Shown in pieces: positions 1-64,000 of a DNA stretch of 64,000 nucleotides (position 1 is the stretch's first letter; each line of letters begins with the position of its first letter). This stretch comes from Hyphomicrobiales bacterium (GTDB taxonomy: Bacteria > Pseudomonadota > Alphaproteobacteria > Rhizobiales > Beijerinckiaceae). Location of the stretch: positions 22,736-86,735 of the forward strand of contig JAPLOV010000129.1 in assembly GCA_026400565.1 (NCBI GenBank), read 5' to 3'. The translations under genes and the position numbers were made by a program. The notes beneath the pieces were generated by a model that was not told the DNA's origin, did no database searches, and saw only the letters and a list, made by a program, of their open reading frames with translations.

Positions 1-45
1 TTCAAGGGTCACGGCTGCAACCGGCTTCGGCTGGTCAGTCATCAT
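1..45 (-). CDS. 5' end of a gene running off the window; probably histidine phosphotransferase ChpT
   Basis: ATG ATG ACT GAC CAG... (MMTDQPKPVAAVTLE) with GGGAGAG upstream. The chpT identity is inferred only from the known chpT-eipA linkage in Rhizobiales and the TLE lead-in. Confidence 0.4.
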   Translation of the reverse strand, partial: MMTDQPKPVAAVTLE

Positions 46-351
46 CGGGCTCTCCCAAGGTTTGCGAATCAGGCTTGCCGCTTTGGATCGGGTTTAGCCG
101 GACAGGTGTTGGCTGGCCATGGCAGGGCGCGCAACCGCAGCCCCTGCAATGCCATCCAGGTGCCAGAAGGGCATGATTGTGCGAAATTTCTGGTTAACGT
201 GAGCCGGCTGGCGTAAGGATAAGGTATTGCGCGCTGCGCCGGTCCTGTAGGGCCGTTGCGGCCCTGGACAGACCGGGCGTCTGCGATCGGGTTTCATGTC
301 AGGTTTTCAACCGTGCCTGTGACGCCACTTTTCCAGACCCAGTTTCTGGGC

Positions 352-1170
352 ATGGTGCGCAATGATCTCGGCTTCAAGCTGTTCGAGGCCGCGCTGGACG
401 GGGCGCGGACGCTGATGTCCTTCTGGTGCGGGCAGGTGACCAGCACCATGAAGGCCGACGGCTCGCCGGTGAGCGATGCCGACCATGCGGCCGATGCCGC
501 CGTGCGGCAATCGCTGAAGCGGCTCGGGGTTGACGCCTCGCTGGTCAGCGAAGAGGGCGTGACCGGACATGCGGCGGATACGGAAACGTTCCTGCTGCTC
601 GACCCGCTCGACGGCACCAAGGACTTCCTCGAACATGGCCCGGAATTCTGTGTCTGCCTTGCCGCCATCCACCGTGGCAGGGCCGTCGCCGGGGCGATCG
701 TCGCGCCGGCCCTGAAGCGGGCGTGGTTTGCCGGCGAGACCTGCTTTGCAGTCGCGCTCGACGGAGCGCTGGAGCCCGAGGGTGCGCCGCGCGTGCTGCA
801 CATCGCCGACCGCCCCCGCGCCGAAGCGCCGCAAGCGCTGATCAGCCGGCGCAATGGCGATGCCAGGTCGGAGGCGGCGCTGCGCCTGTGCGGCGTGTCG
901 AGCATGAAGCCCGCCTCATCGGCGATCAAGTTCGGGCTTCTGGCCGAAGGCTTTGCCGACATCCATGTGCGCCATGGCCAGACCATGGCCTGGGACATCG
1001 CGGCTGGCGACGCCATTCTCACGGCTGCGGGCGGGCTTGTCCGCAATGTTGACGGCGCACCGCTGAGCTACGACAATGCCGATCAGGATTTCCGCAATCC
1101 GCCCTTCGTGGCCGTTTCGCGCGCCGACCTTTTGCCGACCGTGCTGAGTGCGGTTCAGCGCGTGAGCTGA
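352..1170 (+). CDS. cysQ: 3'(2'),5'-bisphosphate nucleotidase CysQ (inositol monophosphatase family)
   Basis: Motifs VSEE, LLDPLDGTKDF and WDIAAGDAIL. ATG 352 chosen over TTG 256. Confidence 0.88.
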   Translation: MVRNDLGFKLFEAALDGARTLMSFWCGQVTSTMKADGSPVSDADHAADAAVRQSLKRLGVDASLVSEEGVTGHAADTETFLLLDPLDGTKDFLEHGPEFCVCLAAIHRGRAVAGAIVAPALKRAWFAGETCFAVALDGALEPEGAPRVLHIADRPRAEAPQALISRRNGDARSEAALRLCGVSSMKPASSAIKFGLLAEGFADIHVRHGQTMAWDIAAGDAILTAAGGLVRNVDGAPLSYDNADQDFRNPPFVAVSRADLLPTVLSAVQRVS

Positions 1171-1679
1171 AGCGACATCTCCGGCCATTTCTGGTCTGCC
1201 TTGCCGAGCAGTGCCGGGTTGTTCCGGACCACCTCGCGACCCTGCTCGGTGCGGAAGAGCAGCAGCCTGTCATCGAGGATCAGGAACAGTTCCGGCCGCG
1301 CACCGACGATCTGTCCGTTGGCGATGCCGATCGGGTCGTGGCCGCCAAAGCGTGGCAGGTAAGCATCGGGCGTTTGGAGGAAAGCTTCACGGTTGGCGCG
1401 GCTTGCGAAACGCCAGACGACGCCGTTGTGTTGCGCCTCGTGCTGGCTCAGGCCGCCCACGGCAGTTCCCGACGCGAAATAGGCCACCGGATCAAAGCCA
1501 TCGATGGCGATGCCGGCGCTATCGTGCAGCGCCATGATCTCGCCCATCGCCGGCAAGGCTGGCAGGCCATAGGGCGTGCTGGCGCTGGCCTGCTGCGCCA
1601 TCGGCAAAGCTGCCAGAGCGACGATCAGCACCCGCGAAAGAAGCCACAAGCGGTTCATCCGCCTTGCAAAGGTCGTCAT
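1155..1679 (-). CDS. YHS-domain (seleno)protein-like exported protein
   Basis: Signal peptide, then AIDGFDPVAYF...WRFASRANREAF..PDAYLPRFGG. Start set at ATG 1679. Confidence 0.8.
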   Translation of the reverse strand: MTTFARRMNRLWLLSRVLIVALAALPMAQQASASTPYGLPALPAMGEIMALHDSAGIAIDGFDPVAYFASGTAVGGLSQHEAQHNGVVWRFASRANREAFLQTPDAYLPRFGGHDPIGIANGQIVGARPELFLILDDRLLLFRTEQGREVVRNNPALLGKADQKWPEMSLQLTR

Positions 1680-1777
1680 CGCAGTTGATCTTTCTGGTGC
1701 ATGATTCGGAAGCGCTCCGTCAGAGAGCGCCCTCAACAGGTCGGCACCGTAGGCATCGAGTGTATCCGGAACGTTGA

Positions 1778-2431
1778 TTGCGCGTTTCGATGGGAGGGTT
1801 CGCTGCAATGAGGTTGCCAATGTGTTTACACTCCACTGCGTTTTTTCGTGCGCTGTGCCGGGCGAGGGCCACAGGTCTGGCCCTGCTGCTTCTGCTGGCC
1901 ATGGCATTCGTGCCGGCCGGGCCGGCTCAGGCCCAGCAGACCGACGGCACTTTCAAACCCGATGAACTGGTCGGCTCGGGCCACAAGTTCTTCGGCAATG
2001 TCTCACGTGGACTGGCACTGGCGATCGAGGAGGCCGTGCGCCGCTGGGGCGAGCCGAACGGCTACATCCTTGGCCAGGAAGGCTCCGGTGCTTTCGTGGC
2101 CGGCCTGCGCTATGGCGAAGGCACGCTCTACACGCGCAATGCCGGTGATCGCCGCGTGTTCTGGCAGGGGCCATCGCTCGGTTTTGATTTCGGCGGTGAC
2201 GGCGCCCGCACGATGATGCTGGTCTACAACATGCCGCGCACCGATTCGATCTTCCAGCGCTTTGGGGGCGTCGATGGCTCCTTGTATTTCATCGCCGGCT
2301 TCGGGTTCACGGCGCTGACGGCGGGCGATGGCGTGACCATCGTGCCGATCCGGACCGGTGTCGGTGCCCGGCTCGGCATCAACGTGAGCTATCTCAAGTT
2401 CACGCCGCAATCGACCTGGAATCCCTTCTGA
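1778..2431 (+). CDS. eipA: DUF1134 / EipA family envelope integrity protein
   Basis: PNGYILGQEGSGAFVAGLRYGEG, FWQGPSLGFD and C-terminal YLKFTPQSTWNPF. The true start may be downstream (about 1820-1900). Confidence 0.82.
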   Translation: MRVSMGGFAAMRLPMCLHSTAFFRALCRARATGLALLLLLAMAFVPAGPAQAQQTDGTFKPDELVGSGHKFFGNVSRGLALAIEEAVRRWGEPNGYILGQEGSGAFVAGLRYGEGTLYTRNAGDRRVFWQGPSLGFDFGGDGARTMMLVYNMPRTDSIFQRFGGVDGSLYFIAGFGFTALTAGDGVTIVPIRTGVGARLGINVSYLKFTPQSTWNPF

Positions 2432-2657
2432 GGCCGTCCGTCGGGCGGGGCTGAACCCCGACTGCCCAGCCAGGGTTGGAATGTGCGATTGCGGCGACCA
2501 TCTGGCTATCTGGTGCGTGCCGTGGCATGGTTGCGAGGCGTCAGATCGTGGTGATCCATCGGATCAAGCATCCGAACACGGCATGATGAGCCTCACCGGG
2601 CGGAGTTGCACCGCCTGTGCTGACGATATGCTGCCGTGATGCCGGGGAATACCTGCC

Positions 2658-4052
2658 TTGATCGAAGCTGTGATGTTGGCCGCGCTGGGTTTTCTGGTCG
2701 CGACCGTGCTTTGGCTGATCATGCTGCCGGCCATCAGCCGCCGGGCGGAAAGGCTTGCGCGCCGCCGGGCGGAGTTGATGTTCCCGCTGTCCGTCGACGA
2801 GATTGCCGCCGAGCGTGACCATCTGCGTGCCGAGTTTGCGGTGCGCGAGCGTGAGCTTGAACGCCGGGTTGCCGAAAGCACGACCGCCCGGGCTCAGGCG
2901 CTGGTCGCCACTGGGCAGCGCGACATGCAGGTTTCCGAACTCAAGACCGTGCTTGGCGTGCGCGATGTCACCATCGTTGACCTCGACACGACGCTGGCCG
3001 CGACGCGCGCCGAACTGGCCGGGACCCAGACGCGGCTTGCCAGCGAGCAGGCCAGCCTCGCCGAAGCCCTCAATGACCTGTCCATTCGCGGACAAGCCCT
3101 CGCAGACCGCGACAAGGACGTTGCCCAGTTGCGTGTCGAGCGGACCGACCTTACAGCCGAACTGGCCCAGCGGACGCGCGATCTCGATGCCGCGACGCAG
3201 CGCGGAAACGGGCTTTCGGTGGAACTGGCCGCGACCAGTACCCGCCTTGCCAGCCTGGACATGGTCCATGAGGCACTCGAACGAGAGCATGACCGGCTGA
3301 GGCTGGCACTGGCCGGGAGCGAGACCGTGAGCGAGACCCGCGCGGCGCATGTCGCCGATCTCAAGGACCGGCTGGCCGAAACCACGGCGGCGCTGGCTAC
3401 GGAGCAGGCTGCCCATGGCACCACGCGATCCACCTTCGAGCAGCGCGGTATCGAGCTTGTGGCCTTCGTGGCTGAACGTGACAGCCTCCGGCTTCGCCTC
3501 AAGGCCGCTGACGACAGCGCGGCGCGGCTTGAGCAGACGCTTCATGAATTGCACAGCGCGAAGACGACCATCGAGGCCAAGCTGGCGGCTGCCCGCAAGG
3601 AAGAGGACAAGACGAGGGTGCTGCTGCGCGACGGCGCGGCGGAGAAGGCGCGCCTGGAGGTCGAGTTTGCGAGCGCCCGGCGCGAACGTGACGCCCGGAT
3701 CGAGGCCCTGACCAGCGATCTGGCCACGGCAAGGGCTGCCCTGACACAGGCCCGCTCCTCGCGCGCGACACTGACGCGCGAACTGGGCGACCTCAGACGC
3801 GATGCCGAGCGCGTCTCCGCGCGCCTTGCCGCCGAGAACAGCCAGTTGCGCGGCGAGATCATGAAGGTCGCCGACCAGTTCCTTGCTGCCCGTCAGAAGG
3901 CCGCGCCCCTGCCGGCAAACGAAGTCCTGCCTGCCAATGCTGCGCCAGCCTCCGAGCAGGTTGCCGGCCCGGCCCGGCCGCGCAGGACGGTCCGCGCCCG
4001 GTCCGCAAGGGCTGGGTCTGCCCCGCCCCTTCCGACCCGCGCCGCGGAATAG
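2658..4052 (+). CDS. Membrane-anchored long coiled-coil protein
   Basis: N-terminal TM helix, PLSVDEIAAERDHLRAEFA segment, about 330 aa of Ala/Leu/Glu/Arg heptad-like sequence, Pro/Arg-rich tail. Confidence 0.78.
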   Translation: MIEAVMLAALGFLVATVLWLIMLPAISRRAERLARRRAELMFPLSVDEIAAERDHLRAEFAVRERELERRVAESTTARAQALVATGQRDMQVSELKTVLGVRDVTIVDLDTTLAATRAELAGTQTRLASEQASLAEALNDLSIRGQALADRDKDVAQLRVERTDLTAELAQRTRDLDAATQRGNGLSVELAATSTRLASLDMVHEALEREHDRLRLALAGSETVSETRAAHVADLKDRLAETTAALATEQAAHGTTRSTFEQRGIELVAFVAERDSLRLRLKAADDSAARLEQTLHELHSAKTTIEAKLAAARKEEDKTRVLLRDGAAEKARLEVEFASARRERDARIEALTSDLATARAALTQARSSRATLTRELGDLRRDAERVSARLAAENSQLRGEIMKVADQFLAARQKAAPLPANEVLPANAAPASEQVAGPARPRRTVRARSARAGSAPPLPTRAAE

Positions 4053-4056
4053 CGTC

Positions 4057-6522
4057 TCAACGGCTGATCAGGGCATCGATGCTCCCGATAAACTGGCCAA
4101 GCCCGCGTGCCAGCGATGGCGGCATGCGCGCCGCCATGTCGCTTGCCAAACCGGCGAACGGCTCGAAGCGGAAGACCACGGTCGAGCGCCCGGCAGGAAT
4201 GGCAACGGCCCGGAACAGCACGTTTGCGCGCAGGACAGGCTCTGCCTTGCCATTGACATCGGCGCTCCACCAGCGCTGCCAGGCATCGTTGAGAACCAGA
4301 AAGCCGCAGGCCGGCGACTGGACCTCGACCACCACTTCGGTGTTGGCATAGCGCCGGATGCTGGCGCTGGCGGGCCCGGCTGTTGCCTCCTTCGGCGGTT
4401 CGCACGCGGCGGACTGCGCCGGATCCGGCAGCAGGACAGTGCGCGCCGGATCGAAGCCATCGGGCCATTTTCCGGTGGCGAGCAGCAGCCCGGTATCCAC
4501 CGTGCGGGCCTCGGCCACTACCATGACGCGCGGCAGGGCGGCGCTGTTCTCGTAGATGTAGCCGTCCGCGGTGCGGGCGATCTGGCGCAGCGGTCCTGAC
4601 GCGAGGCTTGCGGCAGTGAGGCTCCTGTCGACCTGTTCGAGCGGCACGCGGCTGGCGATGAAACGCAGGCCAAGCATGTTGGCCAGCATGGAATTGTAGC
4701 CCGGCATCAGCGACGAGAACCGGCGTTGATCGGGCAGGGCGATGTGGTCGCCGGCTCCCGTGGCGCGCGAATAGTCGCCCAGCCTCAGGGGGTTGTAGCC
4801 CAGAGTGTGATCAAGCCCATGGGTCATGCTGGCGTTGGGCCAGTGGAATTCGATGCCGACGAGTTCAATGCGGTCGCGCCGGTCGGGGGCGGCCGTGCGG
4901 GCAAGCCCCGTCTTCAGCAGCGCGATGGTTTCATTGGCGCTGTCAGGGCGCAGGACATCGTATTGCGCCGTCGGCAGGCCGGTGGACTCGCTCGGGCCGT
5001 TGCTGACCGCCAGATCGATACCGACCACCGAGGCGATGAACAGCGCCGCTGCCATGGGCGCTGCCACATGGGCGCGGTGCACGAACCAGAGCATGACGCC
5101 GCCCATCAGCAGCACGATGGCGCTGGCAAGCAGCGGAACGGCCGCCACGTCGAGGCGGCCGGCATGCACGGCCAGCGCGAGCGCGCCGCCAAGGCCCACG
5201 ACGAGGGCCGCCAGCCCCGCGAGCCACTGCCAGAGCCGGGCAGGCCGCGCCACGCGTCCGGTCGCCAGCACATGCACGCAGTAGCCAGCCAGAATGGCGG
5301 CCAGCGCCCCGAAGTTGAACAGCGCATCTGCCGGGCGGCGATAGAAGGCAACGCCCGGCAGGAGGCCGTACAGAAGCTGGAACAGCGGCGTGTAGCGTCC
5401 AAGAGCATAGAGCAGCACCAGCACCGTGGCGATGCTGACCGCGCGGATGGCCGGATCCCAGGCACGGCCCCTCAGGATGCCGATAGCGGCAATCGCCAGA
5501 AGCGGCAGCGCGCCGATGTAGGCCACGCTCATGTTGCGCGCCAGGAAAAGGTCGACCGGGCCGAACACATCGTTCCAGCGCGGGCTCGGCTGGCCCCAAA
5601 AGTTCTCCAGCGGCCCTGCTGCGCCGAACAGGTTCGCCACCAGCAGCGTCAGCAGCGAGGCAGGGTGGAGGCTGCCCTTGCCCGCGCCCTCCAGATCGAT
5701 CATCGGGCGGTTGGATTGCTCCGCCAGCATCAGGGTGAACAGGATCGGCAAGGCTGCCGTCATGATCGTGGCGAGCGCCATGGCACCGAGCGGCTTCAGG
5801 CTGTGCCGGATGGCCCTCAATGGTGCGCCCGATTGCAGCCAGGCTGCCAGGGTGAGGCCTGCCAGCGTGTAGACGCCAATCAGGGCCACCTGGTCACGGC
5901 CGAGCACCATAAGGCCTGCTGTGAAACCTGCGGCGAGGCCATAGCGCGCGCTGCCACGGGAGAGGGCACGCGCCATCAGCCACAGCGTGATGGCGAAATA
6001 GCTCAGGCTCATCACCTGCCCGATGTGCTGGATGCGCCAGGCTGCGGCAGCGCCGAAGGCGAAGACCAAAGCAGTGGTCACGGCCCCGGCAGGCCCCCAG
6101 TTGCGGTCGCGGAACAGCATGACAAGGGCCAGCGCTCCGGCGAGCAGGCTCGCCAGCACCACGGCATCTCCCACCAGTGGGCCGGGGCGCGGAAACAGCC
6201 AGGCTGCGATCAGGTGTGGCGGCGAGGCGATCAGCGATTGCGGGTCGGCAATCTGGGGGTGCCCGGCAAAGACGTGCGGGTTCCAGAACGGCGCCTCGCC
6301 CTTCGCCAGAGAACTGGCGAGGAACTGGAACTGCGGCTGGAAATGAGCCTTGGCATCCCAGGGGATCGTCAGCGCGCCGGACAGCCAGGCCCAGTTCAGC
6401 GCCGCCCAGAACAGCGCAACGAGGCCGATCACACCCCACAGACGCTGACGGGTCCAGAGCGCAGGTTCAGGCCCGGCCGGAGCTTCGGATGAAAGGTCGG
6501 GGGCTGTCTCAGGCGCGCTCAT
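4057..6522 (-). CDS. YfhO-like polytopic membrane protein (putative GT-C glycosyltransferase)
   Basis: PFWNPHVFAGHPQIAD near the N-terminus, many TM helices, C-terminal LVLNDAWQRWWSADVNG..VLRANVLFRAVAIPAG..V.FRFEP domain. Confidence 0.8.
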   Translation of the reverse strand: MSAPETAPDLSSEAPAGPEPALWTRQRLWGVIGLVALFWAALNWAWLSGALTIPWDAKAHFQPQFQFLASSLAKGEAPFWNPHVFAGHPQIADPQSLIASPPHLIAAWLFPRPGPLVGDAVVLASLLAGALALVMLFRDRNWGPAGAVTTALVFAFGAAAAWRIQHIGQVMSLSYFAITLWLMARALSRGSARYGLAAGFTAGLMVLGRDQVALIGVYTLAGLTLAAWLQSGAPLRAIRHSLKPLGAMALATIMTAALPILFTLMLAEQSNRPMIDLEGAGKGSLHPASLLTLLVANLFGAAGPLENFWGQPSPRWNDVFGPVDLFLARNMSVAYIGALPLLAIAAIGILRGRAWDPAIRAVSIATVLVLLYALGRYTPLFQLLYGLLPGVAFYRRPADALFNFGALAAILAGYCVHVLATGRVARPARLWQWLAGLAALVVGLGGALALAVHAGRLDVAAVPLLASAIVLLMGGVMLWFVHRAHVAAPMAAALFIASVVGIDLAVSNGPSESTGLPTAQYDVLRPDSANETIALLKTGLARTAAPDRRDRIELVGIEFHWPNASMTHGLDHTLGYNPLRLGDYSRATGAGDHIALPDQRRFSSLMPGYNSMLANMLGLRFIASRVPLEQVDRSLTAASLASGPLRQIARTADGYIYENSAALPRVMVVAEARTVDTGLLLATGKWPDGFDPARTVLLPDPAQSAACEPPKEATAGPASASIRRYANTEVVVEVQSPACGFLVLNDAWQRWWSADVNGKAEPVLRANVLFRAVAIPAGRSTVVFRFEPFAGLASDMAARMPPSLARGLGQFIGSIDALISR

Positions 6523-6605
6523 GCACGGGACCATAGACGATGCAGACCGGGTGCGTCCTCACTGCGCAGCCGATGTTCCCACAGCAATCGCGCGGCTGCG
6601 TCCGC

Positions 6606-7736
6606 TCAATCGCTGGGGGCGGCGCGCGTCATCAGCACGTCCATGTCGATGTAATGGCCTGCGCGATCGCGCTTGGATTCCAGATACTGGACATTGTGCT
6701 TGTTGGGCCGACCCAGGACCCGGCGGCTGGCCTGCACCTCAAGGCCAGCATGCTTGATCGCGCCGATCTTGACCGGGTTGTTGGTCATGGCCACCACGCG
6801 GCGCACGCCAAGCGGCTTCAGCATCTCGGCGGCGAAATCGAAGCGGCGCTGGTCGAGATCGAAGCCCAGCACTTCGTCGGCGTCATAGGTGTCCCAGCCT
6901 TCGGACTGGAGGCGATAGGCGCGCATCTTGTTGGACAGGCCATTTCCGCGTCCTTCCTGATCGAGATAGAGCAGGATGCCGCCCTCGTTCTCGGCCATCC
7001 AGCGCACGGTATCGCGCAACTGGTCGCCGCAATCGCACTTCAGCGAGCCAAACAGGTCGCCGGTCAGGCAGGCGGAGTGAATCCGCACGTGGACGGGCTC
7101 ATCAAGGTTGAGTTCACCGACAACGATGGCGACCTGATCGCGCAGCCCCTCTCCGCCGCGGAACACCACGAACTCGGTGCGCGGGGCATCTTCGAGCGGC
7201 ACAGGCGCACGGCCGACGATGCTCAGTTCCTCGACCTGCGTCTTGCGGAAACTGTTGATGGCGGTGACTGCGACGCGCACCAGCGGTTCGTCGGCAATGG
7301 CGTCGGGATCGACCGGCACGATGACGAGGGCCGGAATGATCAGCGACAACGCGGTCAGTTCGAGCGCGCTGATGTCGATCGCGGTGGCCGGGGCAACCGG
7401 AGCATCGAGCCTGCCATCGACCTTGAGCACAAGCTGTTCGATGCGGGCCATGTCGATGGTCGGCAGCGCCACGACGCCGGGAACCTTGCGGTTGGCAGCA
7501 CCGAGACGGCGCAGGCGGGCGGCGGGCAGCGCAAGCCGGGCATTGCCGGCGGCAAAGGTGTTCAGGGTCTCGACGAAGCCCGCATCGAGCAGCTCGGCAG
7601 AGACAATCAGAGCAGCGCCCTCGCCACCCATCAGCAGCACCGGGCGGCCTGCACGCATCTCAGACATGGCACGGTCGACCGTCAGGAGATCCTGGCCACG
7701 GTCAAGACCGAGCACCGAACGCTTCTTCACGCTCAT
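6606..7736 (-). CDS. ribA: GTP cyclohydrolase II with a degenerate N-terminal extension
   Basis: VRIHSACLTGDLFGSLKCDCG (three Zn-binding Cys), QEGRGNGL, RAYRLQ, DQRRF, MTNNPVK. Confidence 0.92.
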   Translation of the reverse strand: MSVKKRSVLGLDRGQDLLTVDRAMSEMRAGRPVLLMGGEGAALIVSAELLDAGFVETLNTFAAGNARLALPAARLRRLGAANRKVPGVVALPTIDMARIEQLVLKVDGRLDAPVAPATAIDISALELTALSLIIPALVIVPVDPDAIADEPLVRVAVTAINSFRKTQVEELSIVGRAPVPLEDAPRTEFVVFRGGEGLRDQVAIVVGELNLDEPVHVRIHSACLTGDLFGSLKCDCGDQLRDTVRWMAENEGGILLYLDQEGRGNGLSNKMRAYRLQSEGWDTYDADEVLGFDLDQRRFDFAAEMLKPLGVRRVVAMTNNPVKIGAIKHAGLEVQASRRVLGRPNKHNVQYLESKRDRAGHYIDMDVLMTRAAPSD

Positions 7737-7833
7737 AAAAACACCATTCTTCCTGATCAAAAGGGCCGGATATGGCCATATGCAATTTTACGTAGTTTGT
7801 CATCCAGAGGTTGCAGCCAAACATTTGTCGCTT

Positions 7834-7848
7834 GAACCTTGCATGAAC
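7834..7848 (+). promoter_or_regulatory. GAAC-N7-GAAC (alphaproteobacterial LexA-box-like) in the ribA/cybB divergent region
   Basis: GAACcttgcatGAAC. The match is short and could be chance. Confidence 0.25.
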
Positions 7849-7926
7849 GTTTGCGAACTTCTGTTAAGGATCGATGACATGGCCCCTTCTTGCCAAGCGC
7901 ATGAAAGCCTGTCCGAGGAGAACGCC

Positions 7927-8484
7927 ATGGATGCCCACAAGGAACCGCTCGTTTACAGTGCCGCTGCACGGCATTTTCACTGGATCACCGCGGGCTTCGT
8001 GGTTGTCATGGCACCTGTCGGCGTGATCATGGCCGAGCGCGGCGAGCAGAACATCTGGGACGGCACGACCAACGCGCTCTATTCGGGCCACAAGTTGGCC
8101 GGCTTCATCCTGCTCTTCATTCTTGCGGCCCGGCTGGGCTACCGCCTGATCAAGGGGGCTCCCGCCGATGAGCCGACACTCGAGCCATGGCAGAAGACCG
8201 TCGCGCATATCACCCACTGGGCGATCTATGCCCTGCTGTTTGCCTTGGTTTTCAGTGGCTGGATCGGGATTTCGCTTTATCCCGCGCTCGACATTTTCGG
8301 GTTGTTCTCGCTGCCGGGTCTCGTCGCTCCCAATCAGGCGGCGGCGGCGCAGGCGCTGTTCGCCCACAAGATCTTCGGATTTGCCCTGGCTGGGCTGGTG
8401 GCGATGCACATCGCCGCGTCGCTGTTCCACCATTTCGTGCGCAAGGACGGCGTGCTCCGGCGCATGCTGCCCAGGAAGCCCTGA
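7927..8484 (+). CDS. cybB: Cytochrome b561 (CybB/YceJ family)
   Basis: YSAAARHFHW, HKLAG, HITHWAIY, H..ASLFHHFVRKDGVLRRMLP; four TM helices. Confidence 0.88.
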   Translation: MDAHKEPLVYSAAARHFHWITAGFVVVMAPVGVIMAERGEQNIWDGTTNALYSGHKLAGFILLFILAARLGYRLIKGAPADEPTLEPWQKTVAHITHWAIYALLFALVFSGWIGISLYPALDIFGLFSLPGLVAPNQAAAAQALFAHKIFGFALAGLVAMHIAASLFHHFVRKDGVLRRMLPRKP

Positions 8485-8499
8485 GGCCTCATTTTCTGG

Positions 8500-9336
8500 C
8501 TATATCGGCGTGGCAAACAGGTCGAGATGGCCGACGAGGCCTTGCCGGACCCCGCGCTTGGCCTCCAGCCAGCTGGCAATGTCGGCTTCGCCAACCTTGC
8601 CGGTCTCGCGCACGGCCGCGGCGATGCCAAGGGTGAGCGCATCGACAAGGCCGGCATCGGCGCCGGTCATCAGCCAGGGGCTGTCGGCGGTCTCGGCGCG
8701 ATAGCCGGAGGCCGCAAATGCTCCCGACATGGCGCGGCATGCATCCGGCCCGGCGGCAGGCCCGAAGCCCTTGTCGGAATGCTGGTGGCCGTGAAACGCC
8801 GCGACCATGGCGGCGTCCGCTGCGTGAGGTGGTTGCCATACCTCGCGCCCGTCATAGGTCAGCACCGTATAGAGCGGCAGCCTGCGGGCAGCGAGGGCGC
8901 CGACGAAACGATCGATCCAGCTTGGCGACACCAGATCAAACAGGGCGGCGGCTGTGACGAGATCGGGCTGCCAGTCGAGCACCTTCTCAAGATCGGTATT
9001 GAGATCGGCGCGGCGGAAATCGACCATCAGGCGCTTGCCATCCTTGACCAGCAGCAGTTCCTCGCCAGCCTCACTGGCCTCATCGGCCCACGCGGCAAGA
9101 CGCGTGCGGGCTGCAGCCAGCAGCAGCGGGTCGTAGTCAACCAGCGTCCAGTGCTGGCTGTCGCCAAACAGCCGCCATGTGCCACGCAGGTTCGAGCCCG
9201 CCCCGCAGCCGAGGTCCATGATGCTGATGTGATCGGGCGTGCCGAACCAGTCCGCCACGCGGGCGGCGAGGACTTGGTTGACCGAGCGGTGATCGACGGG
9301 CTCGCGCAGGGCAAGCCATTGTGCTGAGAAACTCAT
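8500..9336 (-). CDS. Class I SAM-dependent methyltransferase
   Basis: Motif I IMDLGCGAGSNLR, LVDYD, DLVTAAALFDLVS. Confidence 0.85.
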   Translation of the reverse strand: MSFSAQWLALREPVDHRSVNQVLAARVADWFGTPDHISIMDLGCGAGSNLRGTWRLFGDSQHWTLVDYDPLLLAAARTRLAAWADEASEAGEELLLVKDGKRLMVDFRRADLNTDLEKVLDWQPDLVTAAALFDLVSPSWIDRFVGALAARRLPLYTVLTYDGREVWQPPHAADAAMVAAFHGHQHSDKGFGPAAGPDACRAMSGAFAASGYRAETADSPWLMTGADAGLVDALTLGIAAAVRETGKVGEADIASWLEAKRGVRQGLVGHLDLFATPI

Positions 9337-9348
9337 GTCAGATCATCC

Positions 9349-10401
9349 TCATGGTCTGATGCCCTTGCACACATCGGCGATGATGCGGGCCGTGTCGGTC
9401 CAGCGCGGCAGGGTTGCCGCCGCAGCCCAGGCGGCATCGGCATGGCGCAGCCGCGCTCCGGCATCGCCGATCAGATAGGCCAGCGCTCCGGCCAGTGCGC
9501 CGGCATCGCCCGGCTCGACCTTCTGCGCGGCACTGTCTGGCAGTTGCGCTGCGCCAGAGCCGGACAGCGTGGTGACGATGGGCAACCCGCGCGCCAGTGC
9601 CTCGGTCAGCGCCATGCCATAGCCTTCGTAATGCGAGGCCATGACAAAGATATCGCTTTGGCGATAGTGCGCATCGACCTCGGTGTCGGTGAGCGCGCCG
9701 TGCAGCGTGACATGGCCATCAAGGCCCTTGGCTGCGATCAGGGCACGAAGAATGGTGCCGTAGCCCGTGCCGCCATGTTCCGCGCCAATGATGGTCAGGT
9801 GCCAAGGCAGCATCGGGATCGCGGCCAGTGCCTCGACCAAGACATCGTAGCCCTTGCGCGGCGACAGCGAGCCGACGGCCAGCAGGCGCACGGGCTGGCC
9901 GAAGCGCCGCTCGCTGGCGCGCTCCGCCGGCTCGACGCCCGGCTCGGCCACAGTAATCCGGCCAGCCGGAACACCGAATTGGGCGATCAGGATGTCGCGT
10001 GTCGCGGTGCTGGTCACGATCACCGCGCTGGCATAGCCAAGGGCCGCCGTCTCCAGCCGGATCAGGTCGGCAGCGCGGGCCGGATCAAGTCCGGTCTCAA
10101 GGCCAAGCGGGTGATGGCACAAAGCGACGACCCGGCCCGCCAGCCCTGCTGCAAACCCGGTCGGAAATGCGCCATAGGCCAGCCCGTCGATCAGGACGGG
10201 CGTGCGCCAGTCCTGTTCGAGCAGCAACCGGCTGGTCTCGGCAAGGTCCACCTCGGAAGGCGACGGAAACGAGCCGGGCAAGGGCACATGCACGGCCTCG
10301 ACGCCGAACTCCGGCAGCAGCCTGAGCACATGCCGGTCATACGCATAGCCCCCCGTCGGGCGGGTTATGTCCCCGGGGATGGCGAAGGCCACCGATGTCA
10401 T
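9349..10401 (-). CDS. Glycosyltransferase family 4 (GT-B)
   Basis: TGGYAYDR, VGSLSPRKG, SHYEGYGMALTEALARGLP (E-x7-E). Confidence 0.92.
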   Translation of the reverse strand: MTSVAFAIPGDITRPTGGYAYDRHVLRLLPEFGVEAVHVPLPGSFPSPSEVDLAETSRLLLEQDWRTPVLIDGLAYGAFPTGFAAGLAGRVVALCHHPLGLETGLDPARAADLIRLETAALGYASAVIVTSTATRDILIAQFGVPAGRITVAEPGVEPAERASERRFGQPVRLLAVGSLSPRKGYDVLVEALAAIPMLPWHLTIIGAEHGGTGYGTILRALIAAKGLDGHVTLHGALTDTEVDAHYRQSDIFVMASHYEGYGMALTEALARGLPIVTTLSGSGAAQLPDSAAQKVEPGDAGALAGALAYLIGDAGARLRHADAAWAAAATLPRWTDTARIIADVCKGIRP

Positions 10402-10799
10402 GCGAGCGGGCCTTCATAGGCGGCGCGAGCGAGATCGGTTTCGTGGAGCGTGACGCGGATGCGGCTCAGCCCCTTGCCATCCTCGCCCAGCGCGCCGGCC
10501 TTTGCGGCCTTCGCGATCTCGTCGAAGATGTGTTTGGCGAGAAACTCGGTGGTGGTGAGGATGCCCTTGAAGGCGGGAACCTCGTCGAGATTCTGATACT
10601 TCAGCGGCTTCAGGGTCTCGGCCAGAACGTCGAGCGCCGCTCCGATGTCGACCACGACATTGTGCCGGGTCATCGTCTCGCGGAAGAAGGCCACATCGAC
10701 CACAAAGGTCGCGCCGTGCATGTTCTGTGCGGGACCAAAGAACGGGTCCGGCAGCGAATGGCCGATCATGATGCGGTCACGGACTTCGACGGAGAACAT
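10398..10799 (-). CDS. 6-pyruvoyl-tetrahydropterin/6-carboxytetrahydropterin synthase-like T-fold protein (COG0720), atypical active site
   Basis: GHSL, FFGPAQNMHGATF, TTEFLA, VTLHET; 4-nt overlap with the GT4 start. Confidence 0.85.
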   Translation of the reverse strand: MFSVEVRDRIMIGHSLPDPFFGPAQNMHGATFVVDVAFFRETMTRHNVVVDIGAALDVLAETLKPLKYQNLDEVPAFKGILTTTEFLAKHIFDEIAKAAKAGALGEDGKGLSRIRVTLHETDLARAAYEGPLA

Positions 10800-10839
10800 G
10801 CGGTGTTTCCTTGTCAGGTGGGCTGGGGATGGTTGGGTT

Positions 10840-11829
10840 TCAGTAGGTCAGGACTGCGGTGAGGTGCGGTGAGCCGGGCGCGAACAGCGCCGGCAGGCGC
10901 TCCGGGGCCTCGGTGAAGGGAATGTCGGCGCTGATCAGCGCATCCAGCCGGTCATCGGCCAGCAATGCCAGCGCCTTGGCCATGCGGCGGGCATAGTCCC
11001 AGCGAGGACGGCGCGCGGTGGCGACATGGCCGACCTGGGACGAGACGAGCCTGAGGCGGCGCGAATGGAAGGCTCCGCCCAGTGCAACCGGCGTATCGCC
11101 CGCGCCATGCCAGCTCAATTCGACGACGGTGCCCTCGAAGCCGGCGAGCGAGATGGCCTTGTTGAGGCCGGCCGCGCTGGCGGATGTGTGGATGACGACA
11201 TCGCAATCGCTGACGCCTTCACCATTGCTGCTGAAGCGGCAACCGAGCGAGGCGGCAATGCCGGCGCGCCTGGTATCGATGTCGATGATCGTGACATCCG
11301 CACCGGGCAGCCTTGCGGCCAGCGAGGCCACCAGCAGCCCGACAACGCCGGCCCCGACCACGGCGATGCGGTCGCCCGGCCCTGCGCCGGCATCCCACAG
11401 AGCGTTCAGCGCGGTTTCGGCATTTGCGGCCAGCACGGCACGGCGCGGCGGCAGGCTCGCAGGCAGCAATGTCAGCTGTTCCGGCGGCAGCGCGAAATGG
11501 GCCTGATGCGGATGCAGCGCGAAGACATGTCGCCCAACCATCATCTCCGGGCCGGCCTCGACGATGCCGACGGCGCAGTAGCCGTACTTCACGGGGAACG
11601 GGAAAGCGCCCGCCATGTTGGGGCCCCTCATCCGCTCGCTTTCCGAGGCTGGCACGCGGCCCTCGAAGACCAGCCGTTCGGTGCCGCGGCTGATGCCGCT
11701 GAACAGGGTCCGCACCAGCGCCTCGCCGGGTCGCGCCTCGATCGTCAGCTCATTCAGGGCGCATTCACGCAGTGCCACATACCACAGGGCGCGGGTCGTG
11801 ATCGGGCCGGTTCGCATGTCTGTCGTCAA
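10840..11829 (-). CDS. Medium-chain (zinc-binding ADH-like) dehydrogenase/reductase
   Basis: GroES-like N-domain LFSGISRGTE..PFPVKYGY and Rossmann motif VVGAGVVG. Confidence 0.88.
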   Translation of the reverse strand: MTTDMRTGPITTRALWYVALRECALNELTIEARPGEALVRTLFSGISRGTERLVFEGRVPASESERMRGPNMAGAFPFPVKYGYCAVGIVEAGPEMMVGRHVFALHPHQAHFALPPEQLTLLPASLPPRRAVLAANAETALNALWDAGAGPGDRIAVVGAGVVGLLVASLAARLPGADVTIIDIDTRRAGIAASLGCRFSSNGEGVSDCDVVIHTSASAAGLNKAISLAGFEGTVVELSWHGAGDTPVALGGAFHSRRLRLVSSQVGHVATARRPRWDYARRMAKALALLADDRLDALISADIPFTEAPERLPALFAPGSPHLTAVLTY

Positions 11830-11867
11830 GGGATTCGTCCAAAGCGCCTGAGTGCCCTATGTGGGGC

Positions 11868-11932
11868 AGAGCCGGTCCGAGGTCCACCTCCGAGATCCAC
11901 CTCCGATGTCCGGCCAAGACATCTGTCCGCCA
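11868..11932 (+). repeat. Degenerate 13-nt tandem repeat in the MDR/opgH divergent region
   Basis: ggtccacctccga gatccacctccga at 11881-11906, flanked by degenerate units. Confidence 0.55.
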
Positions 11933-11997
11933 GATCCGTTGCCCGCCAGACCCCGCCCGTTTCAAGTTGCCCTTGCCACGCCATCCATGAGCCCCAG

Positions 11998-13821
11998 ATG
12001 AACCAGCGTCCCGAACCGTGCAATTTTGCGGCCGAGGCCAGTCAGCCTGCGCCTGAACGGGCTGATGGCCTGACGCCTGCGGGTCTTCAGAGCCGGGCCC
12101 TGATGACACGGCGGCGGCTGACCGTGCTGGTGCTGAACGTCACGCCCTTCGTTGCGCTGATGTGGGGGCTGTCGATCGTGCTCGCCGCCGGCGGCTGGAC
12201 GGTGATCGACGTGGTGATTTTCGTTGCCTTTGCCTTCGGCGCTCCGTGGACCGTGCTGGGCTTCTGGAATGCGGTGATCGGCCTGTGGCTTCTGCACGGT
12301 GTTGGCGATGGCGTGGAGCGGGTTGCACCCTTCGCTGCGGCGGGGCATTCCCATGATCCGGTCACCGTGCGCACCGCCATCTTCATGACCTTGCGCAACG
12401 AGGATCCGGGCCGCGCCATCTTCCGGCTCAAGACCGTCAAGCAGAGTGTCGACGCGACCGGGTTCGGCGCGGCCTATGACTACTTCCTCCTCTCGGACAG
12501 CAATGACGAGACCGTGGCCGCCCGCGAGGAGATGCTGGCGGCCGAGTGGGCGCGCGAGGTCGGCGATCCATCCCGCGTGGTCTATCGCCGCCGCACCGAC
12601 AACACCGGCTACAAGGCTGGCAACGTGCGCGATTTCTGCGAGCGCTGGGGGGATCGCTACGAGCTGATGCTGCCGCTCGATGCCGACTCGCTGATGTCCG
12701 GCGAAACGATCGTCGCCTACACCCGCATGATGCAGGCGTACCCGAAGCTGGGCATCCTGCAAAGCCTCGTGGTCGGCATGCCGTCGCAGTCGGCCTTCGC
12801 CCGCATCTTCCAGTTCGGCATGCGCCAGGGCATGCGCTCCTACACGATGGGGCAGGCCTGGTGGGTGGGTGATTGCGGCCCTTTCTGGGGTCACAACGCC
12901 TTCGTGCGCATCGCCCCGTTCCGCGATGCCTGCCATCTGCCCGTGCTGCCGGGCGGCCCGCCGCTTGGCGGGCATGTGATGAGCCACGATCAGGTCGAGG
13001 CGACGCTGATGCGCCGGGCCGGCTTCGAGGTGCGTGTGCACCCCGAGGAAGGCGGCTCATGGGAAGAGAACCCGCCGACCATGCTCGAATTCGCCAAGCG
13101 CGACCTGCGCTGGTGCCTCGGCAACCTGCAATACATCAAGCTGCTGGACATTCCGGGCCTCAAGCTGATGAGCCGTTTCCAGCTTGTCTGGGCCATCCTG
13201 ATGTTCGTGGGCCTGCCCGCGTGGACGCTGATGATTGCGCTGCTGCCGTTCAAGGTGCTGGAGGATCAGGGTCTGGCCTTCTATCCGTCCGGGCTGGCTG
13301 CGGGGCTCTATGTTCTGTTCTTCGTGATGTATCTTTCGCCGAAGTTTGCCGGCGCTGCCGATATCTTGCTAACAAAGGGTGGCACGGCGCGCTGGGGCGG
13401 GACAGGCAGATTCCTGCTGTCCGCCGCTATCGAGTTGGTGTTCTCCTTCCTGCAAGGGGCGGTCTCGACCTTCCGCACCACGATCTTCATGATCGGGCTT
13501 GCATTCGGCAAATCGACCATCGGCTGGAACGGGCAGTCGCGCGATGCTCAGGCGCTGTCGCTCAGGACAGCCTTGCAAGGGCTCTGGCCGCATCTGCTGT
13601 TCGGCATCTACGTGATCGGCGCGCTCTGGGTGCTGTCGCCCAAGGTGATGTGGTGGGCCATGCCGCTGCTGGCCGGCTATGTGCTTGCGGTGCCGTTTGC
13701 CATGCTCACCGCCGCGCCGGCGCTGGGGCGCTGGTTCCAGCGCAAGGGGCTGTGCGCGATCCCTGAGGATGTGGCACCCCCGCCAGAGGTCGAGACCGTT
13801 CTGAAGGCGTCGCGGTCATGA
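11998..13821 (+). CDS. opgH: Glucan biosynthesis glucosyltransferase H (OpgH/MdoH-like GT2)
   Basis: LSDSND, YRRR..N.GYKAGNV.DFCERWG, LDADS, FWGHNA, SHDQVE, RDLRWCLGNLQ; C-terminal TM bundle. Start set at ATG 11998. Confidence 0.92.
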   Translation: MNQRPEPCNFAAEASQPAPERADGLTPAGLQSRALMTRRRLTVLVLNVTPFVALMWGLSIVLAAGGWTVIDVVIFVAFAFGAPWTVLGFWNAVIGLWLLHGVGDGVERVAPFAAAGHSHDPVTVRTAIFMTLRNEDPGRAIFRLKTVKQSVDATGFGAAYDYFLLSDSNDETVAAREEMLAAEWAREVGDPSRVVYRRRTDNTGYKAGNVRDFCERWGDRYELMLPLDADSLMSGETIVAYTRMMQAYPKLGILQSLVVGMPSQSAFARIFQFGMRQGMRSYTMGQAWWVGDCGPFWGHNAFVRIAPFRDACHLPVLPGGPPLGGHVMSHDQVEATLMRRAGFEVRVHPEEGGSWEENPPTMLEFAKRDLRWCLGNLQYIKLLDIPGLKLMSRFQLVWAILMFVGLPAWTLMIALLPFKVLEDQGLAFYPSGLAAGLYVLFFVMYLSPKFAGAADILLTKGGTARWGGTGRFLLSAAIELVFSFLQGAVSTFRTTIFMIGLAFGKSTIGWNGQSRDAQALSLRTALQGLWPHLLFGIYVIGALWVLSPKVMWWAMPLLAGYVLAVPFAMLTAAPALGRWFQRKGLCAIPEDVAPPPEVETVLKASRS

Positions 13822-14591
13822 GCCCTCTCGTGAACGCGCGCGTGGCCTTGCCGAAGGGCACCGCGCTGTCGCTGCGCCGCTCCTTGCGCGTCTATCACGG
13901 CGACAAGAGCCGGCAGCCGGCCATGGATGCGCTCTATGGCCGCTTCGTGCGGCCGGGCGAACTGGCCTTCGACATCGGCAGCCATGTCGGTGACCGGGTC
14001 TCGTCGTTCCGCCGGCTCGGCGCGCGCGTGGTGGCGCTTGAACCCCAGCCGGGATGCGCCCGTGCGCTCAGACTGATTCATGGCCGCGATGGCATGGTCA
14101 CGCTGGTCGAGGCTGCCTGCGGATCTGCCGCCGGCACAGTCGAGATGAAGATCAACTCCGCCAATCCCACGGTTTCCACGGCTTCGGACGCATTCGTGGT
14201 GGCTGCCAGCGGTGCGGAAGGCTGGGCTGACCAGGTCTGGGACCACACGGTCACCGTGCCCTGCGTGACGCTGGACGGCCTGATCGCGGCCCATGGCGAA
14301 CCGGCCTTCGTCAAGGTCGATGTTGAGGGCTTCGAGCACGCGGTGCTGGCCGGCCTGTCTCGGCCGGTGAAAGCCCTGTCCTTCGAGTTCACGACGATCC
14401 AGCGCGATGTCGCCGATGCGTGCATCCGCCGCCTCGGCGAGATCGGAAACTACCGCTTCAACATCGCGCTCGGCGAGAGCCAGGTGCTGGCCTTCAAGGA
14501 GGCCATCAGCGCGGACGCGATGATCGCACACATCGCGGCCTTGCCGCACGAGGCGAACTCGGGTGATGTCTATGCGGTGTTGCAGGGATAG
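13818..14591 (+). CDS. FkbM family methyltransferase
   Basis: FDIGSHVGD, VALEPQP, FVKVDVEGFE; ATGA overlap with the opgH stop. Confidence 0.9.
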   Translation: MSPLVNARVALPKGTALSLRRSLRVYHGDKSRQPAMDALYGRFVRPGELAFDIGSHVGDRVSSFRRLGARVVALEPQPGCARALRLIHGRDGMVTLVEAACGSAAGTVEMKINSANPTVSTASDAFVVAASGAEGWADQVWDHTVTVPCVTLDGLIAAHGEPAFVKVDVEGFEHAVLAGLSRPVKALSFEFTTIQRDVADACIRRLGEIGNYRFNIALGESQVLAFKEAISADAMIAHIAALPHEANSGDVYAVLQG

Positions 14592-14605
14592 GTCGCATCC
14601 GTTGT

Positions 14606-14705
14606 CTCATCCTTCGAGGCGCTCAGGATGAGGTGGCGGATCCGGGATCATGATCCACGAGTTTGAATGTCAACAATCCTCATGGTGAGCCTGTCGAACC
14701 ATGAG
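14606..14705. repeat. Inverted pair of REP-like palindromes (BIME/RIME-like)
   Basis: ctcatccttcgaggcgctcaggatgag (14606-14632) and ctcatggtgagcctgtcgaaccatgag (14679-14705) are related and inverted. Confidence 0.7.
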
Positions 14706-14736
14706 TTCCAGTTCGTGCATGAAAGAGGCCGTCTCC

Positions 14737-15714
14737 ATGTTCCGCATCTCCGCCACCCTTGCTGCCATGGCTTTCAGCGCGACCGCGTTCGCGGCGTCGC
14801 TCGATGCGGTGCCGGTGACCGTCACCAACGAATCGGAGCCGGTGCTGTGCGCCGAGAAGGACAACATCACGATCAAGGTGACCTCGCCCGAGGTGCGGCG
14901 CTTCCGGATCGAGGCGGCGCATCCGCCCTATATCGGCGGTCTGGTCAAGGACAACTGGGAGGCCGACTGGACAGCCTGCGACATGACGGGCGATCCGTCG
15001 TTCACCGCGCCGGTACCGCCGCGCCGGGTCACGTTCTACGAAAGCATCGAATACTGGCTGGTGGGCTACACCTTCCCGACCTTCTGGCGGCCTGCCGATA
15101 CCACGTTCCGCGTCGGTGACCGGGTCGAGAAGGGGCTGCATCTGGTCCAGCTCTGGAAGCTCGGCAAGGACAAGTCCTATGAGGTGCTGGTGGTCTATCC
15201 GCAGGATGGCTACTGGCGGGCCCGCCCCATGCCGCCGGCGCACCTGAGCTTCAATGCCTACGGCTCGTCGTTCCTGTTCGGCCCCGTGGAGCAGGAGGGC
15301 CGCCCGGTGGTGAACATCAAGGAGATCGAGTTCGACCCCAAGACGCTCGAGTTCAAGATGGCCTTCAAGGACGGCTCCAACGGCTCGCTGAAGCTTGAGA
15401 GCGTTGACGAGAACCGGATGATCCTCGATGTGGTGCTCGACAGGCCGGTGGGTGGCGGCAAGGCCTTCGCCGCACTGCGCTCGATGTATGTCACTGACTT
15501 CAACAACGACGTGTCACGCATCGCCGTGCGCGAACCCGGCGCAAGGCGCTGGCGCGAGGAGCACATCCTCGATTTCCAGAAGGCGCAGGGCACCGATGTC
15601 TGGATGGGCCGGCTGACCCATTCCCAGCACAACACCTCCTCGCCCGACCATGTCTTCAAGGGCTTCAGCAAGGATCCGAAGCGGCCGGAGCCGGCAGCGG
15701 CGCGCAAGCCCTGA
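14737..15714 (+). CDS. Uncharacterised exported protein
   Basis: Sec signal MFRISATLAAMAFSATAFAA, host-like GC3, beta-rich mature region with two Cys. Confidence 0.8.
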   Translation: MFRISATLAAMAFSATAFAASLDAVPVTVTNESEPVLCAEKDNITIKVTSPEVRRFRIEAAHPPYIGGLVKDNWEADWTACDMTGDPSFTAPVPPRRVTFYESIEYWLVGYTFPTFWRPADTTFRVGDRVEKGLHLVQLWKLGKDKSYEVLVVYPQDGYWRARPMPPAHLSFNAYGSSFLFGPVEQEGRPVVNIKEIEFDPKTLEFKMAFKDGSNGSLKLESVDENRMILDVVLDRPVGGGKAFAALRSMYVTDFNNDVSRIAVREPGARRWREEHILDFQKAQGTDVWMGRLTHSQHNTSSPDHVFKGFSKDPKRPEPAAARKP

Positions 15715-15728
15715 GCCGAGCCTACTGC

Positions 15729-16724
15729 ATGCCCCGTCTTCCGCACCCGCTGCTGGCCGCCGACATCGGAGGCACCCATTGCCGGATCGCCATTGTCGAT
15801 GCGCCGGGTGCCGCGCCGCGCACGGTCATGCGCCTGTCGACGAAGGATGAACCAAGCTGCGAGGCAGCGCTGGCGCGGGCCATCACCGGTGCCGGCACAG
15901 TGCCGCGCTCGGCCATTCTGGCCGTGGCCGGCCCGGTCATCGGGCTTGGCGCAGAACTGACCAATGCCGGCTGGACCCTTGATGGCCCCTCGCTGATGGC
16001 GGCGCTGGGGCTGGAGCAGGGCTTGCTGCTCAACGACTTCGAAGCGCTGGCCTGCTGCCTGCCGGTGCTCGGCGCTGCAGATCTGACGGCCATCGGCGAT
16101 GGCGTTGCAGACCCGGCGGCCGATGGCGCGCGTCTCGTGCTCGGGCCCGGAACCGGATTTGGCGCTGCCGCGCTGGTAGGCCGCGCCGGCCGCTACACCA
16201 TCGTGCCGACCGAGGCTGGCCACATGGAGCTTGGCCCCGCCCTGCCGGACGAGATGGCATTGTGGCCGCTGCTGGAGCGTGTGCATGGACGCGTCACGGT
16301 GGAAAGCGTGCTCTCGGGGGCAGGTCTCGCCCGGCTCGATCTGGCGTTGCGGCATCTTGCCGGCGCGGACCTGACCTGGCGCGATGCCGCCGGGATTGCG
16401 GCAGCCGCCTTTGCCGGCAAGGCCACGGCGCTTGCGGCGGTCAGGCTGTTCGGGCGGCTGCTCGGGCGTGTCGCCGGCGATCTGGCATTGGCACTGAAGG
16501 CAACAGGCGGCGTCTTCCTCGCAGGCGGCATCACGCCGAAGCTGCTGCCGTTGTTCGACCATGGCGAGGTCCGCACCGCTTTTGCCACCAAACCACCAAT
16601 GCAGGCGCTGATGGCCGATGTGCGGCTGAGCGTGGTGACAGGCCCTGACCCGGCCGAGCGGGGGCTTGCGCTGGTGGCGCTCGACCCTGCGGCCTTCGGG
16701 CTTGAAACCCGGCTCTGGGCCTGA
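15729..16724 (+). CDS. glk: Glucokinase
   Basis: ADIGGTHCR, LNDFEA, GPGTGFG, TEAGH, GGVFLAGGI. Confidence 0.9.
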   Translation: MPRLPHPLLAADIGGTHCRIAIVDAPGAAPRTVMRLSTKDEPSCEAALARAITGAGTVPRSAILAVAGPVIGLGAELTNAGWTLDGPSLMAALGLEQGLLLNDFEALACCLPVLGAADLTAIGDGVADPAADGARLVLGPGTGFGAAALVGRAGRYTIVPTEAGHMELGPALPDEMALWPLLERVHGRVTVESVLSGAGLARLDLALRHLAGADLTWRDAAGIAAAAFAGKATALAAVRLFGRLLGRVAGDLALALKATGGVFLAGGITPKLLPLFDHGEVRTAFATKPPMQALMADVRLSVVTGPDPAERGLALVALDPAAFGLETRLWA

Positions 16725-16752
16725 GACAACAAGAGAAACAGGGGAAGATACC

Positions 16753-17499
16753 ATGCGTCTTGCGGGAAAGGTCGCGCTGGTCACCGGCGCCGGGCAGGGC
16801 TTCGGACAAGGCATCGCCGAGACCTTTGCCCGCGAAGGCGCGCGGGTGGCGGTGGTCGATCTTGACCTCGACAAGGCCCGCGCCGTGGCGAAAGGCATCG
16901 GCCGCCGCGCCTTCGCGATCAGGGCCGATGTCTCGAAGGCGCGCGATGTCACGCGGGCGGTGCAGGCGACGCTGAAGCGCTTCGGCGACCTTGAGCTGAT
17001 CGTCAACAATGCCGGCGTGACGCATCGCAACAAGCCGATGCTGGATGTGACCGAGGCTGAGTTCGACCGGGTCTTCGCGGTCAACGTCAAGTCAATCTTC
17101 CTGATGGCGCAGGCTGCGGTCCCGCATCTGCGCCAGCGCGGCGGCGGCGTCATCTGCAACATCGGTTCGACCGCCGGCATCCGGCCAAGGCCTGGCCTGA
17201 CCTGGTACAATGCCAGCAAGGGCGCGGTGAATCTCGTCTCGAAATCCATGGCGGTGGAGCTGGCCCCGGACAGGATCAGGGTCGTGGCCATCGCCCCGGT
17301 GGCCGGCGAGACGCCGCTGCTGGCGACATTCATGGGCGAGGACACCCCGGAAAAGCGCGCGGCTTTCCGGGCCAGCATCCCGATCGGACGGCTTTCGACG
17401 CCTCAGGACATTGCCAATGCCTGCCTGTTCGTCTGCTCCGACGAGGCGGCCATGGTCACCGGTGCCGTGCTGGAGGTCGATGGTGGGCGCTGCATCTGA
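16753..17499 (+). CDS. SDR family oxidoreductase (FabG/glucose 1-dehydrogenase-like)
   Basis: TGAGQGFG, VNNAG, WYNASK (YxxxK), VDGGR. Confidence 0.9.
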   Translation: MRLAGKVALVTGAGQGFGQGIAETFAREGARVAVVDLDLDKARAVAKGIGRRAFAIRADVSKARDVTRAVQATLKRFGDLELIVNNAGVTHRNKPMLDVTEAEFDRVFAVNVKSIFLMAQAAVPHLRQRGGGVICNIGSTAGIRPRPGLTWYNASKGAVNLVSKSMAVELAPDRIRVVAIAPVAGETPLLATFMGEDTPEKRAAFRASIPIGRLSTPQDIANACLFVCSDEAAMVTGAVLEVDGGRCI

Positions 17500-17509
17500 G
17501 CGCTCCGTG

Positions 17510-18394
17510 TCAGGGCGGGGTCAGGACCAGCGTGTCGAGCAGTCCGATGCCGCCGGTGGGGCCGAGGCCGCGCCGTGCGATCGTGATCGGGGCCTCGTCT
17601 GCGGGGATGTCGATCAGATGCCAGCCCGCTGTCTCGCCATGGCCGCGCAGGCTCATCGAGCAGCAGGCTACGCCGACGACCGGCACGCGGGACTGCGGGC
17701 CGGAAAGCCAGGCCAGCGAGGTGCGGTGGTTGTGCCCGTGGATCACGAGATCCGCTCCGGCAGCGGCCAGCATGGCCTCGAACTGGCTTGCATCCTTCAG
17801 CTCGCGCCCGCGCTTGGCGCCGCCGACATGGGGCGGATGGTGGATCAGCACGACGCGCTTCAGTCCGCGCTTGCCGGCGTAGTGCAGCAGCATCTCCGCC
17901 TTGTCGGTCTGCTCCTGCCCGAGCCGGCCCCAGGCCATCAGGGGGCCGGTGGGCACAGCCGATGACAGGCCGATCAGCGCCACATGCCCGCGCACCTTGA
18001 GCCACGGAAAGCCCTCAGCGGCCTCGTCGCTACGGCACCATGGCTCCATGGCCACGCCGAGGGCGGCGAGGCTGGATGGCACATAGGCATCGTGATTGCC
18101 GGGCACGAAGCTGACATGGTCATGGCTGCCGAGCTTTTCCATGAAGGCCACGGCGCGGGGAAACTCGGAGGGCAGGCCGATATGGGCCAGATCGCCGGTG
18201 CAGGCCACATGGTCGGGCTTCTGTGCCGCGATGTCGGCCAGCATGCGTTCGAGAAGGGCCATGTCGTGGACGTGGCGGCGCGACCGCAGCCAGTTGGCAT
18301 AGCCGGTGGCGCGTTTGCCCATGAGCTCGCGAAGCCGTGGCCGCGGCAGCGGATTGAGATGCGGATCAGACAGGTGGGCGAGCGCAAAACCCAA
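17510..18394 (-). CDS. Metallophosphoesterase (calcineurin-like)
   Basis: HLSDPH, TGDL, PGNHD, HHPP, HGHNH. TTG start at 18394 assumed. Confidence 0.88.
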   Translation of the reverse strand: MGFALAHLSDPHLNPLPRPRLRELMGKRATGYANWLRSRRHVHDMALLERMLADIAAQKPDHVACTGDLAHIGLPSEFPRAVAFMEKLGSHDHVSFVPGNHDAYVPSSLAALGVAMEPWCRSDEAAEGFPWLKVRGHVALIGLSSAVPTGPLMAWGRLGQEQTDKAEMLLHYAGKRGLKRVVLIHHPPHVGGAKRGRELKDASQFEAMLAAAGADLVIHGHNHRTSLAWLSGPQSRVPVVGVACCSMSLRGHGETAGWHLIDIPADEAPITIARRGLGPTGGIGLLDTLVLTPP

Positions 18395-18509
18395 AACGTG
18401 ACCCCGGCTGGACAGATGGCTGGGCGGCAACGGAAAAAGCCCCGGAACGATCCGGGGCTTGGCCTTTCAGGCGCTGCACGTCAAGGTGCGGCGCGCGATG
18501 TGGCGCGTG

Positions 18510-18629
18510 TCAGCGAGCGTTGTCGGGCATCAGCTGGGACACGACCGTCGGATCGGTCATGGTCAGGGCCGGCTGCCAGACATAGGCCTTGGGAGCGGTG
18601 AACAGCGAAATGATCGAGGCGAGAAACAT
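18510..18629 (-). CDS. Small protein (39 aa) not listed separately in the ORF track
   Basis: MFLASIISLFTAPKAYVWQPALTMTDPTVVSQLMPDNAR; AAGGA 9 nt upstream of ATG; strongly G/C-ending codons. Confidence 0.6.
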   Translation of the reverse strand: MFLASIISLFTAPKAYVWQPALTMTDPTVVSQLMPDNAR

Positions 18630-18791
18630 CGGAGGCGGTCCTTGTGGTGAGCAGAAGACCCTTGCCGCCTGCTTCGACGTGGTGTCTATGCCATATTTAT
18701 GGTGCAATAATGGCATGCAAAATCCGAAACAGGTCTCTGATATGCGTTTTTCGCATGGCTTGCCCCGCTCGCCTCGACGTCTCGGAGGTGC

Positions 18792-19250
18792 ATGATGCAG
18801 CGTGGGCTGCAATGGCTGGCGCATCGCTGGTTCCTGATGACACGCGCGGTGACCCTCGGCGTCCGCGCCGTGGTGCTGGATTCCGACGGGCAGGTGCTGC
18901 TGGTCAAGCACACCTATACCCCTGGCTGGCATCTGCCGGGCGGCGGTGTCGAGGTCGGCGAGACAGTGCATGTGGCGCTCGGCAAGGAACTGGCCGAGGA
19001 AGCGGGTGTGACACTCCAAGGAACCTCGATCCTTCACGGCGTGTTCTTCAACGCGCGCATCAGCCGCCGTGACCACGTGGCCGTGTTCGTGGTGCGTGAT
19101 TTTGACTGGTCCGGCCCGCCCGAGCCAAACCGCGAGATCAGCGCCGCCCGGTTCTTCCCACTCGCTGGCCTGCCTCAGGATACGACCGAGGCGACACGGC
19201 GTCGCCTTGCCGAAGTGCTGGACGATGCCCCCGTGAGCGCGACATGGTAA
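18792..19250 (+). CDS. NUDIX hydrolase
   Basis: Nudix box GGGVEVGETVHVALGKELAEEAG. Confidence 0.88.
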   Translation: MMQRGLQWLAHRWFLMTRAVTLGVRAVVLDSDGQVLLVKHTYTPGWHLPGGGVEVGETVHVALGKELAEEAGVTLQGTSILHGVFFNARISRRDHVAVFVVRDFDWSGPPEPNREISAARFFPLAGLPQDTTEATRRRLAEVLDDAPVSATW

Positions 19251-19341
19251 TGTCACCGCGCGGCATGGCACCTTTTCGGCCAGGCCTGGTTGCGCTACGG
19301 CATCCGGCCTGCCGCAGCGCGTCTGCAAGCAGCATCCTGCC

Positions 19342-19869
19342 ATGAGTTCCGTCGCCTTCACCCTTCGCTCCGAATCCGCGCTTGACGACGAAGCCATCGA
19401 GCGGCTGCACGAGCGCGCCTTCGGTCCGGGCCGCTACGCCCGCACGGCCTTTCGCCTGAGGGAGGGGCATGGACCGGAGACTGCCGGCCAGCCATCCCGC
19501 TTCAGTTTCTCGGCCCATGTCGGGACACTCCTGGTGGGGTCGGTCCGGCAGTCACCGATCACCGCAGGCGCCGTGCCGGCCCTGATGCTGGGTCCGCTTA
19601 CGGTCGATCCGTCCTTCGAGGGCGTGGGCATTGGCGCTGCGCTGATGCGGCGTGCGCTCGGTGCAGCGCAGGAAGCCGGCGAGACGCTGGTGTTGCTGGT
19701 TGGCGACGAGCCATATTACCGGCGGTTCGGCTTTATGGTCATTCCGGAAGGCCAACTCATCCTGCCGGGCCCGGTCAATCCCAAGCGCTTTCTTGGGCTG
19801 GAACTGGCCGACGGAGTGCTGGCGCGCGCGCGCGGCCCGGTGCGGGCGCGGCAGGACAATCAGCCCTGA
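19342..19869 (+). CDS. GNAT N-acetyltransferase (YhbS-like)
   Basis: AFGPGRYARTAFRLRE, LGPLTVDP..EGVGIG, LVGDEPYYRRFGF. Confidence 0.88.
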   Translation: MSSVAFTLRSESALDDEAIERLHERAFGPGRYARTAFRLREGHGPETAGQPSRFSFSAHVGTLLVGSVRQSPITAGAVPALMLGPLTVDPSFEGVGIGAALMRRALGAAQEAGETLVLLVGDEPYYRRFGFMVIPEGQLILPGPVNPKRFLGLELADGVLARARGPVRARQDNQP

Positions 19870-21969
19870 TCAGGCTTGAGCCCTGCGCCGCCAACTGCGC
19901 GTGCCGCCTTCCCCGAGCCATCCGGCAATCAGCGCGCCCAGGATCAACGCCAGTCCGCCCAGCCCAAGAAACAGCGGTGAGAGTGACACTCCGCGGATGA
20001 TGCCGGAATCGGTGATCCTCAGGCCGATCCAGTCACCGCCAGCCAGGCGCGTGCCCGAGCGAACCGGCACGATCCGCGGCAGATCGACATCCGATCCCGC
20101 CTCGCGGCCGATGCGGCGCGAGGAGCCGCTGACGCTTTCTGCCACGGCGCGAAGGCGTGCCGGGTCGCTGAGCACTTCGGTGAACTCGCGCGGGTTGTCG
20201 CTGCCGACGCTGACGAAGGCGACGAGTTGGTCCGATTGCAGCCGGTGCAGCCCCAGTTCCGTGGCCTGAAGACGGGCGCTGAACAGGCCCGGTCTGTCGA
20301 GAGCCAGCGGCAGGGAGCGGGCCGCGCCTGACGGGCTGGTGATGGTCACCGCGCCGGGATTGTCGCCAAGGGTCTGGCGCTCGATCTCGACCGTGCGGCC
20401 GCGTGTGGCCGCGCGCAGGGCTTCCTCTTCAAGGCTGGGCTCCTTCATCAGCCAATGGCTGAGCCGGCGCAGCAGGTCGATGTGCGGGCCGCCTTCGCGG
20501 TAGCCGCGCGCCCAGAGCCAGGCATGGTCGGACAGGAACAGGCCGACACGTCCCTTGCCCTCGCGCGAAGTGATCAGCAGCGGCCGATCACCGGGGCCGG
20601 ACATCACCACGTCGCCTTCGCTGGCGCGGGCCGAGATCAGGCGCAGCCATTCGCCCCAGCGCGGTGGATCGACCTCCGAGCCGGCGAGGTCGCGGGTCAC
20701 TGGGTGGCGCTTGCCGCGATCCGTGATGCGGGCCTTGTAGGCTTCCTCGATGGTGCGGCCGTCGGGTTGCGCCGGCAGCACCGCAGCCAGAGGGGTGCGC
20801 GACAGCGTGGTGCCGGTTCCGGAGAATTCGGGGCCGGCCGCCACCATCAGCGCACCGCCCTCGCGGACATAGCGCACGATGTTCTCGAAGTAGACCATCG
20901 GCAGGATCGTCGTGTTGGCATAACGATCGAAGATGATCAGGTCGAATTCCTTGATCTTGGTCTGGAACAGGTCGCGCACCGGGAAGGCGATCAGCGACAA
21001 TTCGTTGATCGGGGTGCCATCCTGTTTCTCGGGCGGGCGCAGGATGGTGAAGTGCACAAGATCGATGTTCGCGTCCGATTTCAGCAGGTTGCGCCAGGTC
21101 CGTTCGCCGGCATGGGGCTCTCCCGAGACCAGCAGCACCCGCAGCTTGTCGCGTACGCCCTCGATGGTGACCACGGCGCGGTTGTTGGCGGTGGTCAATT
21201 CGTTGGACAGCGCGTCCGCCTCGATCTCGATCAGGTTCGGGCCGCCGCGATCGACGCGCACCGAAAGCTCCAGCGGCTCGCCGGTGCGGATGGCGCGTTC
21301 GATCAGCACCTCGCCATCTCGGCGCACCGTCAGCCGGCCGGTGCCCGTGCCGTTCTTCTCGTCGACCTTGAGGCGGATGTTGACCGTCTTGCCGACGATG
21401 CCAAAGCGCGGCGTGTCGATCAGCGTGACGCGGCGGTCGATCTCGGCGTCGCGCCCGGTGACGAGCGCATGCAGCGGGGCTTTCAGGCCCAGCGCCTGTG
21501 CCGCTGCCGGCATGTCGTGGACGATGCCATCGGTGATGAACAGTGCACCAGCCACGCGCTCGGCAGGAACATCGGCCAGGGTGGCGTTGAGCGCCTCGAA
21601 CAGGCGCGTGCCATCATTGGCGCCATCGCCATCTCCGACCTCGACGAAGCGCGGCTCGATCTGGGGGATGCTGGCCAGTTGCCGCTCCAGCATGGCGCGC
21701 GCGCGGGCCGTCTGCTCGGCGCGGTCTGACAGGCGGTTGGAGCCTGAGCGGTCGATGACCACGGCCACCACGTCCTTTCCAGGCTCGCGCGCCTCGCGCA
21801 CCAGCGACGGGTCGCCGAGCGCGAACAGCAGGGCCAGCAGCGCAAAGGCGCGCAGCACCCCGCGTCCCCGCTGGAGGGCGAGCGCGGCGCCGGCGGCGAC
21901 CAGCACCAGCAGCGCGAGGCCGGCCAGCAGCCAGACGGGCACGAGGGGGGCGAAGCTGAGCGAATACAT
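19870..21969 (-). CDS. Membrane protein with vWA-like and class I glutamine-amidotransferase-like domains (MoxR operon)
   Basis: VVIDRSGS, LFITDG, RVLLVSGEPHAGERTWRNLLKSD..DLVHFTILRPPEKQDGTP. Confidence 0.82.
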   Translation of the reverse strand: MYSLSFAPLVPVWLLAGLALLVLVAAGAALALQRGRGVLRAFALLALLFALGDPSLVREAREPGKDVVAVVIDRSGSNRLSDRAEQTARARAMLERQLASIPQIEPRFVEVGDGDGANDGTRLFEALNATLADVPAERVAGALFITDGIVHDMPAAAQALGLKAPLHALVTGRDAEIDRRVTLIDTPRFGIVGKTVNIRLKVDEKNGTGTGRLTVRRDGEVLIERAIRTGEPLELSVRVDRGGPNLIEIEADALSNELTTANNRAVVTIEGVRDKLRVLLVSGEPHAGERTWRNLLKSDANIDLVHFTILRPPEKQDGTPINELSLIAFPVRDLFQTKIKEFDLIIFDRYANTTILPMVYFENIVRYVREGGALMVAAGPEFSGTGTTLSRTPLAAVLPAQPDGRTIEEAYKARITDRGKRHPVTRDLAGSEVDPPRWGEWLRLISARASEGDVVMSGPGDRPLLITSREGKGRVGLFLSDHAWLWARGYREGGPHIDLLRRLSHWLMKEPSLEEEALRAATRGRTVEIERQTLGDNPGAVTITSPSGAARSLPLALDRPGLFSARLQATELGLHRLQSDQLVAFVSVGSDNPREFTEVLSDPARLRAVAESVSGSSRRIGREAGSDVDLPRIVPVRSGTRLAGGDWIGLRITDSGIIRGVSLSPLFLGLGGLALILGALIAGWLGEGGTRSWRRRAQA

Positions 21970-21972
21970 CGG

Positions 21973-24838
21973 CTATTGCCCCAATCGTTCGAGCAGGGCC
22001 GGCACATGCACCTGATCGGCCTTGTAGTTGCCAGTCAGGGCATACATCACAAGGTTGATGCCGCCGCGCAGCGACATCTCGCGCAGGCGCGGGCTCGATC
22101 CCTGCAGCGGGAACAGCGGTCCACCCCGGCGATCCGTGGCCCAGGCCGCGGCGAGGTCATTCGAGGTGATCACGATCGGGGAGACACCGTCGGCGGCGCG
22201 CGCCGGGCCGCGACCATCGGGCCCCGGCGGCGGCAACACCTCGACCCAGGTCTGCCCCCGATCATAGCGACCGGGAAAACCGTCGATCAGGTAGAAGGTC
22301 TTGGTCAGCACATGGTCGCGAGGGACCGGCTCAAGCTCCGGAACGTCGACAATCGAAAGCATCTGCTTGAGGTGGTCTGCCTCGGGCGTGGCGCGTCCGC
22401 TGCGCTGGGCATCGGCATCGCGCGTGTCGAAGATGACGAAGCCGCCGCCCTTCATGAAGGCATCAAGCCGGCGCATGGTTTCTGCGCCGGGCAGCGGCCT
22501 GCCAGCCACGATGGGCCAGTAGAGGATCGGGAACAGGCCAAGCTCGTCGCGCGAGGGATCGACGCCCACCGGCTCGCCCGGCTCAAGCGCCGTGCGGGTG
22601 GAGAGCGCCAGTGTCAGGCCTTCGAGCCCGGCCTTGCTGGTGTCGTCGACGCGGCGGTCGCCCGTCAGCACGAAGGCGAGGCGGGTCGTCGCCGCCGCCG
22701 CCACCTGCTCGCGCGGGACCGGCACGGCGTTGCCTTGAGCCGCTTCGGGCGGTGCCGCCTGCGCCTGAGCCGGGGCCTGGTGCCTGGGGCGGGGTCTGGG
22801 CTTTGGCCGGGCCGGCGTAAAGGCCGGCAGCCCCTGATGCCAGCACCGCCAGCAGCAGCGAGGCTGCCGCGGTGCGGGCCCGTGTCATGGCCTTCAGGCG
22901 GCCGCCGAGCCACAGGGTTGCCAGTGTGTCGGCGGCCAGCATCAGCAGGGCGAGCACCAAAAGCGGCGGCCTGAGATCGCGCGCCTGCGGGGCTTCGATG
23001 GCTCGCGTTGTGATGCCGCTGGCGGCGAAATCGATCGCGGCAGGGCGATCACCGGTTTTCAGGGTGTTGATGGCCAGCGTGGCGTTGCGCGGGCCGTAGA
23101 AGCCGGGCGGATGGGCATGCACCGCGCGGTCGGAATAGGTGCGCGGGACGGGGCGGGCGGTGGCCGGCGGGCTGCGGAAGGCACCCTGTCCATCCAGCAC
23201 CGTCACCGGCGAGACCGTCTCGACGCGGGCTTCGCCTGTCTGCCCGATATCGGCGGCGGCTGCACCCGCCAGCGCGACGATGCGCTTGAGCATGTCGACG
23301 AACAGGCCCGAAAGCGGCAGGCTCGACCAGGTCGTGTCGGCAGTGACATGGAACAGCACGACGAGGCCCGCCCCGCGGCGCTCGGCGGTGACGATCGGGG
23401 TGCCGTCCACCAGCGAAGCCCAGACCTTGCGGGAGAGTTCGCCGTCAGGTTCGGCGAGGATCTGGCGGGTCACGGACACCTCCTCGCGGGTGCTGAGTTC
23501 GGCGAAAGGGCCTTCGCGGTTGAAGGGTGCGAGGGTCTTGGGTGCATCCCATGACAGCGCGCCGCCAAGGCTCCTGCCGCCGCGGCGCAGGCGTACCGGG
23601 GTGAGATCATCGCTGGCGGCTGCCAGACGCGGGCCGGCAAAGCGCACCAGCACGCCGCCGCGCTCCATGAAAGCCGTGATCCGCGCCGTGGTATCCTTGT
23701 CGATGCCGCCGACATCGGCGAGCATCAGCACGGACAGGTTCTGGTCCAGCAACTGGCCGATCGGGTCGGAAATGCCGGGCCGGGGTTCGCGGATGTCCGC
23801 AAAGGGCCCCAGCGCGCGGGAGAGATAGTAGGTCGGCGACAGCAGTGGCTGGGCCACGTCTGCAGTGACGCCCGTGACCAGCCCGACGCGGCGGCGTTTG
23901 GCGCTGTCATCGACCAGCAGCACCGCGCCCGCCGAGCGCTCGCCGACGATCTCGATGCGTGTAACCGCGTTGCGGACCTCGATGGGCAGAGCGAACGAGG
24001 CCGTGATTTCCGTGGCCGGGGCCGGCAGCAGCGTCGTGGTTTCGCCCAGAACGATGCCGCGCTGGTCGCTGGCGCGCAGGTTCACGGTCGAGGGCGCACC
24101 CGGCTGGGCTCGGACGACGCGCACGTTGAGACTGTTGGCCAGATTCTCGACATCGGTGAGGAACAGCATGGTCGGCGCGCTGGCGGCATGGACCGTGACC
24201 CGGCCGTTGCGGGCCAGTTCGGTGAGACGGCGAGAGAAGGCGTCATCGGCTTCGAGGCGCATGCCATCGCTGATCCAGGCCACATCGGAGCCGGGTGCCA
24301 CGGCCAGCAGCGATTGCAGGTCGGCCAGATGGGCGTTGCGGTCCGGCATGTGCGGGCGCAGGGCCAGGGCGCGCAGGCGGTCTTCGGCTTCGGCCGGCGT
24401 GCCGAGCGCCATGCTTGAGGCTGGCTCGGCCAAACCGGCAAGGGCGACGGCGCGGCCGTCGCGTCCTGCGCCAGCAATCAGGCTTTCGGCCAACTGGACG
24501 CGTCCTAGCCAGTCCCGCGCGGATGCGGCGCCGTTGTCGACCAGCAGCACCAGCGGCTGGCGGCTGGCACTCTCCTGGCCGCCTTGCGGGTTAAACACGG
24601 GGCCGGCCACGGCCAGGATCACCAGTGCCGCGATCAACATGCGCAGCGCCAGCAGCCACCACGGGGTACGGGCCGGGGTTTCGCGCTTCGGCAGGAGGTC
24701 GGCCATCAGCTTCAGAGGCGGGAAGGCGATGCGCTGGGGGCGCGGCGGCGTGACGCGCAGCAGCCACCACAGGGCCGGCAGGGCCACGAGCCCTGCGAGC
24801 ACGATCGGGGCCATGAAGGAGAGCGGCAGGCCGAGCAT
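21973..24838 (-). pseudogene. BatA/DUF4159 membrane protein, split by an apparent frameshift near 22780
   Basis: 5' part (24838 to about 22781) has BatA-type LPALWWLLRVTPPRP..FPP; 3' part carries DUF4159 (TRLAFVLTGD..LYALTGNYKADQVH) in another frame. Homologues are normally one ORF (recalled). Confidence 0.7.
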
Positions 24839-24851
24839 CAGCGCATCTCCC

Positions 24852-25769
24852 TCAAGCCGCCCGCATGTCGCGGGATGAACTGATCAGCCCGGCAAGCCTG
24901 AGCGCTGTCTCGCTGGCATTGCGATCGGTGTGGTGCAGCGTGAAGGTCCAGCCCAGCTTGCGGCAGGCTCCGGCAATGGCATCGCGATGGGCGGCGATCC
25001 TGACCCGGTATTCCTTGCCCCAGGCGCTCGCATCCCCGACATCGAGCCTGAGGTCGCTTTCGAGATCGAGCAACTCGGCCTGCCCTGCGAAGGGGAAGCT
25101 TTCCTCGACCGGATCGATGATCATCACGAGGTGCCCGCGTCCGCCCTGCACGCCGATGTTGCCCAGCGCGGCGAGTACCTTGTCGAGGGGCGTCAGCCAG
25201 TCGCTGATCAGCACGGCTTCATCCAGCCGCCCGATGGCGCGGGCCGGCGGCAGGTCGGCATCCATGCCGGCCACATCGCAGGTAAGCTGCTCCACCAGCC
25301 GCTCGATGATGCGGCGGGAGGCCAGCGGACGGGTGAGACCCAGCAGGCCGACCCGCTCGCCGCCGTCGACGAGCGCATCGGCCAGCGCGAGTGCCAGCAC
25401 CAGCGCGCGGTCGACCTTGGGAGCTTGCGCCAGCGACGAGGCAAAACCCATCGAGGCGGAGCGGTCCGCCCACATCCAGATGGTGTGCGAGGCTTCCCAC
25501 TCGCGCTCGCGAACATAAAGCTTGCTGTCGCGGGCCGAGCGCCGCCAGTCGATGCCGGAACTGGCCTCGCCGGGTGTCAGCATGCGGTATTGCCAGAAGG
25601 TCTCGCCCGGCCCCGCCTTGCGTCGTCCGTGAACACCGTTGACGTAAGCCGAAACCCGCCGCGCCTCCAGGGCCAGCCGCGGCAGGCGATGCGACAGGGC
25701 GATGCCCTGCTCGCTATCGCGGGCTGACGGAGAACGCTGTCTTGGGGTGAGAACCGTGGTCTTGACCAT
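24852..25769 (-). CDS. DUF58 domain protein
   Basis: HGRRKAGPGETFWQYR, IDWRRSAR, LYVREREWE, DRSASM. Confidence 0.9.
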   Translation of the reverse strand: MVKTTVLTPRQRSPSARDSEQGIALSHRLPRLALEARRVSAYVNGVHGRRKAGPGETFWQYRMLTPGEASSGIDWRRSARDSKLYVREREWEASHTIWMWADRSASMGFASSLAQAPKVDRALVLALALADALVDGGERVGLLGLTRPLASRRIIERLVEQLTCDVAGMDADLPPARAIGRLDEAVLISDWLTPLDKVLAALGNIGVQGGRGHLVMIIDPVEESFPFAGQAELLDLESDLRLDVGDASAWGKEYRVRIAAHRDAIAGACRKLGWTFTLHHTDRNASETALRLAGLISSSRDMRAA

Positions 25770-25781
25770 ACGCGCGTGCCG

Positions 25782-26786
<1,005 letters not shown>

Positions 26787-26829
26787 GGCTTGGCTCCTCG
26801 TGCGAACAGGTCCCGGGTGGTCTCTATGT

Positions 26830-26865
26830 CTGCCATCTGGCCTGCCATCTGACCTGCCATCCGGC
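26830..26865 (+). repeat. 12-nt tandem repeat x3 upstream of moxR
   Basis: ctgccatctggc ctgccatctgac ctgccatccggc. Confidence 0.7.
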
Positions 26866-27177
26866 CCGCAAGCCAGCCTGACGGCCGCCTTGCGAAGGGC
26901 TTGCAGTCCAGATGTGAGCGGCGGACAGGTCGATCTGCCGTTCGGTGCGACCTGCTCAAGACGCGAGACGACATTGCAGGCCCCTTGTGGCAGATTGGCG
27001 GCAAATCGCCGACCCCGCAAGCAGGCGTCATGGCCAGTCCCCAGACAACATGTCGCTGTGGTGACGGAGCGCGAAGCTGGCGCGAAGCTGGAACGACTGC
27101 CAATCCCTTGTCATTGCGTGTAAGTAGACGGGCATTGGTGCGCGGCTTCAAGCCGCGAGCGGTGATCCGGGATCACA

Positions 27178-27846
27178 ATGACGAGAGAGCAGGCCCCCCT
27201 GAACGGACGGCAAGACATCGCAACGGCCAAGGTCGGCACGCCGCAGGGTGCCAGCGGCCTTGAGCGGCTGCTGCGCTCGCTCGATCAGGGCGCGAACCAC
27301 GGGCCGGATGCCTTGCCACGGCGCGGGCTGCCGCCTGTGGAACGCTGGAACCCGCCGTTCTGCGGCGAGATCGACATGCGCATCGCCGCTGACGGGCAGT
27401 GGTTCTACATGGGCACGCCGATCGGACGGCTCAAGCTGGTCAGGTTGTTTGCGTCCGTTCTGGTGCGGGAAGGCGATGCCTACAGGCTGGTCACGCCGGT
27501 CGAGAAAGTTGGCATCCGTGTCGATGACGCCCCGTTTCAGGCCGTCGAGATGGCTGCGGACGGGGAAGGTCCGACACTGGCCCTGTCGTTCCGCACCAAT
27601 GTCGACGATGTGGTGAGCATCGGCCCGGATCATGGCCTCAGGTTCGGGTGCGATGCGCGCGGCGGGCTTCGCCCTTATGTCCATGTCCGGCGCAACCTCT
27701 GGGCTCGCGTCACCCGCGCGCTGACCTATGACCTGCTGGCTCTGGGGGGCGTGGAGCAGCATGGCGGGCAGGCGATGTTCGGCGTCCGTGCCGGCGGAGT
27801 TTTCTGGCCTGCGGTGGCAGCCTCCGAGGTCGAGGATCCCGCGTGA
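27178..27846 (+). CDS. DUF1285 domain protein
   Basis: PPVERWNPPFCGEIDMRIAADGQWFYMGTPIGR, VTPVEKVGIRVDDAPF. Confidence 0.88.
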   Translation: MTREQAPLNGRQDIATAKVGTPQGASGLERLLRSLDQGANHGPDALPRRGLPPVERWNPPFCGEIDMRIAADGQWFYMGTPIGRLKLVRLFASVLVREGDAYRLVTPVEKVGIRVDDAPFQAVEMAADGEGPTLALSFRTNVDDVVSIGPDHGLRFGCDARGGLRPYVHVRRNLWARVTRALTYDLLALGGVEQHGGQAMFGVRAGGVFWPAVAASEVEDPA

Positions 27847-28511
27847 ACGCCTTCGAATTTGCTCGCTTCCGCCAGTTGGCCGGTCAGCATCTGCGCCGGG
27901 AAGAGCCGCAGCCCGGCGACCTGATCGCGCGGCCGCGATCCGATTTCGATCTCGATCAGCCCCTGCCAGCGGGCATGGGCCTGCCGTTGCCTGACGAGGT
28001 GTCGCTCAAGCCGGCGGCCGTGCTGGTGCCGGTTATCAACCGGCCCGGCGGCGCCACTGTCCTGCTGACGATGCGGGCGGCGGCGCTGCGCGACCATTCG
28101 GCGCAGATTGCCTTTCCGGGCGGCAAGATCGACGCTGGAGATGCCTCGCCGGTGGAAACCGCGCTGCGCGAGGCGGAAGAGGAGATTGGCCTGTCGCGCG
28201 CCCATGTCACGCCTCTGGGCTTCCTCGATGCCTACCTGACCGGCACCGGCTACCGGATCGTGCCTGTGGTGGCGGCGGTGGAGCCGGCTTTCGAGTTGAG
28301 CCTCAACCGGGGAGAGGTCGACGAGGCGTTCGAAACCCCGCTCGGTTTTCTGATGAACCCGGCCAATCACGAACGACATGGCCGCATCTGGAAAGGAAAC
28401 TATCGCAGTTACTATGCTATGGCCTATGCTGACCGCTACATTTGGGGTGCCACGGCGGGCATCTTGCGCAACCTGCATGACAGGCTGCTCGGTGCATCCC
28501 AAACGCCTTGA
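27843..28511 (+). CDS. CoA pyrophosphatase (Nudix, NudL-like)
   Basis: AAVLVP, LRDHSAQIAFPGG, ALREAEEEIGL, IWGATAGIL. Confidence 0.92.
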   Translation: MNAFEFARFRQLAGQHLRREEPQPGDLIARPRSDFDLDQPLPAGMGLPLPDEVSLKPAAVLVPVINRPGGATVLLTMRAAALRDHSAQIAFPGGKIDAGDASPVETALREAEEEIGLSRAHVTPLGFLDAYLTGTGYRIVPVVAAVEPAFELSLNRGEVDEAFETPLGFLMNPANHERHGRIWKGNYRSYYAMAYADRYIWGATAGILRNLHDRLLGASQTP

Positions 28512-28520
28512 AGGGCCGCC

Positions 28521-28790
28521 TTGATGTTCCGGATGATCCTCGACGATATCTTGCTGTTCTTCGTGCCCTTCATGCTGTTCGCCGGCTGGCTGGTGCTGAC
28601 AAGGCGCAATCCGTTCGACATCGCCCACTGGAGCGGCTGGAAATTCGGCCTTGCGGTCGCAGGCATCCTGCTGGCGATTGGCTCGATCCTGCTGGCAGGC
28701 CTGTCGTCCACCACCCATACGGGCGCCTATGTGCCGCCCTATGTCGAGAATGGCCGGCTGGTGCCGGGCCGTTTCATCGACAATCCCTGA
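28521..28790 (+). CDS. Small membrane protein (DUF6111-like)
   Basis: Two TM segments and C-terminal YVPPYVENGRLVPG; sits between the CoA pyrophosphatase and cca. Confidence 0.75.
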   Translation: MMFRMILDDILLFFVPFMLFAGWLVLTRRNPFDIAHWSGWKFGLAVAGILLAIGSILLAGLSSTTHTGAYVPPYVENGRLVPGRFIDNP

Positions 28791-28821
28791 CAGCCGGAAG
28801 CGCGCCGTGGCAGCCGAGGCG

Positions 28822-30036
28822 ATGACCAGCTTGTCAATGCAGGAGCGTTTTGCGGCTTTGCTTGGCCGGCCTGCCGTGGCCGACCTGATGGCGCTGACGA
28901 ACGGTGAAGGCGCCGAGACCCGCATCATCGGCGGGGCGGTGCGCAACACGCTGCTCAATCTGCCGACGACCGATATCGACCTTGCCACAACGCTGCGCCC
29001 CGACCAGATCATGGCGCGCGCCGGCAAGGCCGGTCACAAGGTCGTGCCGACCGGGATTGCCCACGGCACGATCACGGTGGTGATCGGCAAGGTACCGTTC
29101 GAGATCACCACGCTCCGGTGCGATGTGGCCACCGACGGGCGTCATGCCACGATCGCCTTTGCCGATAGTTTCGAGAAGGACGCGCTGCGGCGCGACTTCA
29201 CCATCAACCAGTTCTCGCTATCCGCCGAGGGCGTCGTGCACGACTACGCCGGCGGGCTGGCAGACCTTCAGGCGCGCCGGGTCCGCTTCATCGGTGACCC
29301 CGAAACACGCATCGCGGAGGACTACCTCCGGATCATGCGCTTCTTCCGCTTTCATGCCGCCTATGGCGAGGGACCGCTCGACGCGCCGGGGCTGGCAGCG
29401 TGCGTCCGGCTCCGGGCGGGCATGGCCAGGCTCTCGGCCGAGCGGATCAGGGCCGAACTGATGAAACTGCTGGCGGCGCGCGGCGCGGATGCGGTGGTGC
29501 CGGGCATGGTCGGCGCCGGCATCTGGTCCGGGATCACGAGGGGCCTTGCCGCAGACGTGCCGGCCTTTGAGGCCTGTGTTGCAATCTTTCCCGGCTCCGA
29601 TGCCGTGACGCGCCTGACGGCTCTTGGTGTGCGCAGCAGCGGCGATGCGGCGCAGCTGGACGAGCGGCTGCGGCTGAGCGCGGATGAGCGCAAACGCTGC
29701 GAGGCTGTGGCGACGCTGCTGGCCGAATGGAGCGATCCGGCAGCGCTGACCGACAAGGCGGTGCGCCTGTCCGGGCTGAGGCAGGGCGCGACAGCCGTGC
29801 TCGATGCGCTCGGCGCGCTGGCGCTGCACCTCGGCCCTGCCAGGACGCGGGCGCTGGCGGCCTTGCCGATCCCGTCTTCGCCGTTTCGCGGCGCCGACCT
29901 GCTGGCGCTCGGCGTGCCGGCTGGCCCTGCGGTCGGGGCGGCTCTCTCCGACGCGATCCGGCGCTGGGCCGACCTTGGTTTTCCCGATGATGCGACCACG
30001 CAGGCAGCGATCCTGCGCGATGTGACCGGCACCTGA
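28822..30036 (+). CDS. cca: CCA tRNA nucleotidyltransferase
   Basis: GGAVRN, DIDLAT, EITTLR, DALRRDFTIN, EDYLRIMRFFRF. Confidence 0.92.
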   Translation: MTSLSMQERFAALLGRPAVADLMALTNGEGAETRIIGGAVRNTLLNLPTTDIDLATTLRPDQIMARAGKAGHKVVPTGIAHGTITVVIGKVPFEITTLRCDVATDGRHATIAFADSFEKDALRRDFTINQFSLSAEGVVHDYAGGLADLQARRVRFIGDPETRIAEDYLRIMRFFRFHAAYGEGPLDAPGLAACVRLRAGMARLSAERIRAELMKLLAARGADAVVPGMVGAGIWSGITRGLAADVPAFEACVAIFPGSDAVTRLTALGVRSSGDAAQLDERLRLSADERKRCEAVATLLAEWSDPAALTDKAVRLSGLRQGATAVLDALGALALHLGPARTRALAALPIPSSPFRGADLLALGVPAGPAVGAALSDAIRRWADLGFPDDATTQAAILRDVTGT

Positions 30037-30059
30037 GCGGGCGACGCGGCAGACTTCGA

Positions 30060-30311
30060 TTATGCCGCCTTGTCGTCCTCGTTGTCTTCGTCTTCGTCCC
30101 CGTCATCCTCCGGCGAGGTGCGATCGTCGTCCTCGTCGCCGGCTTCATCGTCATAAGCCTCAAGCGCGAAGGTCGGGATCACGGCTTGTTTGAACTCGCC
30201 GAGTTCCTCGGAATAGAACAGGCAGGTCACCTGCTCGTTGGCGATGGACAGGACGGTCAGGGCCGGGCCGCCGGATTTCACATTGACGATATCGCCTTGG
30301 GAAAAGGTCAT
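30060..30311 (-). CDS. YodC/DUF2158 family protein with an acidic tail
   Basis: FSQGDIVNVKSGGPALTV; Asp/Glu-rich C-terminus. Confidence 0.8.
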   Translation of the reverse strand: MTFSQGDIVNVKSGGPALTVLSIANEQVTCLFYSEELGEFKQAVIPTFALEAYDDEAGDEDDDRTSPEDDGDEDEDNEDDKAA

Positions 30312-30503
30312 GGGTCAGGCTCCTGTTGTGAGGGACAACGGGAGCATGCCGCCTGATCGTGTCGGCCTGATGTCGGGCTTGCGACAGTTAAGGCGCGGCG
30401 TCTGTTTCCAGATGGTCCTCCCACCCGGCTGGAGCCGGTTCGCTCCGCTCCCAGGGCAACAGGTGGCCCGGGATGCCGAAGCGCTTTGCCTTTGCTGGCC
30501 GCC

Positions 30504-31439
30504 TCAGGGCCAGCGCACCGTGGGCGGCATCGATGACAGGATCGCATCGACATTGCCGCCGGTTTTCAGGCCGAAGATGGTGCCGCGGTCATACAACAGA
30601 TTGTATTCAACATAGCGTCCTCGCCTGACCTGCTGCTCGTTCCTGTCAGCGTCTGTCCATGGCGTGCCCATGTTGCGGCGGAGGACGGGCAGATAGGCAT
30701 CGAGGAAGGCGAGCCCGACATCGCGGGTGAAGGCGAGGTCAGCCTCCGGATCGCCGGTCCAGCGATAGTCGTAGAAGATGCCGCCGATGCCGCGTGGCTC
30801 GTTCCGGTGCTTGAGGAAGAAATATTCGTCGCACCAGGCCTTGTAGGCGGCATAGTCCACCGCATTGGCCTCGCAGGGGGCGCGCATGGCGGCGTGGAAG
30901 TGGACCGTGTCCGGATCATCCTGGGTGCGGCGGCGCATCAGCACCGGCGTCAGGTCCGCGCCGCCGCCGAACCAGGGCTTGGTGGTGACCACGAAGCGGG
31001 TGTTCATGTGCACGGTGGGCGCATGTGGGTTCCAGGGATGGGCGATCAGCGAAATGCCGGTGGCATGAAAACGCGGATCCTCGGCAGCGCCGGGGATCTG
31101 GCCCGCGAACTCGGGCTGGAAGGTGCCGAACACGGTCGAGACGTGAACGCCGACCTTTTCGAACACCCGCCCCGACATCATCGACATGACGCCGCCGCCG
31201 CCGGGCGAGCCGTCATGGTTGGTGCGCTGGTGGGGCGTGCGCACGAAACGGCCCGCAGCGGCAGGGGCATCGGGATGGAGCGGTCCGGCGCACTCATCCT
31301 CAATCTGCTCGAAGGCGGCGCAGATCCGGTCACGCAGCGCTTCGAATGTGGCCCGCGCACGCGGCTTCATCGCCTCGGCGAGGGCCATCTGTGCGGCCTT
31401 GCCGGCAGCCCCGGGGTCGATCATGGCAGCGTCACTCAT
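30504..31439 (-). CDS. hemF: Oxygen-dependent coproporphyrinogen III oxidase
   Basis: [58 protein letters not shown]. Confidence 0.95.
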
Positions 31440-31947
31440 CCGATGTTCCTGTCTTCTGTGGCGGCGAAGCGCCGGCTTGCGCCAGAAGGGCTGCGAAGCC
31501 ACCTGTCTGCCGCATGGCTTCCCCAAGAACCATGGCCGCCGCCGCCGCGACATTGATCGAACGCAAGCCGGCCATCTGCGGGATCAGCACGCTCGCATCG
31601 GCCATGGCGACGACCTCCCCGGTCACTCCCGCCGATTCGCGCCCCACCAGAAGGATGTCGGAGGGCTCGAAGGCAAAATCCGTGTAGGGGCAGGCGCCGT
31701 CGGTTTCAACCAGCACCAGCCTGTGGCCGGCCTGCCGCCGCCAGCGGTCGAAGGTTGCGAGGCTGTCATGCCGGCGGATGGCAGCGCGCTCGATGTAGTC
31801 CATACCGGCACGGCGGAAGTTGCGGTCCGAGACATCGAAGCCTGCCGGCTCGATGATGTCGATGGCCACGCCGAGGCAGGCGCACAGGCGCACCAGTGTG
31901 CCCGTGTTCTGCGGGATGTCGGGCTGAAACAGGGCAAGGCGAGGCAT
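31432..31947 (-). CDS. trmL: tRNA (cytidine/uridine-34-2'-O)-methyltransferase
   Basis: [27 protein letters not shown] (SPOUT fold). Confidence 0.92.
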
Positions 31948-32015
31948 GGGCCGACTCTGTCATTGCTGCCCGAATGGCGCAACCGGTGCCCTTGCGCGGC
32001 GGATCGTGGCCTTCC

Positions 32016-33120
32016 TCAGAAACGCGGTGGCCAGGGGCGCTGCGGGGGAGGCTCGGGGGGCCGTGCTTCCGGCGCGAACCGTTCCTGCGGCTGCAAGGAG
32101 GCGCCTGCGGGCGGCCGATAGCTCTGCCGACCGGCGGGGACGGGTAGTGCGCGCACCGGAGCCACGCTCGATTGCGGTTTGCGCGGATCTTCCAGCGCGA
32201 ACGGATCATTGTCCGGATCGATGCCCTCGCCGTCCGGATCACCGAGAACCAGCTCTTCGGTGAAGTGGCCGGAGCCCGGCAGACGGATCGGGCCGCCAGA
32301 CTGGGCCGAACCGAACCGCGCTGGCTGATGGCGGAACCGCCTGAGGCTGGCTGCGGGCGATGCTGCTGCGGGGCTCGTCTGTGGGCGTTTGCTGCCGCGC
32401 ATTCCAGTTGCGGGCCGGATCATACGGGATCTGGTCGCGGCGCGGGGTGAACTTGATCACCGGGCGGCAGATCGAGCGCCCTCCGGCATGGCGCGCCAGA
32501 TCGACATGGAAATGGTCATAATGGAACATGTCGGCGCCGGGGCCGAGCACCGTCTTGTAGTGGGAGCAGGCCCCGACAAAAACCTCGCGCAGGAAGTCCT
32601 GTTCCTGGGGCGATCCGCGCCAGCCGTTCTTGACAGTGATCTCGCGGCCATCGGCGGTGCGGAAGGCGAAGATGTCGAGCGCGTTGCCGAAGGAATGCTC
32701 CGAGCGGCGGGCCGTGCCGGTGCCGTTGTTCATGGAGCGGCAGGAATAGGAGCCGGCCTTCATCTCGATGATCTGGCTTCCGAGCACACCCATGGCGGCG
32801 GGCTGCACGACCTGTTCGAGGAAGCGGTCGGTGGTGGAGACAATGGGGCAGGCGAGGGTCTGTGTCGCCGCCACGCCGATCTGGCCGGCGGCGAAGGCAT
32901 TGACCCGCAACGGCTGCTCCATGCCGCAGGAGCCGGCACCCTGGATCGGCGAGCCCCTGAGCGAGACATAGGCCGACGTGCGCACCTCGCCCCTGGCAAG
33001 ACACGCAGCTTCTGCCTCATCACGCCATGCCGCGCGCTGCTCGCGAAACCCGCGGCCACAACTCGCCAGAACAACGCCGATGAGCGCAAGGCCAAGGAAC
33101 GCAACGCAACCTTTACGCAT
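32016..33120 (-). CDS. Extensin-like family lipoprotein; probable frameshift near 32300-32340
   Basis: Lipobox VLASC; extensin C-domain GSYSCR, SEHSFGNALD, CSHYKTVLGP, HYDHFHVD. The frame ending at 32239 loses codon bias, while the alternative frame to 32016 is host-like. Confidence 0.72.
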
Positions 33121-33208
33121 GACCGCAAAATGCGCGACAAGCTTTAATGTCTCGCTAACGAATTGTGGCGGCGGGAAGGCATCTTGGCCGGATACAGGAG
33201 CAAGACCG

Positions 33209-33439
33209 ATGGAGGGCAAGGCCCGCTTTATATTTCCCGTGCTGATGGCCGGGATCATGGCTTTTCTGATGACGGGGCTGATCACCTGGCTCAACCTGGG
33301 CTTCCCACCCGGCTTCGGCTGGCTTTGGGCAAGAGCCTTCCTGATCGCTTGGCCCGCCGCAACTGTTGCGGCTTTTGTTGCAATCCCCACGGCAAGAAAG
33401 GCAACTGCAAGTATTATAAAATTTATCGAAAGACCCTGA
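33209..33439 (+). CDS. DUF2798 domain membrane protein
   Basis: MAGIMAFLMTG..W.RAFLIAWP pattern; AGGAG upstream. Confidence 0.8.
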   Translation: MEGKARFIFPVLMAGIMAFLMTGLITWLNLGFPPGFGWLWARAFLIAWPAATVAAFVAIPTARKATASIIKFIERP

Positions 33440-33489
33440 AAATAAAAAATCTGCATTTCTTCTTTTTTAGTCTCGGTCCACCATAAATA

Positions 33490-33516
33490 TGGTTAAAATG
33501 TTAACGATCTGTTGAC
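33490..33516 (+). promoter_or_regulatory. CtrA-like binding site
   Basis: TTAA-cgatctg-TTGAC at 33501-33516 (one mismatch to TTAA-N7-TTAAC), plus TTAACCAT on the minus strand at 33490-33497. Confidence 0.5.
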
Positions 33517-33625
33517 CGGTCTGTTCACGCAGGATGATGCGGCGCAGCATCCTGTGCATAAAGAATCCTGTTGCGGGTTGATGGCGTTTTGGTAGTCTCA
33601 ACGCTGTTATCCAACGGAGGTGACA

Positions 33626-33709
33626 ATGGCTTGGACATCCACAATCGATCGATTGGCCATGGCTGCTGCGTTTGCCCTGGTGGTTGCGGTGGTGTTCGGC
33701 GCGCTGTGA
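33626..33709 (+). CDS. Small single-pass membrane protein (27 aa), below the ORF-track cutoff
   Basis: ACGGAGGTGACA-ATG; MAWTSTIDRLAMAAAFALVVAVVFGAL*. Confidence 0.65.
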   Translation: MAWTSTIDRLAMAAAFALVVAVVFGAL

Positions 33710-33970
33710 GCGGCTTGCCGTCCTGCTTGTCTGATTTCTCTTTCCTGGTCGCGTTTTCCTGACGGGCCGTCTGTGTCCTGGCCAAACACAGAGAAAAGCC
33801 GCAGCATCCGTGCTGCGGCTTTCCTGTTTCAGGCGTAGCACCAGTCGGCAGCTTGTCTGGCTTTGCGTGGCAAACAGGCCGATTGCCCTGGCTCGACCGC
33901 ATCCTTGACCCCATCCAGGTGGAACCCGCGCGCCCGTTTCGTGGAACATCGGCGACAACGCGGGTCTTGC

Positions 33971-34025
33971 GATCTCCTGCCGATCTCCTGCCGATCTCCT
34001 GCCGATCTTCTGCCGATCTCCTGCC
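33971..34025 (+). repeat. 11-nt tandem repeat x5 just 3' of prfC
   Basis: (gatctcctgcc)x5 with one variant unit, gatcttctgcc. Confidence 0.9.
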
Positions 34026-34031
34026 GGCCCC

Positions 34032-35660
34032 TCACGCTGCCTTCTGGTAGTCCTTGATGTCGCTGAAGACGAGGCCGGGCGCGCGTTCGGCTTCGTAGCG
34101 CAGCGAGAACGGGCTTGAGGCCATGAAGACGGGGTCGCCGTCGAGGTCGTCGGCCATCGAGGAAGCGTGGCTGCTGACGAACTTGTCGAGCGCGATGGCA
34201 TCGGGCGAGGTCAGCCAGCGGCAGATCGTGAACTGGCAGGTCTCGAACTCGACGGGGATGGTGTATTCCGCGTCCAGCCGCTCCTTCAGCACGTCAAGCT
34301 GGAGGGCGCCGACGACGCCGACGATGGCGGGTGCGCCATCATGCGGCACGAACAGCTGCACCACGCCTTCCTCGGCCATCTGCTGCAACGCTTCGCGGAG
34401 TTTCTTGGACTTCATCGCGTCCTTGAGCTTGACGCGGCGCAGGATTTCCGGCGCGAAACTCGGCACGCCGCGAAAGACGATGTCCTCGCCGTCGGTGAGC
34501 GTGTCGCCGATGCGCAGCGAGCCATGGTTGGGAATGCCGACGATGTCGCCGGCATAGGCCTCGTCAGCAATCTGGCGATCCTGCGCGAAGAAGAACTGCG
34601 GGGCCGACAGCGACATCGGCTTGGCGGTGCGCACCAGCCTGGCCTTCATGCCGCGCGTCAGCTTGCCAGAGCAGACGCGCACGAAAGCGATGCGGTCGCG
34701 GTGATTGGGGTCCATGTTCGCCTGGATCTTGAAGACGAAGCTGGTCATCTTCGGCTCGTCAGCCGAGACGGTGCGTGTCGCGGCGATCTGGGCGCGGGGA
34801 GGGGGGGCCAGCTTGCCGATGGCCTCGATCAGGTCGCGCACGCCATAATCGCGCAGGGCCGCGCCGAAATAGACCGGGGTGAGGTGACCCTCGCGGAAGG
34901 CTGCCATGTCGAACGGCTTCATCCCGCCCTTGGCCAGCATGACCTCGTCGCGCCATTCGCTGACGGAGTGCGGCAGCAGCGTGTCAAAAACCGCATCCTC
35001 GGGCCCGCTCACGGGCTGGTCCGGCGCGTCGGTCTGGTTGGTGCGCATGAAGCGGCCATGCAGATCATAGGTGCCGACGAATTCGCGCCCGCGCCCAATC
35101 GGCCAGGTCATGGCGGTGGCGTCAAGGGCCAGTGTCTTTTCGATCTCGTCGATCAGATCGAACGGATCACGGGTTTCTCGATCCATCTTGTTGATGAAGG
35201 TGATGATCGGGATGTCACGGAGGCGGCAGACCTCGAACAGCTGCTTGGTGCGCGCCTCGATGCCCTTGGCGGCGTCGATCACCATCACGGCCGAATCGAC
35301 CGCCGTCAGCGTACGATAGGTGTCGTCCGAGAAGTCCTCGTGGCCCGGCGTGTCGAGCAGGTTATAGACACAGCCGCCATGCTCGAAGGTCATCACCGAG
35401 GTAACGACCGAAATGCCGCGCTGCCGCTCGATCTTCATCCAGTCCGATGAGGTCTGGCGGCGGCCGGCCTTGGCCTTGACCTCCCCGGCAAGCTGGATCG
35501 CGCCGCCGAACATCAGCAGCTTCTCGGTCAGCGTGGTTTTCCCTGCGTCCGGGTGCGAGATGATCGCAAAGGTGCGGCGGCGCTGGTGTTCGGCCAAGGG
35601 CGCGGTGCTGGAGGCTGCGCCGGCGGACGATCTTGGGTCGGGCGAATTGCTATCGGTCAT
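34032..35660 (-). CDS. prfC: Peptide chain release factor 3
   Basis: RRTFAIISHPDAGKTT, ERQRGISV, DTPGHEDFS, NKMD. Confidence 0.96.
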   Translation of the reverse strand: MTDSNSPDPRSSAGAASSTAPLAEHQRRRTFAIISHPDAGKTTLTEKLLMFGGAIQLAGEVKAKAGRRQTSSDWMKIERQRGISVVTSVMTFEHGGCVYNLLDTPGHEDFSDDTYRTLTAVDSAVMVIDAAKGIEARTKQLFEVCRLRDIPIITFINKMDRETRDPFDLIDEIEKTLALDATAMTWPIGRGREFVGTYDLHGRFMRTNQTDAPDQPVSGPEDAVFDTLLPHSVSEWRDEVMLAKGGMKPFDMAAFREGHLTPVYFGAALRDYGVRDLIEAIGKLAPPPRAQIAATRTVSADEPKMTSFVFKIQANMDPNHRDRIAFVRVCSGKLTRGMKARLVRTAKPMSLSAPQFFFAQDRQIADEAYAGDIVGIPNHGSLRIGDTLTDGEDIVFRGVPSFAPEILRRVKLKDAMKSKKLREALQQMAEEGVVQLFVPHDGAPAIVGVVGALQLDVLKERLDAEYTIPVEFETCQFTICRWLTSPDAIALDKFVSSHASSMADDLDGDPVFMASSPFSLRYEAERAPGLVFSDIKDYQKAA

Positions 35661-35853
35661 GGGCGCTTGAGTAGCGGCGAATGCGCCGCTGTCAATTCCG
35701 CCGGTCATGACCTGATGGCGCTTGCCGGGTTTCGGGCGCGCCGCGCCTCATGGCCTTTCAACGGTTCATGTGTGTCCAATAGCGCTTGCCAGTGTGCGGG
35801 GCATCGGACATGATTGGCGGCCTTCTGGTCCTCGCTCCCTTCGTTGCCTCGGC

Positions 35854-36522
35854 ATGTCGTCAGTCCCTGAGCATCATCGCCTGTTTGAGCGGCCCTACAG
35901 CCGTGCCGAGATCATTTCGGACGGGGCAGTGCATATCGTTGGTCTCGTGGCGGCGCTGATCGGCCTCACAGCGCTCGTGATGCTGACCGCGCGCTGGCGC
36001 GGCATGGTCGAGGTTTCTGCGGTCGTGATCTACGGCGTGGCGCTGGTGACGATGCTGGGTTGTTCGCTGGCCTACAACATGATGCCGATCTCGCCGCTGA
36101 AGTGGTTGCTGCGGCGCTTCGACCATTGCGGTATCTACCTGCTGATCGCCGGCACCTACACGCCGCTGCTGACGCAGGTCTCCGATCCGTTCACGGCCTA
36201 TGCGCTCGCGGTGACCGTCTGGGGCGGGGCGATCACGGGGATTGTCATGTCGCTGGGCTTTCCGGGCCGTGGCGAGAAGTTCAAGGTTGCCGCCTATCTG
36301 GCGCTGGCCTGGGTGGCGGTACTGGCCTTCAAGCCGCTGACGGCGTCCTTGCCAGCGCTGACCATGACACTGGTCGTGGCGGGCGGTGTGCTCTACACAG
36401 CGGGCGTGATCTTCTATCGGTGGAACAGCCTGAAGTTCCAGAACGTGATCTGGCATGGTTTCGTGGTCTGCGCTGCAACCTGTCATTTCGCCGCGATTGC
36501 CTCGGCCATGGCAGGGCTCTGA
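35854..36522 (+). CDS. Hemolysin III / PAQR family membrane protein
   Basis: RRFDHCGIYLLIAGTYTP, GGVLYTAGVIFY, IWHGFV. Confidence 0.9.
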   Translation: MSSVPEHHRLFERPYSRAEIISDGAVHIVGLVAALIGLTALVMLTARWRGMVEVSAVVIYGVALVTMLGCSLAYNMMPISPLKWLLRRFDHCGIYLLIAGTYTPLLTQVSDPFTAYALAVTVWGGAITGIVMSLGFPGRGEKFKVAAYLALAWVAVLAFKPLTASLPALTMTLVVAGGVLYTAGVIFYRWNSLKFQNVIWHGFVVCAATCHFAAIASAMAGL

Positions 36523-36559
36523 GCGGCGCCGGCCGCGGCGGTCACAGAGGAGCGTCAGG

Positions 36560-36624
36560 CTTGCAGGTCTCTTGCAGGTCTCTTGCAGGTCTCTTGCAGG
36601 TCTCTTGCAGGTCTCTTGCAGGTC
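36560..36624 (+). repeat. 11-nt tandem repeat x6
   Basis: (cttgcaggtct)x5 plus a partial sixth unit. Confidence 0.92.
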
Positions 36625-36667
36625 CGCGGTGACTGTCCGCCCTGCGTGACGGGCATGCAATCAGTGA

Positions 36668-36696
36668 TTGACTCCGGCAGCGTCTGTCGGTAAACA
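36668..36696 (+). promoter_or_regulatory. sigma70-like promoter of cspA, giving a 5' UTR of about 135 nt
   Basis: TTGACT-N17-TAAACA. Long leaders are typical of csp thermosensors. Confidence 0.6.
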
Positions 36697-36836
36697 TGGC
36701 AGACGATTTTAGGCCGGATACCTAGGCCCGCCGCGCGTTTAGCGTCGGTCTGCTGATGAGCTTCTTTCCAAAGTCGAGCAATGCGCGATCAGGCACATTC
36801 GCAAGGTCGTCGTTTCATCCACGAAGGTAAGAGAAC

Positions 36837-37046
36837 ATGAGCGAAGGTACGGTAAAGTGGTTCAACGCAACGAAGGGCTATGGTTTCATCCAGCCCAGCG
36901 ATGGTGGAACCGATGTGTTTGTGCATGTGAGCGCCGTTGAACGCGCTGGCATCCGCGAACTCCGCGAAGGTCAGAAGGTCAGCTACGAGCTGGTCCAGGA
37001 TCGTCGCTCCGGCAAGATGTCGGCGGATCAGCTGCAGGTTCTCTGA
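36837..37046 (+). CDS. cspA: Cold-shock protein
   Basis: [23 protein letters not shown]. Confidence 0.96.
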
Positions 37047-37156
37047 ACCTTCCAGCAAACCAATCCTGTCCAGCGACGGCTGATGCCCTTGCTGCCGGTG
37101 ACCACGGATGTAATGGCACCCGGCGTAACAAACGGTATCGCCCACTGGGCATGACG

Positions 37157-37190
37157 AGGGGTCAGGTTTACGCCTGGCCCTTTTTATTTT
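37157..37190 (+). terminator. Intrinsic terminator of cspA
   Basis: aggggtcagg-tttacg-cctggccctt followed by tttatttt. Confidence 0.75.
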
Positions 37191-37443
37191 CTGATGTCCC
37201 GTTGCACGACAAGGCTGGAAAACCGGCCGCGATGGCGCTAAAGCCAAGGCCGGACAGCGATGGGCGGTGCCTGAAACCGGGCGCGGCCACGCTGGCTTGA
37301 AATCAGGCCCCGTCCAGAGGGCGGGCCGGGTTCCGGGCTCAGGCGAGGTAATGGCATTGCTGTCCTTCACCGATGCGGGACAGGTGTTCCCCTTCACAGA
37401 CCGGCGGAACGGTTCCGCCCGACAAGACCATGGAGACGATGAC

Positions 37444-37833
37444 TTGAATAACATGCCAGGCCGGACTTTTCAGGATCGACAGCAGGCGTCGAGCGACGCC
37501 AAGGCCAAGATGCTTGAGCGCTTCAAGGCGCGACCGGCTGAAGACGACCCCACAATTGCCCGCCTCAGGGCCGAGCGTCAGGCCGTCTTCGAGGCCCGCA
37601 AGGCCCGCGAAGCCGAGCGCGAGGCTGAGAAGGAAGCTGCCCGCAAGCTCGCCGCCGAAACGGCCGCCATCGAGAAGGCCGCCCGCGAGGAGGCAGAACG
37701 CAAGGCCGCTGCCGAACGCGAGGCTGCCCGGATTGCAGAGGAAGCCCGCATTCTGGCCGAAGCGCCGCGCAAGAGCCTGATGGACGCCGTGCAGTACATG
37801 CAACAGCGCGCAGCCGGCAAGGGCCGCCGCTAG
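37444..37833 (+). CDS. DUF6481-like charged helical protein
   Basis: FQDRQQASSDAKAKMLERFKARP...RKAREAERE; GGAGA upstream of TTG 37444 (ATG 37453 is an alternative). Confidence 0.7.
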   Translation: MNNMPGRTFQDRQQASSDAKAKMLERFKARPAEDDPTIARLRAERQAVFEARKAREAEREAEKEAARKLAAETAAIEKAAREEAERKAAAEREAARIAEEARILAEAPRKSLMDAVQYMQQRAAGKGRR

Positions 37834-38054
37834 ATCTTGGCGGTGTGATCGCCGGACCGCTGCTCGCGCTTCGCGGCAGGCTCCGGGACTGTTGCGCGCT
37901 GGCCCATGCGGCGCGCCGCGAACCAGGATGTGCCGGTCGTGACCCGATGTCGCGCCGGCCCATCCCGTGAACCGACAGGTGCTGCCATCATGCGGTCGCG
38001 ATCCTGCGGCCGCGGGACAGCGCCCGCTCGCTGGACCTGTGAAAGGCTCCGCCC

Positions 38055-38312
38055 ATGTCGACCCGGAAGATGGACAGTTTCGAGATCCTGCGCCGCGCCC
38101 AGCAGCCACAGGAATTGGCCGACGAGCGCAAGCGCGATGCCAAGAAGCTGATCACTGCGATGCACCAGAAGGACGAGGAGGTCAGCGCCCGCATGGCAAA
38201 GCTGCGCGCACTCCGCCTTGCCCAGGAAGCGGCTGATCTGGCCGCTGCGCCACCGCCCGTGCCCAAGAAGAAGCCGGCAGCCCGCAAGACGGCGGTCAAG
38301 AAGGCCGGCTGA
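38055..38312 (+). CDS. Small basic hypothetical protein
   Basis: Host-like codons; MAKLRALRLAQEA motif and Lys-rich tail PKKKPAARKTAVKKAG. Confidence 0.75.
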   Translation: MSTRKMDSFEILRRAQQPQELADERKRDAKKLITAMHQKDEEVSARMAKLRALRLAQEAADLAAAPPPVPKKKPAARKTAVKKAG

Positions 38313-38350
38313 CAGGGCTGGCGGTCTCTCTCCAAAGACGTCGGACGGCG

Positions 38351-39415
38351 TCAGGCGGCAGGTGGCTGCCAGACCATGCCGGGCAGACTGGCGACAAAGT
38401 GCTCATCGGCAACGCCGGCAGCCTTGCGGGCCGCGCCCAATGCCTCCAGCGGCCGGCCCACGCCCTCATTGGTAAGCTGGAACGTTCCCCAATGGTGGCC
38501 AAGTGCCACTTCGGCCCTGAGGTCAGCCATCACCTTCACCGCCTCGTCAGGGTTCATGTGGTTGTCCGCCATGAACCAGCGCGGCTCATAGGCCCCGATC
38601 GGCAGGATGGCGAGCCTGAACGGCCCGAACTCCGCGCCATGCTCGCGGAAGAAGGCCCCGTCATGATAGCCGGTGTCGCCGATATGGTAGATGCGGCCCT
38701 GGGGTGCGGCGATCACGTAGGAGGCCCACAGCGCCATGCGGCGGTCGAAGGCACCGCGCGCCGACCAGTGATAGGACGGCACCAACGTGATCGCGACGTC
38801 GGCTGACAGGGCCACCCTGTCTCCCCAGTCATGCGCTTCCACCGCAATGTCCGGCCGCTTCGCCCTGATGATGGCATCGTTGCCAAGCGGGGCGATGATG
38901 CGGCAGCGGTCGCGGTCGACAATGCGGTGCACCGAGATCAGGTCGAGATGGTCATAGTGATTGTGCGTGATCAGGATCGCATCGATCCTCGGCAGGGCGT
39001 CGAAGGCGATGCCCGGCGCGTTGACGCGCTTCGGCCCGGCAAACTGGAACGGGCTGGCCCTTTCCGAAAACAGCGGATCGGTGATGATGTTGAGCCCTGC
39101 CACCTGGATCAGGAACGTTGCGTGGCCGATATGGCTGACGCGCATGCCGGCAGATCGGGCGGGCGGCACATCCTGAGGTGGCGTCAGGTAGCTGGCGGGC
39201 CAGCTCTCCTTGCCACCCTGCAACTGCCACTGGAAGAAATCCCTGAAGCCCTTGGTGATCTCGCGCCCGTCCGAAAAGGTCAGGCCATCGAAATTGGCCT
39301 TCACCGGCCCCGCATAATACGGGTTCTGGCCGCGCGCGCGGGCGGCGTAGGCCCCGCCGAGCAGGGTTGCGAGGGCAGGCAGGCCAAGGAGCGTTAGAAG
39401 CTTGCGTCTGGTCAT
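38351..39415 (-). CDS. MBL-fold metallo-hydrolase (NAPE-PLD-like), Tat-exported
   Basis: MTRRKLL signal, ITHNHYDHLD, IGDTGY, LPIGAYEPRWFM...HMNP, HHWGTF. Confidence 0.9.
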   Translation of the reverse strand: MTRRKLLTLLGLPALATLLGGAYAARARGQNPYYAGPVKANFDGLTFSDGREITKGFRDFFQWQLQGGKESWPASYLTPPQDVPPARSAGMRVSHIGHATFLIQVAGLNIITDPLFSERASPFQFAGPKRVNAPGIAFDALPRIDAILITHNHYDHLDLISVHRIVDRDRCRIIAPLGNDAIIRAKRPDIAVEAHDWGDRVALSADVAITLVPSYHWSARGAFDRRMALWASYVIAAPQGRIYHIGDTGYHDGAFFREHGAEFGPFRLAILPIGAYEPRWFMADNHMNPDEAVKVMADLRAEVALGHHWGTFQLTNEGVGRPLEALGAARKAAGVADEHFVASLPGMVWQPPAA

Positions 39416-39604
39416 GATCGCGCATGTCGGCAGCGAAGGGCGACAAGTCAACCATGCCGCCAGCGTCTGCGGCGCACTTTTCACCTGTCCGGTGCCGCAA
39501 CACCCAAGCGTGATCGGCTTTGGCCTTTGCGCGCTGGCCGGGAAGGCGTATCAGGCTGGCTCAAGGAACTGCCGTGATTGCCCGTCCGGAAAGGAGTGGC
39601 CGAG

Positions 39605-41479
39605 ATGTTGAGCCGCCTTTTCAACTGGCTTGAGAGCCGCGTCGACGTGTTCGCCCCGTTCGACGAGCGGCAGACGCCGCCTGCAACGGTGTGGCGCTTC
39701 ATCTGGTATCACATCCGTGAGGTGAAGGGCTGGCTGCTGGTGATGCTGGTCACCGCCTTCCTGTTCAGCGCCATCGAGGCCTCGCTGTATCTGCTCGTCG
39801 GCTGGCTGATCGACCTGATCGCCAAAACCCCGCCCGATGTGGTGTTCCGCGAGCATGGCTGGCTGCTGGCGCTGTTCGCCTTCATCCTGCTCGTGGTGCG
39901 CCCGATCGTCTATTTCGCCAACCATGCGGTGGTTGATCAGGTCGTGGTGCCGCAGCTCACCAACCGCATCCGCTGGCGCAGCCATGTCTACACGCTCGGC
40001 CATGCGCTGAGCTATTTCCAGAACGATTTTGCCGGTCGTCTGTCCTCGCGCGTCATCCAGGCCGGGCAATCGGTGCGCAGCGCCACCGTCGAGGTGATCG
40101 ATGACATGTGGTATGTCATTGTCTTCGCCGGGGTCTCGATCGGCTTTTTCGGCACCGTGAGCGTCTGGCTGATCCTGCCCGTGCTGGTCTGGATGGCGGC
40201 CTATATCTGGTTGATCGTCTACTTCGTGCCGCGCGCCACCGCGCGCTCGGAGAAGAACTCCGAGTCGCGCTCGGCTGCGACTGGCCGGATCGTCGACAGC
40301 TACACCAACATCATGACCGTGAAGCTTTTCGCGCGCGGGGATGTCGAGCGTTCTTCGGTGCGCGATGCCCTGGCCAACTGGGCGCGGACATTTCTCGACC
40401 TGACACGGCTGATCACCATGGTCAGCGTCGTGCTCCAGACCATGAACAGCATGCTGATCGTGGTGGCGGCATCCGTCTCGCTGTGGCTCTGGTCGCATGG
40501 CGCTATGACGCCAGGCGAAGTCGCGGCCGGCATGGGTCTTGTCCTCAGGCTGATCCAGATGTCGAGCTGGGTGATCCAGCAGGTGCGCGGCATCTTCGAG
40601 GAGATCGGCGCGGTCAAGGAAAGCATGGAAACGATCGCCAAGCCGCACGGGCTGGTGGACCAGACGGCGGCCGCGCCGCTGCGCATCGGCCATGGCGGCA
40701 TCGTCTTCGACAAGGTGCGCTTCCATTATGGCAAGGAGGCGGGCGTGTTCGAGGCGCTGGACCTCACCATCAAGCCCGGCGAGCGGATCGGACTGATCGG
40801 CCCGTCCGGTGCCGGCAAGTCGACCATGATCAATCTCTTGCTCCGCCTCTATGATCTGCAAGGCGGGCGCATCCTGATCGACGGGCAGGACATTGCCACG
40901 GTGTCGCAGGACAGCCTGCGCAGTTTCATCGCCACCGTGACGCAGGACAACTCGCTGCTGCATCGTTCGATCCGCGAAAACATCTCCTATGGCAGGCCCG
41001 ATGCCAGCGATGCCGAGATCGTGGCGGCGGCCAAGGCTGCTTCTGCCCACGGCTTCATCACCCAACTGAACGATTTCGAGGGCCGCACCGGTTATGATGC
41101 GCGGGTTGGCGAGCGCGGCGTCAAGCTCTCGGGTGGCCAGCGCCAGCGCATCGCCATCGCACGGGTCATCCTCAAGAATGCGCCGATCCTGATCCTCGAC
41201 GAGGCGACGTCGGCGCTCGATTCCGAGGTGGAGGCGGCAATCCAGGAACAGCTTCAGGGCCTGATGGCCGGCAAGACCGTGATCGCCATCGCCCACCGGT
41301 TGTCCACCATCGCTTCGCTCGACCGGCTGGTGGTGATGGACAAGGGGCGCATCGTCGATCAGGGCAGCCATCAGGAGCTGGTGTCGCGCGGCGGGCTCTA
41401 TGCCCGGCTCTGGGCGCGCCAGTCCGGCGGCTTCCTCGGGCTCGATCCCGACGACAGACCCCGTATCCCGGTGCTGTGA
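39605..41479 (+). CDS. ABC exporter, fused permease/ATPase
   Basis: TMD plus GPSGAGKST, LSGGQRQR, ILDEATSALD, IAHRLST. Confidence 0.93.
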   Translation: MLSRLFNWLESRVDVFAPFDERQTPPATVWRFIWYHIREVKGWLLVMLVTAFLFSAIEASLYLLVGWLIDLIAKTPPDVVFREHGWLLALFAFILLVVRPIVYFANHAVVDQVVVPQLTNRIRWRSHVYTLGHALSYFQNDFAGRLSSRVIQAGQSVRSATVEVIDDMWYVIVFAGVSIGFFGTVSVWLILPVLVWMAAYIWLIVYFVPRATARSEKNSESRSAATGRIVDSYTNIMTVKLFARGDVERSSVRDALANWARTFLDLTRLITMVSVVLQTMNSMLIVVAASVSLWLWSHGAMTPGEVAAGMGLVLRLIQMSSWVIQQVRGIFEEIGAVKESMETIAKPHGLVDQTAAAPLRIGHGGIVFDKVRFHYGKEAGVFEALDLTIKPGERIGLIGPSGAGKSTMINLLLRLYDLQGGRILIDGQDIATVSQDSLRSFIATVTQDNSLLHRSIRENISYGRPDASDAEIVAAAKAASAHGFITQLNDFEGRTGYDARVGERGVKLSGGQRQRIAIARVILKNAPILILDEATSALDSEVEAAIQEQLQGLMAGKTVIAIAHRLSTIASLDRLVVMDKGRIVDQGSHQELVSRGGLYARLWARQSGGFLGLDPDDRPRIPVL

Positions 41480-41585
41480 GGCCTCGTGCGGCGGCGCCGC
41501 AAACCACAGATTGTCTGCGGCTATTCGCGTATGGACTTCACTTTTGAGCCATGCAAAAGAGCGAAAGTTCATGTTGTTCCAGCCG

Positions 41586-41600
41586 GCGACTCGCGGTCGC
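41586..41600 (+). promoter_or_regulatory. RegA/RegR-like GC-rich palindrome upstream of petA
   Basis: GCGAC-tcgcg-GTCGC. Confidence 0.35.
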
Positions 41601-41700
41601 ATTGCATTTCGCCGGCCTGATGGCAGATACGAGGCGTTTTCCAGCGGCGGACCGGGCGGAGCCTCAGGCTTCACCGGTCGCACATCTCAAGAGGCAGACC

Positions 41701-42252
41701 GTGGCCGAAGCCAAATCATCCCCAGCTAGCGAGCCGACACGTCGCGATATGCTCTTTCTTGCCACCGGTGCCATGGGTGCTGCCGGCGTCGTCGCGCTCG
41801 CGGTTCCCTTCGTCAGGACACTGGCGCCGAATGCTCAGACAATCGCAGCCGGTGCACCGATCGAAGTCGATCTGACGCCGATCCCGGAAGGTCAGGGCAT
41901 CAAGCTGTTCTGGCGCGGCAAGCTGATCTTCGTGCGCAGCCGCACCAAAGCCGAGATCGAGGAAGCGCAAAAGGTCAATCTGGCGTCGCTGCCGGACCCG
42001 CAGGCCGACTCGGCCCGCGTCAAGCCCGGCAAGGAAAACTGGCTGGTGATCTACGGCTCCTGCACCCACCTGGGCTGCATCCCGGGCGGCTCGGCAGCGG
42101 GCGAGGTGCGCGGCGACTACAATGGCTGGTTCTGCCCTTGCCATGGGTCGCACTACGACACCTCGGGCCGCATCCGCAAAGGCCCGGCGCCCGCCAACCT
42201 GCCCGTGCCCCCCTATGCCTTCCTGTCCGACACCAAGATCCGCATCGGCTGA
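41701..42252 (+). CDS. petA: Ubiquinol-cytochrome c reductase Rieske Fe-S subunit
   Basis: Tat TRRDML, CTHLGCIP, CPCHGSHYD; GTG start after GAGG. Confidence 0.95.
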   Translation: MAEAKSSPASEPTRRDMLFLATGAMGAAGVVALAVPFVRTLAPNAQTIAAGAPIEVDLTPIPEGQGIKLFWRGKLIFVRSRTKAEIEEAQKVNLASLPDPQADSARVKPGKENWLVIYGSCTHLGCIPGGSAAGEVRGDYNGWFCPCHGSHYDTSGRIRKGPAPANLPVPPYAFLSDTKIRIG

Positions 42253-42279
42253 TCGGGAAACGAGAGAGAGCAGACAACG

Positions 42280-43566
42280 ATGAGTGGACCTTCTTCCTAC
42301 GTTCCCAAGCTCGGCATCGCCAAGTGGCTCGACGCGCGCCTGCCGCTTCCGCGCCTGATGTATGACAGCTTCGTCGCCTATCCGGTGCCGCGCAACCTGA
42401 ACTATTTCTGGACCTTCGGCGGCATCCTGATGCTCATGCTGGTCAGCCAGATCCTCACCGGTGTGATCCTGGCCATGCACTATACCCCGCATGCCACGCT
42501 GGCCTTCACCTCCGTCGAAGGCATCATGCGTGACGTCGAGTATGGCTGGCTGATGCGCTATATGCACGCCAATGGCGCGTCGATGTTCTTCATCGCGGTC
42601 TACATCCACATCTTCCGCGGTCTCTATTACGGGTCCTACAAGGCTCCGCGCGAGGTGCTGTGGATCCTCGGCGTGATCATCTTCCTGCTGATGATGGCGA
42701 CCGCGTTCATGGGCTATGTGCTGCCATGGGGCCAGATGAGCTTCTGGGGCGCGACCGTGATCACCAACCTGTTTTCGGCTTTCCCGATTGTCGGCGAGAC
42801 GATCGTCACCTTCCTCTGGGGCGGCTATTCGGTGGACAACCCGACGCTGACGCGCTTCTTCTCGCTGCACTTCCTTCTGCCGTTCATGATCTTCGGCGTG
42901 GTGATCTTGCATGTCTGGGCGTTGCATGTGACGGGCCAGAACAACCCGACCGGCGTCGAGGTCAAGGCCGTGGCCAAGGACACGATCCCGTTCACGCCCT
43001 ACGCGACCATCAAGGATGCGTTCGCGCTGGTGCTGTTCTTCGCCTTCTTTGCCTACTTCCTGTTCTTCATTCCCAACTATCTGGGCCATGCCGACAACTA
43101 CATCCCGGCCAACCCGGCGGTGACGCCAGCCCACATCGTGCCGGAATGGTACTTCCTGCCGTTCTACGCGATCCTGCGCGCGGTGCCGGACAAGCTCGGC
43201 GGCGTGCTGCTGATGTTCGCGGCGATTGCCGTGCTGGTCGTGCTGCCCTGGCTTGACACCTCCAAGGTCAGGTCGATGAGCTACCGGCCGCTGGCCCGCC
43301 AGTGCTTCTGGGCCTTTGCTGTCACCTGCGTGATGCTCGGCTGGCTCGGCTCGCGTCCGGCTGAAGGCATCTACGTGACGCTGAGCCAGCTGTTCACTGC
43401 GCTCTACTTCGCCTACTTCCTGATTGCGCTGCCGCTGCTCGGTCTGTTCGAGACACCGAAGAAGCTGCCCGGGTCCATTGCCGAGTCGGTGCTGGGCAAG
43501 ATGAAGGGTGGTTCTGGCGCGGTGGTTGGCGCGGCTGCGCCTGCAGAACCCAATACCAAGGGCTGA
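42280..43566 (+). CDS. petB: Cytochrome b
   Basis: [32 protein letters not shown]. Confidence 0.97.
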
Positions 43567-43568
43567 CC

Positions 43569-44456
43569 ATGACATTGTTCCGCACATCCCTGGCGGCTTT
43601 CGCTGCGATCATGATCGGCGCCTTCAGCGCCGCCTCCCTGTCTCCGGCCCACGCAGCTGGCGGCGGAACGAAGCCTCCGGCCCATGACTGGAGCTTCGAC
43701 GGGCCTTTCGGCACCTTCGACCGCGCCCAGTTGCAGCGCGGCTACAAGGTCTACCGTGAGGTCTGCTCGGCCTGCCATGGGATGAGCCTGATGCGCTTCC
43801 GCAACCTGTCGCAGAAGGGTGGCCCTGAGTTCACCGAGGCGCAGGTCCGCGCGCTCGCCGCCGACTTCAAGATCAGCGATGGTCCGAACGAGCAGGGCGA
43901 GATGTTCGAGCGGCCAGGCCGCCCATCCGACGGGTTCCCCAAGCCGTTCCCGAACGAGCAGGCCGCCCGCGCGGCCAATGGTGGTGCCTATCCGCTGGAC
44001 CTTTCCGTGATCGCCAAGGCCCGCAACTATGAGCGCGGCTTCCCGCTGTTCCTGCTGGACATCATCACGCAGTATCAGGAAGGCGGCCCTGACTACGTGA
44101 AGGCGCTGCTCACCGGCTACGAAGACCCGCCAAAGGGCGTGGAACTGCTGCCCGGCCAGAACTGGAACAAGTACATGGCCGGCAACATCATCGGCATGCC
44201 GAACATGCTGAATGATGGCCAGGTTGAGTATCCGAAGGGGCCTGACGGCAAGTCTCCCGTGCCCGAGACCGCCAAGCAGTATGCCGCCGACGTGGTGGCA
44301 TTCCTGATGTGGTCGGCAGAGCCGCACATGGAACAGCGCAAGAGCATCGGCCGTCAGGTTTTCATCTTCCTGCTGCTTTTCGCCGGCCTGCTCTACTTCA
44401 CCAAGAAGCGCATCTGGTCGCGCCTGCCGGAGCATGCACCGGGCGCTGCTCACTGA
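43569..44456 (+). CDS. petC: Cytochrome c1
   Basis: QLQRGYKVYREVCSACHG (CxxCH), C-terminal anchor helix. Confidence 0.96.
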   Translation: MTLFRTSLAAFAAIMIGAFSAASLSPAHAAGGGTKPPAHDWSFDGPFGTFDRAQLQRGYKVYREVCSACHGMSLMRFRNLSQKGGPEFTEAQVRALAADFKISDGPNEQGEMFERPGRPSDGFPKPFPNEQAARAANGGAYPLDLSVIAKARNYERGFPLFLLDIITQYQEGGPDYVKALLTGYEDPPKGVELLPGQNWNKYMAGNIIGMPNMLNDGQVEYPKGPDGKSPVPETAKQYAADVVAFLMWSAEPHMEQRKSIGRQVFIFLLLFAGLLYFTKKRIWSRLPEHAPGAAH

Positions 44457-44490
44457 GAGGCTGTCGCCTCCGCATCGTCGCTGAAACACG

Positions 44491-44518
44491 AAAGGGTCTC
44501 TTGCGAGGCCCTTTTTCT
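44491..44518 (+). terminator. Intrinsic terminator of petABC (possibly bidirectional)
   Basis: aaagggtctc-ttgc-gaggcccttt followed by ttct. Confidence 0.75.
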
Positions 44519-44551
44519 TGTCGGGATGGCGGATGCGGGGCTTGTGGGTCC

Positions 44552-44770
44552 TCAGTAAAAGCCGCCACCATGTATGCCCCAGAAACCGATGCGGAACAGG
44601 CCGCGCAGCACGGCGCCGACCGCTCCGATGGTGAGCATCAGGATGATCATGGCCGGGATGGCCGCGAGGCCGGCTTTGACGAAGAACAGCACGAGGCGGC
44701 CGAACGGCACATCGACGCTTGTGAGACTGACGCGCGAAAGCGCGGGTGGGCTGGCTGCTGTGTCCGACAT
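44552..44770 (-). CDS. Small membrane hypothetical protein
   Basis: 72 aa, DVPFGRLVLFFVKAGLAAIPA plus a TM helix; host-like codons. Confidence 0.7.
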   Translation of the reverse strand: MSDTAASPPALSRVSLTSVDVPFGRLVLFFVKAGLAAIPAMIILMLTIGAVGAVLRGLFRIGFWGIHGGGFY

Positions 44771-44955
44771 GAAGGCCTCTTGTCCGGTGATGTCCCGCGT
44801 GGCGGGAAATCGCTGTTGCTGAAAGTCAGGCAGAACCTATGCTGCGGATCATGCCAGCGGGGGGCTCTCGCCAGCATGGACGTCACCTTACAAAACCGAC
44901 ATGGTCGCAGGATCGGGCATCGCAGGGCCGGAACCGGAGCAGAGGCGAGCAGCAC

Positions 44956-45483
44956 ATGAACCTGGCTGACACGATCCGCACCATTCCCGACTACCCCAGG
45001 AAGGGCATCCTGTTCCGCGACATCACCACGCTCATGGGCGATGCTCGGGCGTTCCGCCGTTCCGTCGACGAACTGGTGCATCCGTTTGCGGGCGCCAAGA
45101 TCGACAAGGTGGCCGGGATCGAGGCGCGTGGGTTCATTCTGGGCGGAGCGATCGCCCACCAGTTGTCCGCAGGCTTCGTGCCGATCCGCAAGAAGGGCAA
45201 GCTGCCGCATGCCACGATCCGGGTGGCCTATTCGCTGGAATACGGTGTCGACGAGATGGAGATGCACAAGGATGGCGTTCTGCGCGGCGAGCGCGTCATC
45301 CTCGTTGATGACCTGATCGCCACCGGCGGCACGGCGGAAGGCGCTGTGAAGCTGTTGAACAGCCTCGGTGCGGAGGTCGTCGCCGCCTGTTTCGTTATCG
45401 ACCTGCCGGAACTCGGCGGTGCCGACAAGATCCGCAAGCTCGGCGTGCCGGTGCGCACGCTGGTGCAGTTCGACGGCCACTAG
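44956..45483 (+). CDS. apt: Adenine phosphoribosyltransferase
   Basis: [35 protein letters not shown]. Confidence 0.95.
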
Positions 45484-45507
45484 GGGCCGGCAAGGTTTGC
45501 GCCAGCC

Positions 45508-46956
45508 CTAGACCGGCAGGCGCAGCATGGCACGCAGGCCACCCATCGGGCTTTCGAGCAGGGCAATGTCGCCGCCATGGCCGCGCGCGATGTCTCGCGA
45601 GATCGACAGGCCAAGCCCGGACCCGCCCTCGTCGACGTTGCGCGCCTCGTCAAGCCGCACGAAAGGCTTGAAGACCTCCTCGCGCTGGTCTGGTGGAATG
45701 CCCGGCCCGTCATCGTCGACGGTCACGATCAGGTAGCGCGCATCATGCGTGGCGGTGATAGCGATGCGGTCGCCATGGCGCGCAGCGTTCGAGACCAGGT
45801 TGGTCAGCACCCGGCGGATGGCATCGGGGCGGATGACCACGACCGGATCGCCGATCACGCTGAGATCCGTGGCGTGGCCCTGGCGCTCCGCATCGGCCTT
45901 CAGCTCTTCCAGCAGGCCACGGATATCGGTCGGCTGTGGCGGCTCACCGGCTTCGCCACGGGCGAAGGCGAGGTAGGCCTCCAGCATGCGGCTCATCTCG
46001 TCGATGTCCTTCTCGATAGCCTCGATCTCCTGCGTGCGTTCGAGCAGTGCCAGCGAGAGCTTGAAGCGCGTCAGGATGGTGCGCAGGTCATGGCTGACGC
46101 CGTTCAGCATGGTGGTGCGCTCGCCGAGCGTGCGCTCGATCCGGCGCTTCATCTCAAGGAAGGCGTGCCCCGCCTGCCGCACCTCGGTGGCCCCGCGCGG
46201 TCGGAACTCGACATCGCGGCCCTTGCCGAAGCTCTCGGCGGCATCAGCCAGCGACAGGATCGGCTTGATCTGGTTGCGCAGGAACAGCACGGCCACGGTC
46301 ATCAGCACCAGCGAAGTTCCGAGCATCCAGGCGAGGAAGATGTGGCTGTTGGAAGCATAGGCCGCGCTGCGCCGTGCCACCACGCGCATCACGTCCTTGT
46401 CCATCTTGACCCTGATCTCGATGAAGTCCGACTGGCCGACCGTGTCTAGCCAGAAGGGCTGCCGGATCTGGAGTTCGAGCTGGCGGCTGAGCGCCTGGTC
46501 GAGCAGGGAGAAGAACGGGCGTAGCCCGGCCGGTGGCAATTCGGCGTTCTTCAGGATATCGAGGTCGAGATTGAGCCTTTCCTGCGCAATGCGTTGCAGG
46601 GTGAGGGCGTCCTTGTCCTGCGGGAAGCTCTTGTAGACATCGATCATGGCCGAGATGTCGGCTGTGACGGCGGCGGAGAGGCGGCGCGTGACGAGTTGCC
46701 AATGGCGCTCCATGAAGACGTAGGCGACCACGGACTGCAGCAGCACCACCGGCGCGATGACGATCACCAGCGAGCGGCGATAGAGCCCGCGCGGCAGGAA
46801 GCTGCCAAGCCAGCGCATCGGCCCGTTGGTGGACCTCAGTGCATGGCGGCTGGCGCGGGATGAGGCGCCGACCGCCCCTGTCAGCGAGGCATAGGCCTGC
46901 CCGACGAGGCGGCCCGCCTGTGCCAGTGTGCCCACGACCTTGCCGCCGGTTGCCAT
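45508..46956 (-). CDS. EnvZ-like sensor histidine kinase
   Basis: HAMP domain, H-box GVSHDLRT, NLVSNA, DDDGPG, GSGLGL. Start uncertain. Confidence 0.92.
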   Translation of the reverse strand: MATGGKVVGTLAQAGRLVGQAYASLTGAVGASSRASRHALRSTNGPMRWLGSFLPRGLYRRSLVIVIAPVVLLQSVVAYVFMERHWQLVTRRLSAAVTADISAMIDVYKSFPQDKDALTLQRIAQERLNLDLDILKNAELPPAGLRPFFSLLDQALSRQLELQIRQPFWLDTVGQSDFIEIRVKMDKDVMRVVARRSAAYASNSHIFLAWMLGTSLVLMTVAVLFLRNQIKPILSLADAAESFGKGRDVEFRPRGATEVRQAGHAFLEMKRRIERTLGERTTMLNGVSHDLRTILTRFKLSLALLERTQEIEAIEKDIDEMSRMLEAYLAFARGEAGEPPQPTDIRGLLEELKADAERQGHATDLSVIGDPVVVIRPDAIRRVLTNLVSNAARHGDRIAITATHDARYLIVTVDDDGPGIPPDQREEVFKPFVRLDEARNVDEGGSGLGLSISRDIARGHGGDIALLESPMGGLRAMLRLPV

Positions 46957-46957
46957 C

Positions 46958-47689
46958 TCACGCCCGATCGATGACGAGGCGATAGCCAACGCTGCGCACT
47001 GTCTGAAGCAGCAGCGGGTCGGCCGGATCACGCTCGATCTTGCGGCGCAGGCGGTTGATCTGCACGTCGACCGTGCGCTCGTTGGCGGGGCCTTCCTCGC
47101 CGCCGCCCAGTTCGTCGCGGGAGACGGGCTCGCCCTGGCGCGAGGCCAGCAGCGACAGGATTTCGCGCTCACGCTCGGTCAGCCTCACTGTCTCGTCGCC
47201 ACGCCTCAGTTCGCCCCTGTCCAGCCAGTAGATGAACTGGCCGAATTTGACGAAATCAGGCCGGGCAGCCGCCTCCGACATCGGCGAGGACAACGGGCTG
47301 CGCTTGATGATGTTGCCCAGGCGCAGCAACAATTCGCGCGGCTCGAACGGCTTGGGCAGATAATCATCGGCGCCGATCTCCAGCCCGGTGACCCGGTCGG
47401 CGGCGTTGGCGCGGGCGGTCAGCATCAGGATCGGCACGCGCGACGTGGTGCGGAGGCGACGGGCAAAGTCAAAGCCGTTCTCGCCGGGCATCATCACGTC
47501 GAGCACCAGCGCATCGAAGCTCAGGTTGGCCAATCTCGCGCTGGCATCGGCGGCGTTGGCCGCCGCCGTGATGCGATAGCCATGCTCGCCGAGAAAGCGC
47601 GTGAGCAGATCACGCAGGCGGCGGTCGTCATCGACCACCAGCACATGTGGTGCCTCATCGGGCAAGGGTTCGCGAGGTTTGAGCGCCAT
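46958..47689 (-). CDS. OmpR-family response regulator (PetR-like)
   Basis: VVDDD, LDVMMPGE, ADDYLPKPF, RTVDVQINRLRRKIE. Confidence 0.93.
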   Translation of the reverse strand: MALKPREPLPDEAPHVLVVDDDRRLRDLLTRFLGEHGYRITAAANAADASARLANLSFDALVLDVMMPGENGFDFARRLRTTSRVPILMLTARANAADRVTGLEIGADDYLPKPFEPRELLLRLGNIIKRSPLSSPMSEAAARPDFVKFGQFIYWLDRGELRRGDETVRLTEREREILSLLASRQGEPVSRDELGGGEEGPANERTVDVQINRLRRKIERDPADPLLLQTVRSVGYRLVIDRA

Positions 47690-48219
47690 CAGCCGACCGG
47701 CCCCTTGCGGATGCGGGAGAGCACCTGTTTGCGCTCCTGCGGATCGATCATCGCTGTCAGGTAGGCCTCGATGGCCGGATGGGCTGCGGCCGGAACGCCG
47801 TGCAGCGCCTGACGGATGCGTTCGCCCTGCACGCCGGCAAGCCTTGCTGCCAACGCATGGCCGCTGGCGGTGGCATGGAGGTGTCGCTGGCGGCGGTCAG
47901 CCAGTCCTGTGCGAACCTCGATGAAGGCCGTGCCGACCAGTTCCTTCAGTACCCGGTTGAGGCTCTGTTTGGTGATCTTGAGGATGTCCAGCAACTCGGC
48001 AATGGTCAGGCCGGGGTTGCGGTCGACGAAGTGCAGCACGCGGTGGTGGGCGCGCCCGAAACCGAGCTCCGCAAGGATGCGGTCAGGATCGCTGACAAAA
48101 TCACGATATGCGAAGAAGAACAGTTCGATCAGCTCATAGGGCAGAGCTCCGCCGGCCCGCGCCTCCGGCTCGTTGTCGACCTGGGCTCCGACCTTGCCCC
48201 GAACCATCGTCGACTCCAT
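47689..48219 (-). CDS. MarR family regulator (PetP-like)
   Basis: FFFAYRDF, GRAHHRVLHFV, LKITKQSL, DRRQRHL; TGATG overlap with the response regulator. Confidence 0.9.
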   Translation of the reverse strand: MESTMVRGKVGAQVDNEPEARAGGALPYELIELFFFAYRDFVSDPDRILAELGFGRAHHRVLHFVDRNPGLTIAELLDILKITKQSLNRVLKELVGTAFIEVRTGLADRRQRHLHATASGHALAARLAGVQGERIRQALHGVPAAAHPAIEAYLTAMIDPQERKQVLSRIRKGPVG

Positions 48220-48233
48220 TATGGGCCTCCCAT

Positions 48234-48256
48234 ATATGTCAGTCTTATTGACATAT
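48234..48256. promoter_or_regulatory. Inverted-repeat operator in the marR/ilvE divergent promoter
   Basis: ATATGTCA-gtcttat-TGACATAT (perfect 8-bp arms) overlapping a TTGACA. Confidence 0.65.
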
Positions 48257-48376
48257 CTCAGTCGGTTCGTTACCCGTCAAGTCCACCGCGCGACATGAAA
48301 GATCGTTGTCCAGCCGGTGCAGCATACAAACATGACAATGCCGCAGGCAGAACGCGGCGACAACAGGGAGGTTACC

Positions 48377-49264
48377 ATGGCTATCATTCCTTTCGATGAC
48401 CGCGATGGTGTCATCTGGATGGATGGCAAGGTGATCCCATGGCGGGATGCCAAGATCCACGTGCTCAGCCATGGCCTGCACTATGGCTCTTGTGTGTTCG
48501 AGGGCGAGCGTGCCTATGACGGCGTGATCTTCAAGTCCACCGAGCATTCGGTCCGGTTCCGCAAGTCCGCCGAACTGATGGACTTCGAGATCCCCTATTC
48601 GGTCGAGGAACTGAACGCAGCCAAGGACGAGGTTGTGCGCCTGTCCGGAGGCGGTGACCAGTATGTCCGCCCGGTGGCCTGGCGCGGCTCTGAGATGATG
48701 GCCGTGTCAGCCCAGCACAGCAAGATCCATGTCGCCATCGCGACCTGGGTGTGGCCTTCGATGTTCGACATCGAAACCAAGATGAAGGGCATCAAGCTCG
48801 ATATCGCCGAGTTCCGCCGGCCGGACCCGCAATGCGCGCCCGTGCATGCCAAGGCGGCCGGCCTTTACATGATCTGCACGATCTCCAAGCACAAGGCCGA
48901 GAAGAAAGGCTATGCCGACGCCATGATGCTGGACTGGCAAGGCCGTGTCGCCGAGTGCACCGGGGCCAACATCTTCTTCATCAAGGATGGCGTGATCCAC
49001 ACCCCGATCGCCGACTGTTTCCTCAATGGGCTGACCCGCCAGACCGTTCTGGCGCTGGCAGCGGCGCAGGGCATGGAGGTGGTCGAGCGCCGGATCATGC
49101 CGGAGGAACTGGCCAGCTTCAACGAGTGCTTCATCGTCGGCTCCGCCGCCGAGGTGACGCCTGTTGCCGAGGTCGGGCCCTACAGCTTCAAGCCGGGCAA
49201 CATGAGCCGCGCCATGGTCGAGGCCTATGCCGACGCCGTGAGGCCAAAAAGCAAGGCGGCCTGA
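48377..49264 (+). CDS. ilvE: Branched-chain amino acid aminotransferase
   Basis: HGLHYGSCVFEGERAY, KAAGLY, ECTGANIF, LNGLTR. Confidence 0.93.
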   Translation: MAIIPFDDRDGVIWMDGKVIPWRDAKIHVLSHGLHYGSCVFEGERAYDGVIFKSTEHSVRFRKSAELMDFEIPYSVEELNAAKDEVVRLSGGGDQYVRPVAWRGSEMMAVSAQHSKIHVAIATWVWPSMFDIETKMKGIKLDIAEFRRPDPQCAPVHAKAAGLYMICTISKHKAEKKGYADAMMLDWQGRVAECTGANIFFIKDGVIHTPIADCFLNGLTRQTVLALAAAQGMEVVERRIMPEELASFNECFIVGSAAEVTPVAEVGPYSFKPGNMSRAMVEAYADAVRPKSKAA

Positions 49265-49277
49265 GCGCCGTCCATCG

Positions 49278-49308
49278 CCGTCATCCCGGCTCGAAGCCGG
49301 GATGACGG
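49278..49308. repeat. REP-like palindrome (may also act as a terminator)
   Basis: ccgtcatcccggc-tcgaa-gccgggatgacgg, perfect 13-bp stem. Confidence 0.75.
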
Positions 49309-49378
49309 CATCCGGTCACAGCTGATCGCTTCGTGATCGCACTCAGGCTATTCTGCCACCATGTGGCAGGAGAGACCC

Positions 49379-49885
49379 ATGACTGATGAACGCATCCGAG
49401 CGCTGGCGCATGAGTTGCTGGAAAGCGGCGTGGAACATCTGAGCGAAACCCAGCGCCGCTCCATCATGAATATCGCCCAGAAACGGCATGTCTCGCGCAA
49501 TGCCAGCCAGCACTATGACGAGGGGATGACTTTCGGTCAGCGGCTGTCCGACAATGTGGCCAAATGGGGCGGGTCGTGGTTCTTCGTCAGCGGTTTCGGG
49601 ATTTTCCTTGTCGCCTGGGCCCTGCTCAACTCCTGGCTGCTGACCAGCGACGCTCGTTTTGACCCGTACCCCTACATTTTCCTTAATCTCATCCTGTCGA
49701 TGATCGCGGCGATTCAGGCCCCGATCATCATGATGAGCCAGAACCGGCAGGCAGCGAAGGACAGAATCGAGGCGCAGCTGGACTATGAGGTGAACCTGAA
49801 GGCCGAGCTCGAGATCATGTCGCTGCACGACAAGCATGACCGGATGCATGCCATTCTGGAGCAGATCGCGGCACGAAAGGTGTAG
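49379..49885 (+). CDS. DUF1003 domain protein
   Basis: GQRLSDNVAKWGGSW, FDPYPYIFLNL.LS..AAIQAPIIMMSQNRQ. Confidence 0.9.
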   Translation: MTDERIRALAHELLESGVEHLSETQRRSIMNIAQKRHVSRNASQHYDEGMTFGQRLSDNVAKWGGSWFFVSGFGIFLVAWALLNSWLLTSDARFDPYPYIFLNLILSMIAAIQAPIIMMSQNRQAAKDRIEAQLDYEVNLKAELEIMSLHDKHDRMHAILEQIAARKV

Positions 49886-49893
49886 TCGCGCCC

Positions 49894-50364
49894 TCACCAC
49901 CGCGCGGCGGCGGCGTCATCCTCGGCCTTGGACTCGACCCAGGCACCGGTCGTGCCATCGATCAGATGTTCGCGCTTCCAGAAAGGCGCGCGGGTCTTGA
50001 GGTAGTCCATCATGAAGTCGGCGGCCTCGAACGCTGCCCTGCGATGGGCGGAGGCGGCGATGACCAGCACGATGTCTTCGCCCGGTGCGATCATGCCAAA
50101 GCGGTGGATCGCGGTCAGCCCCAAGAGCGGCCAGCGAGCCAGCGCGGTCTGGGCCACGCGCCCGATCTCGTCTTCGGCCATGCCGGGATAGTGCTCCAGT
50201 TCCAGCGCTCTCAGCCGCCCGCCCTCGTCGCGGCAAAGGCCGGTGAAGGCGACAATGCCGCCAATGTCGGCCCGGCCCGCCGTCACCCGCGCTGTTTCAG
50301 CTGGCACGTCGAAGGGGTCACGCTGGATGCGGATCGTTGCGCCGGGTACCGATCTGCCCTGCAC
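49894..50364 (-). CDS. moaE: Molybdopterin synthase catalytic subunit
   Basis: LELEHYPGMA, HRFG, SAHRRAAF, LKTRAPFWKRE. Confidence 0.94.
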   Translation of the reverse strand: MQGRSVPGATIRIQRDPFDVPAETARVTAGRADIGGIVAFTGLCRDEGGRLRALELEHYPGMAEDEIGRVAQTALARWPLLGLTAIHRFGMIAPGEDIVLVIAASAHRRAAFEAADFMMDYLKTRAPFWKREHLIDGTTGAWVESKAEDDAAAARW

Positions 50365-50365
50365 C

Positions 50366-50620
50366 TCACCCCCCCGTCATCGGCGGGAAGAAGGCGATCT
50401 CGCGGGCGTCGCCCAGGGCGGCATCATGCCCAGCATGGGTCTTGTCGAGCGCAACACGGATCACCGAGGCATGCTCGAAGGCATGGGCATAGACCTCGCC
50501 GCGTGTCTTCTGCCAGTCGAGCAGGGCTGCCACGGTGGTTACGGAGTCGGGCAGGTCGATGGTCTCATCGGGTTTGCCGACGCGTTCGCGCACCCAGGCG
50601 AAATAGACGAGCTTGGTCAT
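50366..50620 (-). CDS. moaD: Molybdopterin synthase sulfur carrier subunit
   Basis: KLVYFAWVRE...EIAFFPPMTGG (C-terminal GG). Confidence 0.94.
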   Translation of the reverse strand: MTKLVYFAWVRERVGKPDETIDLPDSVTTVAALLDWQKTRGEVYAHAFEHASVIRVALDKTHAGHDAALGDAREIAFFPPMTGG

Positions 50621-50628
50621 GTGTCGTG

Positions 50629-51243
50629 TCAGCCCTTCGGCTTGTCGTCCTCGGCCACCAGATAGCGGATGCCGGAGCGGAAGTAATCCCAGCCCGTATA
50701 GATGGTGAGCACGGCAGCCAGCCACAACAGCACGATGCCGATGATGATGGTGCCGGGAAGCACCGCTTCTCCTGCCGGGCCGGCGATGAGGAAGCCGACG
50801 GCCACGAGCTGGGCAGCTGTCTTCCACTTGGCCACCCGGCTCACCGGCACCGAGACCTTGAGTTCGGCCAGGAACTCGCGCAGGCCGGAGACAAGGATTT
50901 CGCGGCACAGGATAATGATCGCCGCCCACAGCGACAGGCCGGCAATGGTCTCGTCCGCGGCCAGCATCAGCAGGCAGGAGGCCACGAGCAGCTTGTCAGC
51001 GATCGGATCGAGCATGCGGCCAATCGCCGATTGCTGATGCCAGGCGCGGGCCAGATAGCCGTCGAAATAGTCGGTTACGGCGGCGATGACGTAGATCGCC
51101 AGCGCGATCCAGCGTACCCAGTCCTCGCGCGGCCAGAACAGCAGGCCGACCACGGCCGGGATGGCCAGGATGCGCCCATAGGTGAGCAGATTGGGCACTG
51201 AAAAGGGCCCCGATCGTCTCGAGCTGTCCGGCAGAATCGTCAT
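50629..51243 (-). CDS. pgsA: CDP-diacylglycerol--glycerol-3-phosphate 3-phosphatidyltransferase
   Basis: PNLLTYGR, TDYFDGYLAR, GRMLDPIADK, REILVSGLRE. Confidence 0.94.
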   Translation of the reverse strand: MTILPDSSRRSGPFSVPNLLTYGRILAIPAVVGLLFWPREDWVRWIALAIYVIAAVTDYFDGYLARAWHQQSAIGRMLDPIADKLLVASCLLMLAADETIAGLSLWAAIIILCREILVSGLREFLAELKVSVPVSRVAKWKTAAQLVAVGFLIAGPAGEAVLPGTIIIGIVLLWLAAVLTIYTGWDYFRSGIRYLVAEDDKPKG

Positions 51244-51326
51244 GCTCCTACACAATAGCGATGTGGTGTGACGGTCAACTGAAGGGGGCAGACGCAGCCT
51301 GTCACGCTCGCGTGCGGTGTAGCGCG

Positions 51327-51512
51327 TCAGGCGATGGACACCGCCGTGCCGGAGCGCAATACCATCAGCATCGGCTCGCCCGAGCCGAGTGCGCCGTCGT
51401 CGAGATCGACTCCCATGATGGTCTGGCCGGTGACGACGCCGGGGTAGCTCAGGATGCGGCGGCCTTCTATGCTGTTGGTGGTGGTGACGATCCTGGCAAG
51501 TTCTCCTGGCAA
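51327..51512 (-). pseudogene. Relic of a YbjQ (UPF0145) gene with an internal in-frame deletion
   Basis: IVTTTNSIEGRRILSYPGVVTGQTIMG is joined directly to VDLD...MLMVLRSGTAV. The roughly 50-aa central part is absent and the start region is replaced by a repeat. Confidence 0.75.
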
Positions 51513-51536
51513 GTTCTCCTGGCAAGTTCTCCTGGC
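51491..51536 (+). repeat. 13-nt tandem repeat x3.5 abutting the uvrC stop codon
   Basis: (tcctggcaagttc)x3 plus tcctggc. Confidence 0.9.
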
Positions 51537-53602
51537 TAGCCTTCGTGGAAATGGTCATGCACCGCCTTGGCGGTGGCGAGGTTGACGCCCGGTGCCTTGG
51601 CCAGATCCTCGAGCGAGGCGCGCTTGATGGCCTTCAGCGTGCCGAAATGCAGCAACAGCGCGCGCTTGCGGGTGGGGCCGATGCCGGCAATCTCATCGAG
51701 CGGGTTGGTCATCGTGTCGCGCTTGCGCCTGGCCCGGTGGCTGCCGATGGCGAAGCGGTGCGCTTCATCGCGCAGGCGCTGGATGAAGTAGAGGGCCGGA
51801 TCGCGCGGCGGCAGCTTGAAGGGTTCGCGCCCGGCGGCAAAGAAGGTCTCGCGCCCGGCATTGCGGTCCTCGCCCTTGGCGATGGCGACGAGCGGAATAG
51901 CCAGCAGACGCAATTCGGTCATCACGGCCCGCGCCGCCTCAAGCTGGCCCTTGCCACCATCGATGATGACGAGGTCAGGCGCGGAAGGGAAGGCGGCCTG
52001 GTCGATGTGTTCTTCAACAGGATCGTCATTGCTTCGCTCCGCTTGCAATGACGTGTCCACGCCCCCGGTCTGGGCTGCCACAAAGTCCGTCACGGCACTT
52101 GCTGCCCGCTCTTTCACCAGCCGTGAAAAGCGGCGGGTCAGCACCTCGCGCATCATGCCGTAGTCATCGCCCGCGGTGGTGTCGGTGCTGATGTTGAAGG
52201 TACGGTAATGGGCCTTCATGAACCCGTCCGGCCCGGCCACCACCATGCCGCCGACCGCATTGGTGCCCATGATGTGGGAGTTGTCATAGACCTCGACGCG
52301 CCGCGGCGGCCTTTCGAGGCCGAACGCCTCGCCAAGTGCGGCGAGCAGCCGGGTCTGGGCCGTGGTGTCGGCGAGCTTGCGGCCGAGCGCCTCGCGGGCG
52401 TTCTTGAGCGCCATCTCGACGAGATCGCGCTTCTCGCCCCGCTTGGGTGCTGCGACCTCGACCTTGTGGCCCATACGCGCGCTCAGGGCCGCGGCGAGCA
52501 GATCGATATCCTCGATCTCGTGCGAGATCAGCACCAGGCGCGGCGCCGGCTTGTCGTCGTAGAACTGGGCGATGATCGAGGCCAGCACCTCCGCGACCGG
52601 CAGGTTGCGGTCGGCCCGCGGGAACAGGGCGCGGTTGCCCCAGTTCTGGAAATTGCGGAAGAAGAAGATCTCGACGCAGAACTGCCCGGCCTGTTCGTCG
52701 ATGGCAAAGACATCCGCCTCCTCGACGCCTTGCGTGTTGATGTCCTGGCTCGATGTCACGGCGGAGAGCGCGGCCAGCCGGTCGCGGTAGCGCGCGGCGG
52801 TCTCGAACTCCATGTCCCCGGAGGCCTGCTGCATGCGCCGGGCAAGTTCTTGCTTCACGCCACTGGCGCGGCCCGACAGGAAGTCGCGCGCCTCGTCCGT
52901 GAGCTTGCCATAGTCCGCCAGCGAGATTTCGCCGGTGCAGGGCGCGGCGCAGCGCTTGATCTGGAACAGCAGGCAGGGGCGGGTGCGGTTGTCGTAGTAG
53001 CTGTCCGAACAGGAGCGCAGCAGAAAGGCCTTCTGCAGCGCGTCGATGGTGCGCTTCACAGCCCAGGCCGAGGCAAACGGGCCGAAATAGTCGCCCTTGC
53101 GCTGGCGCGAGCCGCGATGCTTGGTGATCTGCGGCGCGGCGTGGTCGCCGGTCAGCAGGATGTAGGGGAAGGACTTGTCGTCGCGCAGCAGCACGTTGTA
53201 GCGCGGCCTGAGCTGCTTGATCAGGTTCGATTCCAGCAGCAGCGCCTCGGTTTCGGTGCCGGTGGTGACGAACTCCATCTGCGCCGTCTCGGCGATCATC
53301 CGCGCCACGGCATTGGTGTGGGCGCGCCCGGCGGCATACTGGCCGACGCGCTTTTTCAGGTTCTTGGCCTTGCCGACATAGAGCACGTCGCCGGCGGCAT
53401 CGAACATGCGGTAGACACCCGGCGCGTTCGGAAGGTTGCGCACGAAGCCGGCGATGATCTCGGTGCCGGCCTTCAGCCGCTCGGGCACAGCGGCCAGATC
53501 GGCTGCATCCACGAGGTCGGCGTCATCGGGCAAGGTGACGCCGTTGCCGATCTCATCGCCAGACTCATCCTCCGGCATGTCGTCGCTGCGGTTGCGGCCC
53601 AT
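51536..53602 (-). CDS. uvrC: Excinuclease ABC subunit C
   Basis: [64 protein letters not shown], HhH IAGIGP. Confidence 0.96.
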
Positions 53603-53724
53603 GGGCTGATGTAGTCGCAAGCAGGGTGGCTGGCCAAGGGGGCGAGACGGTTTTTGGCGCATTCGCCGCGCGCGTGCCCAAGGGGCAGGCTGTCATTCAC
53701 AGTGTTTGAAGGACACGCGCCCTT

Positions 53725-53740
53725 CCCGAGTCGACTCGGG
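53725..53740. promoter_or_regulatory. Perfect 16-bp palindrome holding two adjacent GANTC (CcrM) sites
   Basis: CCCGAGTCGACTCGGG between divergent uvrC and prs. Confidence 0.45.
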
Positions 53741-53839
53741 CTGCGGGCAAGGCTATGAGCCGACTGAACCACACAAGCCCCGCGCGCAATTGCCCTGCGC
53801 GCAATCGCTTCGAGGCCCTGACATGGCACGTGTAACCCG

Positions 53840-54772
53840 ATGAAACTGATTGCCGGCAATTCGAACCGTCCGCTGGCTGAAGGTGTCGCGAGCTATCTCG
53901 GCATCTCGCTGGCCAAGGCGCAGGTCAAGCGCTTTGCGGACATGGAAGTTTTTGTCGAGATCCAGGAAAACGTGCGCGGCGAGGATGTCTTCATCCTGCA
54001 GAGCACCTCCTTTCCCGCTAATGACCACCTGATGGAGCTGCTGATCATCACGGATGCGCTGCGCCGCTCCTCGGCCAAGCGCATCACCGCCGTGCTGCCC
54101 TATTTCGGCTATGCGCGACAGGACCGGAAACCCGGTCCGCGCACGCCCATTTCGGCCAAGCTCGTCTCCAACCTGATCACCCATGCCGGGGCCGACCGCG
54201 TGCTGACGCTCGACCTGCATGCCGGGCAGATCCAGGGTTTCTTCGACATCCCGGTCGACAATCTTTACAGCGCGCCGATCATCGCGCGGGACATCAAGCA
54301 GCGGCTCAACCTCAAGAACGTGATGGTGGTCTCGCCCGATGTGGGCGGGGTGGTGCGCGCCCGCGCCCTGGCCAAGCGCATCGATGCGCCGCTCGCCATC
54401 GTCGACAAGCGCCGCGAGCGGGCCGGCGAATCCGAGGTGATGAACATCATCGGTGATGTCGAGGGCACGACTTGCATCCTGATCGACGACATCGTCGATT
54501 CAGGCGGCACCCTGTGCAACGCCGCCGAGGCGCTGCTGAAGAACGGCGCCGCCGATGTCTACGCCTATTGCACCCATGGGGTGTTCTCGGGCGGGGCTGT
54601 CAGCCGTATCTCGCAGAGCAAGATCAAGGAATTCGTGGTGACGGATTCGATCATGCCGACCGAAGCCGTCAAGGTTGCCCGCAACATCCGCACCCTGCCC
54701 ATCGCCGAGTTGCTTGGCGAGGCGATCAAGCGGACGGCGACGGAGAGTTCGGTGTCGAGTTTGTTTGATTGA
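53840..54772 (+). CDS. prs: Ribose-phosphate pyrophosphokinase
   Basis: [42 protein letters not shown]. Confidence 0.96.
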
Positions 54773-54857
54773 TGGGTGCGTTGATGATGCAGGACGCAAG
54801 AACTGTGCATCAGTGGGATAACTGCGTTGTGTCTCTCCCAAGCACGCGGACCCAAAC

Positions 54858-55484
54858 TTGATCGAAGCTCTCCTGTCACCTGCACTCTTCGCCTTCTTTG
54901 TCGCTGCCGCTTCGCCGGGGCCGGCGACGTTGGCGGTTTCGACCACTGCAATGGCAGGCGGTGCGAGGGCCGCTGCGCAGTTGGGAGTTGGTCTGGCGGT
55001 CGGTCTGGGGTTCTGGGGACTGGTCGCAGCAGCGGGGCTGGGTGCAGTGCTTGTCCAATCCTCCATCGCGCTAACCGCCCTACGCTGGTTCGGAGGCGCT
55101 TATCTGCTCTGGCTCGCGTGGCAATCGGCACGCAACGCGATGGTGCCCGTTGCCGGGGTGGACCGCATCACTCCCGTCTCTGGCAGCAAGCTCATGTTAC
55201 GGGGACTTGTGCTCAATCTCAGCAATCCCAAAGCTGTTCTGGCCTGGATCTCCGTCCTCGCCCTTGGCGTCGGGTCGGCAGAAGGCAACCCGGGCTTGGC
55301 AATGACAACTGCTCTGTGCGCGGCTCTCGGCCTGGTCATCTATCTCGCTTATGCCGTCCTGTTCTCACAGGCGGCAATCCGGTCCGCATATAGCAAGGCG
55401 CGACGGGCAATCGACGGCATGGTCGCTGCGTTCTTCGGGTACTCGGGCCTTAAACTGATCCTGACGCGGCCGGATGCGAGCTGA
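54858..55484 (+). CDS. LysE/RhtB family translocator
   Basis: SPGPA, GGAYLLWLA, LNLSNPKA; six TM segments. Confidence 0.88.
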   Translation: MIEALLSPALFAFFVAAASPGPATLAVSTTAMAGGARAAAQLGVGLAVGLGFWGLVAAAGLGAVLVQSSIALTALRWFGGAYLLWLAWQSARNAMVPVAGVDRITPVSGSKLMLRGLVLNLSNPKAVLAWISVLALGVGSAEGNPGLAMTTALCAALGLVIYLAYAVLFSQAAIRSAYSKARRAIDGMVAAFFGYSGLKLILTRPDAS

Positions 55485-55584
55485 ACCAAGCGTCGAGGTC
55501 GTAACTCAGTTTGTTCCGGACTGGCCTTGGAAAGCTGGCGCCACTGCCATCAAGCTGCCCGCAAGGGATGGTTAAACTCCACAT

Positions 55585-55665
55585 CGTCATGGTCGGGCTT
55601 GACCCGATGATCTACGTTTGGCTGACCACAAAACGCGGATGCTCGTGTCGAGCACGAGCATGACG
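55585..55665. repeat. Degenerate REP doublet (RIME-like)
   Basis: cgtcatggtcgggcttgacccgatgatc ... ggatgctcgtgtcgagcacgagcatgacg. Confidence 0.65.
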
Positions 55666-55811
55666 GCGCTGCAACGCCCCCCACGCTTGCCACCTTCCGC
55701 CTTCCGCGTTATACGCGCGCTGCTCTCTCCAGACACCCTTGGAGGCTAGGGGGCGCTGCCGCCTTTGGCCTGATGCCGGGCGGCGGTTTCATTTCGTGAA
55801 GGATCAAACAC

Positions 55812-56453
55812 ATGTCCGCTGTGAAGCAGATCAAGGCTTCGGCGCGCGCGTCTGGTGGCAAGGGGGCCGCCCGCGCAGTTCGTCGTACCGGCAAGATTCC
55901 CGCCGTGATTTACGGTGGTGGCGAAGCCGCTGTCCCCATCGCGCTCGACTATGCCCAGACCAACCGTCTGATCTATGCCGGCCACTTCCTGACCACCGTG
56001 TTCGAAATCGATGTTGATGGCACCGTAATCCGCGCCATTCCGCGTGATTTCCAGCTCGAGCCTGTCAAGGACACGCCGCTGCATGTCGACTTCCTCCGGC
56101 TCACCGGCGCCACCGCGATCCGCGTGGTCGTGCCGATCCATGTCAGCGGCCAGGAGGCTTCCCCCGGCGTCAAGCGCGGCGGCATGGTACAGATCGTCGA
56201 GCACACGCTCGAACTGATGGCACCGGGCGACAACATCCCGGACAACATCGACATCTCGGTGGCGACGCTCAACATCGGTGGCTCGATCCACCTGGCCGAC
56301 ATCACGCTGCCGGCTGGCTGCAGGGCCATTACCCGCGAGAACCTGACCCTCGTCGCCGTCTCGACCCCGACCAAGATGGTCGAGGCCCTGACCAGCGCCG
56401 TGGCGGCTCCTGCGGCTGCTGCCCCTGCCAAGGCTGCGCCCGCCAAGGGCTGA
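55812..56453 (+). CDS. rplY: 50S ribosomal protein L25/general stress protein Ctc
   Basis: GKGAARAVRRTGKIPAVIYGG, HVDF, SPGVKRGG. Confidence 0.95.
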   Translation: MSAVKQIKASARASGGKGAARAVRRTGKIPAVIYGGGEAAVPIALDYAQTNRLIYAGHFLTTVFEIDVDGTVIRAIPRDFQLEPVKDTPLHVDFLRLTGATAIRVVVPIHVSGQEASPGVKRGGMVQIVEHTLELMAPGDNIPDNIDISVATLNIGGSIHLADITLPAGCRAITRENLTLVAVSTPTKMVEALTSAVAAPAAAAPAKAAPAKG

Positions 56454-56492
56454 CACGGCCAAGGGCTGACACGGCAAAGGGCTGACACCGGG
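56445..56492 (+). repeat. 16-nt tandem triplication including the rplY stop codon
   Basis: aagggctgacacggcc aagggctgacacggca aagggctgacaccggg. Confidence 0.85.
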
Positions 56493-56512
56493 CTCCGGTT
56501 CATGCGATGACG

Positions 56513-56538
56513 ACGGCCGGGCCAGCCCGGCCGTTTTT
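56513..56538 (+). terminator. Intrinsic terminator after rplY
   Basis: acggccggg-ccag-cccggccgt followed by tttt. Confidence 0.7.
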
Positions 56539-56573
56539 CGTTGCGGAACCGGCTTCTGTTGGAGACATGCAAG

Positions 56574-57164
56574 ATGCTGCTGCTGGTAGGCCTCGGCAAT
56601 CCGGGTGCGCGCTATGCGGGCAACCGGCACAACATCGGCTTTCTGGCGCTGGACGGCATCGCCCGATTGCTGCGCGCCCAGCCATGGCGGCAGCGCTTCC
56701 ACGGCGAGGTGGCGGAGGCCGTCATCGGGCAGGACACCTTCATGAACCTGTCTGGGCAGGCGGTGGCAGAGGCGGCGCGGTTCTACAAGATCGAGCCTGC
56801 CAATGTCATCGTCTTCCATGACGAACTCGATCTGGCTCCGGGCAAGCTGAGGGTGAAGCTCGGCGGCGGCAATGCCGGCCATAACGGCCTGCGCTCGATC
56901 ACCGCCTCGATCGGCAACGAGTATCGACGGGTGCGCATGGGCATCGGCCATCCGGGCGACAAGGCGCTGGTCCATGCCTATGTGCTGAACGACTTCGCAA
57001 AGGTCGAGCAGCCCTGGGTCGAGGACCTGATCCGGGCCTGCGCGGACCATGTCGCGCTGCTGGCCGCGGGCGACGATGGTCACTTCCAGACCAAGGTCGC
57101 GCTGAGCATGGACCAAAAAGGCTGGACAGATGTCGCCCGCTTGGGCGAGAAGCCGAGCAACTGA
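56574..57164 (+). CDS. pth: Peptidyl-tRNA hydrolase (apparently missing about 8 aa)
   Basis: VGLGNPG..Y..NRHNIGF, TFMNLSG, FHDELD, GGHNG-like AGHNGLRSI, RVRMGIGHP. Confidence 0.9.
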   Translation: MLLLVGLGNPGARYAGNRHNIGFLALDGIARLLRAQPWRQRFHGEVAEAVIGQDTFMNLSGQAVAEAARFYKIEPANVIVFHDELDLAPGKLRVKLGGGNAGHNGLRSITASIGNEYRRVRMGIGHPGDKALVHAYVLNDFAKVEQPWVEDLIRACADHVALLAAGDDGHFQTKVALSMDQKGWTDVARLGEKPSN

Positions 57165-57179
57165 GATCAGGAGTGCCCG

Positions 57180-58277
57180 ATGGGCTTCAAATGCGGAATT
57201 GTCGGCCTGCCCAATGTCGGCAAGTCGACGCTGTTCAATGCGCTGACGCAGACTGCGGCGGCGCAGGCGGCGAACTACCCGTTCTGCACCATCGAGCCGA
57301 ACGTGGGCGACGTGGCGGTTCCGGATCCGCGGCTGGATACGCTGGCCAGCATCGGCAAGTCGCAGGTGATCATCCCGACGCGCATCACCTTCGTCGATAT
57401 CGCCGGCATCGTACGCGGGGCTTCGAAGGGGGAGGGGCTCGGCAACCAGTTCCTCGCCAACATCCGCGAGGTTGATGCCATCGTGCATGTGGTGCGGTGC
57501 TTCGAGGATGGCGACATCACCCATGTCGAGGGCAAGGTCGATCCGCTCGCCGACATCGAGACCATCGAGACCGAACTGATGCTGGCCGACCTCGACAGCC
57601 TCGAAAAGCGCGTCGTCAGCCTTGAGAAGAAGGCCCGCTCCGGCGACAAGGACTCCAAGGAGCAACTGGCGCTGATCTCAAAGGCGCTGGTGCTGCTGCA
57701 GGAGGGCAAGCCGGCCCGCCTGACCCAGCGCACGGCGGAGGAGGAGCGCTCCTTCCAGATGCTGCAACTGCTGACTTCCAAGCCGGTGCTCTACGTCTGC
57801 AATGTCGAGGAAGCCTCGGCCGACAAGGGCAACGCGTTTTCGGCCCGCGTCTTTGCCCGCGCGGCTGAAGAGGGCGCGCGCGCCTGCGTGGTTTCCGCCA
57901 AGATCGAAAGCGAGATCGCGGTGATGCCGGCTGACGAGCAAGCAGACTTCCTTGAAGCGGTCGGCCTGCCGGAGCCCGGCCTCAACCGCGTCATCCGCGA
58001 GGGGTATGCCCTGCTTGGCCTGATCACCTATTTCACTGTCGGCCCGAAGGAGGCGCGGGCCTGGACCGTGTCGAAGGGCACCAAGGCCCCGGCGGCGGCG
58101 GGCGTGATCCACACCGATTTCGAGAAGGGTTTCATCCGGGCCGAAACCATCGCCTATGCCGACTACACGGCCCTGAACGGCGAGGCCGGCGCGCGCGATG
58201 GCGGCAAGCTCAGGCTCGAAGGCAAGGAATATGTGGTTGCAGATGGTGACGTGCTGCATTTCCGCTTCGCCAACTGA
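57180..58277 (+). CDS. ychF: Redox-regulated ATPase YchF
   Basis: [45 protein letters not shown]. Confidence 0.96.
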
Positions 58278-58289
58278 GACCGCCCGGCC

Positions 58290-59291
58290 ATGACGCTGTT
58301 CTTCGAGGATTTCGCGGTCGGAGATAAAGCCAGCTATGGCCGGATGCCGGTCAGCGCCGAGGACATCATCGCCTATGCGAGCATCTTCGATGCGCAGGAT
58401 TTCCACATCGACGCAGAGAAGGCAGGATCGACCTTCGTGGGTGGCCTGATCAGCTCAGGCTGGCACACAGCCGCGCTGATGATGCGGATGATGACCGAGG
58501 GCTTCCTGCTGGACAGCGCCGGCATGGGTGCGCCTGGCCTTGAGGAGTTGAAGTGGCTGCGCCCGGTGCGGCCCGGCGATGTGCTGAGCATGCGCCACAC
58601 CGTTCTGGAGCGGAAGGAAAGTCGCTCGCGGCCCGATATTGGCTTGGTGCGCTTCCGTTTCGAGGTGCTCAACCAGAACGCCGAGCCTGTGCAGGAGGTG
58701 ACCAACTGGATCATCTTCGGGCGACACGGGCAGGTCGCACCACCGGCCTTTAGGGCTGCGCCAAGGCCAGCGCGCTATGTTCCGCCGGCCACGATCGGAG
58801 CGCTGGTGCTGCCGGAGGAACCGGCCATGCCGATTCCGCGCTTCGATGACGTGGTGATCGGCGCCGCGACTCCGCTTGGCCGCTTCACGTTCACGCCCGA
58901 CGACATCATCGCCTTTGCCGGCGCTTTCGATCCGCAGCGCTTCCATCTCGATGTGGCGGCGGCCGAGGCGTCGCTGTTCGGCGGGCTCTGCGCCTCGGGC
59001 TGGCACACGGGCGCGGTCTGGATGCGGCTGATGGTGGCGCATCGTCGGCGGGTTCAGGCGCTGATGGGCGATACCATGCCGAAGCTGGGTTCTTCCCCCG
59101 GCTTCAAAAACCTGAAGTGGCTCAAGCCTGTGTTTGCGGGCGACACGATCAGCTATGCCACCACCACGACAGATAAGCGGGCCTCCGCCTCGCGGCCCGG
59201 CTGGGGTCTGGTCTTCCACCACAACACCGGCATCAACCAGCGGGGTGAGACGGTGTTCATGTTCGATGGGTGCGTGTTCTGGGAGCGCTGA
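58290..59291 (+). CDS. Tandem MaoC-domain dehydratase
   Basis: Two repeats: FDAQDFH..GLISSGWHT and FDPQRFH..GLCASGWHT. Confidence 0.88.
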   Translation: MTLFFEDFAVGDKASYGRMPVSAEDIIAYASIFDAQDFHIDAEKAGSTFVGGLISSGWHTAALMMRMMTEGFLLDSAGMGAPGLEELKWLRPVRPGDVLSMRHTVLERKESRSRPDIGLVRFRFEVLNQNAEPVQEVTNWIIFGRHGQVAPPAFRAAPRPARYVPPATIGALVLPEEPAMPIPRFDDVVIGAATPLGRFTFTPDDIIAFAGAFDPQRFHLDVAAAEASLFGGLCASGWHTGAVWMRLMVAHRRRVQALMGDTMPKLGSSPGFKNLKWLKPVFAGDTISYATTTTDKRASASRPGWGLVFHHNTGINQRGETVFMFDGCVFWER

Positions 59292-59300
59292 GGGGCCTCA

Positions 59301-59657
59301 TCAATATAGCCGGCCACCATTGGGCACGCCATGGCCTGGCTGCAACAGCACGACCTCGCCGTCCGCGTCGGGCACACCAAGCGTCAGCACCTCGGACATG
59401 AACTTGCCGATCTGGCGTGGCGGGAAGTTGACCACCGCGAGCACCTGACGGCCAGGCAGCGTCTCGACCGTGTAATGCCGCGTGATCTGGGCGGAGGTCT
59501 TCCTGATGCCGAGTTCAGGGCCGAAATCGATCCAGAGCTTGATGGCGGGCTTGCGCGCTTCGGGATAGGGGGCGGCCTCGACGATGGTGCCGACACGGAT
59601 GTCGACCTTCATGAAGTCGTCGAAGCTGATCGGACCGGAGGGCGCGCGGGCATCCAT
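59301..59657 (-). CDS. csaA: tRNA-binding protein / chaperone CsaA
   Basis: DFMKVDIRVGTI, TSAQIT, VVNFPPRQIG..SEVLTLG. Confidence 0.92.
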   Translation of the reverse strand: MDARAPSGPISFDDFMKVDIRVGTIVEAAPYPEARKPAIKLWIDFGPELGIRKTSAQITRHYTVETLPGRQVLAVVNFPPRQIGKFMSEVLTLGVPDADGEVVLLQPGHGVPNGGRLY

Positions 59658-59672
59658 GACGAAGGAGCTCGC

Positions 59673-60395
59673 TCAGACGGCGGTGATGGTGTCGTCGCTG
59701 GCCCCTTCAGCGCGCTCGCGGCGGCGCATGCGCGGAGCGCGCTCGCAGATCGCCTCGGCCAAAGAGCGGAACGGAGCGGCGAGGCGGCGCACATCCTCTG
59801 CCATGCCAAGCACGCGGCCGCCGCGCTTCAGTTCGCGGTCGAGCGTGGCCATGGTCTGGGCCATGCTCTCGTCCGTGTCATCCAGCCAGGTGTCGGCGGT
59901 GCGGGCAAAGACCAGCACAGCGCCCTGGATCTTCAGCATGCCGAGGGCATCCTCGACCGGAATGCCGACCGAGCCGAGCAGGTAGCGCCATGAATTCAGG
60001 GCCGACTGGTTGAGGGCCGCCGCACTGAGCGGATCACGGCGCATCGCGCGGCGGATCTCGATCAGCGCCGGCTTGTAGGGCGCCATGGCGTCGATGCGAC
60101 GCATCACCAGATCAAACACCCGCTCATGGGCCGGCTCGCCCACCAGATCGGGATTGGCGTTGTCGAGCACGGCCTTGTCCAGCATGCGGCCAAAGCCTGC
60201 CAGCATCGCGCCCTTGGAGGGGAACAGGTCGCGCAGCACGGAGAGCGGCATGTCGGCCTTCAGCGCGACGTCCGCAAGCTCCACCTCGGCCCAGCCGCGC
60301 TCGGCCACCAGCGCCATCAGCGCCTCGATGACGCGGGTTCGCGGATCGGCCTTGGGGGCAGCGGCTTCGTTCGCGCTCGCGGGTTTCTTCGCCAT
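59673..60395 (-). CDS. TetR/AcrR family regulator
   Basis: N-terminal HTH (ERGWAEVELADVALKADMPL..LRDLFPSK). Start set at ATG 60395. Confidence 0.82.
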   Translation of the reverse strand: MAKKPASANEAAAPKADPRTRVIEALMALVAERGWAEVELADVALKADMPLSVLRDLFPSKGAMLAGFGRMLDKAVLDNANPDLVGEPAHERVFDLVMRRIDAMAPYKPALIEIRRAMRRDPLSAAALNQSALNSWRYLLGSVGIPVEDALGMLKIQGAVLVFARTADTWLDDTDESMAQTMATLDRELKRGGRVLGMAEDVRRLAAPFRSLAEAICERAPRMRRRERAEGASDDTITAV

Positions 60396-60486
60396 GACGG
60401 GCTCCTGTGTCGTGTCGCCTGAACATAAGCTGAGTGCGGCCCTGCGGAAAGGGGCGGCATGTCGCGCCCGGGCCGGAGAAGGCGCG

Positions 60487-61188
60487 CTACCAGGCGATGG
60501 GCGCGCCGTCATGGTTGCGGAACTGGCCGCTGATGCTCATGTCGAGTTGCCCGGCCAGTGCTGCGATGCCGGCCACGCTGTCAGCGACGCTGATGTCGGC
60601 TTCCCCGCCGCCCATGTCGGTCCTGACCCAGCCCGGATGCACCAGCAGCACCGGGATGCCGCGCGGGCGCAGCGCATCGGCCAGCCCGAGCATGACCTTG
60701 TTCACCGCTGCCTTGGAAGCGCGATAGGCGACCGCGCCGGCATGGCTCCCGGCGAGCGAGCCCATACGGCTGGTGATGGTGATGATCTTGCCTCTCGCGG
60801 CCTCGACCTGGGGCAGGAAGGCCTGGCTGATGCGCAAGGGACCAAGCGTGTTGACCCCCAGAACCTCGGCAAAGGCGTCGAAGTCCATGTCGAGCGCGTC
60901 CTGCCCCGGTGACTGGCCGGCGCGCGGGCCATAGATGCCGGCATTGTTGACCAGCACGTCGATCGGCCTTGTCATGGCGGCCGCTGCGGCCGCGACGCTG
61001 GCCTTGTCGCTGACATCAAGACCGATGATTGTCAGCCTGTCACCATGCAGATCCTTCTGTGCCGCCAGCGACCCGCCGCGACCGGGCTCGCGCACGCCGG
61101 CAATGACATGGTCGCCGCGCTTGAGAACCAGGCTGGCCAGGCCCAGCCCGATGCCGCGGCTGGCACCCGTGATCAACCATGTCGACAT
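60487..61188 (-). CDS. SDR family oxidoreductase (C-factor-like)
   Basis: TGASRGIG, VNNAG, AYRASK, HPGWVRTDMGG. Confidence 0.92.
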   Translation of the reverse strand: MSTWLITGASRGIGLGLASLVLKRGDHVIAGVREPGRGGSLAAQKDLHGDRLTIIGLDVSDKASVAAAAAAMTRPIDVLVNNAGIYGPRAGQSPGQDALDMDFDAFAEVLGVNTLGPLRISQAFLPQVEAARGKIITITSRMGSLAGSHAGAVAYRASKAAVNKVMLGLADALRPRGIPVLLVHPGWVRTDMGGGEADISVADSVAGIAALAGQLDMSISGQFRNHDGAPIAW

Positions 61189-61210
61189 GCACGCAACTCC
61201 AGGGTCAATG

Positions 61211-61238
61211 CAAAATGCGGGGGTTTGAACCCCCGCAT
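61211..61238 (-). terminator. Intrinsic terminator after the phytase-like esterase gene
   Basis: atgcgggggt-ttga-acccccgcat (10-bp stem) with a T tract on the minus strand. Confidence 0.7.
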
Positions 61239-61304
61239 GGCAACTTTTTTGACGGTTGGCGCGCGGTCAAGGCGATGGCCAAAACGCAGTTAATGGGCTT
61301 CCGC

Positions 61305-62657
61305 TCATTTCGCTTTCAGCAATGCCTCGACATCAAGCAGCACCATTTCGTTGTCGTCGGCCTGATTGGGCTCGCGCGACGAGGAGAAGGGCAGGTTGTT
61401 GTCGTTGCCGACCACAATGTGCTTGTCATCAACGACATCGACATTCTCGATGGTGAAGAACGGGAAGGTGAGCACGCCGTCGTTCAGTGGTTTGCGTGCC
61501 TTCTTGTCGGGGTCCTGGATTTTCATCAGGTCGATGTGGCCGATCTTGCGCACCGGGCCATTGGCCATGGCAGGGGTCATCTCGATCTTGACGATGCGCT
61601 TGAACTTCGCCGGATCATGGAAGCAGTTTTCAGCACGCTGGCCGGCGGGGCAAACCTTCGCGCCGACGCCTTCGCCATTGTCGCGTTCGATCACCAGCGC
61701 AGTGGTCGCGTCAAGCATGTTGATGTCGCCGATCGCGGTCGCGCCGGGTTCGAGCACATACTTGAAGTGACGGCCCGTCCACTTTTCCTCCGCGACGGAG
61801 AATTCGAGGATGCGCAGCACGGTGCGGCCATCGGCGGTCTTTTCCCAATCCTTCTTGTCGGCATCCCAGACCGGTCCTTCGAGCAGGCCATAGATGAACT
61901 TGCCATCCGGCGAGGAGGCAAGGCCTTCATAGCCGCGCGAGCGACCAAGGTTGACCGACGGGTCCGTCGGTGCGCCGGGGTTGGAGGCGACCACGCGGAA
62001 GTGGTCCGGCGAGCGCAGCGGCTTGCCGTCGACCTGGGTTTCGAAAACGGCCTCGATCTTGCCTGATCGGTCTGCGCGGATCAGATAGGGACCGAATTCC
62101 TCGCCGATCCAGAACTTGTTGTCGATGATCTGGACGCCTTCGGGATCGAAATCGCCACCGGTCAGGTAGCGCTTCTCGGTGTTCTCGTTGTTGATCCGGA
62201 ACGGAACCTTCCTGTCCGGATCATGCAGCCAGACCGTCTCCAGCGCATCCATCGCGCCGCGTCCCCAATCGATGTTGTAGCGGCGCAGGAACAGCATCGC
62301 GTCGGGCGAATTGGCCTTGGAGCCGAAGCCGTTGTCGGTCAGCACCCAGAAGGTGCCGTCGCGCATGCGCTTGATGCCGGAATGACCCTGAACAGGCTGG
62401 CCGAAGAACGGCACGCGCACGCCTGTGGGGCGGCCCGACGAGCGGCCCATCACCGTGCCCATGCCTTCGGCGCGGGCCAGATTGGTGAACTGGCCGGAAA
62501 TCCTGAGCTGAGCCGGCGCGTCTGCCGGTGGCTGGATAAAGGTTTCGGCAGGGAGCAGGGCATGGCCGACAAGCTTCGCAGGAAACTCGGTGTCGGCGCT
62601 GGCCGATGCCATGGAGAGTGCCAGGATAGCGGCGCTGAGGGTGAACAGTTGACGCAT
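61305..62657 (-). CDS. Exported esterase-like activity of phytase family protein
   Basis: Signal peptide, QGHSGI, LTDNGFG, FDPEG, WIGEEFGPYL, SRGYEG, NDNNLPF. Confidence 0.88.
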   Translation of the reverse strand: MRQLFTLSAAILALSMASASADTEFPAKLVGHALLPAETFIQPPADAPAQLRISGQFTNLARAEGMGTVMGRSSGRPTGVRVPFFGQPVQGHSGIKRMRDGTFWVLTDNGFGSKANSPDAMLFLRRYNIDWGRGAMDALETVWLHDPDRKVPFRINNENTEKRYLTGGDFDPEGVQIIDNKFWIGEEFGPYLIRADRSGKIEAVFETQVDGKPLRSPDHFRVVASNPGAPTDPSVNLGRSRGYEGLASSPDGKFIYGLLEGPVWDADKKDWEKTADGRTVLRILEFSVAEEKWTGRHFKYVLEPGATAIGDINMLDATTALVIERDNGEGVGAKVCPAGQRAENCFHDPAKFKRIVKIEMTPAMANGPVRKIGHIDLMKIQDPDKKARKPLNDGVLTFPFFTIENVDVVDDKHIVVGNDNNLPFSSSREPNQADDNEMVLLDVEALLKAK

Positions 62658-62708
62658 GAAGGGGGCCTCCCGTGATGAAACAAGCGGGCTGATCTGTGGC
62701 GGCCCCGG

Positions 62709-62737
62709 ATTTCAGCACGATGACGGCTCTGCGACGG
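62709..62737 (-). promoter_or_regulatory. Pho-box-like triple direct repeat
   Basis: Minus strand CCGTCGC-agag-CCGTCAT-cgtg-CTGAAAT (11-bp period), 52 nt upstream of the esterase ATG. Confidence 0.55.
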
Positions 62738-62765
62738 TTGGGTGAAGGGTGTGGATGGGCTGCGT

Positions 62766-63011
62766 TCAGGCAAACTCGACCGGGAACGGGGTTGGCTCCC
62801 AGAACGTCTCGAGTTTGTTCTTCCTGATCCAGCGCTCCTCCCCTTGCCGAAGCAGCGCGCCGATGGCCTTGCGGTGGTTGGCATCGACGAGCAGTTTGAG
62901 ATCGTCAATCATTGGCGCGATGACGATATCCATGTCCGAACCCCGCCAGTGTTTTTCGTGGTTGGCTGTGAGTGCGAGATCCTCGTCGGCAGTATTGATG
63001 TTTCCATTCAC
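62766..63011 (-). CDS. Small hypothetical protein (81 aa)
   Basis: Mostly G/C-ending codons despite the adjacent AT-rich DNA; no family recognised. Confidence 0.55.
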   Translation of the reverse strand: MNGNINTADEDLALTANHEKHWRGSDMDIVIAPMIDDLKLLVDANHRKAIGALLRQGEERWIRKNKLETFWEPTPFPVEFA

Positions 63012-63551
63012 GGTATCGAATTAAAATATAATATTGCAGAATTGAATCCAAATAAATATTCTAAAAATAAGACTTTCTGTAAAATATAAAAAATATCTCG
63101 AAATATTGCAAGTGGCGCAATCGTGATAATATTTATTGTTCTTGATTTACATTATTATTGATTTCATCTGTAAAATCGGGATTATTTTTTCCCCCAAATG
63201 CCATGCGATATTCGGTTGAGTTGGATCGTGTCGCTAAAATGATGGACAGCTCGCATGTCAAGGTTATCGGCAGATGCCCCATCGCAGGCGAAATCCGGTC
63301 AAGCCTGAGGTGTTGTCGATCACAACAAGGCGCATGAAATGGTGGATTGGCGTCACAGTTATCGCACGTTTCCAAACATCTATATCGTGATGGCGGGCTG
63401 CTAGCGGCCGCAACAGCCTCTGGATATCGGCTTTGGTGCTCATCGTTCGGCTCTGACCTCGATGACGACGATGCGTGTTGCATCAGGGTTGATTGCCTTT
63501 GCGGTTGATGCGAGTTCGATCATGGGGGCTGGCGAGAGGCCCCTCTTCCTG

Positions 63552-63576
63552 CCCCTCTCCCCTTGCGGGAGAGGGG
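63552..63576. repeat. RIME-like palindrome
   Basis: cccctctccc-cttgc-gggagagggg. Confidence 0.7.
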
Positions 63577-63595
63577 TGGCCCGGATGTCGCGGCG

Positions 63596-63847
63596 TCAGG
63601 CGCGGCGGACCAGCCTGAGCAGGAAGAGCAGGATGACTGCGCCAATCGTTGCGCCGATGATCGCGCCGAGCATCCCGCTCGTGCCAACGGCATAGGTTCC
63701 GAAGAGCCAGCCGCCGATCAGCGATCCGACAATGCCGACGATGATGTTTCCGACCAGGCCGAAGCCATAGCCTTTCATGATCACGCCGGCGAGCCAGCCG
63801 GCAATGGCACCGATCAGGAGCCAGATGATGAGTGATTGTGGTTCCAT
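63596..63847 (-). CDS. GlsB/YeaQ/YmgE family stress-response membrane protein
   Basis: IIWLLIGAIAGWLAG..G.GLVGNIIVGIVGS..GAVILLFL. Confidence 0.92.
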   Translation of the reverse strand: MEPQSLIIWLLIGAIAGWLAGVIMKGYGFGLVGNIIVGIVGSLIGGWLFGTYAVGTSGMLGAIIGATIGAVILLFLLRLVRRA

Positions 63848-64000
63848 GTTGTGTGCGCCTCTGCTGTACTGGTCCCGACACCTCGCCCCTCGAGGCGTTC
63901 AGGCCAGCTTGCAAGGACAACGCGGCAGACCGGCTTTGGTTCCATCGTCAGGTCGCGTGCCAACCTCTCGGTATTGCTGGAACGCGTCTTCCCTCCCCTT

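Follow-up and report, generated by a model that had tools for sequence, protein, structure and literature searches.

The locus discussed here raises the question of why a gene for GTP cyclohydrolase II (ribA) and one for a pterin-synthase-like protein of COG0720 lie among genes for glycosyltransferases, methyltransferases and a glucan synthase of the OpgH type, and whether all of these serve one product. The window, i.e., the whole 64-kb stretch of DNA that was analysed, comes from a freshwater Bosea-like bacterium. In a preliminary description, nine genes were recognized and proposed to couple the synthesis of a non-riboflavin, GTP-derived compound to that of an envelope glycan. All nine ORFs were confirmed, together with their positions, order, strands and spacing. 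The features of the locus are the following:

4057-6534, minus strand: probably GT-C-like polytopic membrane protein of 825 aa, 71 nt downstream of ribA
6606-7736 (or 7760), minus strand: long RibA (GTP_cyclohydro2, 2e-47; NF006456, 477 bits vs. a cutoff of 464)
7927-8484, plus strand: cytochrome b561, 185 aa (Ni_hydr_CYTB, 8e-27)
8500-9336, minus strand: class I SAM-dependent methyltransferase, 278 aa (Methyltransf_25, 5.6e-6); last gene of the core operon
9349-10401, minus strand: GT4 glycosyltransferase, 350 aa (Glycos_transf_1, 7e-27)
10398-10799, minus strand: PTPS-IV (COG0720 T-fold) protein, 133 aa (Pfam PTPS, 4e-21); signature gene of the cluster
10840-11829, minus strand: MDR-superfamily NAD(P) oxidoreductase, 329 aa (weak ADH_zinc_N; BchC-like, 3.8e-14); first gene of the core operon
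11830-11997, no strand: divergent intergenic region of 168 bp between the MDR and opgH genes
11998-13821, plus strand, ATG at 11998: OpgH/MdoH-type membrane GT2, 607 aa (NF003963, the MdoH equivalog, 910 bits vs. a cutoff of 884)
13818-14591, plus strand: FkbM-family methyltransferase, 257 aa (Methyltransf_21, 1e-15; TIGR01444, 3.7e-24), overlapping opgH by 4 nt
14701-15714, plus strand: exported protein, 337 aa, with a signal-peptide-like N-terminus, all-beta in its AF2 model
15729-16724, plus strand: glucokinase (Pfam Glucokinase, 1.5e-79), 14 nt after the gene of the exported protein

The MDR and PTPS-IV genes are separated by 40 nt, those of PTPS-IV and GT4 overlap by 4 nt, and 12 nt lie between GT4 and the methyltransferase. 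The cytochrome b561 gene, which is convergent with the methyltransferase gene and divergent from ribA, has the sequence GAGGAG in front of its ATG at 7927. A shared motif was looked for in the MDR/opgH intergenic region and not found. The family assignments of RibA, the PTPS-like protein, GT4, OpgH, FkbM and cytochrome b561 are backed by Pfam and NCBIfam, with GT4 reaching no NCBIfam equivalog cutoff; the class I methyltransferase has no sequence relative in the PDB. The 825-aa protein had been called a YfhO/GT-C membrane protein. Its ORF is present and its product is probably GT-C-like, judging from its sequence, but the Pfam scores stay below the gathering cutoffs both for YfhO (9.5e-6; 24.7 vs. 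28.5 bits; C-terminal 67 residues only) and for PMT_2 (8.7e-5; 23.2 vs. 26.1 bits).

The window had been described as devoid of ribD, ribE, ribH, folE, queC and queE. A Pfam scan of about 50 of its ORFs, outside of which fell the stretches at about 32.0-34.0, 35.7-38.0, 50.4-51.5, 54.8-55.8 and 62.7-64.0 kb, agrees with this: apart from ribA it revealed no rib, fol or que gene, hence no ribD deaminase, ribE or ribH, and no fbiC or cofGH. No FMN riboswitch was found, there being no Rfam match at the locus, and a riboflavin biosynthesis operon was rejected on these grounds.

Core enzymes and their active-site residues

The COG0720 protein carries, at residues 21-25, the FGPAQ motif that defines the PTPS-IV subfamily in the published definition. 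F21, G22, P23, A24 and Q25 are invariant in one alignment of the subfamily (A2), and G22 and A24 are still so in another with 39 diverse members (A1). The best structure for the subfamily profile was SCO6650 of Streptomyces coelicolor (PDB 3D7J; 1.6e-57), which shares FGPAQ and HGA (see below) with the window protein; working PTPS and QueD structures scored 2e-9 or worse. The crystal structure 3D7J presumably dates from 2008. Upon alignment with rat PTPS, human PTPS and E. coli QueD, the zinc-binding HGH reads HGA, with the loss of one zinc histidine, Ala24 occupies the position of the catalytic Cys27 of QueD, and the Asp-His pair is replaced by Tyr-Gln ('DHKNLD' of PTPS reads 'KYQNLD'). The same losses are seen across the subfamily, and because of them a catalytically active PTPS or QueD was rejected. 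The glutamate of TTTE is retained, as are the glutamates with which the T-fold anchors a 2-amino-4-oxo-pyrimidine. The original "pterin-synthase-like" assignment stands as regards the T-fold family, with the correction that the catalytic residues of PTPS/QueD are missing. Relatives of PTPS-IV also occur in haptophyte algae. A neighbourhood network linking PTPS-IV to PF00925 and PF01872 was published in 2017; in the window, PF00925 (GTP cyclohydrolase II) lies 2.7 kb from PTPS-IV, and no match to RibD_C was obtained in the 64 kb using tblastn.

The oxidoreductase had been described as an MDR dehydrogenase. Its place in the MDR superfamily holds, but the zinc-ligand motifs are absent: on inspection, 'GISRGTE' and 'YGYCAVG' were found where the usual ligand motifs should be. 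A zinc-dependent MDR alcohol dehydrogenase was ruled out, the catalytic Cys and the His-Glu ligands of GHE being missing. The best PDB sequence match was only 2e-7, and structures of ADH matched the Rossmann part only. The same motifs occupy the zinc-ligand sites of the MDR part (32% identity, E 8e-32) of the ortholog P0252, a fusion of PTPS-IV, a HAD phosphatase, a methyltransferase and MDR.

The long RibA consists of a degenerate DHBP-synthase-like (RibB-like) domain, of which the profile matches 11 DHBPS structures (2e-4 to 0.025) and the acidic loop is deleted, followed by a GTP cyclohydrolase II (GCH II) domain with intact catalytic residues. All 22 cluster-linked RibAs retain the zinc cysteines and the equivalents of Tyr105 and Arg128 (pattern RCCCERMYDRKI), and the GCH II domain of the window enzyme, with all catalytic residues kept, is predicted to be active. 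A RibBX without GCH II activity has been reported in a related member of the Hyphomicrobiales, and the long RibA looks like its mirror image, or complement. In Hyphomicrobiales with a GCH II-inactive RibBX, the long RibA is probably the housekeeping enzyme, and for this reason the window RibA may be a housekeeping GCH II rather than a dedicated paralog.

Conservation of the cluster

It had been suggested in the preliminary description that ribA-linked clusters of COG0720, MDR, GT4 and methyltransferase genes recur in other bacteria. This recurrence is real and strong, extending over Alpha-, Beta- and Gammaproteobacteria and Actinomycetota, and the linkage is kept in relatives of the window. 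A survey of 48 species-level loci around PTPS-IV (RibA counted within 6.5 kb), which are phylogenetically non-independent so that independent events are fewer than the percentages suggest, showed a near-invariant core of PTPS-IV (100%), the class I methyltransferase (98%), MDR (92%) and GT4 (85%), accompanied by a RibD-type reductase (RibD_C; 65%), OpgH (56%), FkbM (54%), cytochrome b561 (52%), the long RibA (35%) and the GT-C protein (17%). By a rough estimate, which was not computed, a given gene would turn up within 6.5 kb by chance in well below 1% of cases. The stand-alone RibD-type pyrimidine reductase that adjoins the core in most species had escaped the preliminary description; it is missing from the window and from other Bosea loci. 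The GT-C protein, linked to the cluster exclusively in Hyphomicrobiales and sometimes without ribA, is a lineage-restricted partner. MDR and OpgH genes without a nearby PTPS-IV were seen at some loci (L101, L105, L150 and L153).

RibA adjoins the core in at least four differing arrangements. The gene is located downstream of the core in Bosea and Bradyrhizobium, likewise in Betaproteobacteria, upstream of MDR in the same operon in Rhodobacterales, and divergently from the core in Rhizobiaceae. In the Streptomyces cluster RibA is a short form in which Tyr is changed to Met, and some Bosea loci (L018, L021) have no RibA. The accessory pAt plasmid of A. tumefaciens bears its own long ribA, which indirectly favours a dedicated GCH II paralog, in contrast to the RibBX result above. 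The cluster is present in more than 600 species representatives at least, the hosts including Bradyrhizobium, Methylobacterium, Paracoccus, Agrobacterium, Methylosinus and Streptomyces; some versions are plasmid-borne, and a compact cassette is located on a 59-kb mobilizable plasmid of Microbacterium.

Comparative genomics supports the central idea of the original proposal, a non-riboflavin GTP-derived compound together with envelope machinery. That the locus belongs to a widespread biosynthetic system around PTPS-IV, in which a GTP-derived compound is coupled to that machinery, is a reading to which we give about an even chance. Against it speak the missing RibD-type reductase of the window and other Bosea loci, the adjacency of RibA in no more than about a third of species, the restricted GT-C linkage and the loci with MDR and OpgH but no PTPS-IV nearby. 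The window could also hold separate neighbouring units, namely a ribA for housekeeping, an operon for a small molecule (MDR-PTPS-IV-GT4-methyltransferase) and an ordinary operon for periplasmic glucan (opgH-fkbM-exported protein-glk), without a common product. The inverted cytochrome b561 gene and the divergent promoter region do split the locus into transcription units, the proportions of species with an adjacent RibA or GT-C protein are low, the long RibA may be a housekeeping complement of RibBX, and one locus (L147) combines GT-C, cytochrome b and OpgH without the PTPS core. Such independence is nevertheless rather unlikely. In a reciprocal scan from OpgH, 48 of the 50 loci had MDR as divergent neighbour and 40 had PTPS-IV at 3 kb or less; judged from these neighbourhoods, this OpgH subfamily is dedicated to the PTPS-IV/MDR cluster. 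In addition, several unrelated gene arrangements include RibA and RibD_C, also on accessory plasmids, the window OpgH lacks an OpgG partner beside it, and OpgH is swapped elsewhere for another membrane module, a pattern that a gene placed there by chance should not show.

Two membrane modules

As in the synthesis of osmoregulated periplasmic glucans (OpgGH, OpgB, OpgC), the window contains an OpgH-type GT2 that passes the MdoH model. It differs from the OpgGH system in that the enzyme is of the subfamily tied to MDR and PTPS-IV genes and is flanked by MDR upstream and by FkbM, the exported protein and glucokinase downstream. With neither OpgG nor OpgD adjoining, a canonical opgGH operon was rejected. 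FkbM follows OpgH downstream in 49 of 64 loci and is itself followed in Hyphomicrobiales loci by the exported 337-aa protein, for which no Pfam or NCBIfam match was found. The AF2 model of this protein (pLDDT 79.7, pTM 0.79) has no fold match in the PDB. The order exported protein-glucokinase is repeated in another Bosea locus (L001), and it is possible that glucokinase extends the opgH operon in this lineage.

In Streptomyces, Rhizobiaceae and plasmid versions of the cluster, OpgH is replaced by a CDP-alcohol phosphatidyltransferase and a flippase-like protein. Among the 48 loci, 27 have OpgH, 8 have the CDP-alcohol phosphatidyltransferase and none has both. We know of no system in which the two modules are functionally equivalent. 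The transferase accompanies the core in Streptomyces, Microbacterium, Thiodictyon, Agrobacterium and other Rhizobiaceae, and the flippase-like LPG_synthase_TM protein is present in all of these but Thiodictyon. FkbM occurs in this cluster type as well, and IMPase or HAD phosphatases are associated with the cluster in some lineages. A sulfatase-annotated membrane protein (weak Pfam support, E 0.007) is conserved in the proteobacterial clusters with the transferase. The neighbourhood of a near-identical (98%) Streptomyces homologue of SCO6650 resembles the window in having MDR, GT4, methyltransferase and GTP cyclohydrolase II genes; it differs from it by its short GCH II, a creatininase-family hydrolase and the CDP-alcohol phosphatidyltransferase with flippase-like protein in place of OpgH, FkbM and GT-C. 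Together, the transferase and the flippase-like protein imply a phospholipid carrier, and with the sulfatase-annotated membrane protein the module mirrors a known logic in which a phospholipid is made and flipped and its head group is transferred to a periplasmic glycan. Unlike in the known glucan and phosphatidylinositol routes, the head group envisaged here would be something other than glycerol, ethanolamine or inositol.

These findings raise the alternative that the pathway ends in a glycolipid or in the head group of a membrane lipid, like phosphatidylinositol and its mannosides, and not in a glucan substituent, with the OpgH-type enzyme acting as a lipid or primer glycosyltransferase. 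The route to phosphatidylinositol mannosides, with PIP synthase and the GT4 enzyme PimA, was compared with the module in this respect, and the nearest models of the CDP-alcohol phosphatidyltransferase are PgsA and the archaetidylinositol-phosphate and PIP synthases, all below their cutoffs. The occurrence of the transferase, mostly with LPG_synthase_TM, beside the core in several taxa and the association with IMPase/HAD phosphatases fit such a lipid. It is improbable all the same, as no CDP-alcohol transferase or flippase-like gene was found in the window, the window OpgH exceeds the MdoH equivalog cutoff, and the sulfatase-annotated protein, though with weak Pfam support, suggests transfer of the head group from lipid to another acceptor.

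The proposed pathway and its meaning

The chemical steps of a PTPS-IV pathway, its product, the export or attachment of that product and the role of the GT-C protein are what we infer from the gene content. The long RibA would open GTP to 2,5-diamino-6-ribosylamino-4(3H)-pyrimidinone 5'-phosphate, of which the ribosyl chain would in most species be reduced without deamination by the stand-alone RibD-type reductase. PTPS-IV could bind the 2-amino-4-oxo-pyrimidine ring without zinc-dependent chemistry and, together with the zinc-less MDR enzyme, remodel or cyclise the side chain, from which a diaminopyrimidine, or else a pterin resembling neopterin, might arise. The phosphate would be stripped by a phosphatase, in some lineages one of the HAD or IMPase family. 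GT4 would attach a sugar, and methylation would be the task of the two methyltransferases, class I and FkbM. Transport across the cytoplasmic membrane to its outer face would then fall to the membrane module. Its members in the window would be the glucan synthase of the dedicated OpgH type, the exported protein of 337 aa and glucokinase, possibly also the GT-C protein; Streptomyces, Rhizobiaceae and others would use the CDP-alcohol phosphatidyltransferase with the flippase-like protein.

The scheme can be compared with known systems. The pterin glycosides of cyanobacteria and green sulfur bacteria are made by GTP cyclohydrolase I, PTPS, a reductase and a pteridine glycosyltransferase of the GT4 type, and the sugar of cyanopterin is methylated. 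The cluster would follow a similar logic (GTP-derived heterocycle, T-fold enzyme, oxidoreductase, GT4, O-methylation of the glycoside) but differs in its entry via GTP cyclohydrolase II, in a T-fold protein without the zinc site, Cys and Asp-His, and in the attached RibD-type reductase and membrane/export modules. It shares with the early riboflavin pathway and the RibBX/RibA split of Proteobacteria a RibA whose GCH II residues are intact and whose score exceeds the equivalog cutoff, and a partner reductase of the RibD_C family, whereas no deaminase, lumazine synthase or riboflavin synthase was seen among the scanned ORFs, nor an FMN riboswitch, and the partners are glycosyl- and methyltransferases. 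In faba bean, the product of GTP cyclohydrolase II is turned into the pyrimidine glucosides vicine and convicine. They offer a precedent for a non-flavin, glycosylated pyrimidine of this origin, although in a plant with unrelated downstream enzymes and with no T-fold protein, MDR or envelope module.

A role of PTPS-IV in flavin or deazaflavin (riboflavin/F420) precursor metabolism, supplying or processing intermediates of the 5-amino-6-ribitylamino-uracil type, is hinted at by a review that cites unpublished work on F420 synthesis and fits GCH II and the RibD-type reductase as first enzymes of that route, but it is very improbable given the near-universal GT4 and two methyltransferases, the OpgH and CDP-alcohol-transferase modules without a role there, the absence of fbiC/cofGH, ribE and ribH from the scanned ORFs and the presence of the cluster on dispensable plasmids in some hosts.

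More specifically, the PTPS-IV system could be an undescribed envelope modification, in which a glycosylated, doubly methylated pyrimidine or pterin, derived from the GCH II product via a zinc-less T-fold protein and a zinc-less MDR, is displayed outside the cytoplasm, on an OpgH glucan as in the window or through a dedicated phospholipid carrier, the genes occurring in Proteobacteria and Actinomycetota and on plasmids; we put this forward tentatively, as possible though somewhat doubtful. The term "undescribed", already used in the preliminary description, calls for qualification: no product of the cluster was found named in the open literature, subscription-only literature lying outside the search, but the PTPS-IV name and, since 2017, the linkage to PF00925 (GCH II) and PF01872 (RibD_C) were known.

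The signature protein PTPS-IV had a structure and a subfamily name but no function. With the full gene set, two alternative envelope modules and tractable hosts defined, an orphan enzyme family becomes a testable pathway. If true, it would give GTP a new fate beside flavins, folates, pterins and 7-deazapurines, and the periplasm or membrane a new kind of decoration, which might serve redox chemistry, protection from UV or interaction with a host.

Gene content of the window

All nine genes listed in the preliminary description are present in the window, in the same order and with the same strands and spacings, and the families of the window genes are backed by Pfam and NCBIfam. Together with the genes that follow fkbM, they are arranged as follows:

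4057-6534, minus strand: 825-amino-acid membrane protein, probable GT-C
6606-7736 (or to 7760 with a TTG start), minus strand: ribA
ATG at 7927, plus strand: cytochrome b561, with GAGGAG upstream of the start
8500-9336, minus strand: class I methyltransferase
9349-10401, minus strand: GT4 glycosyltransferase, 12 nt from the methyltransferase gene
10398-10799, minus strand: COG0720 protein (PTPS-IV), overlapping the GT4 gene by 4 nt
10840-11829, minus strand: MDR oxidoreductase, 40 nt from the COG0720 gene
ATG at 11998, plus strand: OpgH-type GT2, 168 bp away from the divergently oriented MDR gene
3' of opgH with a 4-nt overlap, plus strand: FkbM methyltransferase
14701-15714, plus strand: exported 337-amino-acid protein, continuing the opgH-fkbM unit
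15729-17499, plus strand: glucokinase and SDR, the former starting 14 nt after the exported-protein gene

RibA scored above the cutoff of equivalog model NF006456 (477 versus 464 bits) and OpgH above that of the MdoH model NF003963 (910 versus 884 bits). The 825-residue protein is labeled a probable GT-C enzyme because its matches to YfhO and PMT_2 were both below threshold. The exported protein is all-beta and highly conserved, with thousands of homologues at 60-99 % identity. It matched no Pfam family, and its confident AF2 model (pLDDT 79.7) found no fold match in the PDB. The PDB also held no sequence relative of the class I methyltransferase. The glucokinase and SDR genes may be an extension of the opgH operon.

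The remaining window genes are chromosomal housekeeping genes (bc1 complex, RF3, UvrC, PRPP synthetase, L25, Pth, YchF, MoaE, and HemF). Among the approximately 50 window ORFs scanned, no rib, fol, or que genes were found beyond ribA, and a search of the window with Rfam returned no riboswitch or any other family. Promoter and terminator scans of the window gave nothing informative, and no motif was shared by the MDR/opgH intergenic regions (n = 58), in which the recurrent k-mer was coding sequence. Of lake metatranscriptome contigs, just three pieces of 151 nt were obtained, over ribA. Approximately 2-4 kb past the GT-C gene, at 256-2431, lie genes for an inositol-monophosphatase-family protein and for the envelope integrity protein EipA, and an aerotolerance-operon-like set (BatA, DUF4159, DUF58, and a MoxR-type AAA ATPase) without relation to the cluster occupies 19870-27020. 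The names borne by close homologues and the runs in which this DNA occurs suggest a freshwater, Bosea-like bacterium of the Hyphomicrobiales as its source.

The PTPS-IV subfamily and its neighborhood

Scanning 1.84 billion representative proteins for the T-fold subfamily at E ≤ 1e-10 yielded a compact group of 508 clusters. A profile of 39 diverse members had one strong match among solved structures, 3D7J, 'uncharacterized protein SCO6650' of Streptomyces coelicolor (1.6e-57), while working PTPS and QueD structures all scored 2e-9 or worse. In the alignments, HGA takes the place of the HGH zinc motif, the position of the catalytic Cys of QueD is the invariant Ala of the FGPAQ motif, and Tyr-Gln stands where PTPS has its Asp-His pair. 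Retained are the glutamates (TTTE, E120) by which T-fold enzymes hold a 2-amino-4-oxo-pyrimidine ring. The 2008 paper on the SCO6650 structure reportedly came to a matching view, describing neither zinc nor a triad, a pterin-like pocket, and no assigned function. A 1037-residue protein from a Logan contig (P0252) fuses PTPS-IV with a HAD phosphatase, a methyltransferase, and MDR. Proteins of haptophyte algae related to Emiliania and Gephyrocapsa (P0211/P0155) carry three or four tandem PTPS-IV domains each, and the subfamily therefore extends into eukaryotes.

FGPAQ is the published signature of PTPS-IV. A neighborhood-network paper from 2017 contains an FGPAQ cluster of 561 sequences with PF00925 and PF01872 as neighbors, and a review from 2016 places PTPS-IV in F420 synthesis on the basis of unpublished work. 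In the open literature, no product was found to be named for SCO6650, SCO6655, 3D7J, PTPS-IV, or the gene combination, nor was any mention found of glycosyltransferase, methyltransferase, OpgH, or phospholipid modules with PTPS-IV.

A PTPS-IV scan with one genome per species gave more than 600 matches, the best 80 of which were taken with 10-kb flanks. These loci come from Hyphomicrobiales, Rhodobacterales, Rhodospirillales, Caulobacterales, Betaproteobacteria, and Gammaproteobacteria, and were searched by tblastn with the window proteins and with families obtained by clustering all locus ORFs.

Table. Genes within 6.5 kb of the PTPS-IV gene, as percentage of the 48 loci flanked by 6 kb or more on either side
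Class I methyltransferase: 98
MDR: 92
GT4: 85
Stand-alone RibD_C pyrimidine reductase (Pfam 2e-35): 65
OpgH: 56
FkbM: 54
Cytochrome b561: 52
RibA: 35
Exported protein: 21
GT-C: 17
CDP-alcohol phosphatidyltransferase: 17
LPG_synthase_TM flippase-like protein: 12
ABC exporter: 10

OpgH was present in 27 and the CDP-alcohol transferase in 8 of the 48 loci, and never both together. In six Rhodobacterales loci, genes for IMPase-family phosphatases lie within the cluster.

The reciprocal search used an alignment of five cluster OpgH proteins against metagenome contigs and delivered 80 loci with 52-90 % identity. Where the sequence extended 1.8 kb or more upstream of OpgH (50 loci), MDR was divergently adjacent to it in 48 and PTPS-IV lay at most 3 kb away in 40, which marks this OpgH subfamily as a dedicated partner rather than a chance neighbor. 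FkbM followed 3' of OpgH in 49/64 loci, no OpgG was found beside OpgH of the cluster subfamily, and a few loci retain the MDR/OpgH pair alone. The coupling to OpgH proposed in the preliminary description has strong comparative support. The opposite reading, that the block consists of separate neighboring units, is unlikely: both this reciprocal result and the multiple arrangements of RibA and RibD_C (see below) argue against it.

Two further loci deserve description. The order opgH-fkbM-exported protein-glucokinase-SDR is repeated in a Bosea locus (L001). In a metagenome locus (L147, 4936-11600), genes for a GT-C-like protein and cytochrome b561 directly adjoin opgH-fkbM-exported protein, and the MDR/PTPS-IV/GT4/methyltransferase core is missing from the vicinity.

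RibA, RibD, and the second module type

The placement of RibA differs among lineages, in arrangements unrelated to each other. It is located 3' of cytochrome b and RibD_C in Bosea, Alsobacter, Azorhizobium, and Bradyrhizobium. In Betaproteobacteria and one Caulobacteraceae genome it comes behind GT4 and RibD_C, in Rhodobacterales it immediately precedes MDR in the same transcription unit, and in Rhizobiaceae the ribA and MDR genes diverge. The RibD-type reductase is gone from the locus in the Bosea lineage. As to diamino versus deaminated substrates, the NCBIfam scores of the RibD-type reductases were all under the cutoffs. The linkage with RibA and RibD_C lends strong comparative support to the GTP connection made in the preliminary description, which had named as a joint case against itself a ribA that is the only copy and a linkage that is not conserved; the linkage is conserved.

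The linked RibAs (n = 22) without exception belong to the long form and have kept the zinc cysteines, Tyr105, and Arg128. Their N-terminal part of some 180 residues (7200-7736 in the window) gave eleven matches to DHBP synthase structures (2e-4 to 0.025), in register but with the acidic catalytic loop deleted, so that the long RibA would combine a dead RibB domain with a live RibA domain. As judged from sequence, it appears to be the mirror image of RibBX, with its live RibB and dead RibA-like domain; a Rhodopseudomonas preprint reports GCH II activity to be absent from the RibX domain of RibBX. For these reasons the long RibA is probably the housekeeping enzyme in Hyphomicrobiales, and the window ribA may be the sole GCH II of its genome. 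On the Agrobacterium tumefaciens pAt plasmid, the long ribA is an extra copy, and the Streptomyces cluster has a GCH II of its own.

In a Streptomyces locus with a 98 %-identical SCO6650 homologue, a CDP-alcohol phosphatidyltransferase gene is divergent from those for MDR, PTPS-IV, GT4, methyltransferase, and LPG_synthase_TM, followed further on by genes for a hydrolase of the creatininase family and for a short GCH II with Met replacing Tyr. This arrangement presumably agrees with earlier work on SCO6655. In L084 (14119-15608), the short Streptomyces GCH II ('LRAMALQ', Met for the catalytic Tyr) directly adjoins the hydrolase, a juxtaposition that suggests synthesis of the same pyrimidine by two enzymes.

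PTPS-IV was found on twenty-one plasmids. Methylosinus trichosporium OB3b plasmid pOB3b1 carries the OpgH type, with RibD. The mobilizable 59-kb plasmid of Microbacterium sp. SGAir0570 (L086) has a compact seven-gene cassette (7194-12969) for a CDP-alcohol transferase, MDR, PTPS-IV, GT4, methyltransferase, flippase-like protein, and RibD, in which no GTP cyclohydrolase II was found. The pAt plasmid combines long ribA, the CDP-alcohol transferase, the flippase-like protein, and a sulfatase-annotated membrane protein with the core, RibD, and cytochrome b. The latter membrane protein occurs in eleven loci of the second type; its 'sulfatase' label derives from record annotation and a weak Pfam match (E 0.007).

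The second module resembles known phospholipid logic, with a phospholipid synthase, a flippase, and possibly a head-group transferase of the OpgB/EptA kind, which by analogy suggests that the compound is destined for a place outside the cytoplasm. If the pathway actually ended in the head group of a membrane lipid, this would agree with the second module type; the window gene set does not fit it, and this alternative is doubtful. A role as flavin or F420 precursor is very improbable, as it leaves both the near-universal GT4 and methyltransferases and the carriage on plasmids unaccounted for.

A possible biosynthetic route

The model favored here, to which about an even chance is given, is that of a GTP-derived compound that is finished by phosphatase, GT4, and methyltransferases and exported or conjugated by a membrane module. 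What the sequences themselves show are the families of the genes, a GCH II with its residues intact, the loss of PTPS/QueD catalytic residues with ring-binding residues kept, zinc-less MDR motifs, conserved linkages, and the fusion protein. GCH II would open GTP, after which a RibD-type enzyme would reduce the ribosyl chain without deamination, since the deaminase is never in the cluster. PTPS-IV and MDR would then remodel the side chain. The best family match of MDR is BchC, a secondary-alcohol dehydrogenase that works beside a heteroaromatic ring. A chemically economical option would be that C2' is oxidized and the ring then closed with the 5-amino group, giving a dihydroneopterin-phosphate-like pterin independently of GTP cyclohydrolase I. 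Phosphatase, GT4, and two methyltransferases would complete the compound before its export or conjugation by the membrane module. The interpretation in the preliminary description is supported in part: the chemistry, the attachment to glucan, and the role of GT-C are hypotheses. Methylobamine, a UVA absorber of Methylobacterium, was considered as the cluster product and dropped: the skeleton reported for it, with moieties of galactopyranose, pyrano-oxazine, and iminoacetic acid, contains no ring of obvious GTP origin.

In conclusion, the locus does not qualify for any of the characterized pathways considered, and it belongs with a named T-fold subfamily without assigned function. To our knowledge, the wider PTPS-IV gene set has no prior description. 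In the type represented by the window, the compound would sit on or with the glucan made by OpgH.

Follow-up and report, generated by a model that had tools for sequence, protein, structure and literature searches.

The open reading frame described here encodes a PTPS-IV protein, an orthologue of SCO6650 from Streptomyces coelicolor, and is neither QueD nor 6-pyruvoyl-tetrahydropterin synthase. It is translationally coupled within a cassette of four genes (MDR-type dehydrogenase, PTPS-IV, GT4 glycosyltransferase and methyltransferase) whose order is the same in lineages as far apart as SAR11 and Streptomyces, and which repeatedly adjoins genes for GTP cyclohydrolase II (GCH II), a RibD_C-type pyrimidine reductase and a creatininase-family hydrolase. 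Taking all of this together, we consider it probable that the SCO6650-type PTPS-IV belongs to a pathway on the RibA branch, in which it would carry out a zinc-independent side-chain step before the product is tailored by the other cassette enzymes. The subfamily itself is already known and named (PMC5445326, PMC5041015), with a structure solved more than 15 years ago, and given that a solved relative (SCO6650, 3D7J) exists the odd active site described below is not in itself new.

A PTPS-IV protein orthologous to SCO6650

The gene (Table 1) is preceded by an AAGGA Shine-Dalgarno sequence 8 nt 5' of its ATG, and its TGA shares the letters ATGA with the start codon of the GT4 gene that follows. 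The product matches the Pfam family PTPS (PF01242) with 75.6 bits (cut-off 22.4), residues 4–130 covering profile positions 2–120 of 121, and falls far short of both the NCBIfam equivalog model for QueD, TIGR03367 (32.2 bits against 89.25), and the PTPS/QueD subfamily model TIGR00039 (27 bits against 125.5). SCO6650 (PDB 3D7J, 2008) is a full-length homologue, aligning over residues 1–130 with an E-value of 2e-37 and 52–58% identity, and the motifs FGPAQ..HGAT and NY.NLD are common to both proteins. FGPAQ, found here at residues 21–25, is the signature named for PTPS-IV in the AGeNNT paper (PMC5445326).

A structure prediction, which an earlier reading made from the letters alone (the sequence-only reading) had put forward as a check, led to the same family. 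The AF2 model (pLDDT 96.9) has the PTPS/QueD fold with the tunnel-fold architecture (beta-beta-alpha-alpha-beta-beta), and in Foldseek its closest match was 3d7j (TM 0.96, rmsd 0.7 Å), against TM 0.7–0.8 for QueD and PTPS; the probability was 1.00 for 3d7j, 3qna, 4ntk, 2g64, 3i2b and 1gtq. Spoonamore and colleagues are said to have found in 2008 that SCO6650 has no zinc, no triad, no PTPS activity and a pterin-like binding site.

The gene is the sole COG0720 member of the genome, and the same holds for its counterpart in 18 of 18 congeners. Among Hyphomicrobiales loci the protein is 80–100% identical, neighbouring genes there being mostly at 45–75%. Evidence of transcription is weak: read-sized exact pieces (n=3) lying within the GT4 and PTPS-IV genes were found in one freshwater metatranscriptome, in which DNA carry-over is possible, and stretches left uncovered there carry no information.

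An altered active site

Aligning the protein with E. coli QueD (4ntk) and with rat and human PTPS gave the residue equivalences. His14 and His28 align with the first and second zinc histidines, and Ala30 occupies the position of the third, giving HGA for HGH. Ala24 is found at the position of QueD Cys27 and Lys67-Tyr68 at the canonical Asp-His place, where the protein reads PLKYQNLD against PLDHKNLD in rat and LDHH in QueD. The protein thus lacks the triad (Cys-Asp-His) as well as one zinc histidine of the three, but keeps the PTPS fold and the residues that hold the 2-amino-4-oxo-pyrimidine ring: Glu85 (in TTTEF) aligns with the ring-binding Glu, and Glu120 is also present. In a set of 26 PTPS-IV representatives (38–65% identity) F21, G22, A24, H28, G29, T31, D51, E85 and E120 do not vary, while H14, P23 and A30 reach 90% conservation or more. 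The altered residues are family traits, neither chance nor decay.

The sequence-only reading had described a homologue without a Cys or Glu nucleophile, with HGH turned into HGA and the ring-binding glutamates retained. These points hold (Ala24, Gln25 and Ala30; Glu85 and Glu120 invariant). Its expectation of ring binding with different chemistry was right in direction, the ring residues being kept and the catalytic set gone, although it missed the known PTPS-IV/SCO6650 identity. The loss of Asp-His to Lys67-Tyr68 did not figure in it.

QueD (PTPS-I; E. coli 4NTK/3QN0) shares a T-fold of the same size (TM about 0.76), the first two zinc histidines and the ring-binding Glu, but differs at Cys27 (Ala24 here), at the third His (Ala30) and at Asp70-His71 (Lys67-Tyr68); neither its C-x3-HGH motif nor its triad is found. 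Mammalian-type PTPS-II (rat 1B66, human 3I2B) is the best sequence match outside PTPS-IV (E 1e-4), with HG, NLD and TTE aligned, but C-x5-HGH is lacking: Gly22, judged by spacing from His28, stands in the place of the Cys, Ala30 in that of the last His, and Asp88-His89 is replaced. PTPS-III, which bypasses FolB in Plasmodium and some bacteria, has the same fold, Plasmodium PTPS structures being among the fold matches, but at the place of its catalytic Glu (E-x2-HGH) our protein has Gln25, again by spacing from His28.

Table 1. Position of the cassette, its neighbours and the active-site motifs in the window (the whole stretch of 64,000 nucleotides analysed).
Feature	Position	Strand	Remarks
Long-form GTP cyclohydrolase II (RibA, PRK08815 type)	6606..7760	-	alternative ATG at 7736
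Cytochrome b561	7927..8484	+	between cassette and ribA, opposite strand
SAM-dependent methyltransferase	8500..9336	-	last cassette gene; without curated family
GT4 glycosyltransferase	9349..10401	-	start overlaps PTPS-IV stop (ATGA)
PTPS-IV subfamily protein (COG0720 / PF01242)	10398..10799	-	133 aa, ATG start
Lys67-Tyr68	10596..10601	-	canonical Asp-His place of Cys-Asp-His triad, from alignment
FGPAQ..HGAT signature	10707..10739	-	codons F21-G-P-A-Q-N-M-H28-G-A30-T31; replaces C-x3-HGH
MDR-type (BchC-like) dehydrogenase	10840..11829	-	first cassette gene; GYCAVG where zinc ADHs have GHE

The cassette and its conservation across lineages

Searched against PDB sequences, the dehydrogenase and the GT4 gave generic matches only, and the methyltransferase gave none. 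In the RibA of the window the zinc Cys motif is intact, and so is the Tyr that corresponds to Tyr105 of the E. coli enzyme. Its N-terminal domain of about 190 aa matched no family, and in BLASTP these 190 aa resembled neither the RibB domain nor the gene that precedes ribA in Actinomycetota. As the genome has no other competent GCH II, RibA is probably also the housekeeping riboflavin enzyme. Its domain (PF00925) lies 2.6 kb from PTPS-IV, and no RibD_C gene is found next to PTPS-IV in the window. The cytochrome b561 gene probably stands outside the pathway; it is present at 65 of 80 Hyphomicrobiales loci and at none of those from Actinomycetota and SAR11. The window also has neighbours specific to Hyphomicrobiales, namely an OpgH-like GT2, FkbM and a YfhO-like gene.

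Related-locus searches and tblastn provided 80 loci each from Hyphomicrobiales, Actinomycetota and Pelagibacterales (SAR11). In that order, the dehydrogenase was found at 72, 77 and 80 of the 80 loci, the GT4 at 78, 75 and 77, the methyltransferase at 74, 57 and 72, and RibA at 58, 38 and 66. RibD_C-like genes were present at 19, 38 and 70 loci, respectively, and every Pelagibacterales locus (80/80) carried a creatininase-family gene. In Actinomycetota and SAR11 the cassette is accompanied by extra, dedicated GCH II paralogues together with the RibD_C-like reductases and creatininase-family hydrolases. At the 160 Hyphomicrobiales and Actinomycetota loci GTP cyclohydrolase I (FolE) was never found beside PTPS-IV, and many of the loci labelled Hyphomicrobiaceae have no RibA within reach. 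AGeNNT (PMC5445326) has independently reported PF00925 and PF01872 close to PTPS-IV genes.

Streptomyces loci carry the same four cassette genes, and a GCH II lies nearby; in the Streptomyces locus where genes were called, this was done by conservation count, GC3-based calling being too noisy. Unlike the window, these clusters also hold a flippase-like membrane protein (PF03706), a creatininase-family gene and a GCH II of the Met type. In the window RibA is a long-form enzyme of the Tyr type and also serves as the sole competent GCH II of its genome. No equivalent of the actinobacterial flippase-like gene occurs in the Hyphomicrobiales loci.

Within the actinobacterial loci, the creatininase-family gene goes with the residue at the Tyr105 position of GCH II, being present with all 14 Met-type enzymes, with three of the six that have His and with none of the 24 that have Tyr. 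This fits a formylated product in need of a deformylase. Such logic is not universal, however, since the Tyr-type GCH II of SAR11 is paired with a creatininase-family gene as well. ArfB is linked to the creatininase family, and FAPy is the product reported for SCO6655. In one natural fusion, P0253 (1037 aa), PTPS-IV is joined to a HAD domain, a methyltransferase and the MDR dehydrogenase of the cassette; it is a singleton, from one assembly contig of 3.5 kb.

A putative pathway from the first riboflavin intermediates

Gene context suggests that PTPS-IV works on the GCH II (RibA) branch. The sequence-only reading had guessed at the RibA product as substrate, and this part of it gains from the GCH II-branch neighbours in three lineages and from the lack of an adjacent FolE, support that is contextual throughout. 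The branch point would be the first riboflavin intermediates, 2,5-diamino-6-ribosyl(ribityl)amino-pyrimidinone 5'-phosphate, or their N-formyl form where Met or His replaces Tyr in the cyclohydrolase. PTPS-IV would bind the diaminopyrimidine ring and act on the side chain by acid/base chemistry that needs no zinc. Most probably this would be an isomerisation or ring closure from the open aminopyrimidine to a pterin-like bicycle, corresponding to what GTP cyclohydrolase I does in the later half of its reaction, although naming this step is pure conjecture on our part. The dehydrogenase, methyltransferase and GT4 would then convert the product into a methylated glycoside.

A chemical precedent for the proposed step is found in Chlamydia, where an Amadori isomerase turns the RibA product into dihydroneopterin phosphate (PMC4161248). 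In this bypass of GTP cyclohydrolase I by RibA and TrpF the GCH II product is likewise isomerised and closes to the bicycle, but the catalyst is a TIM-barrel PRA isomerase, with a fold unrelated to PTPS-IV. The most specific form of our proposal assigns to PTPS-IV the ring closure or isomerisation in a GTP cyclohydrolase I-independent route to a pterin-like bicycle that is later methylated and glycosylated, running from RibA (with a deformylase in some lineages) through a RibD_C-type reductase to the MDR dehydrogenase. We advance it tentatively, as one that has a rather low chance of being correct. In the window, moreover, the adjacency of RibA to the cassette could be housekeeping synteny, RibA lying beyond an opposite-strand gene. 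The literature within our reach held no biochemical data on any PTPS-IV member, and searches for SCO6650, SCO6655, FGPAQ and the gene combination returned only PMC5445326 and PMC5041015.

Alternative explanations

Set against the RibA-branch pathway, it is unlikely, if still worth weighing, that the cassette modifies a pterin supplied by GTP cyclohydrolase I, with PTPS-IV acting on dihydroneopterin (tri)phosphate or a derivative and the adjacent RibA being merely housekeeping. The pocket does retain the pterin-binding Glu residues, and RibA is the sole competent GCH II and sits behind an opposite-strand gene. FolE is present elsewhere in the genome, in which neither FolB, FolK and FolP nor a de novo queuosine pathway was found, and if these absences were real FolE would need another client. 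Yet the three folate genes are missing together and 16 of 18 congeners have FolB, so that the gap is best explained by one unassembled contig. The absence of FolE from the 160 loci mentioned above also speaks against a GTP cyclohydrolase I origin, as do the extra GCH II paralogues, RibD_C-like and creatininase-family genes that accompany it in Actinomycetota and SAR11.

It is more doubtful that PTPS-IV has no catalytic role and is a ring-binding carrier or scaffold, protecting an unstable, oxygen-sensitive diaminopyrimidine or reduced pterin or passing it to the dehydrogenase, GT4 or methyltransferase. All residues of known PTPS/QueD chemistry (Cys, Asp-His, third zinc His) are replaced while those that bind the ring persist, and the conservation, unusually high relative to the neighbours, is as for an oligomeric binding protein. 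Nevertheless, the invariant polar residues in and near the canonical active-site positions (His14, Gln25, His28, Asp51, Glu85 and Glu120) look like a remodelled active site and not a relic. The position of the gene within an enzyme operon is also constant, and P0253 joins the protein to enzymes.

A working QueD, or a PTPS-III-like substitute for FolB, with an unusual active site is very improbable. NCBI and JGI label close homologues as 6-carboxytetrahydropterin synthase or 6-pyruvoyl-tetrahydropterin synthase, and in its favour are also the lack of any other COG0720 gene in the genome and the 18 congeners, the QueC of the congeners and the missing FolB of this genome. Against it stand scores far under the QueD and PTPS cut-offs and the loss of the Cys/Glu nucleophile, Asp-His and third His. 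We reject a QueD function because there is no true QueC in the genome, two QueE models (positive in 9 of 14 control genomes) found no QueE in 10 congeners, and the QueC of one congener lies beside a Vut_1/YhhQ-type transporter, which points to salvage. FolB substitution is rejected too: FolB occurs alongside PTPS-IV in 16 of the 18 congeners, which therefore need no FolB bypass.

A role in coenzyme F420/Fo biosynthesis, equally improbable, would agree with unpublished data cited by Zallot et al. 2016 (PMC5041015) on PTPS-IV as 'involved in F420 synthesis', which point to another end product, and with the parallel between the associated genes and the archaeal ArfA/ArfB/ArfC steps, which supply riboflavin and Fo, but we discard it, since neither CofH (Fo synthase) nor CofE was found in the 94%-complete genome and the glycosyltransferase and methyltransferase of the cassette have no role in known F420 synthesis. 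The cassette also occurs in SAR11, and neither SAR11 nor Bosea is known to use F420.

Implications

The QueD and PTPS names that public records commonly give to PTPS-IV proteins (QueD was the only label for such homologues in the protein atlas) are wrong for pathway reconstruction, and in this genus they would lead to a false suggestion of de novo queuosine synthesis. Beyond the naming, a four-gene cassette keeps its order in three distant lineages, including the genome-streamlined SAR11, and is wired to the first riboflavin steps. The actinobacterial loci offer a handle for biochemistry, Met-type GCH II being always accompanied by a creatininase-family hydrolase and the Tyr-type never. If the ring-closing route to a tailored pterin-like bicycle is true, its product would be an undescribed cofactor or envelope head group, and its makers would include SAR11, the most abundant marine bacteria, as well as freshwater Hyphomicrobiales and Streptomyces.

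Active-site residues

The ORF under study (P0001) encodes a protein of 133 aa, with AAGGA located 8 nt 5' of its ATG start and a TGA stop that shares the sequence ATGA with the start codon of the gene behind it. The protein matched the Pfam PTPS family (PF01242) with 75.6 bits (cut-off 22.4), but stayed well below threshold for both the QueD equivalog (32 bits against 89) and the PTPS/QueD subfamily (27 bits against 125.5).

Residue equivalences were taken from HMMER alignments to solved structures. His16 and His31 of QueD correspond to His14 and His28 of P0001, the Cys27 position (an Ala in entry 4ntk itself) to Ala24 and His33 to Ala30, which bears out the claim of the sequence-only reading that the Cys and one zinc His are absent. 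The claim was in fact understated, as the Asp-His pair (Asp70-His71 in QueD, also found in rat and human PTPS) is replaced too, by Lys67-Tyr68 (PLKYQNLD versus PLDHKNLD in rat PTPS). The entire Cys-Asp-His triad and one zinc ligand have therefore been lost. By spacing, Gly22 occupies the place of the PTPS-II Cys and Gln25 that of the PTPS-III Glu. Ring-binding Glu residues were said to be kept, and indeed Glu85 aligns with the TTE glutamate and both E85 and E120 are invariant in 26 representatives (38–65% identity), together with F21, G22, A24, H28, G29, T31, D51 and L71; in the same set, conservation is 90% or higher for H14, S15, P23, A30, D72 and T84. Judged from these sequences, the active-site substitutions are fixed traits of the family.

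Assignment to PTPS-IV

The closest solved structure, matched over the full length (E 2e-37), was 3D7J, released in 2008 under the title [quoted passage not shown]. An AlphaFold model of P0001 built from the family alignment (pLDDT 96.9) superimposed on 3D7J with a TM of 0.96 and an rmsd of 0.7 Å, followed by QueD and PTPS structures (TM 0.7–0.8). In 2008 Spoonamore et al. reportedly found SCO6650 to lack zinc, the triad and PTPS activity while keeping a pterin-type binding site, a conclusion that is essentially that of the sequence-only reading on P0001.

P0001 is thus a further member of a known subfamily, structurally characterised and functionally orphan. The motif FGPAQ, residues 21–25 of P0001, is the PTPS-IV signature in the AGeNNT paper (PMC5445326), which counted 561 PTPS-IV sequences in a neighbourhood with PF00925 (GTP cyclohydrolase II, GCH II) and PF01872 (RibD_C). 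A single search returned at least 7,997 family proteins, and the family makes up 1,130 clusters of the representative library at 50% identity. In several proteins, P0152, P0156 and P0212 among them, the PTPS-IV-like domain is repeated in tandem, with two or three copies.

A cassette conserved in three lineages

P0001 lies in an operon of four genes, with intergenic gaps of 40, -4 and 12 nt in the order dehydrogenase, PTPS-IV, GT4 and methyltransferase. Past the methyltransferase there is an opposite-strand cytochrome b561 and then RibA.

Features of the window and of compared loci (L numbers)
Feature	Position	Strand	Remarks
MDR dehydrogenase	10840-11829	-	first in cassette order, before PTPS-IV
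PTPS-IV (P0001)	10398-10799	-	133 aa, ATG start
GT4	9349-10401	-	after PTPS-IV
SAM methyltransferase	8500-9336	-	after GT4
RibA, long form (PRK08815 type)	6606-7760	-	zinc cysteines and Tyr equivalent to E. coli Tyr105 kept
RibA N-terminal ~190 aa	7191-7760	-	no Pfam match
Flanks: OpgH-like GT2, FkbM methyltransferase, 337-aa ORF, YfhO/PMT-like membrane protein	11998-15714 and 4057-6534	+ and -	
RibBA-like protein, source genome	L085:676-1965		contig C249; no Cys zinc motif
QueC region, congener G013	L249:5280-7541		
LPG_synthase_TM (PF03706)	L105:12356-13420	+	actinobacterial example
GCH II / creatininase-family pattern	L163:14253-14900; L105:15198-15971		actinobacterial examples

Number of loci with each gene near PTPS-IV (80 compared in every lineage)
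Lineage	Dehydrogenase	GT4	Methyltransferase	GCH II
Hyphomicrobiales	72	78	74	58
Actinomycetota, including Streptomyces	77	75	57	38 (within 10 kb)
Pelagibacterales (SAR11)	80	77	72	66

The order of the four cassette genes was identical in all three lineages, and many of the Hyphomicrobiales absences are contig ends. A test of the 160 loci from Hyphomicrobiales and Actinomycetota found no GTP cyclohydrolase I in any of them. RibD_C-like genes occurred in 38 loci of Actinomycetota and 19 of Hyphomicrobiales (none in the window), and SAR11 loci carried a RibD_C-like reductase (70/80) and a creatininase-family gene (80/80). A flippase-like LPG_synthase_TM membrane protein directly follows the methyltransferase in 71 of 79 actinobacterial loci. 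In one protein of 1037 aa (P0253, a singleton on one 3.5-kb contig) PTPS-IV is fused to a HAD hydrolase, a methyltransferase and an MDR dehydrogenase, the last with 32% identity to the cassette type (E 8e-32).

The other GCH II domain of the source genome, in a RibBA-like protein, is without the Cys motif, so that the window RibA is its only competent GCH II. The N-terminal part of this RibA has no BLASTP similarity to the RibB domain of the same genome, and could represent either a RibB domain that has degenerated or an additional domain serving the pathway; the RibA of SAR11 is long in the same way. The MDR dehydrogenase shows GYCAVG in place of the GHE of zinc alcohol dehydrogenases, with BchC as top family match. 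Most probably this enzyme is a secondary-alcohol dehydrogenase that works without zinc.

In the actinobacterial clusters (L086-L165) the Tyr105 position of GCH II is Tyr in 24 loci, Met in 14 and His in 6, and a creatininase-family gene accompanies 14/14 Met, 3/6 His and 0/24 Tyr loci. Since SCO6655, a Met-type GCH II, is reported to give the N-formyl product, and ArfB, an archaeal deformylase, belongs to the creatininase superfamily, this pattern reads as a formylated product needing a deformylase. SAR11 is the exception, combining a Tyr-type GCH II with the creatininase-family gene.

Hyphomicrobiales cassettes are flanked (n=80 loci) by an OpgH-like GT2 (68), an FkbM methyltransferase (65), a conserved ORF (59) and a YfhO-like membrane protein (56), all absent from the surveyed actinobacterial and SAR11 loci. 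An envelope destination of the cassette product is possible, though not a general one. Nine studies have lake or freshwater metagenomes that contain the window stretch, and three exact read-sized pieces from one metatranscriptome, in GT4 and PTPS-IV, give a weak hint of transcription.

Alternative roles

PF01242 matched one gene only in the source genome, and in 18 of 18 congeners the PTPS-IV gene is the sole COG0720 gene. We rejected a QueD identity because the source genome has no true QueC (partial PP-loop matches only) and QueE was not found in 10 congeners by two models that detect it in 9 of 14 control genomes. QueC is present in most congeners and, in the one examined (G013), adjoins a Vut_1/YhhQ-type transporter and PRPP synthetase. 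QueC without QueD or QueE, with this transporter beside it, therefore suggests that the congeners salvage a 7-deazaguanine precursor rather than synthesise it de novo.

FolB, FolK and FolP were not seen in the 94%-complete source assembly, whose Pterin_bind match falls inside a 1261-aa open frame that we provisionally read as MetH rather than FolP. P0001 as a FolB substitute was rejected, as 16 of 18 congeners have FolB alongside PTPS-IV. The source genome, which keeps FolE, is one of three small MAGs (with G009 and G012; 3.4–4.0 Mb versus 5–7 Mb in the genus) without FolB and true QueC. Behind these absences lies either one contig missing from the assembly or a subclade of reduced genomes that is auxotrophic for folate.

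PTPS-IV is one of the COG0720 subfamilies given by Zallot et al. 2016 (PMC5041015), who refer to unpublished results for a link to F420; for this organism we rejected that role, with neither CofH nor CofE found in the source genome.

A putative RibA-branch pathway

The sequence-only reading had favoured different chemistry, plausibly on the RibA product. Its direction was right, given the GCH II-branch genes of the neighbourhood; the motif itself is not new, PTPS-IV being a known subfamily. We consider it fairly likely that P0001 serves as the PTPS-IV enzyme in a tailoring pathway on the RibA branch. The substrate would be a RibA-derived 2,5-diamino-6-ribosyl(ribityl)amino-pyrimidinone phosphate, in which the 2-amino-4-oxo edge recognised by the T-fold glutamate is retained. 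A reductase would act first, and the MDR dehydrogenase would then oxidise C2' to produce a 1-amino-1-deoxy-ketose, the same as via Amadori rearrangement; ring closure onto the 5-amino group would form a dihydropterin. In Chlamydia the RibA product is converted to dihydroneopterin phosphate through an isomerase (PMC4161248). A zinc-free PTPS-fold protein would be a reasonable catalyst for ring closure or isomerisation, with His14, His28, Asp51, Glu120 and Gln25 as candidate acid/base residues, although that P0001 carries out the specific ring-closure step is a doubtful proposition. The product would then be decorated by the methyltransferase and GT4.

The interest of P0001, which is moderate, lies in the unsolved pathway and not in the motif. 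Many family members go under the name QueD or PTPS in the records they come from, and P0022, P0027, P0068, P0084 and other close homologues bear the public names "6-carboxytetrahydropterin synthase" or "6-pyruvoyl-tetrahydropterin synthase". Such labels on PTPS-IV proteins are over-annotation, and would falsely imply queuosine or biopterin synthesis.
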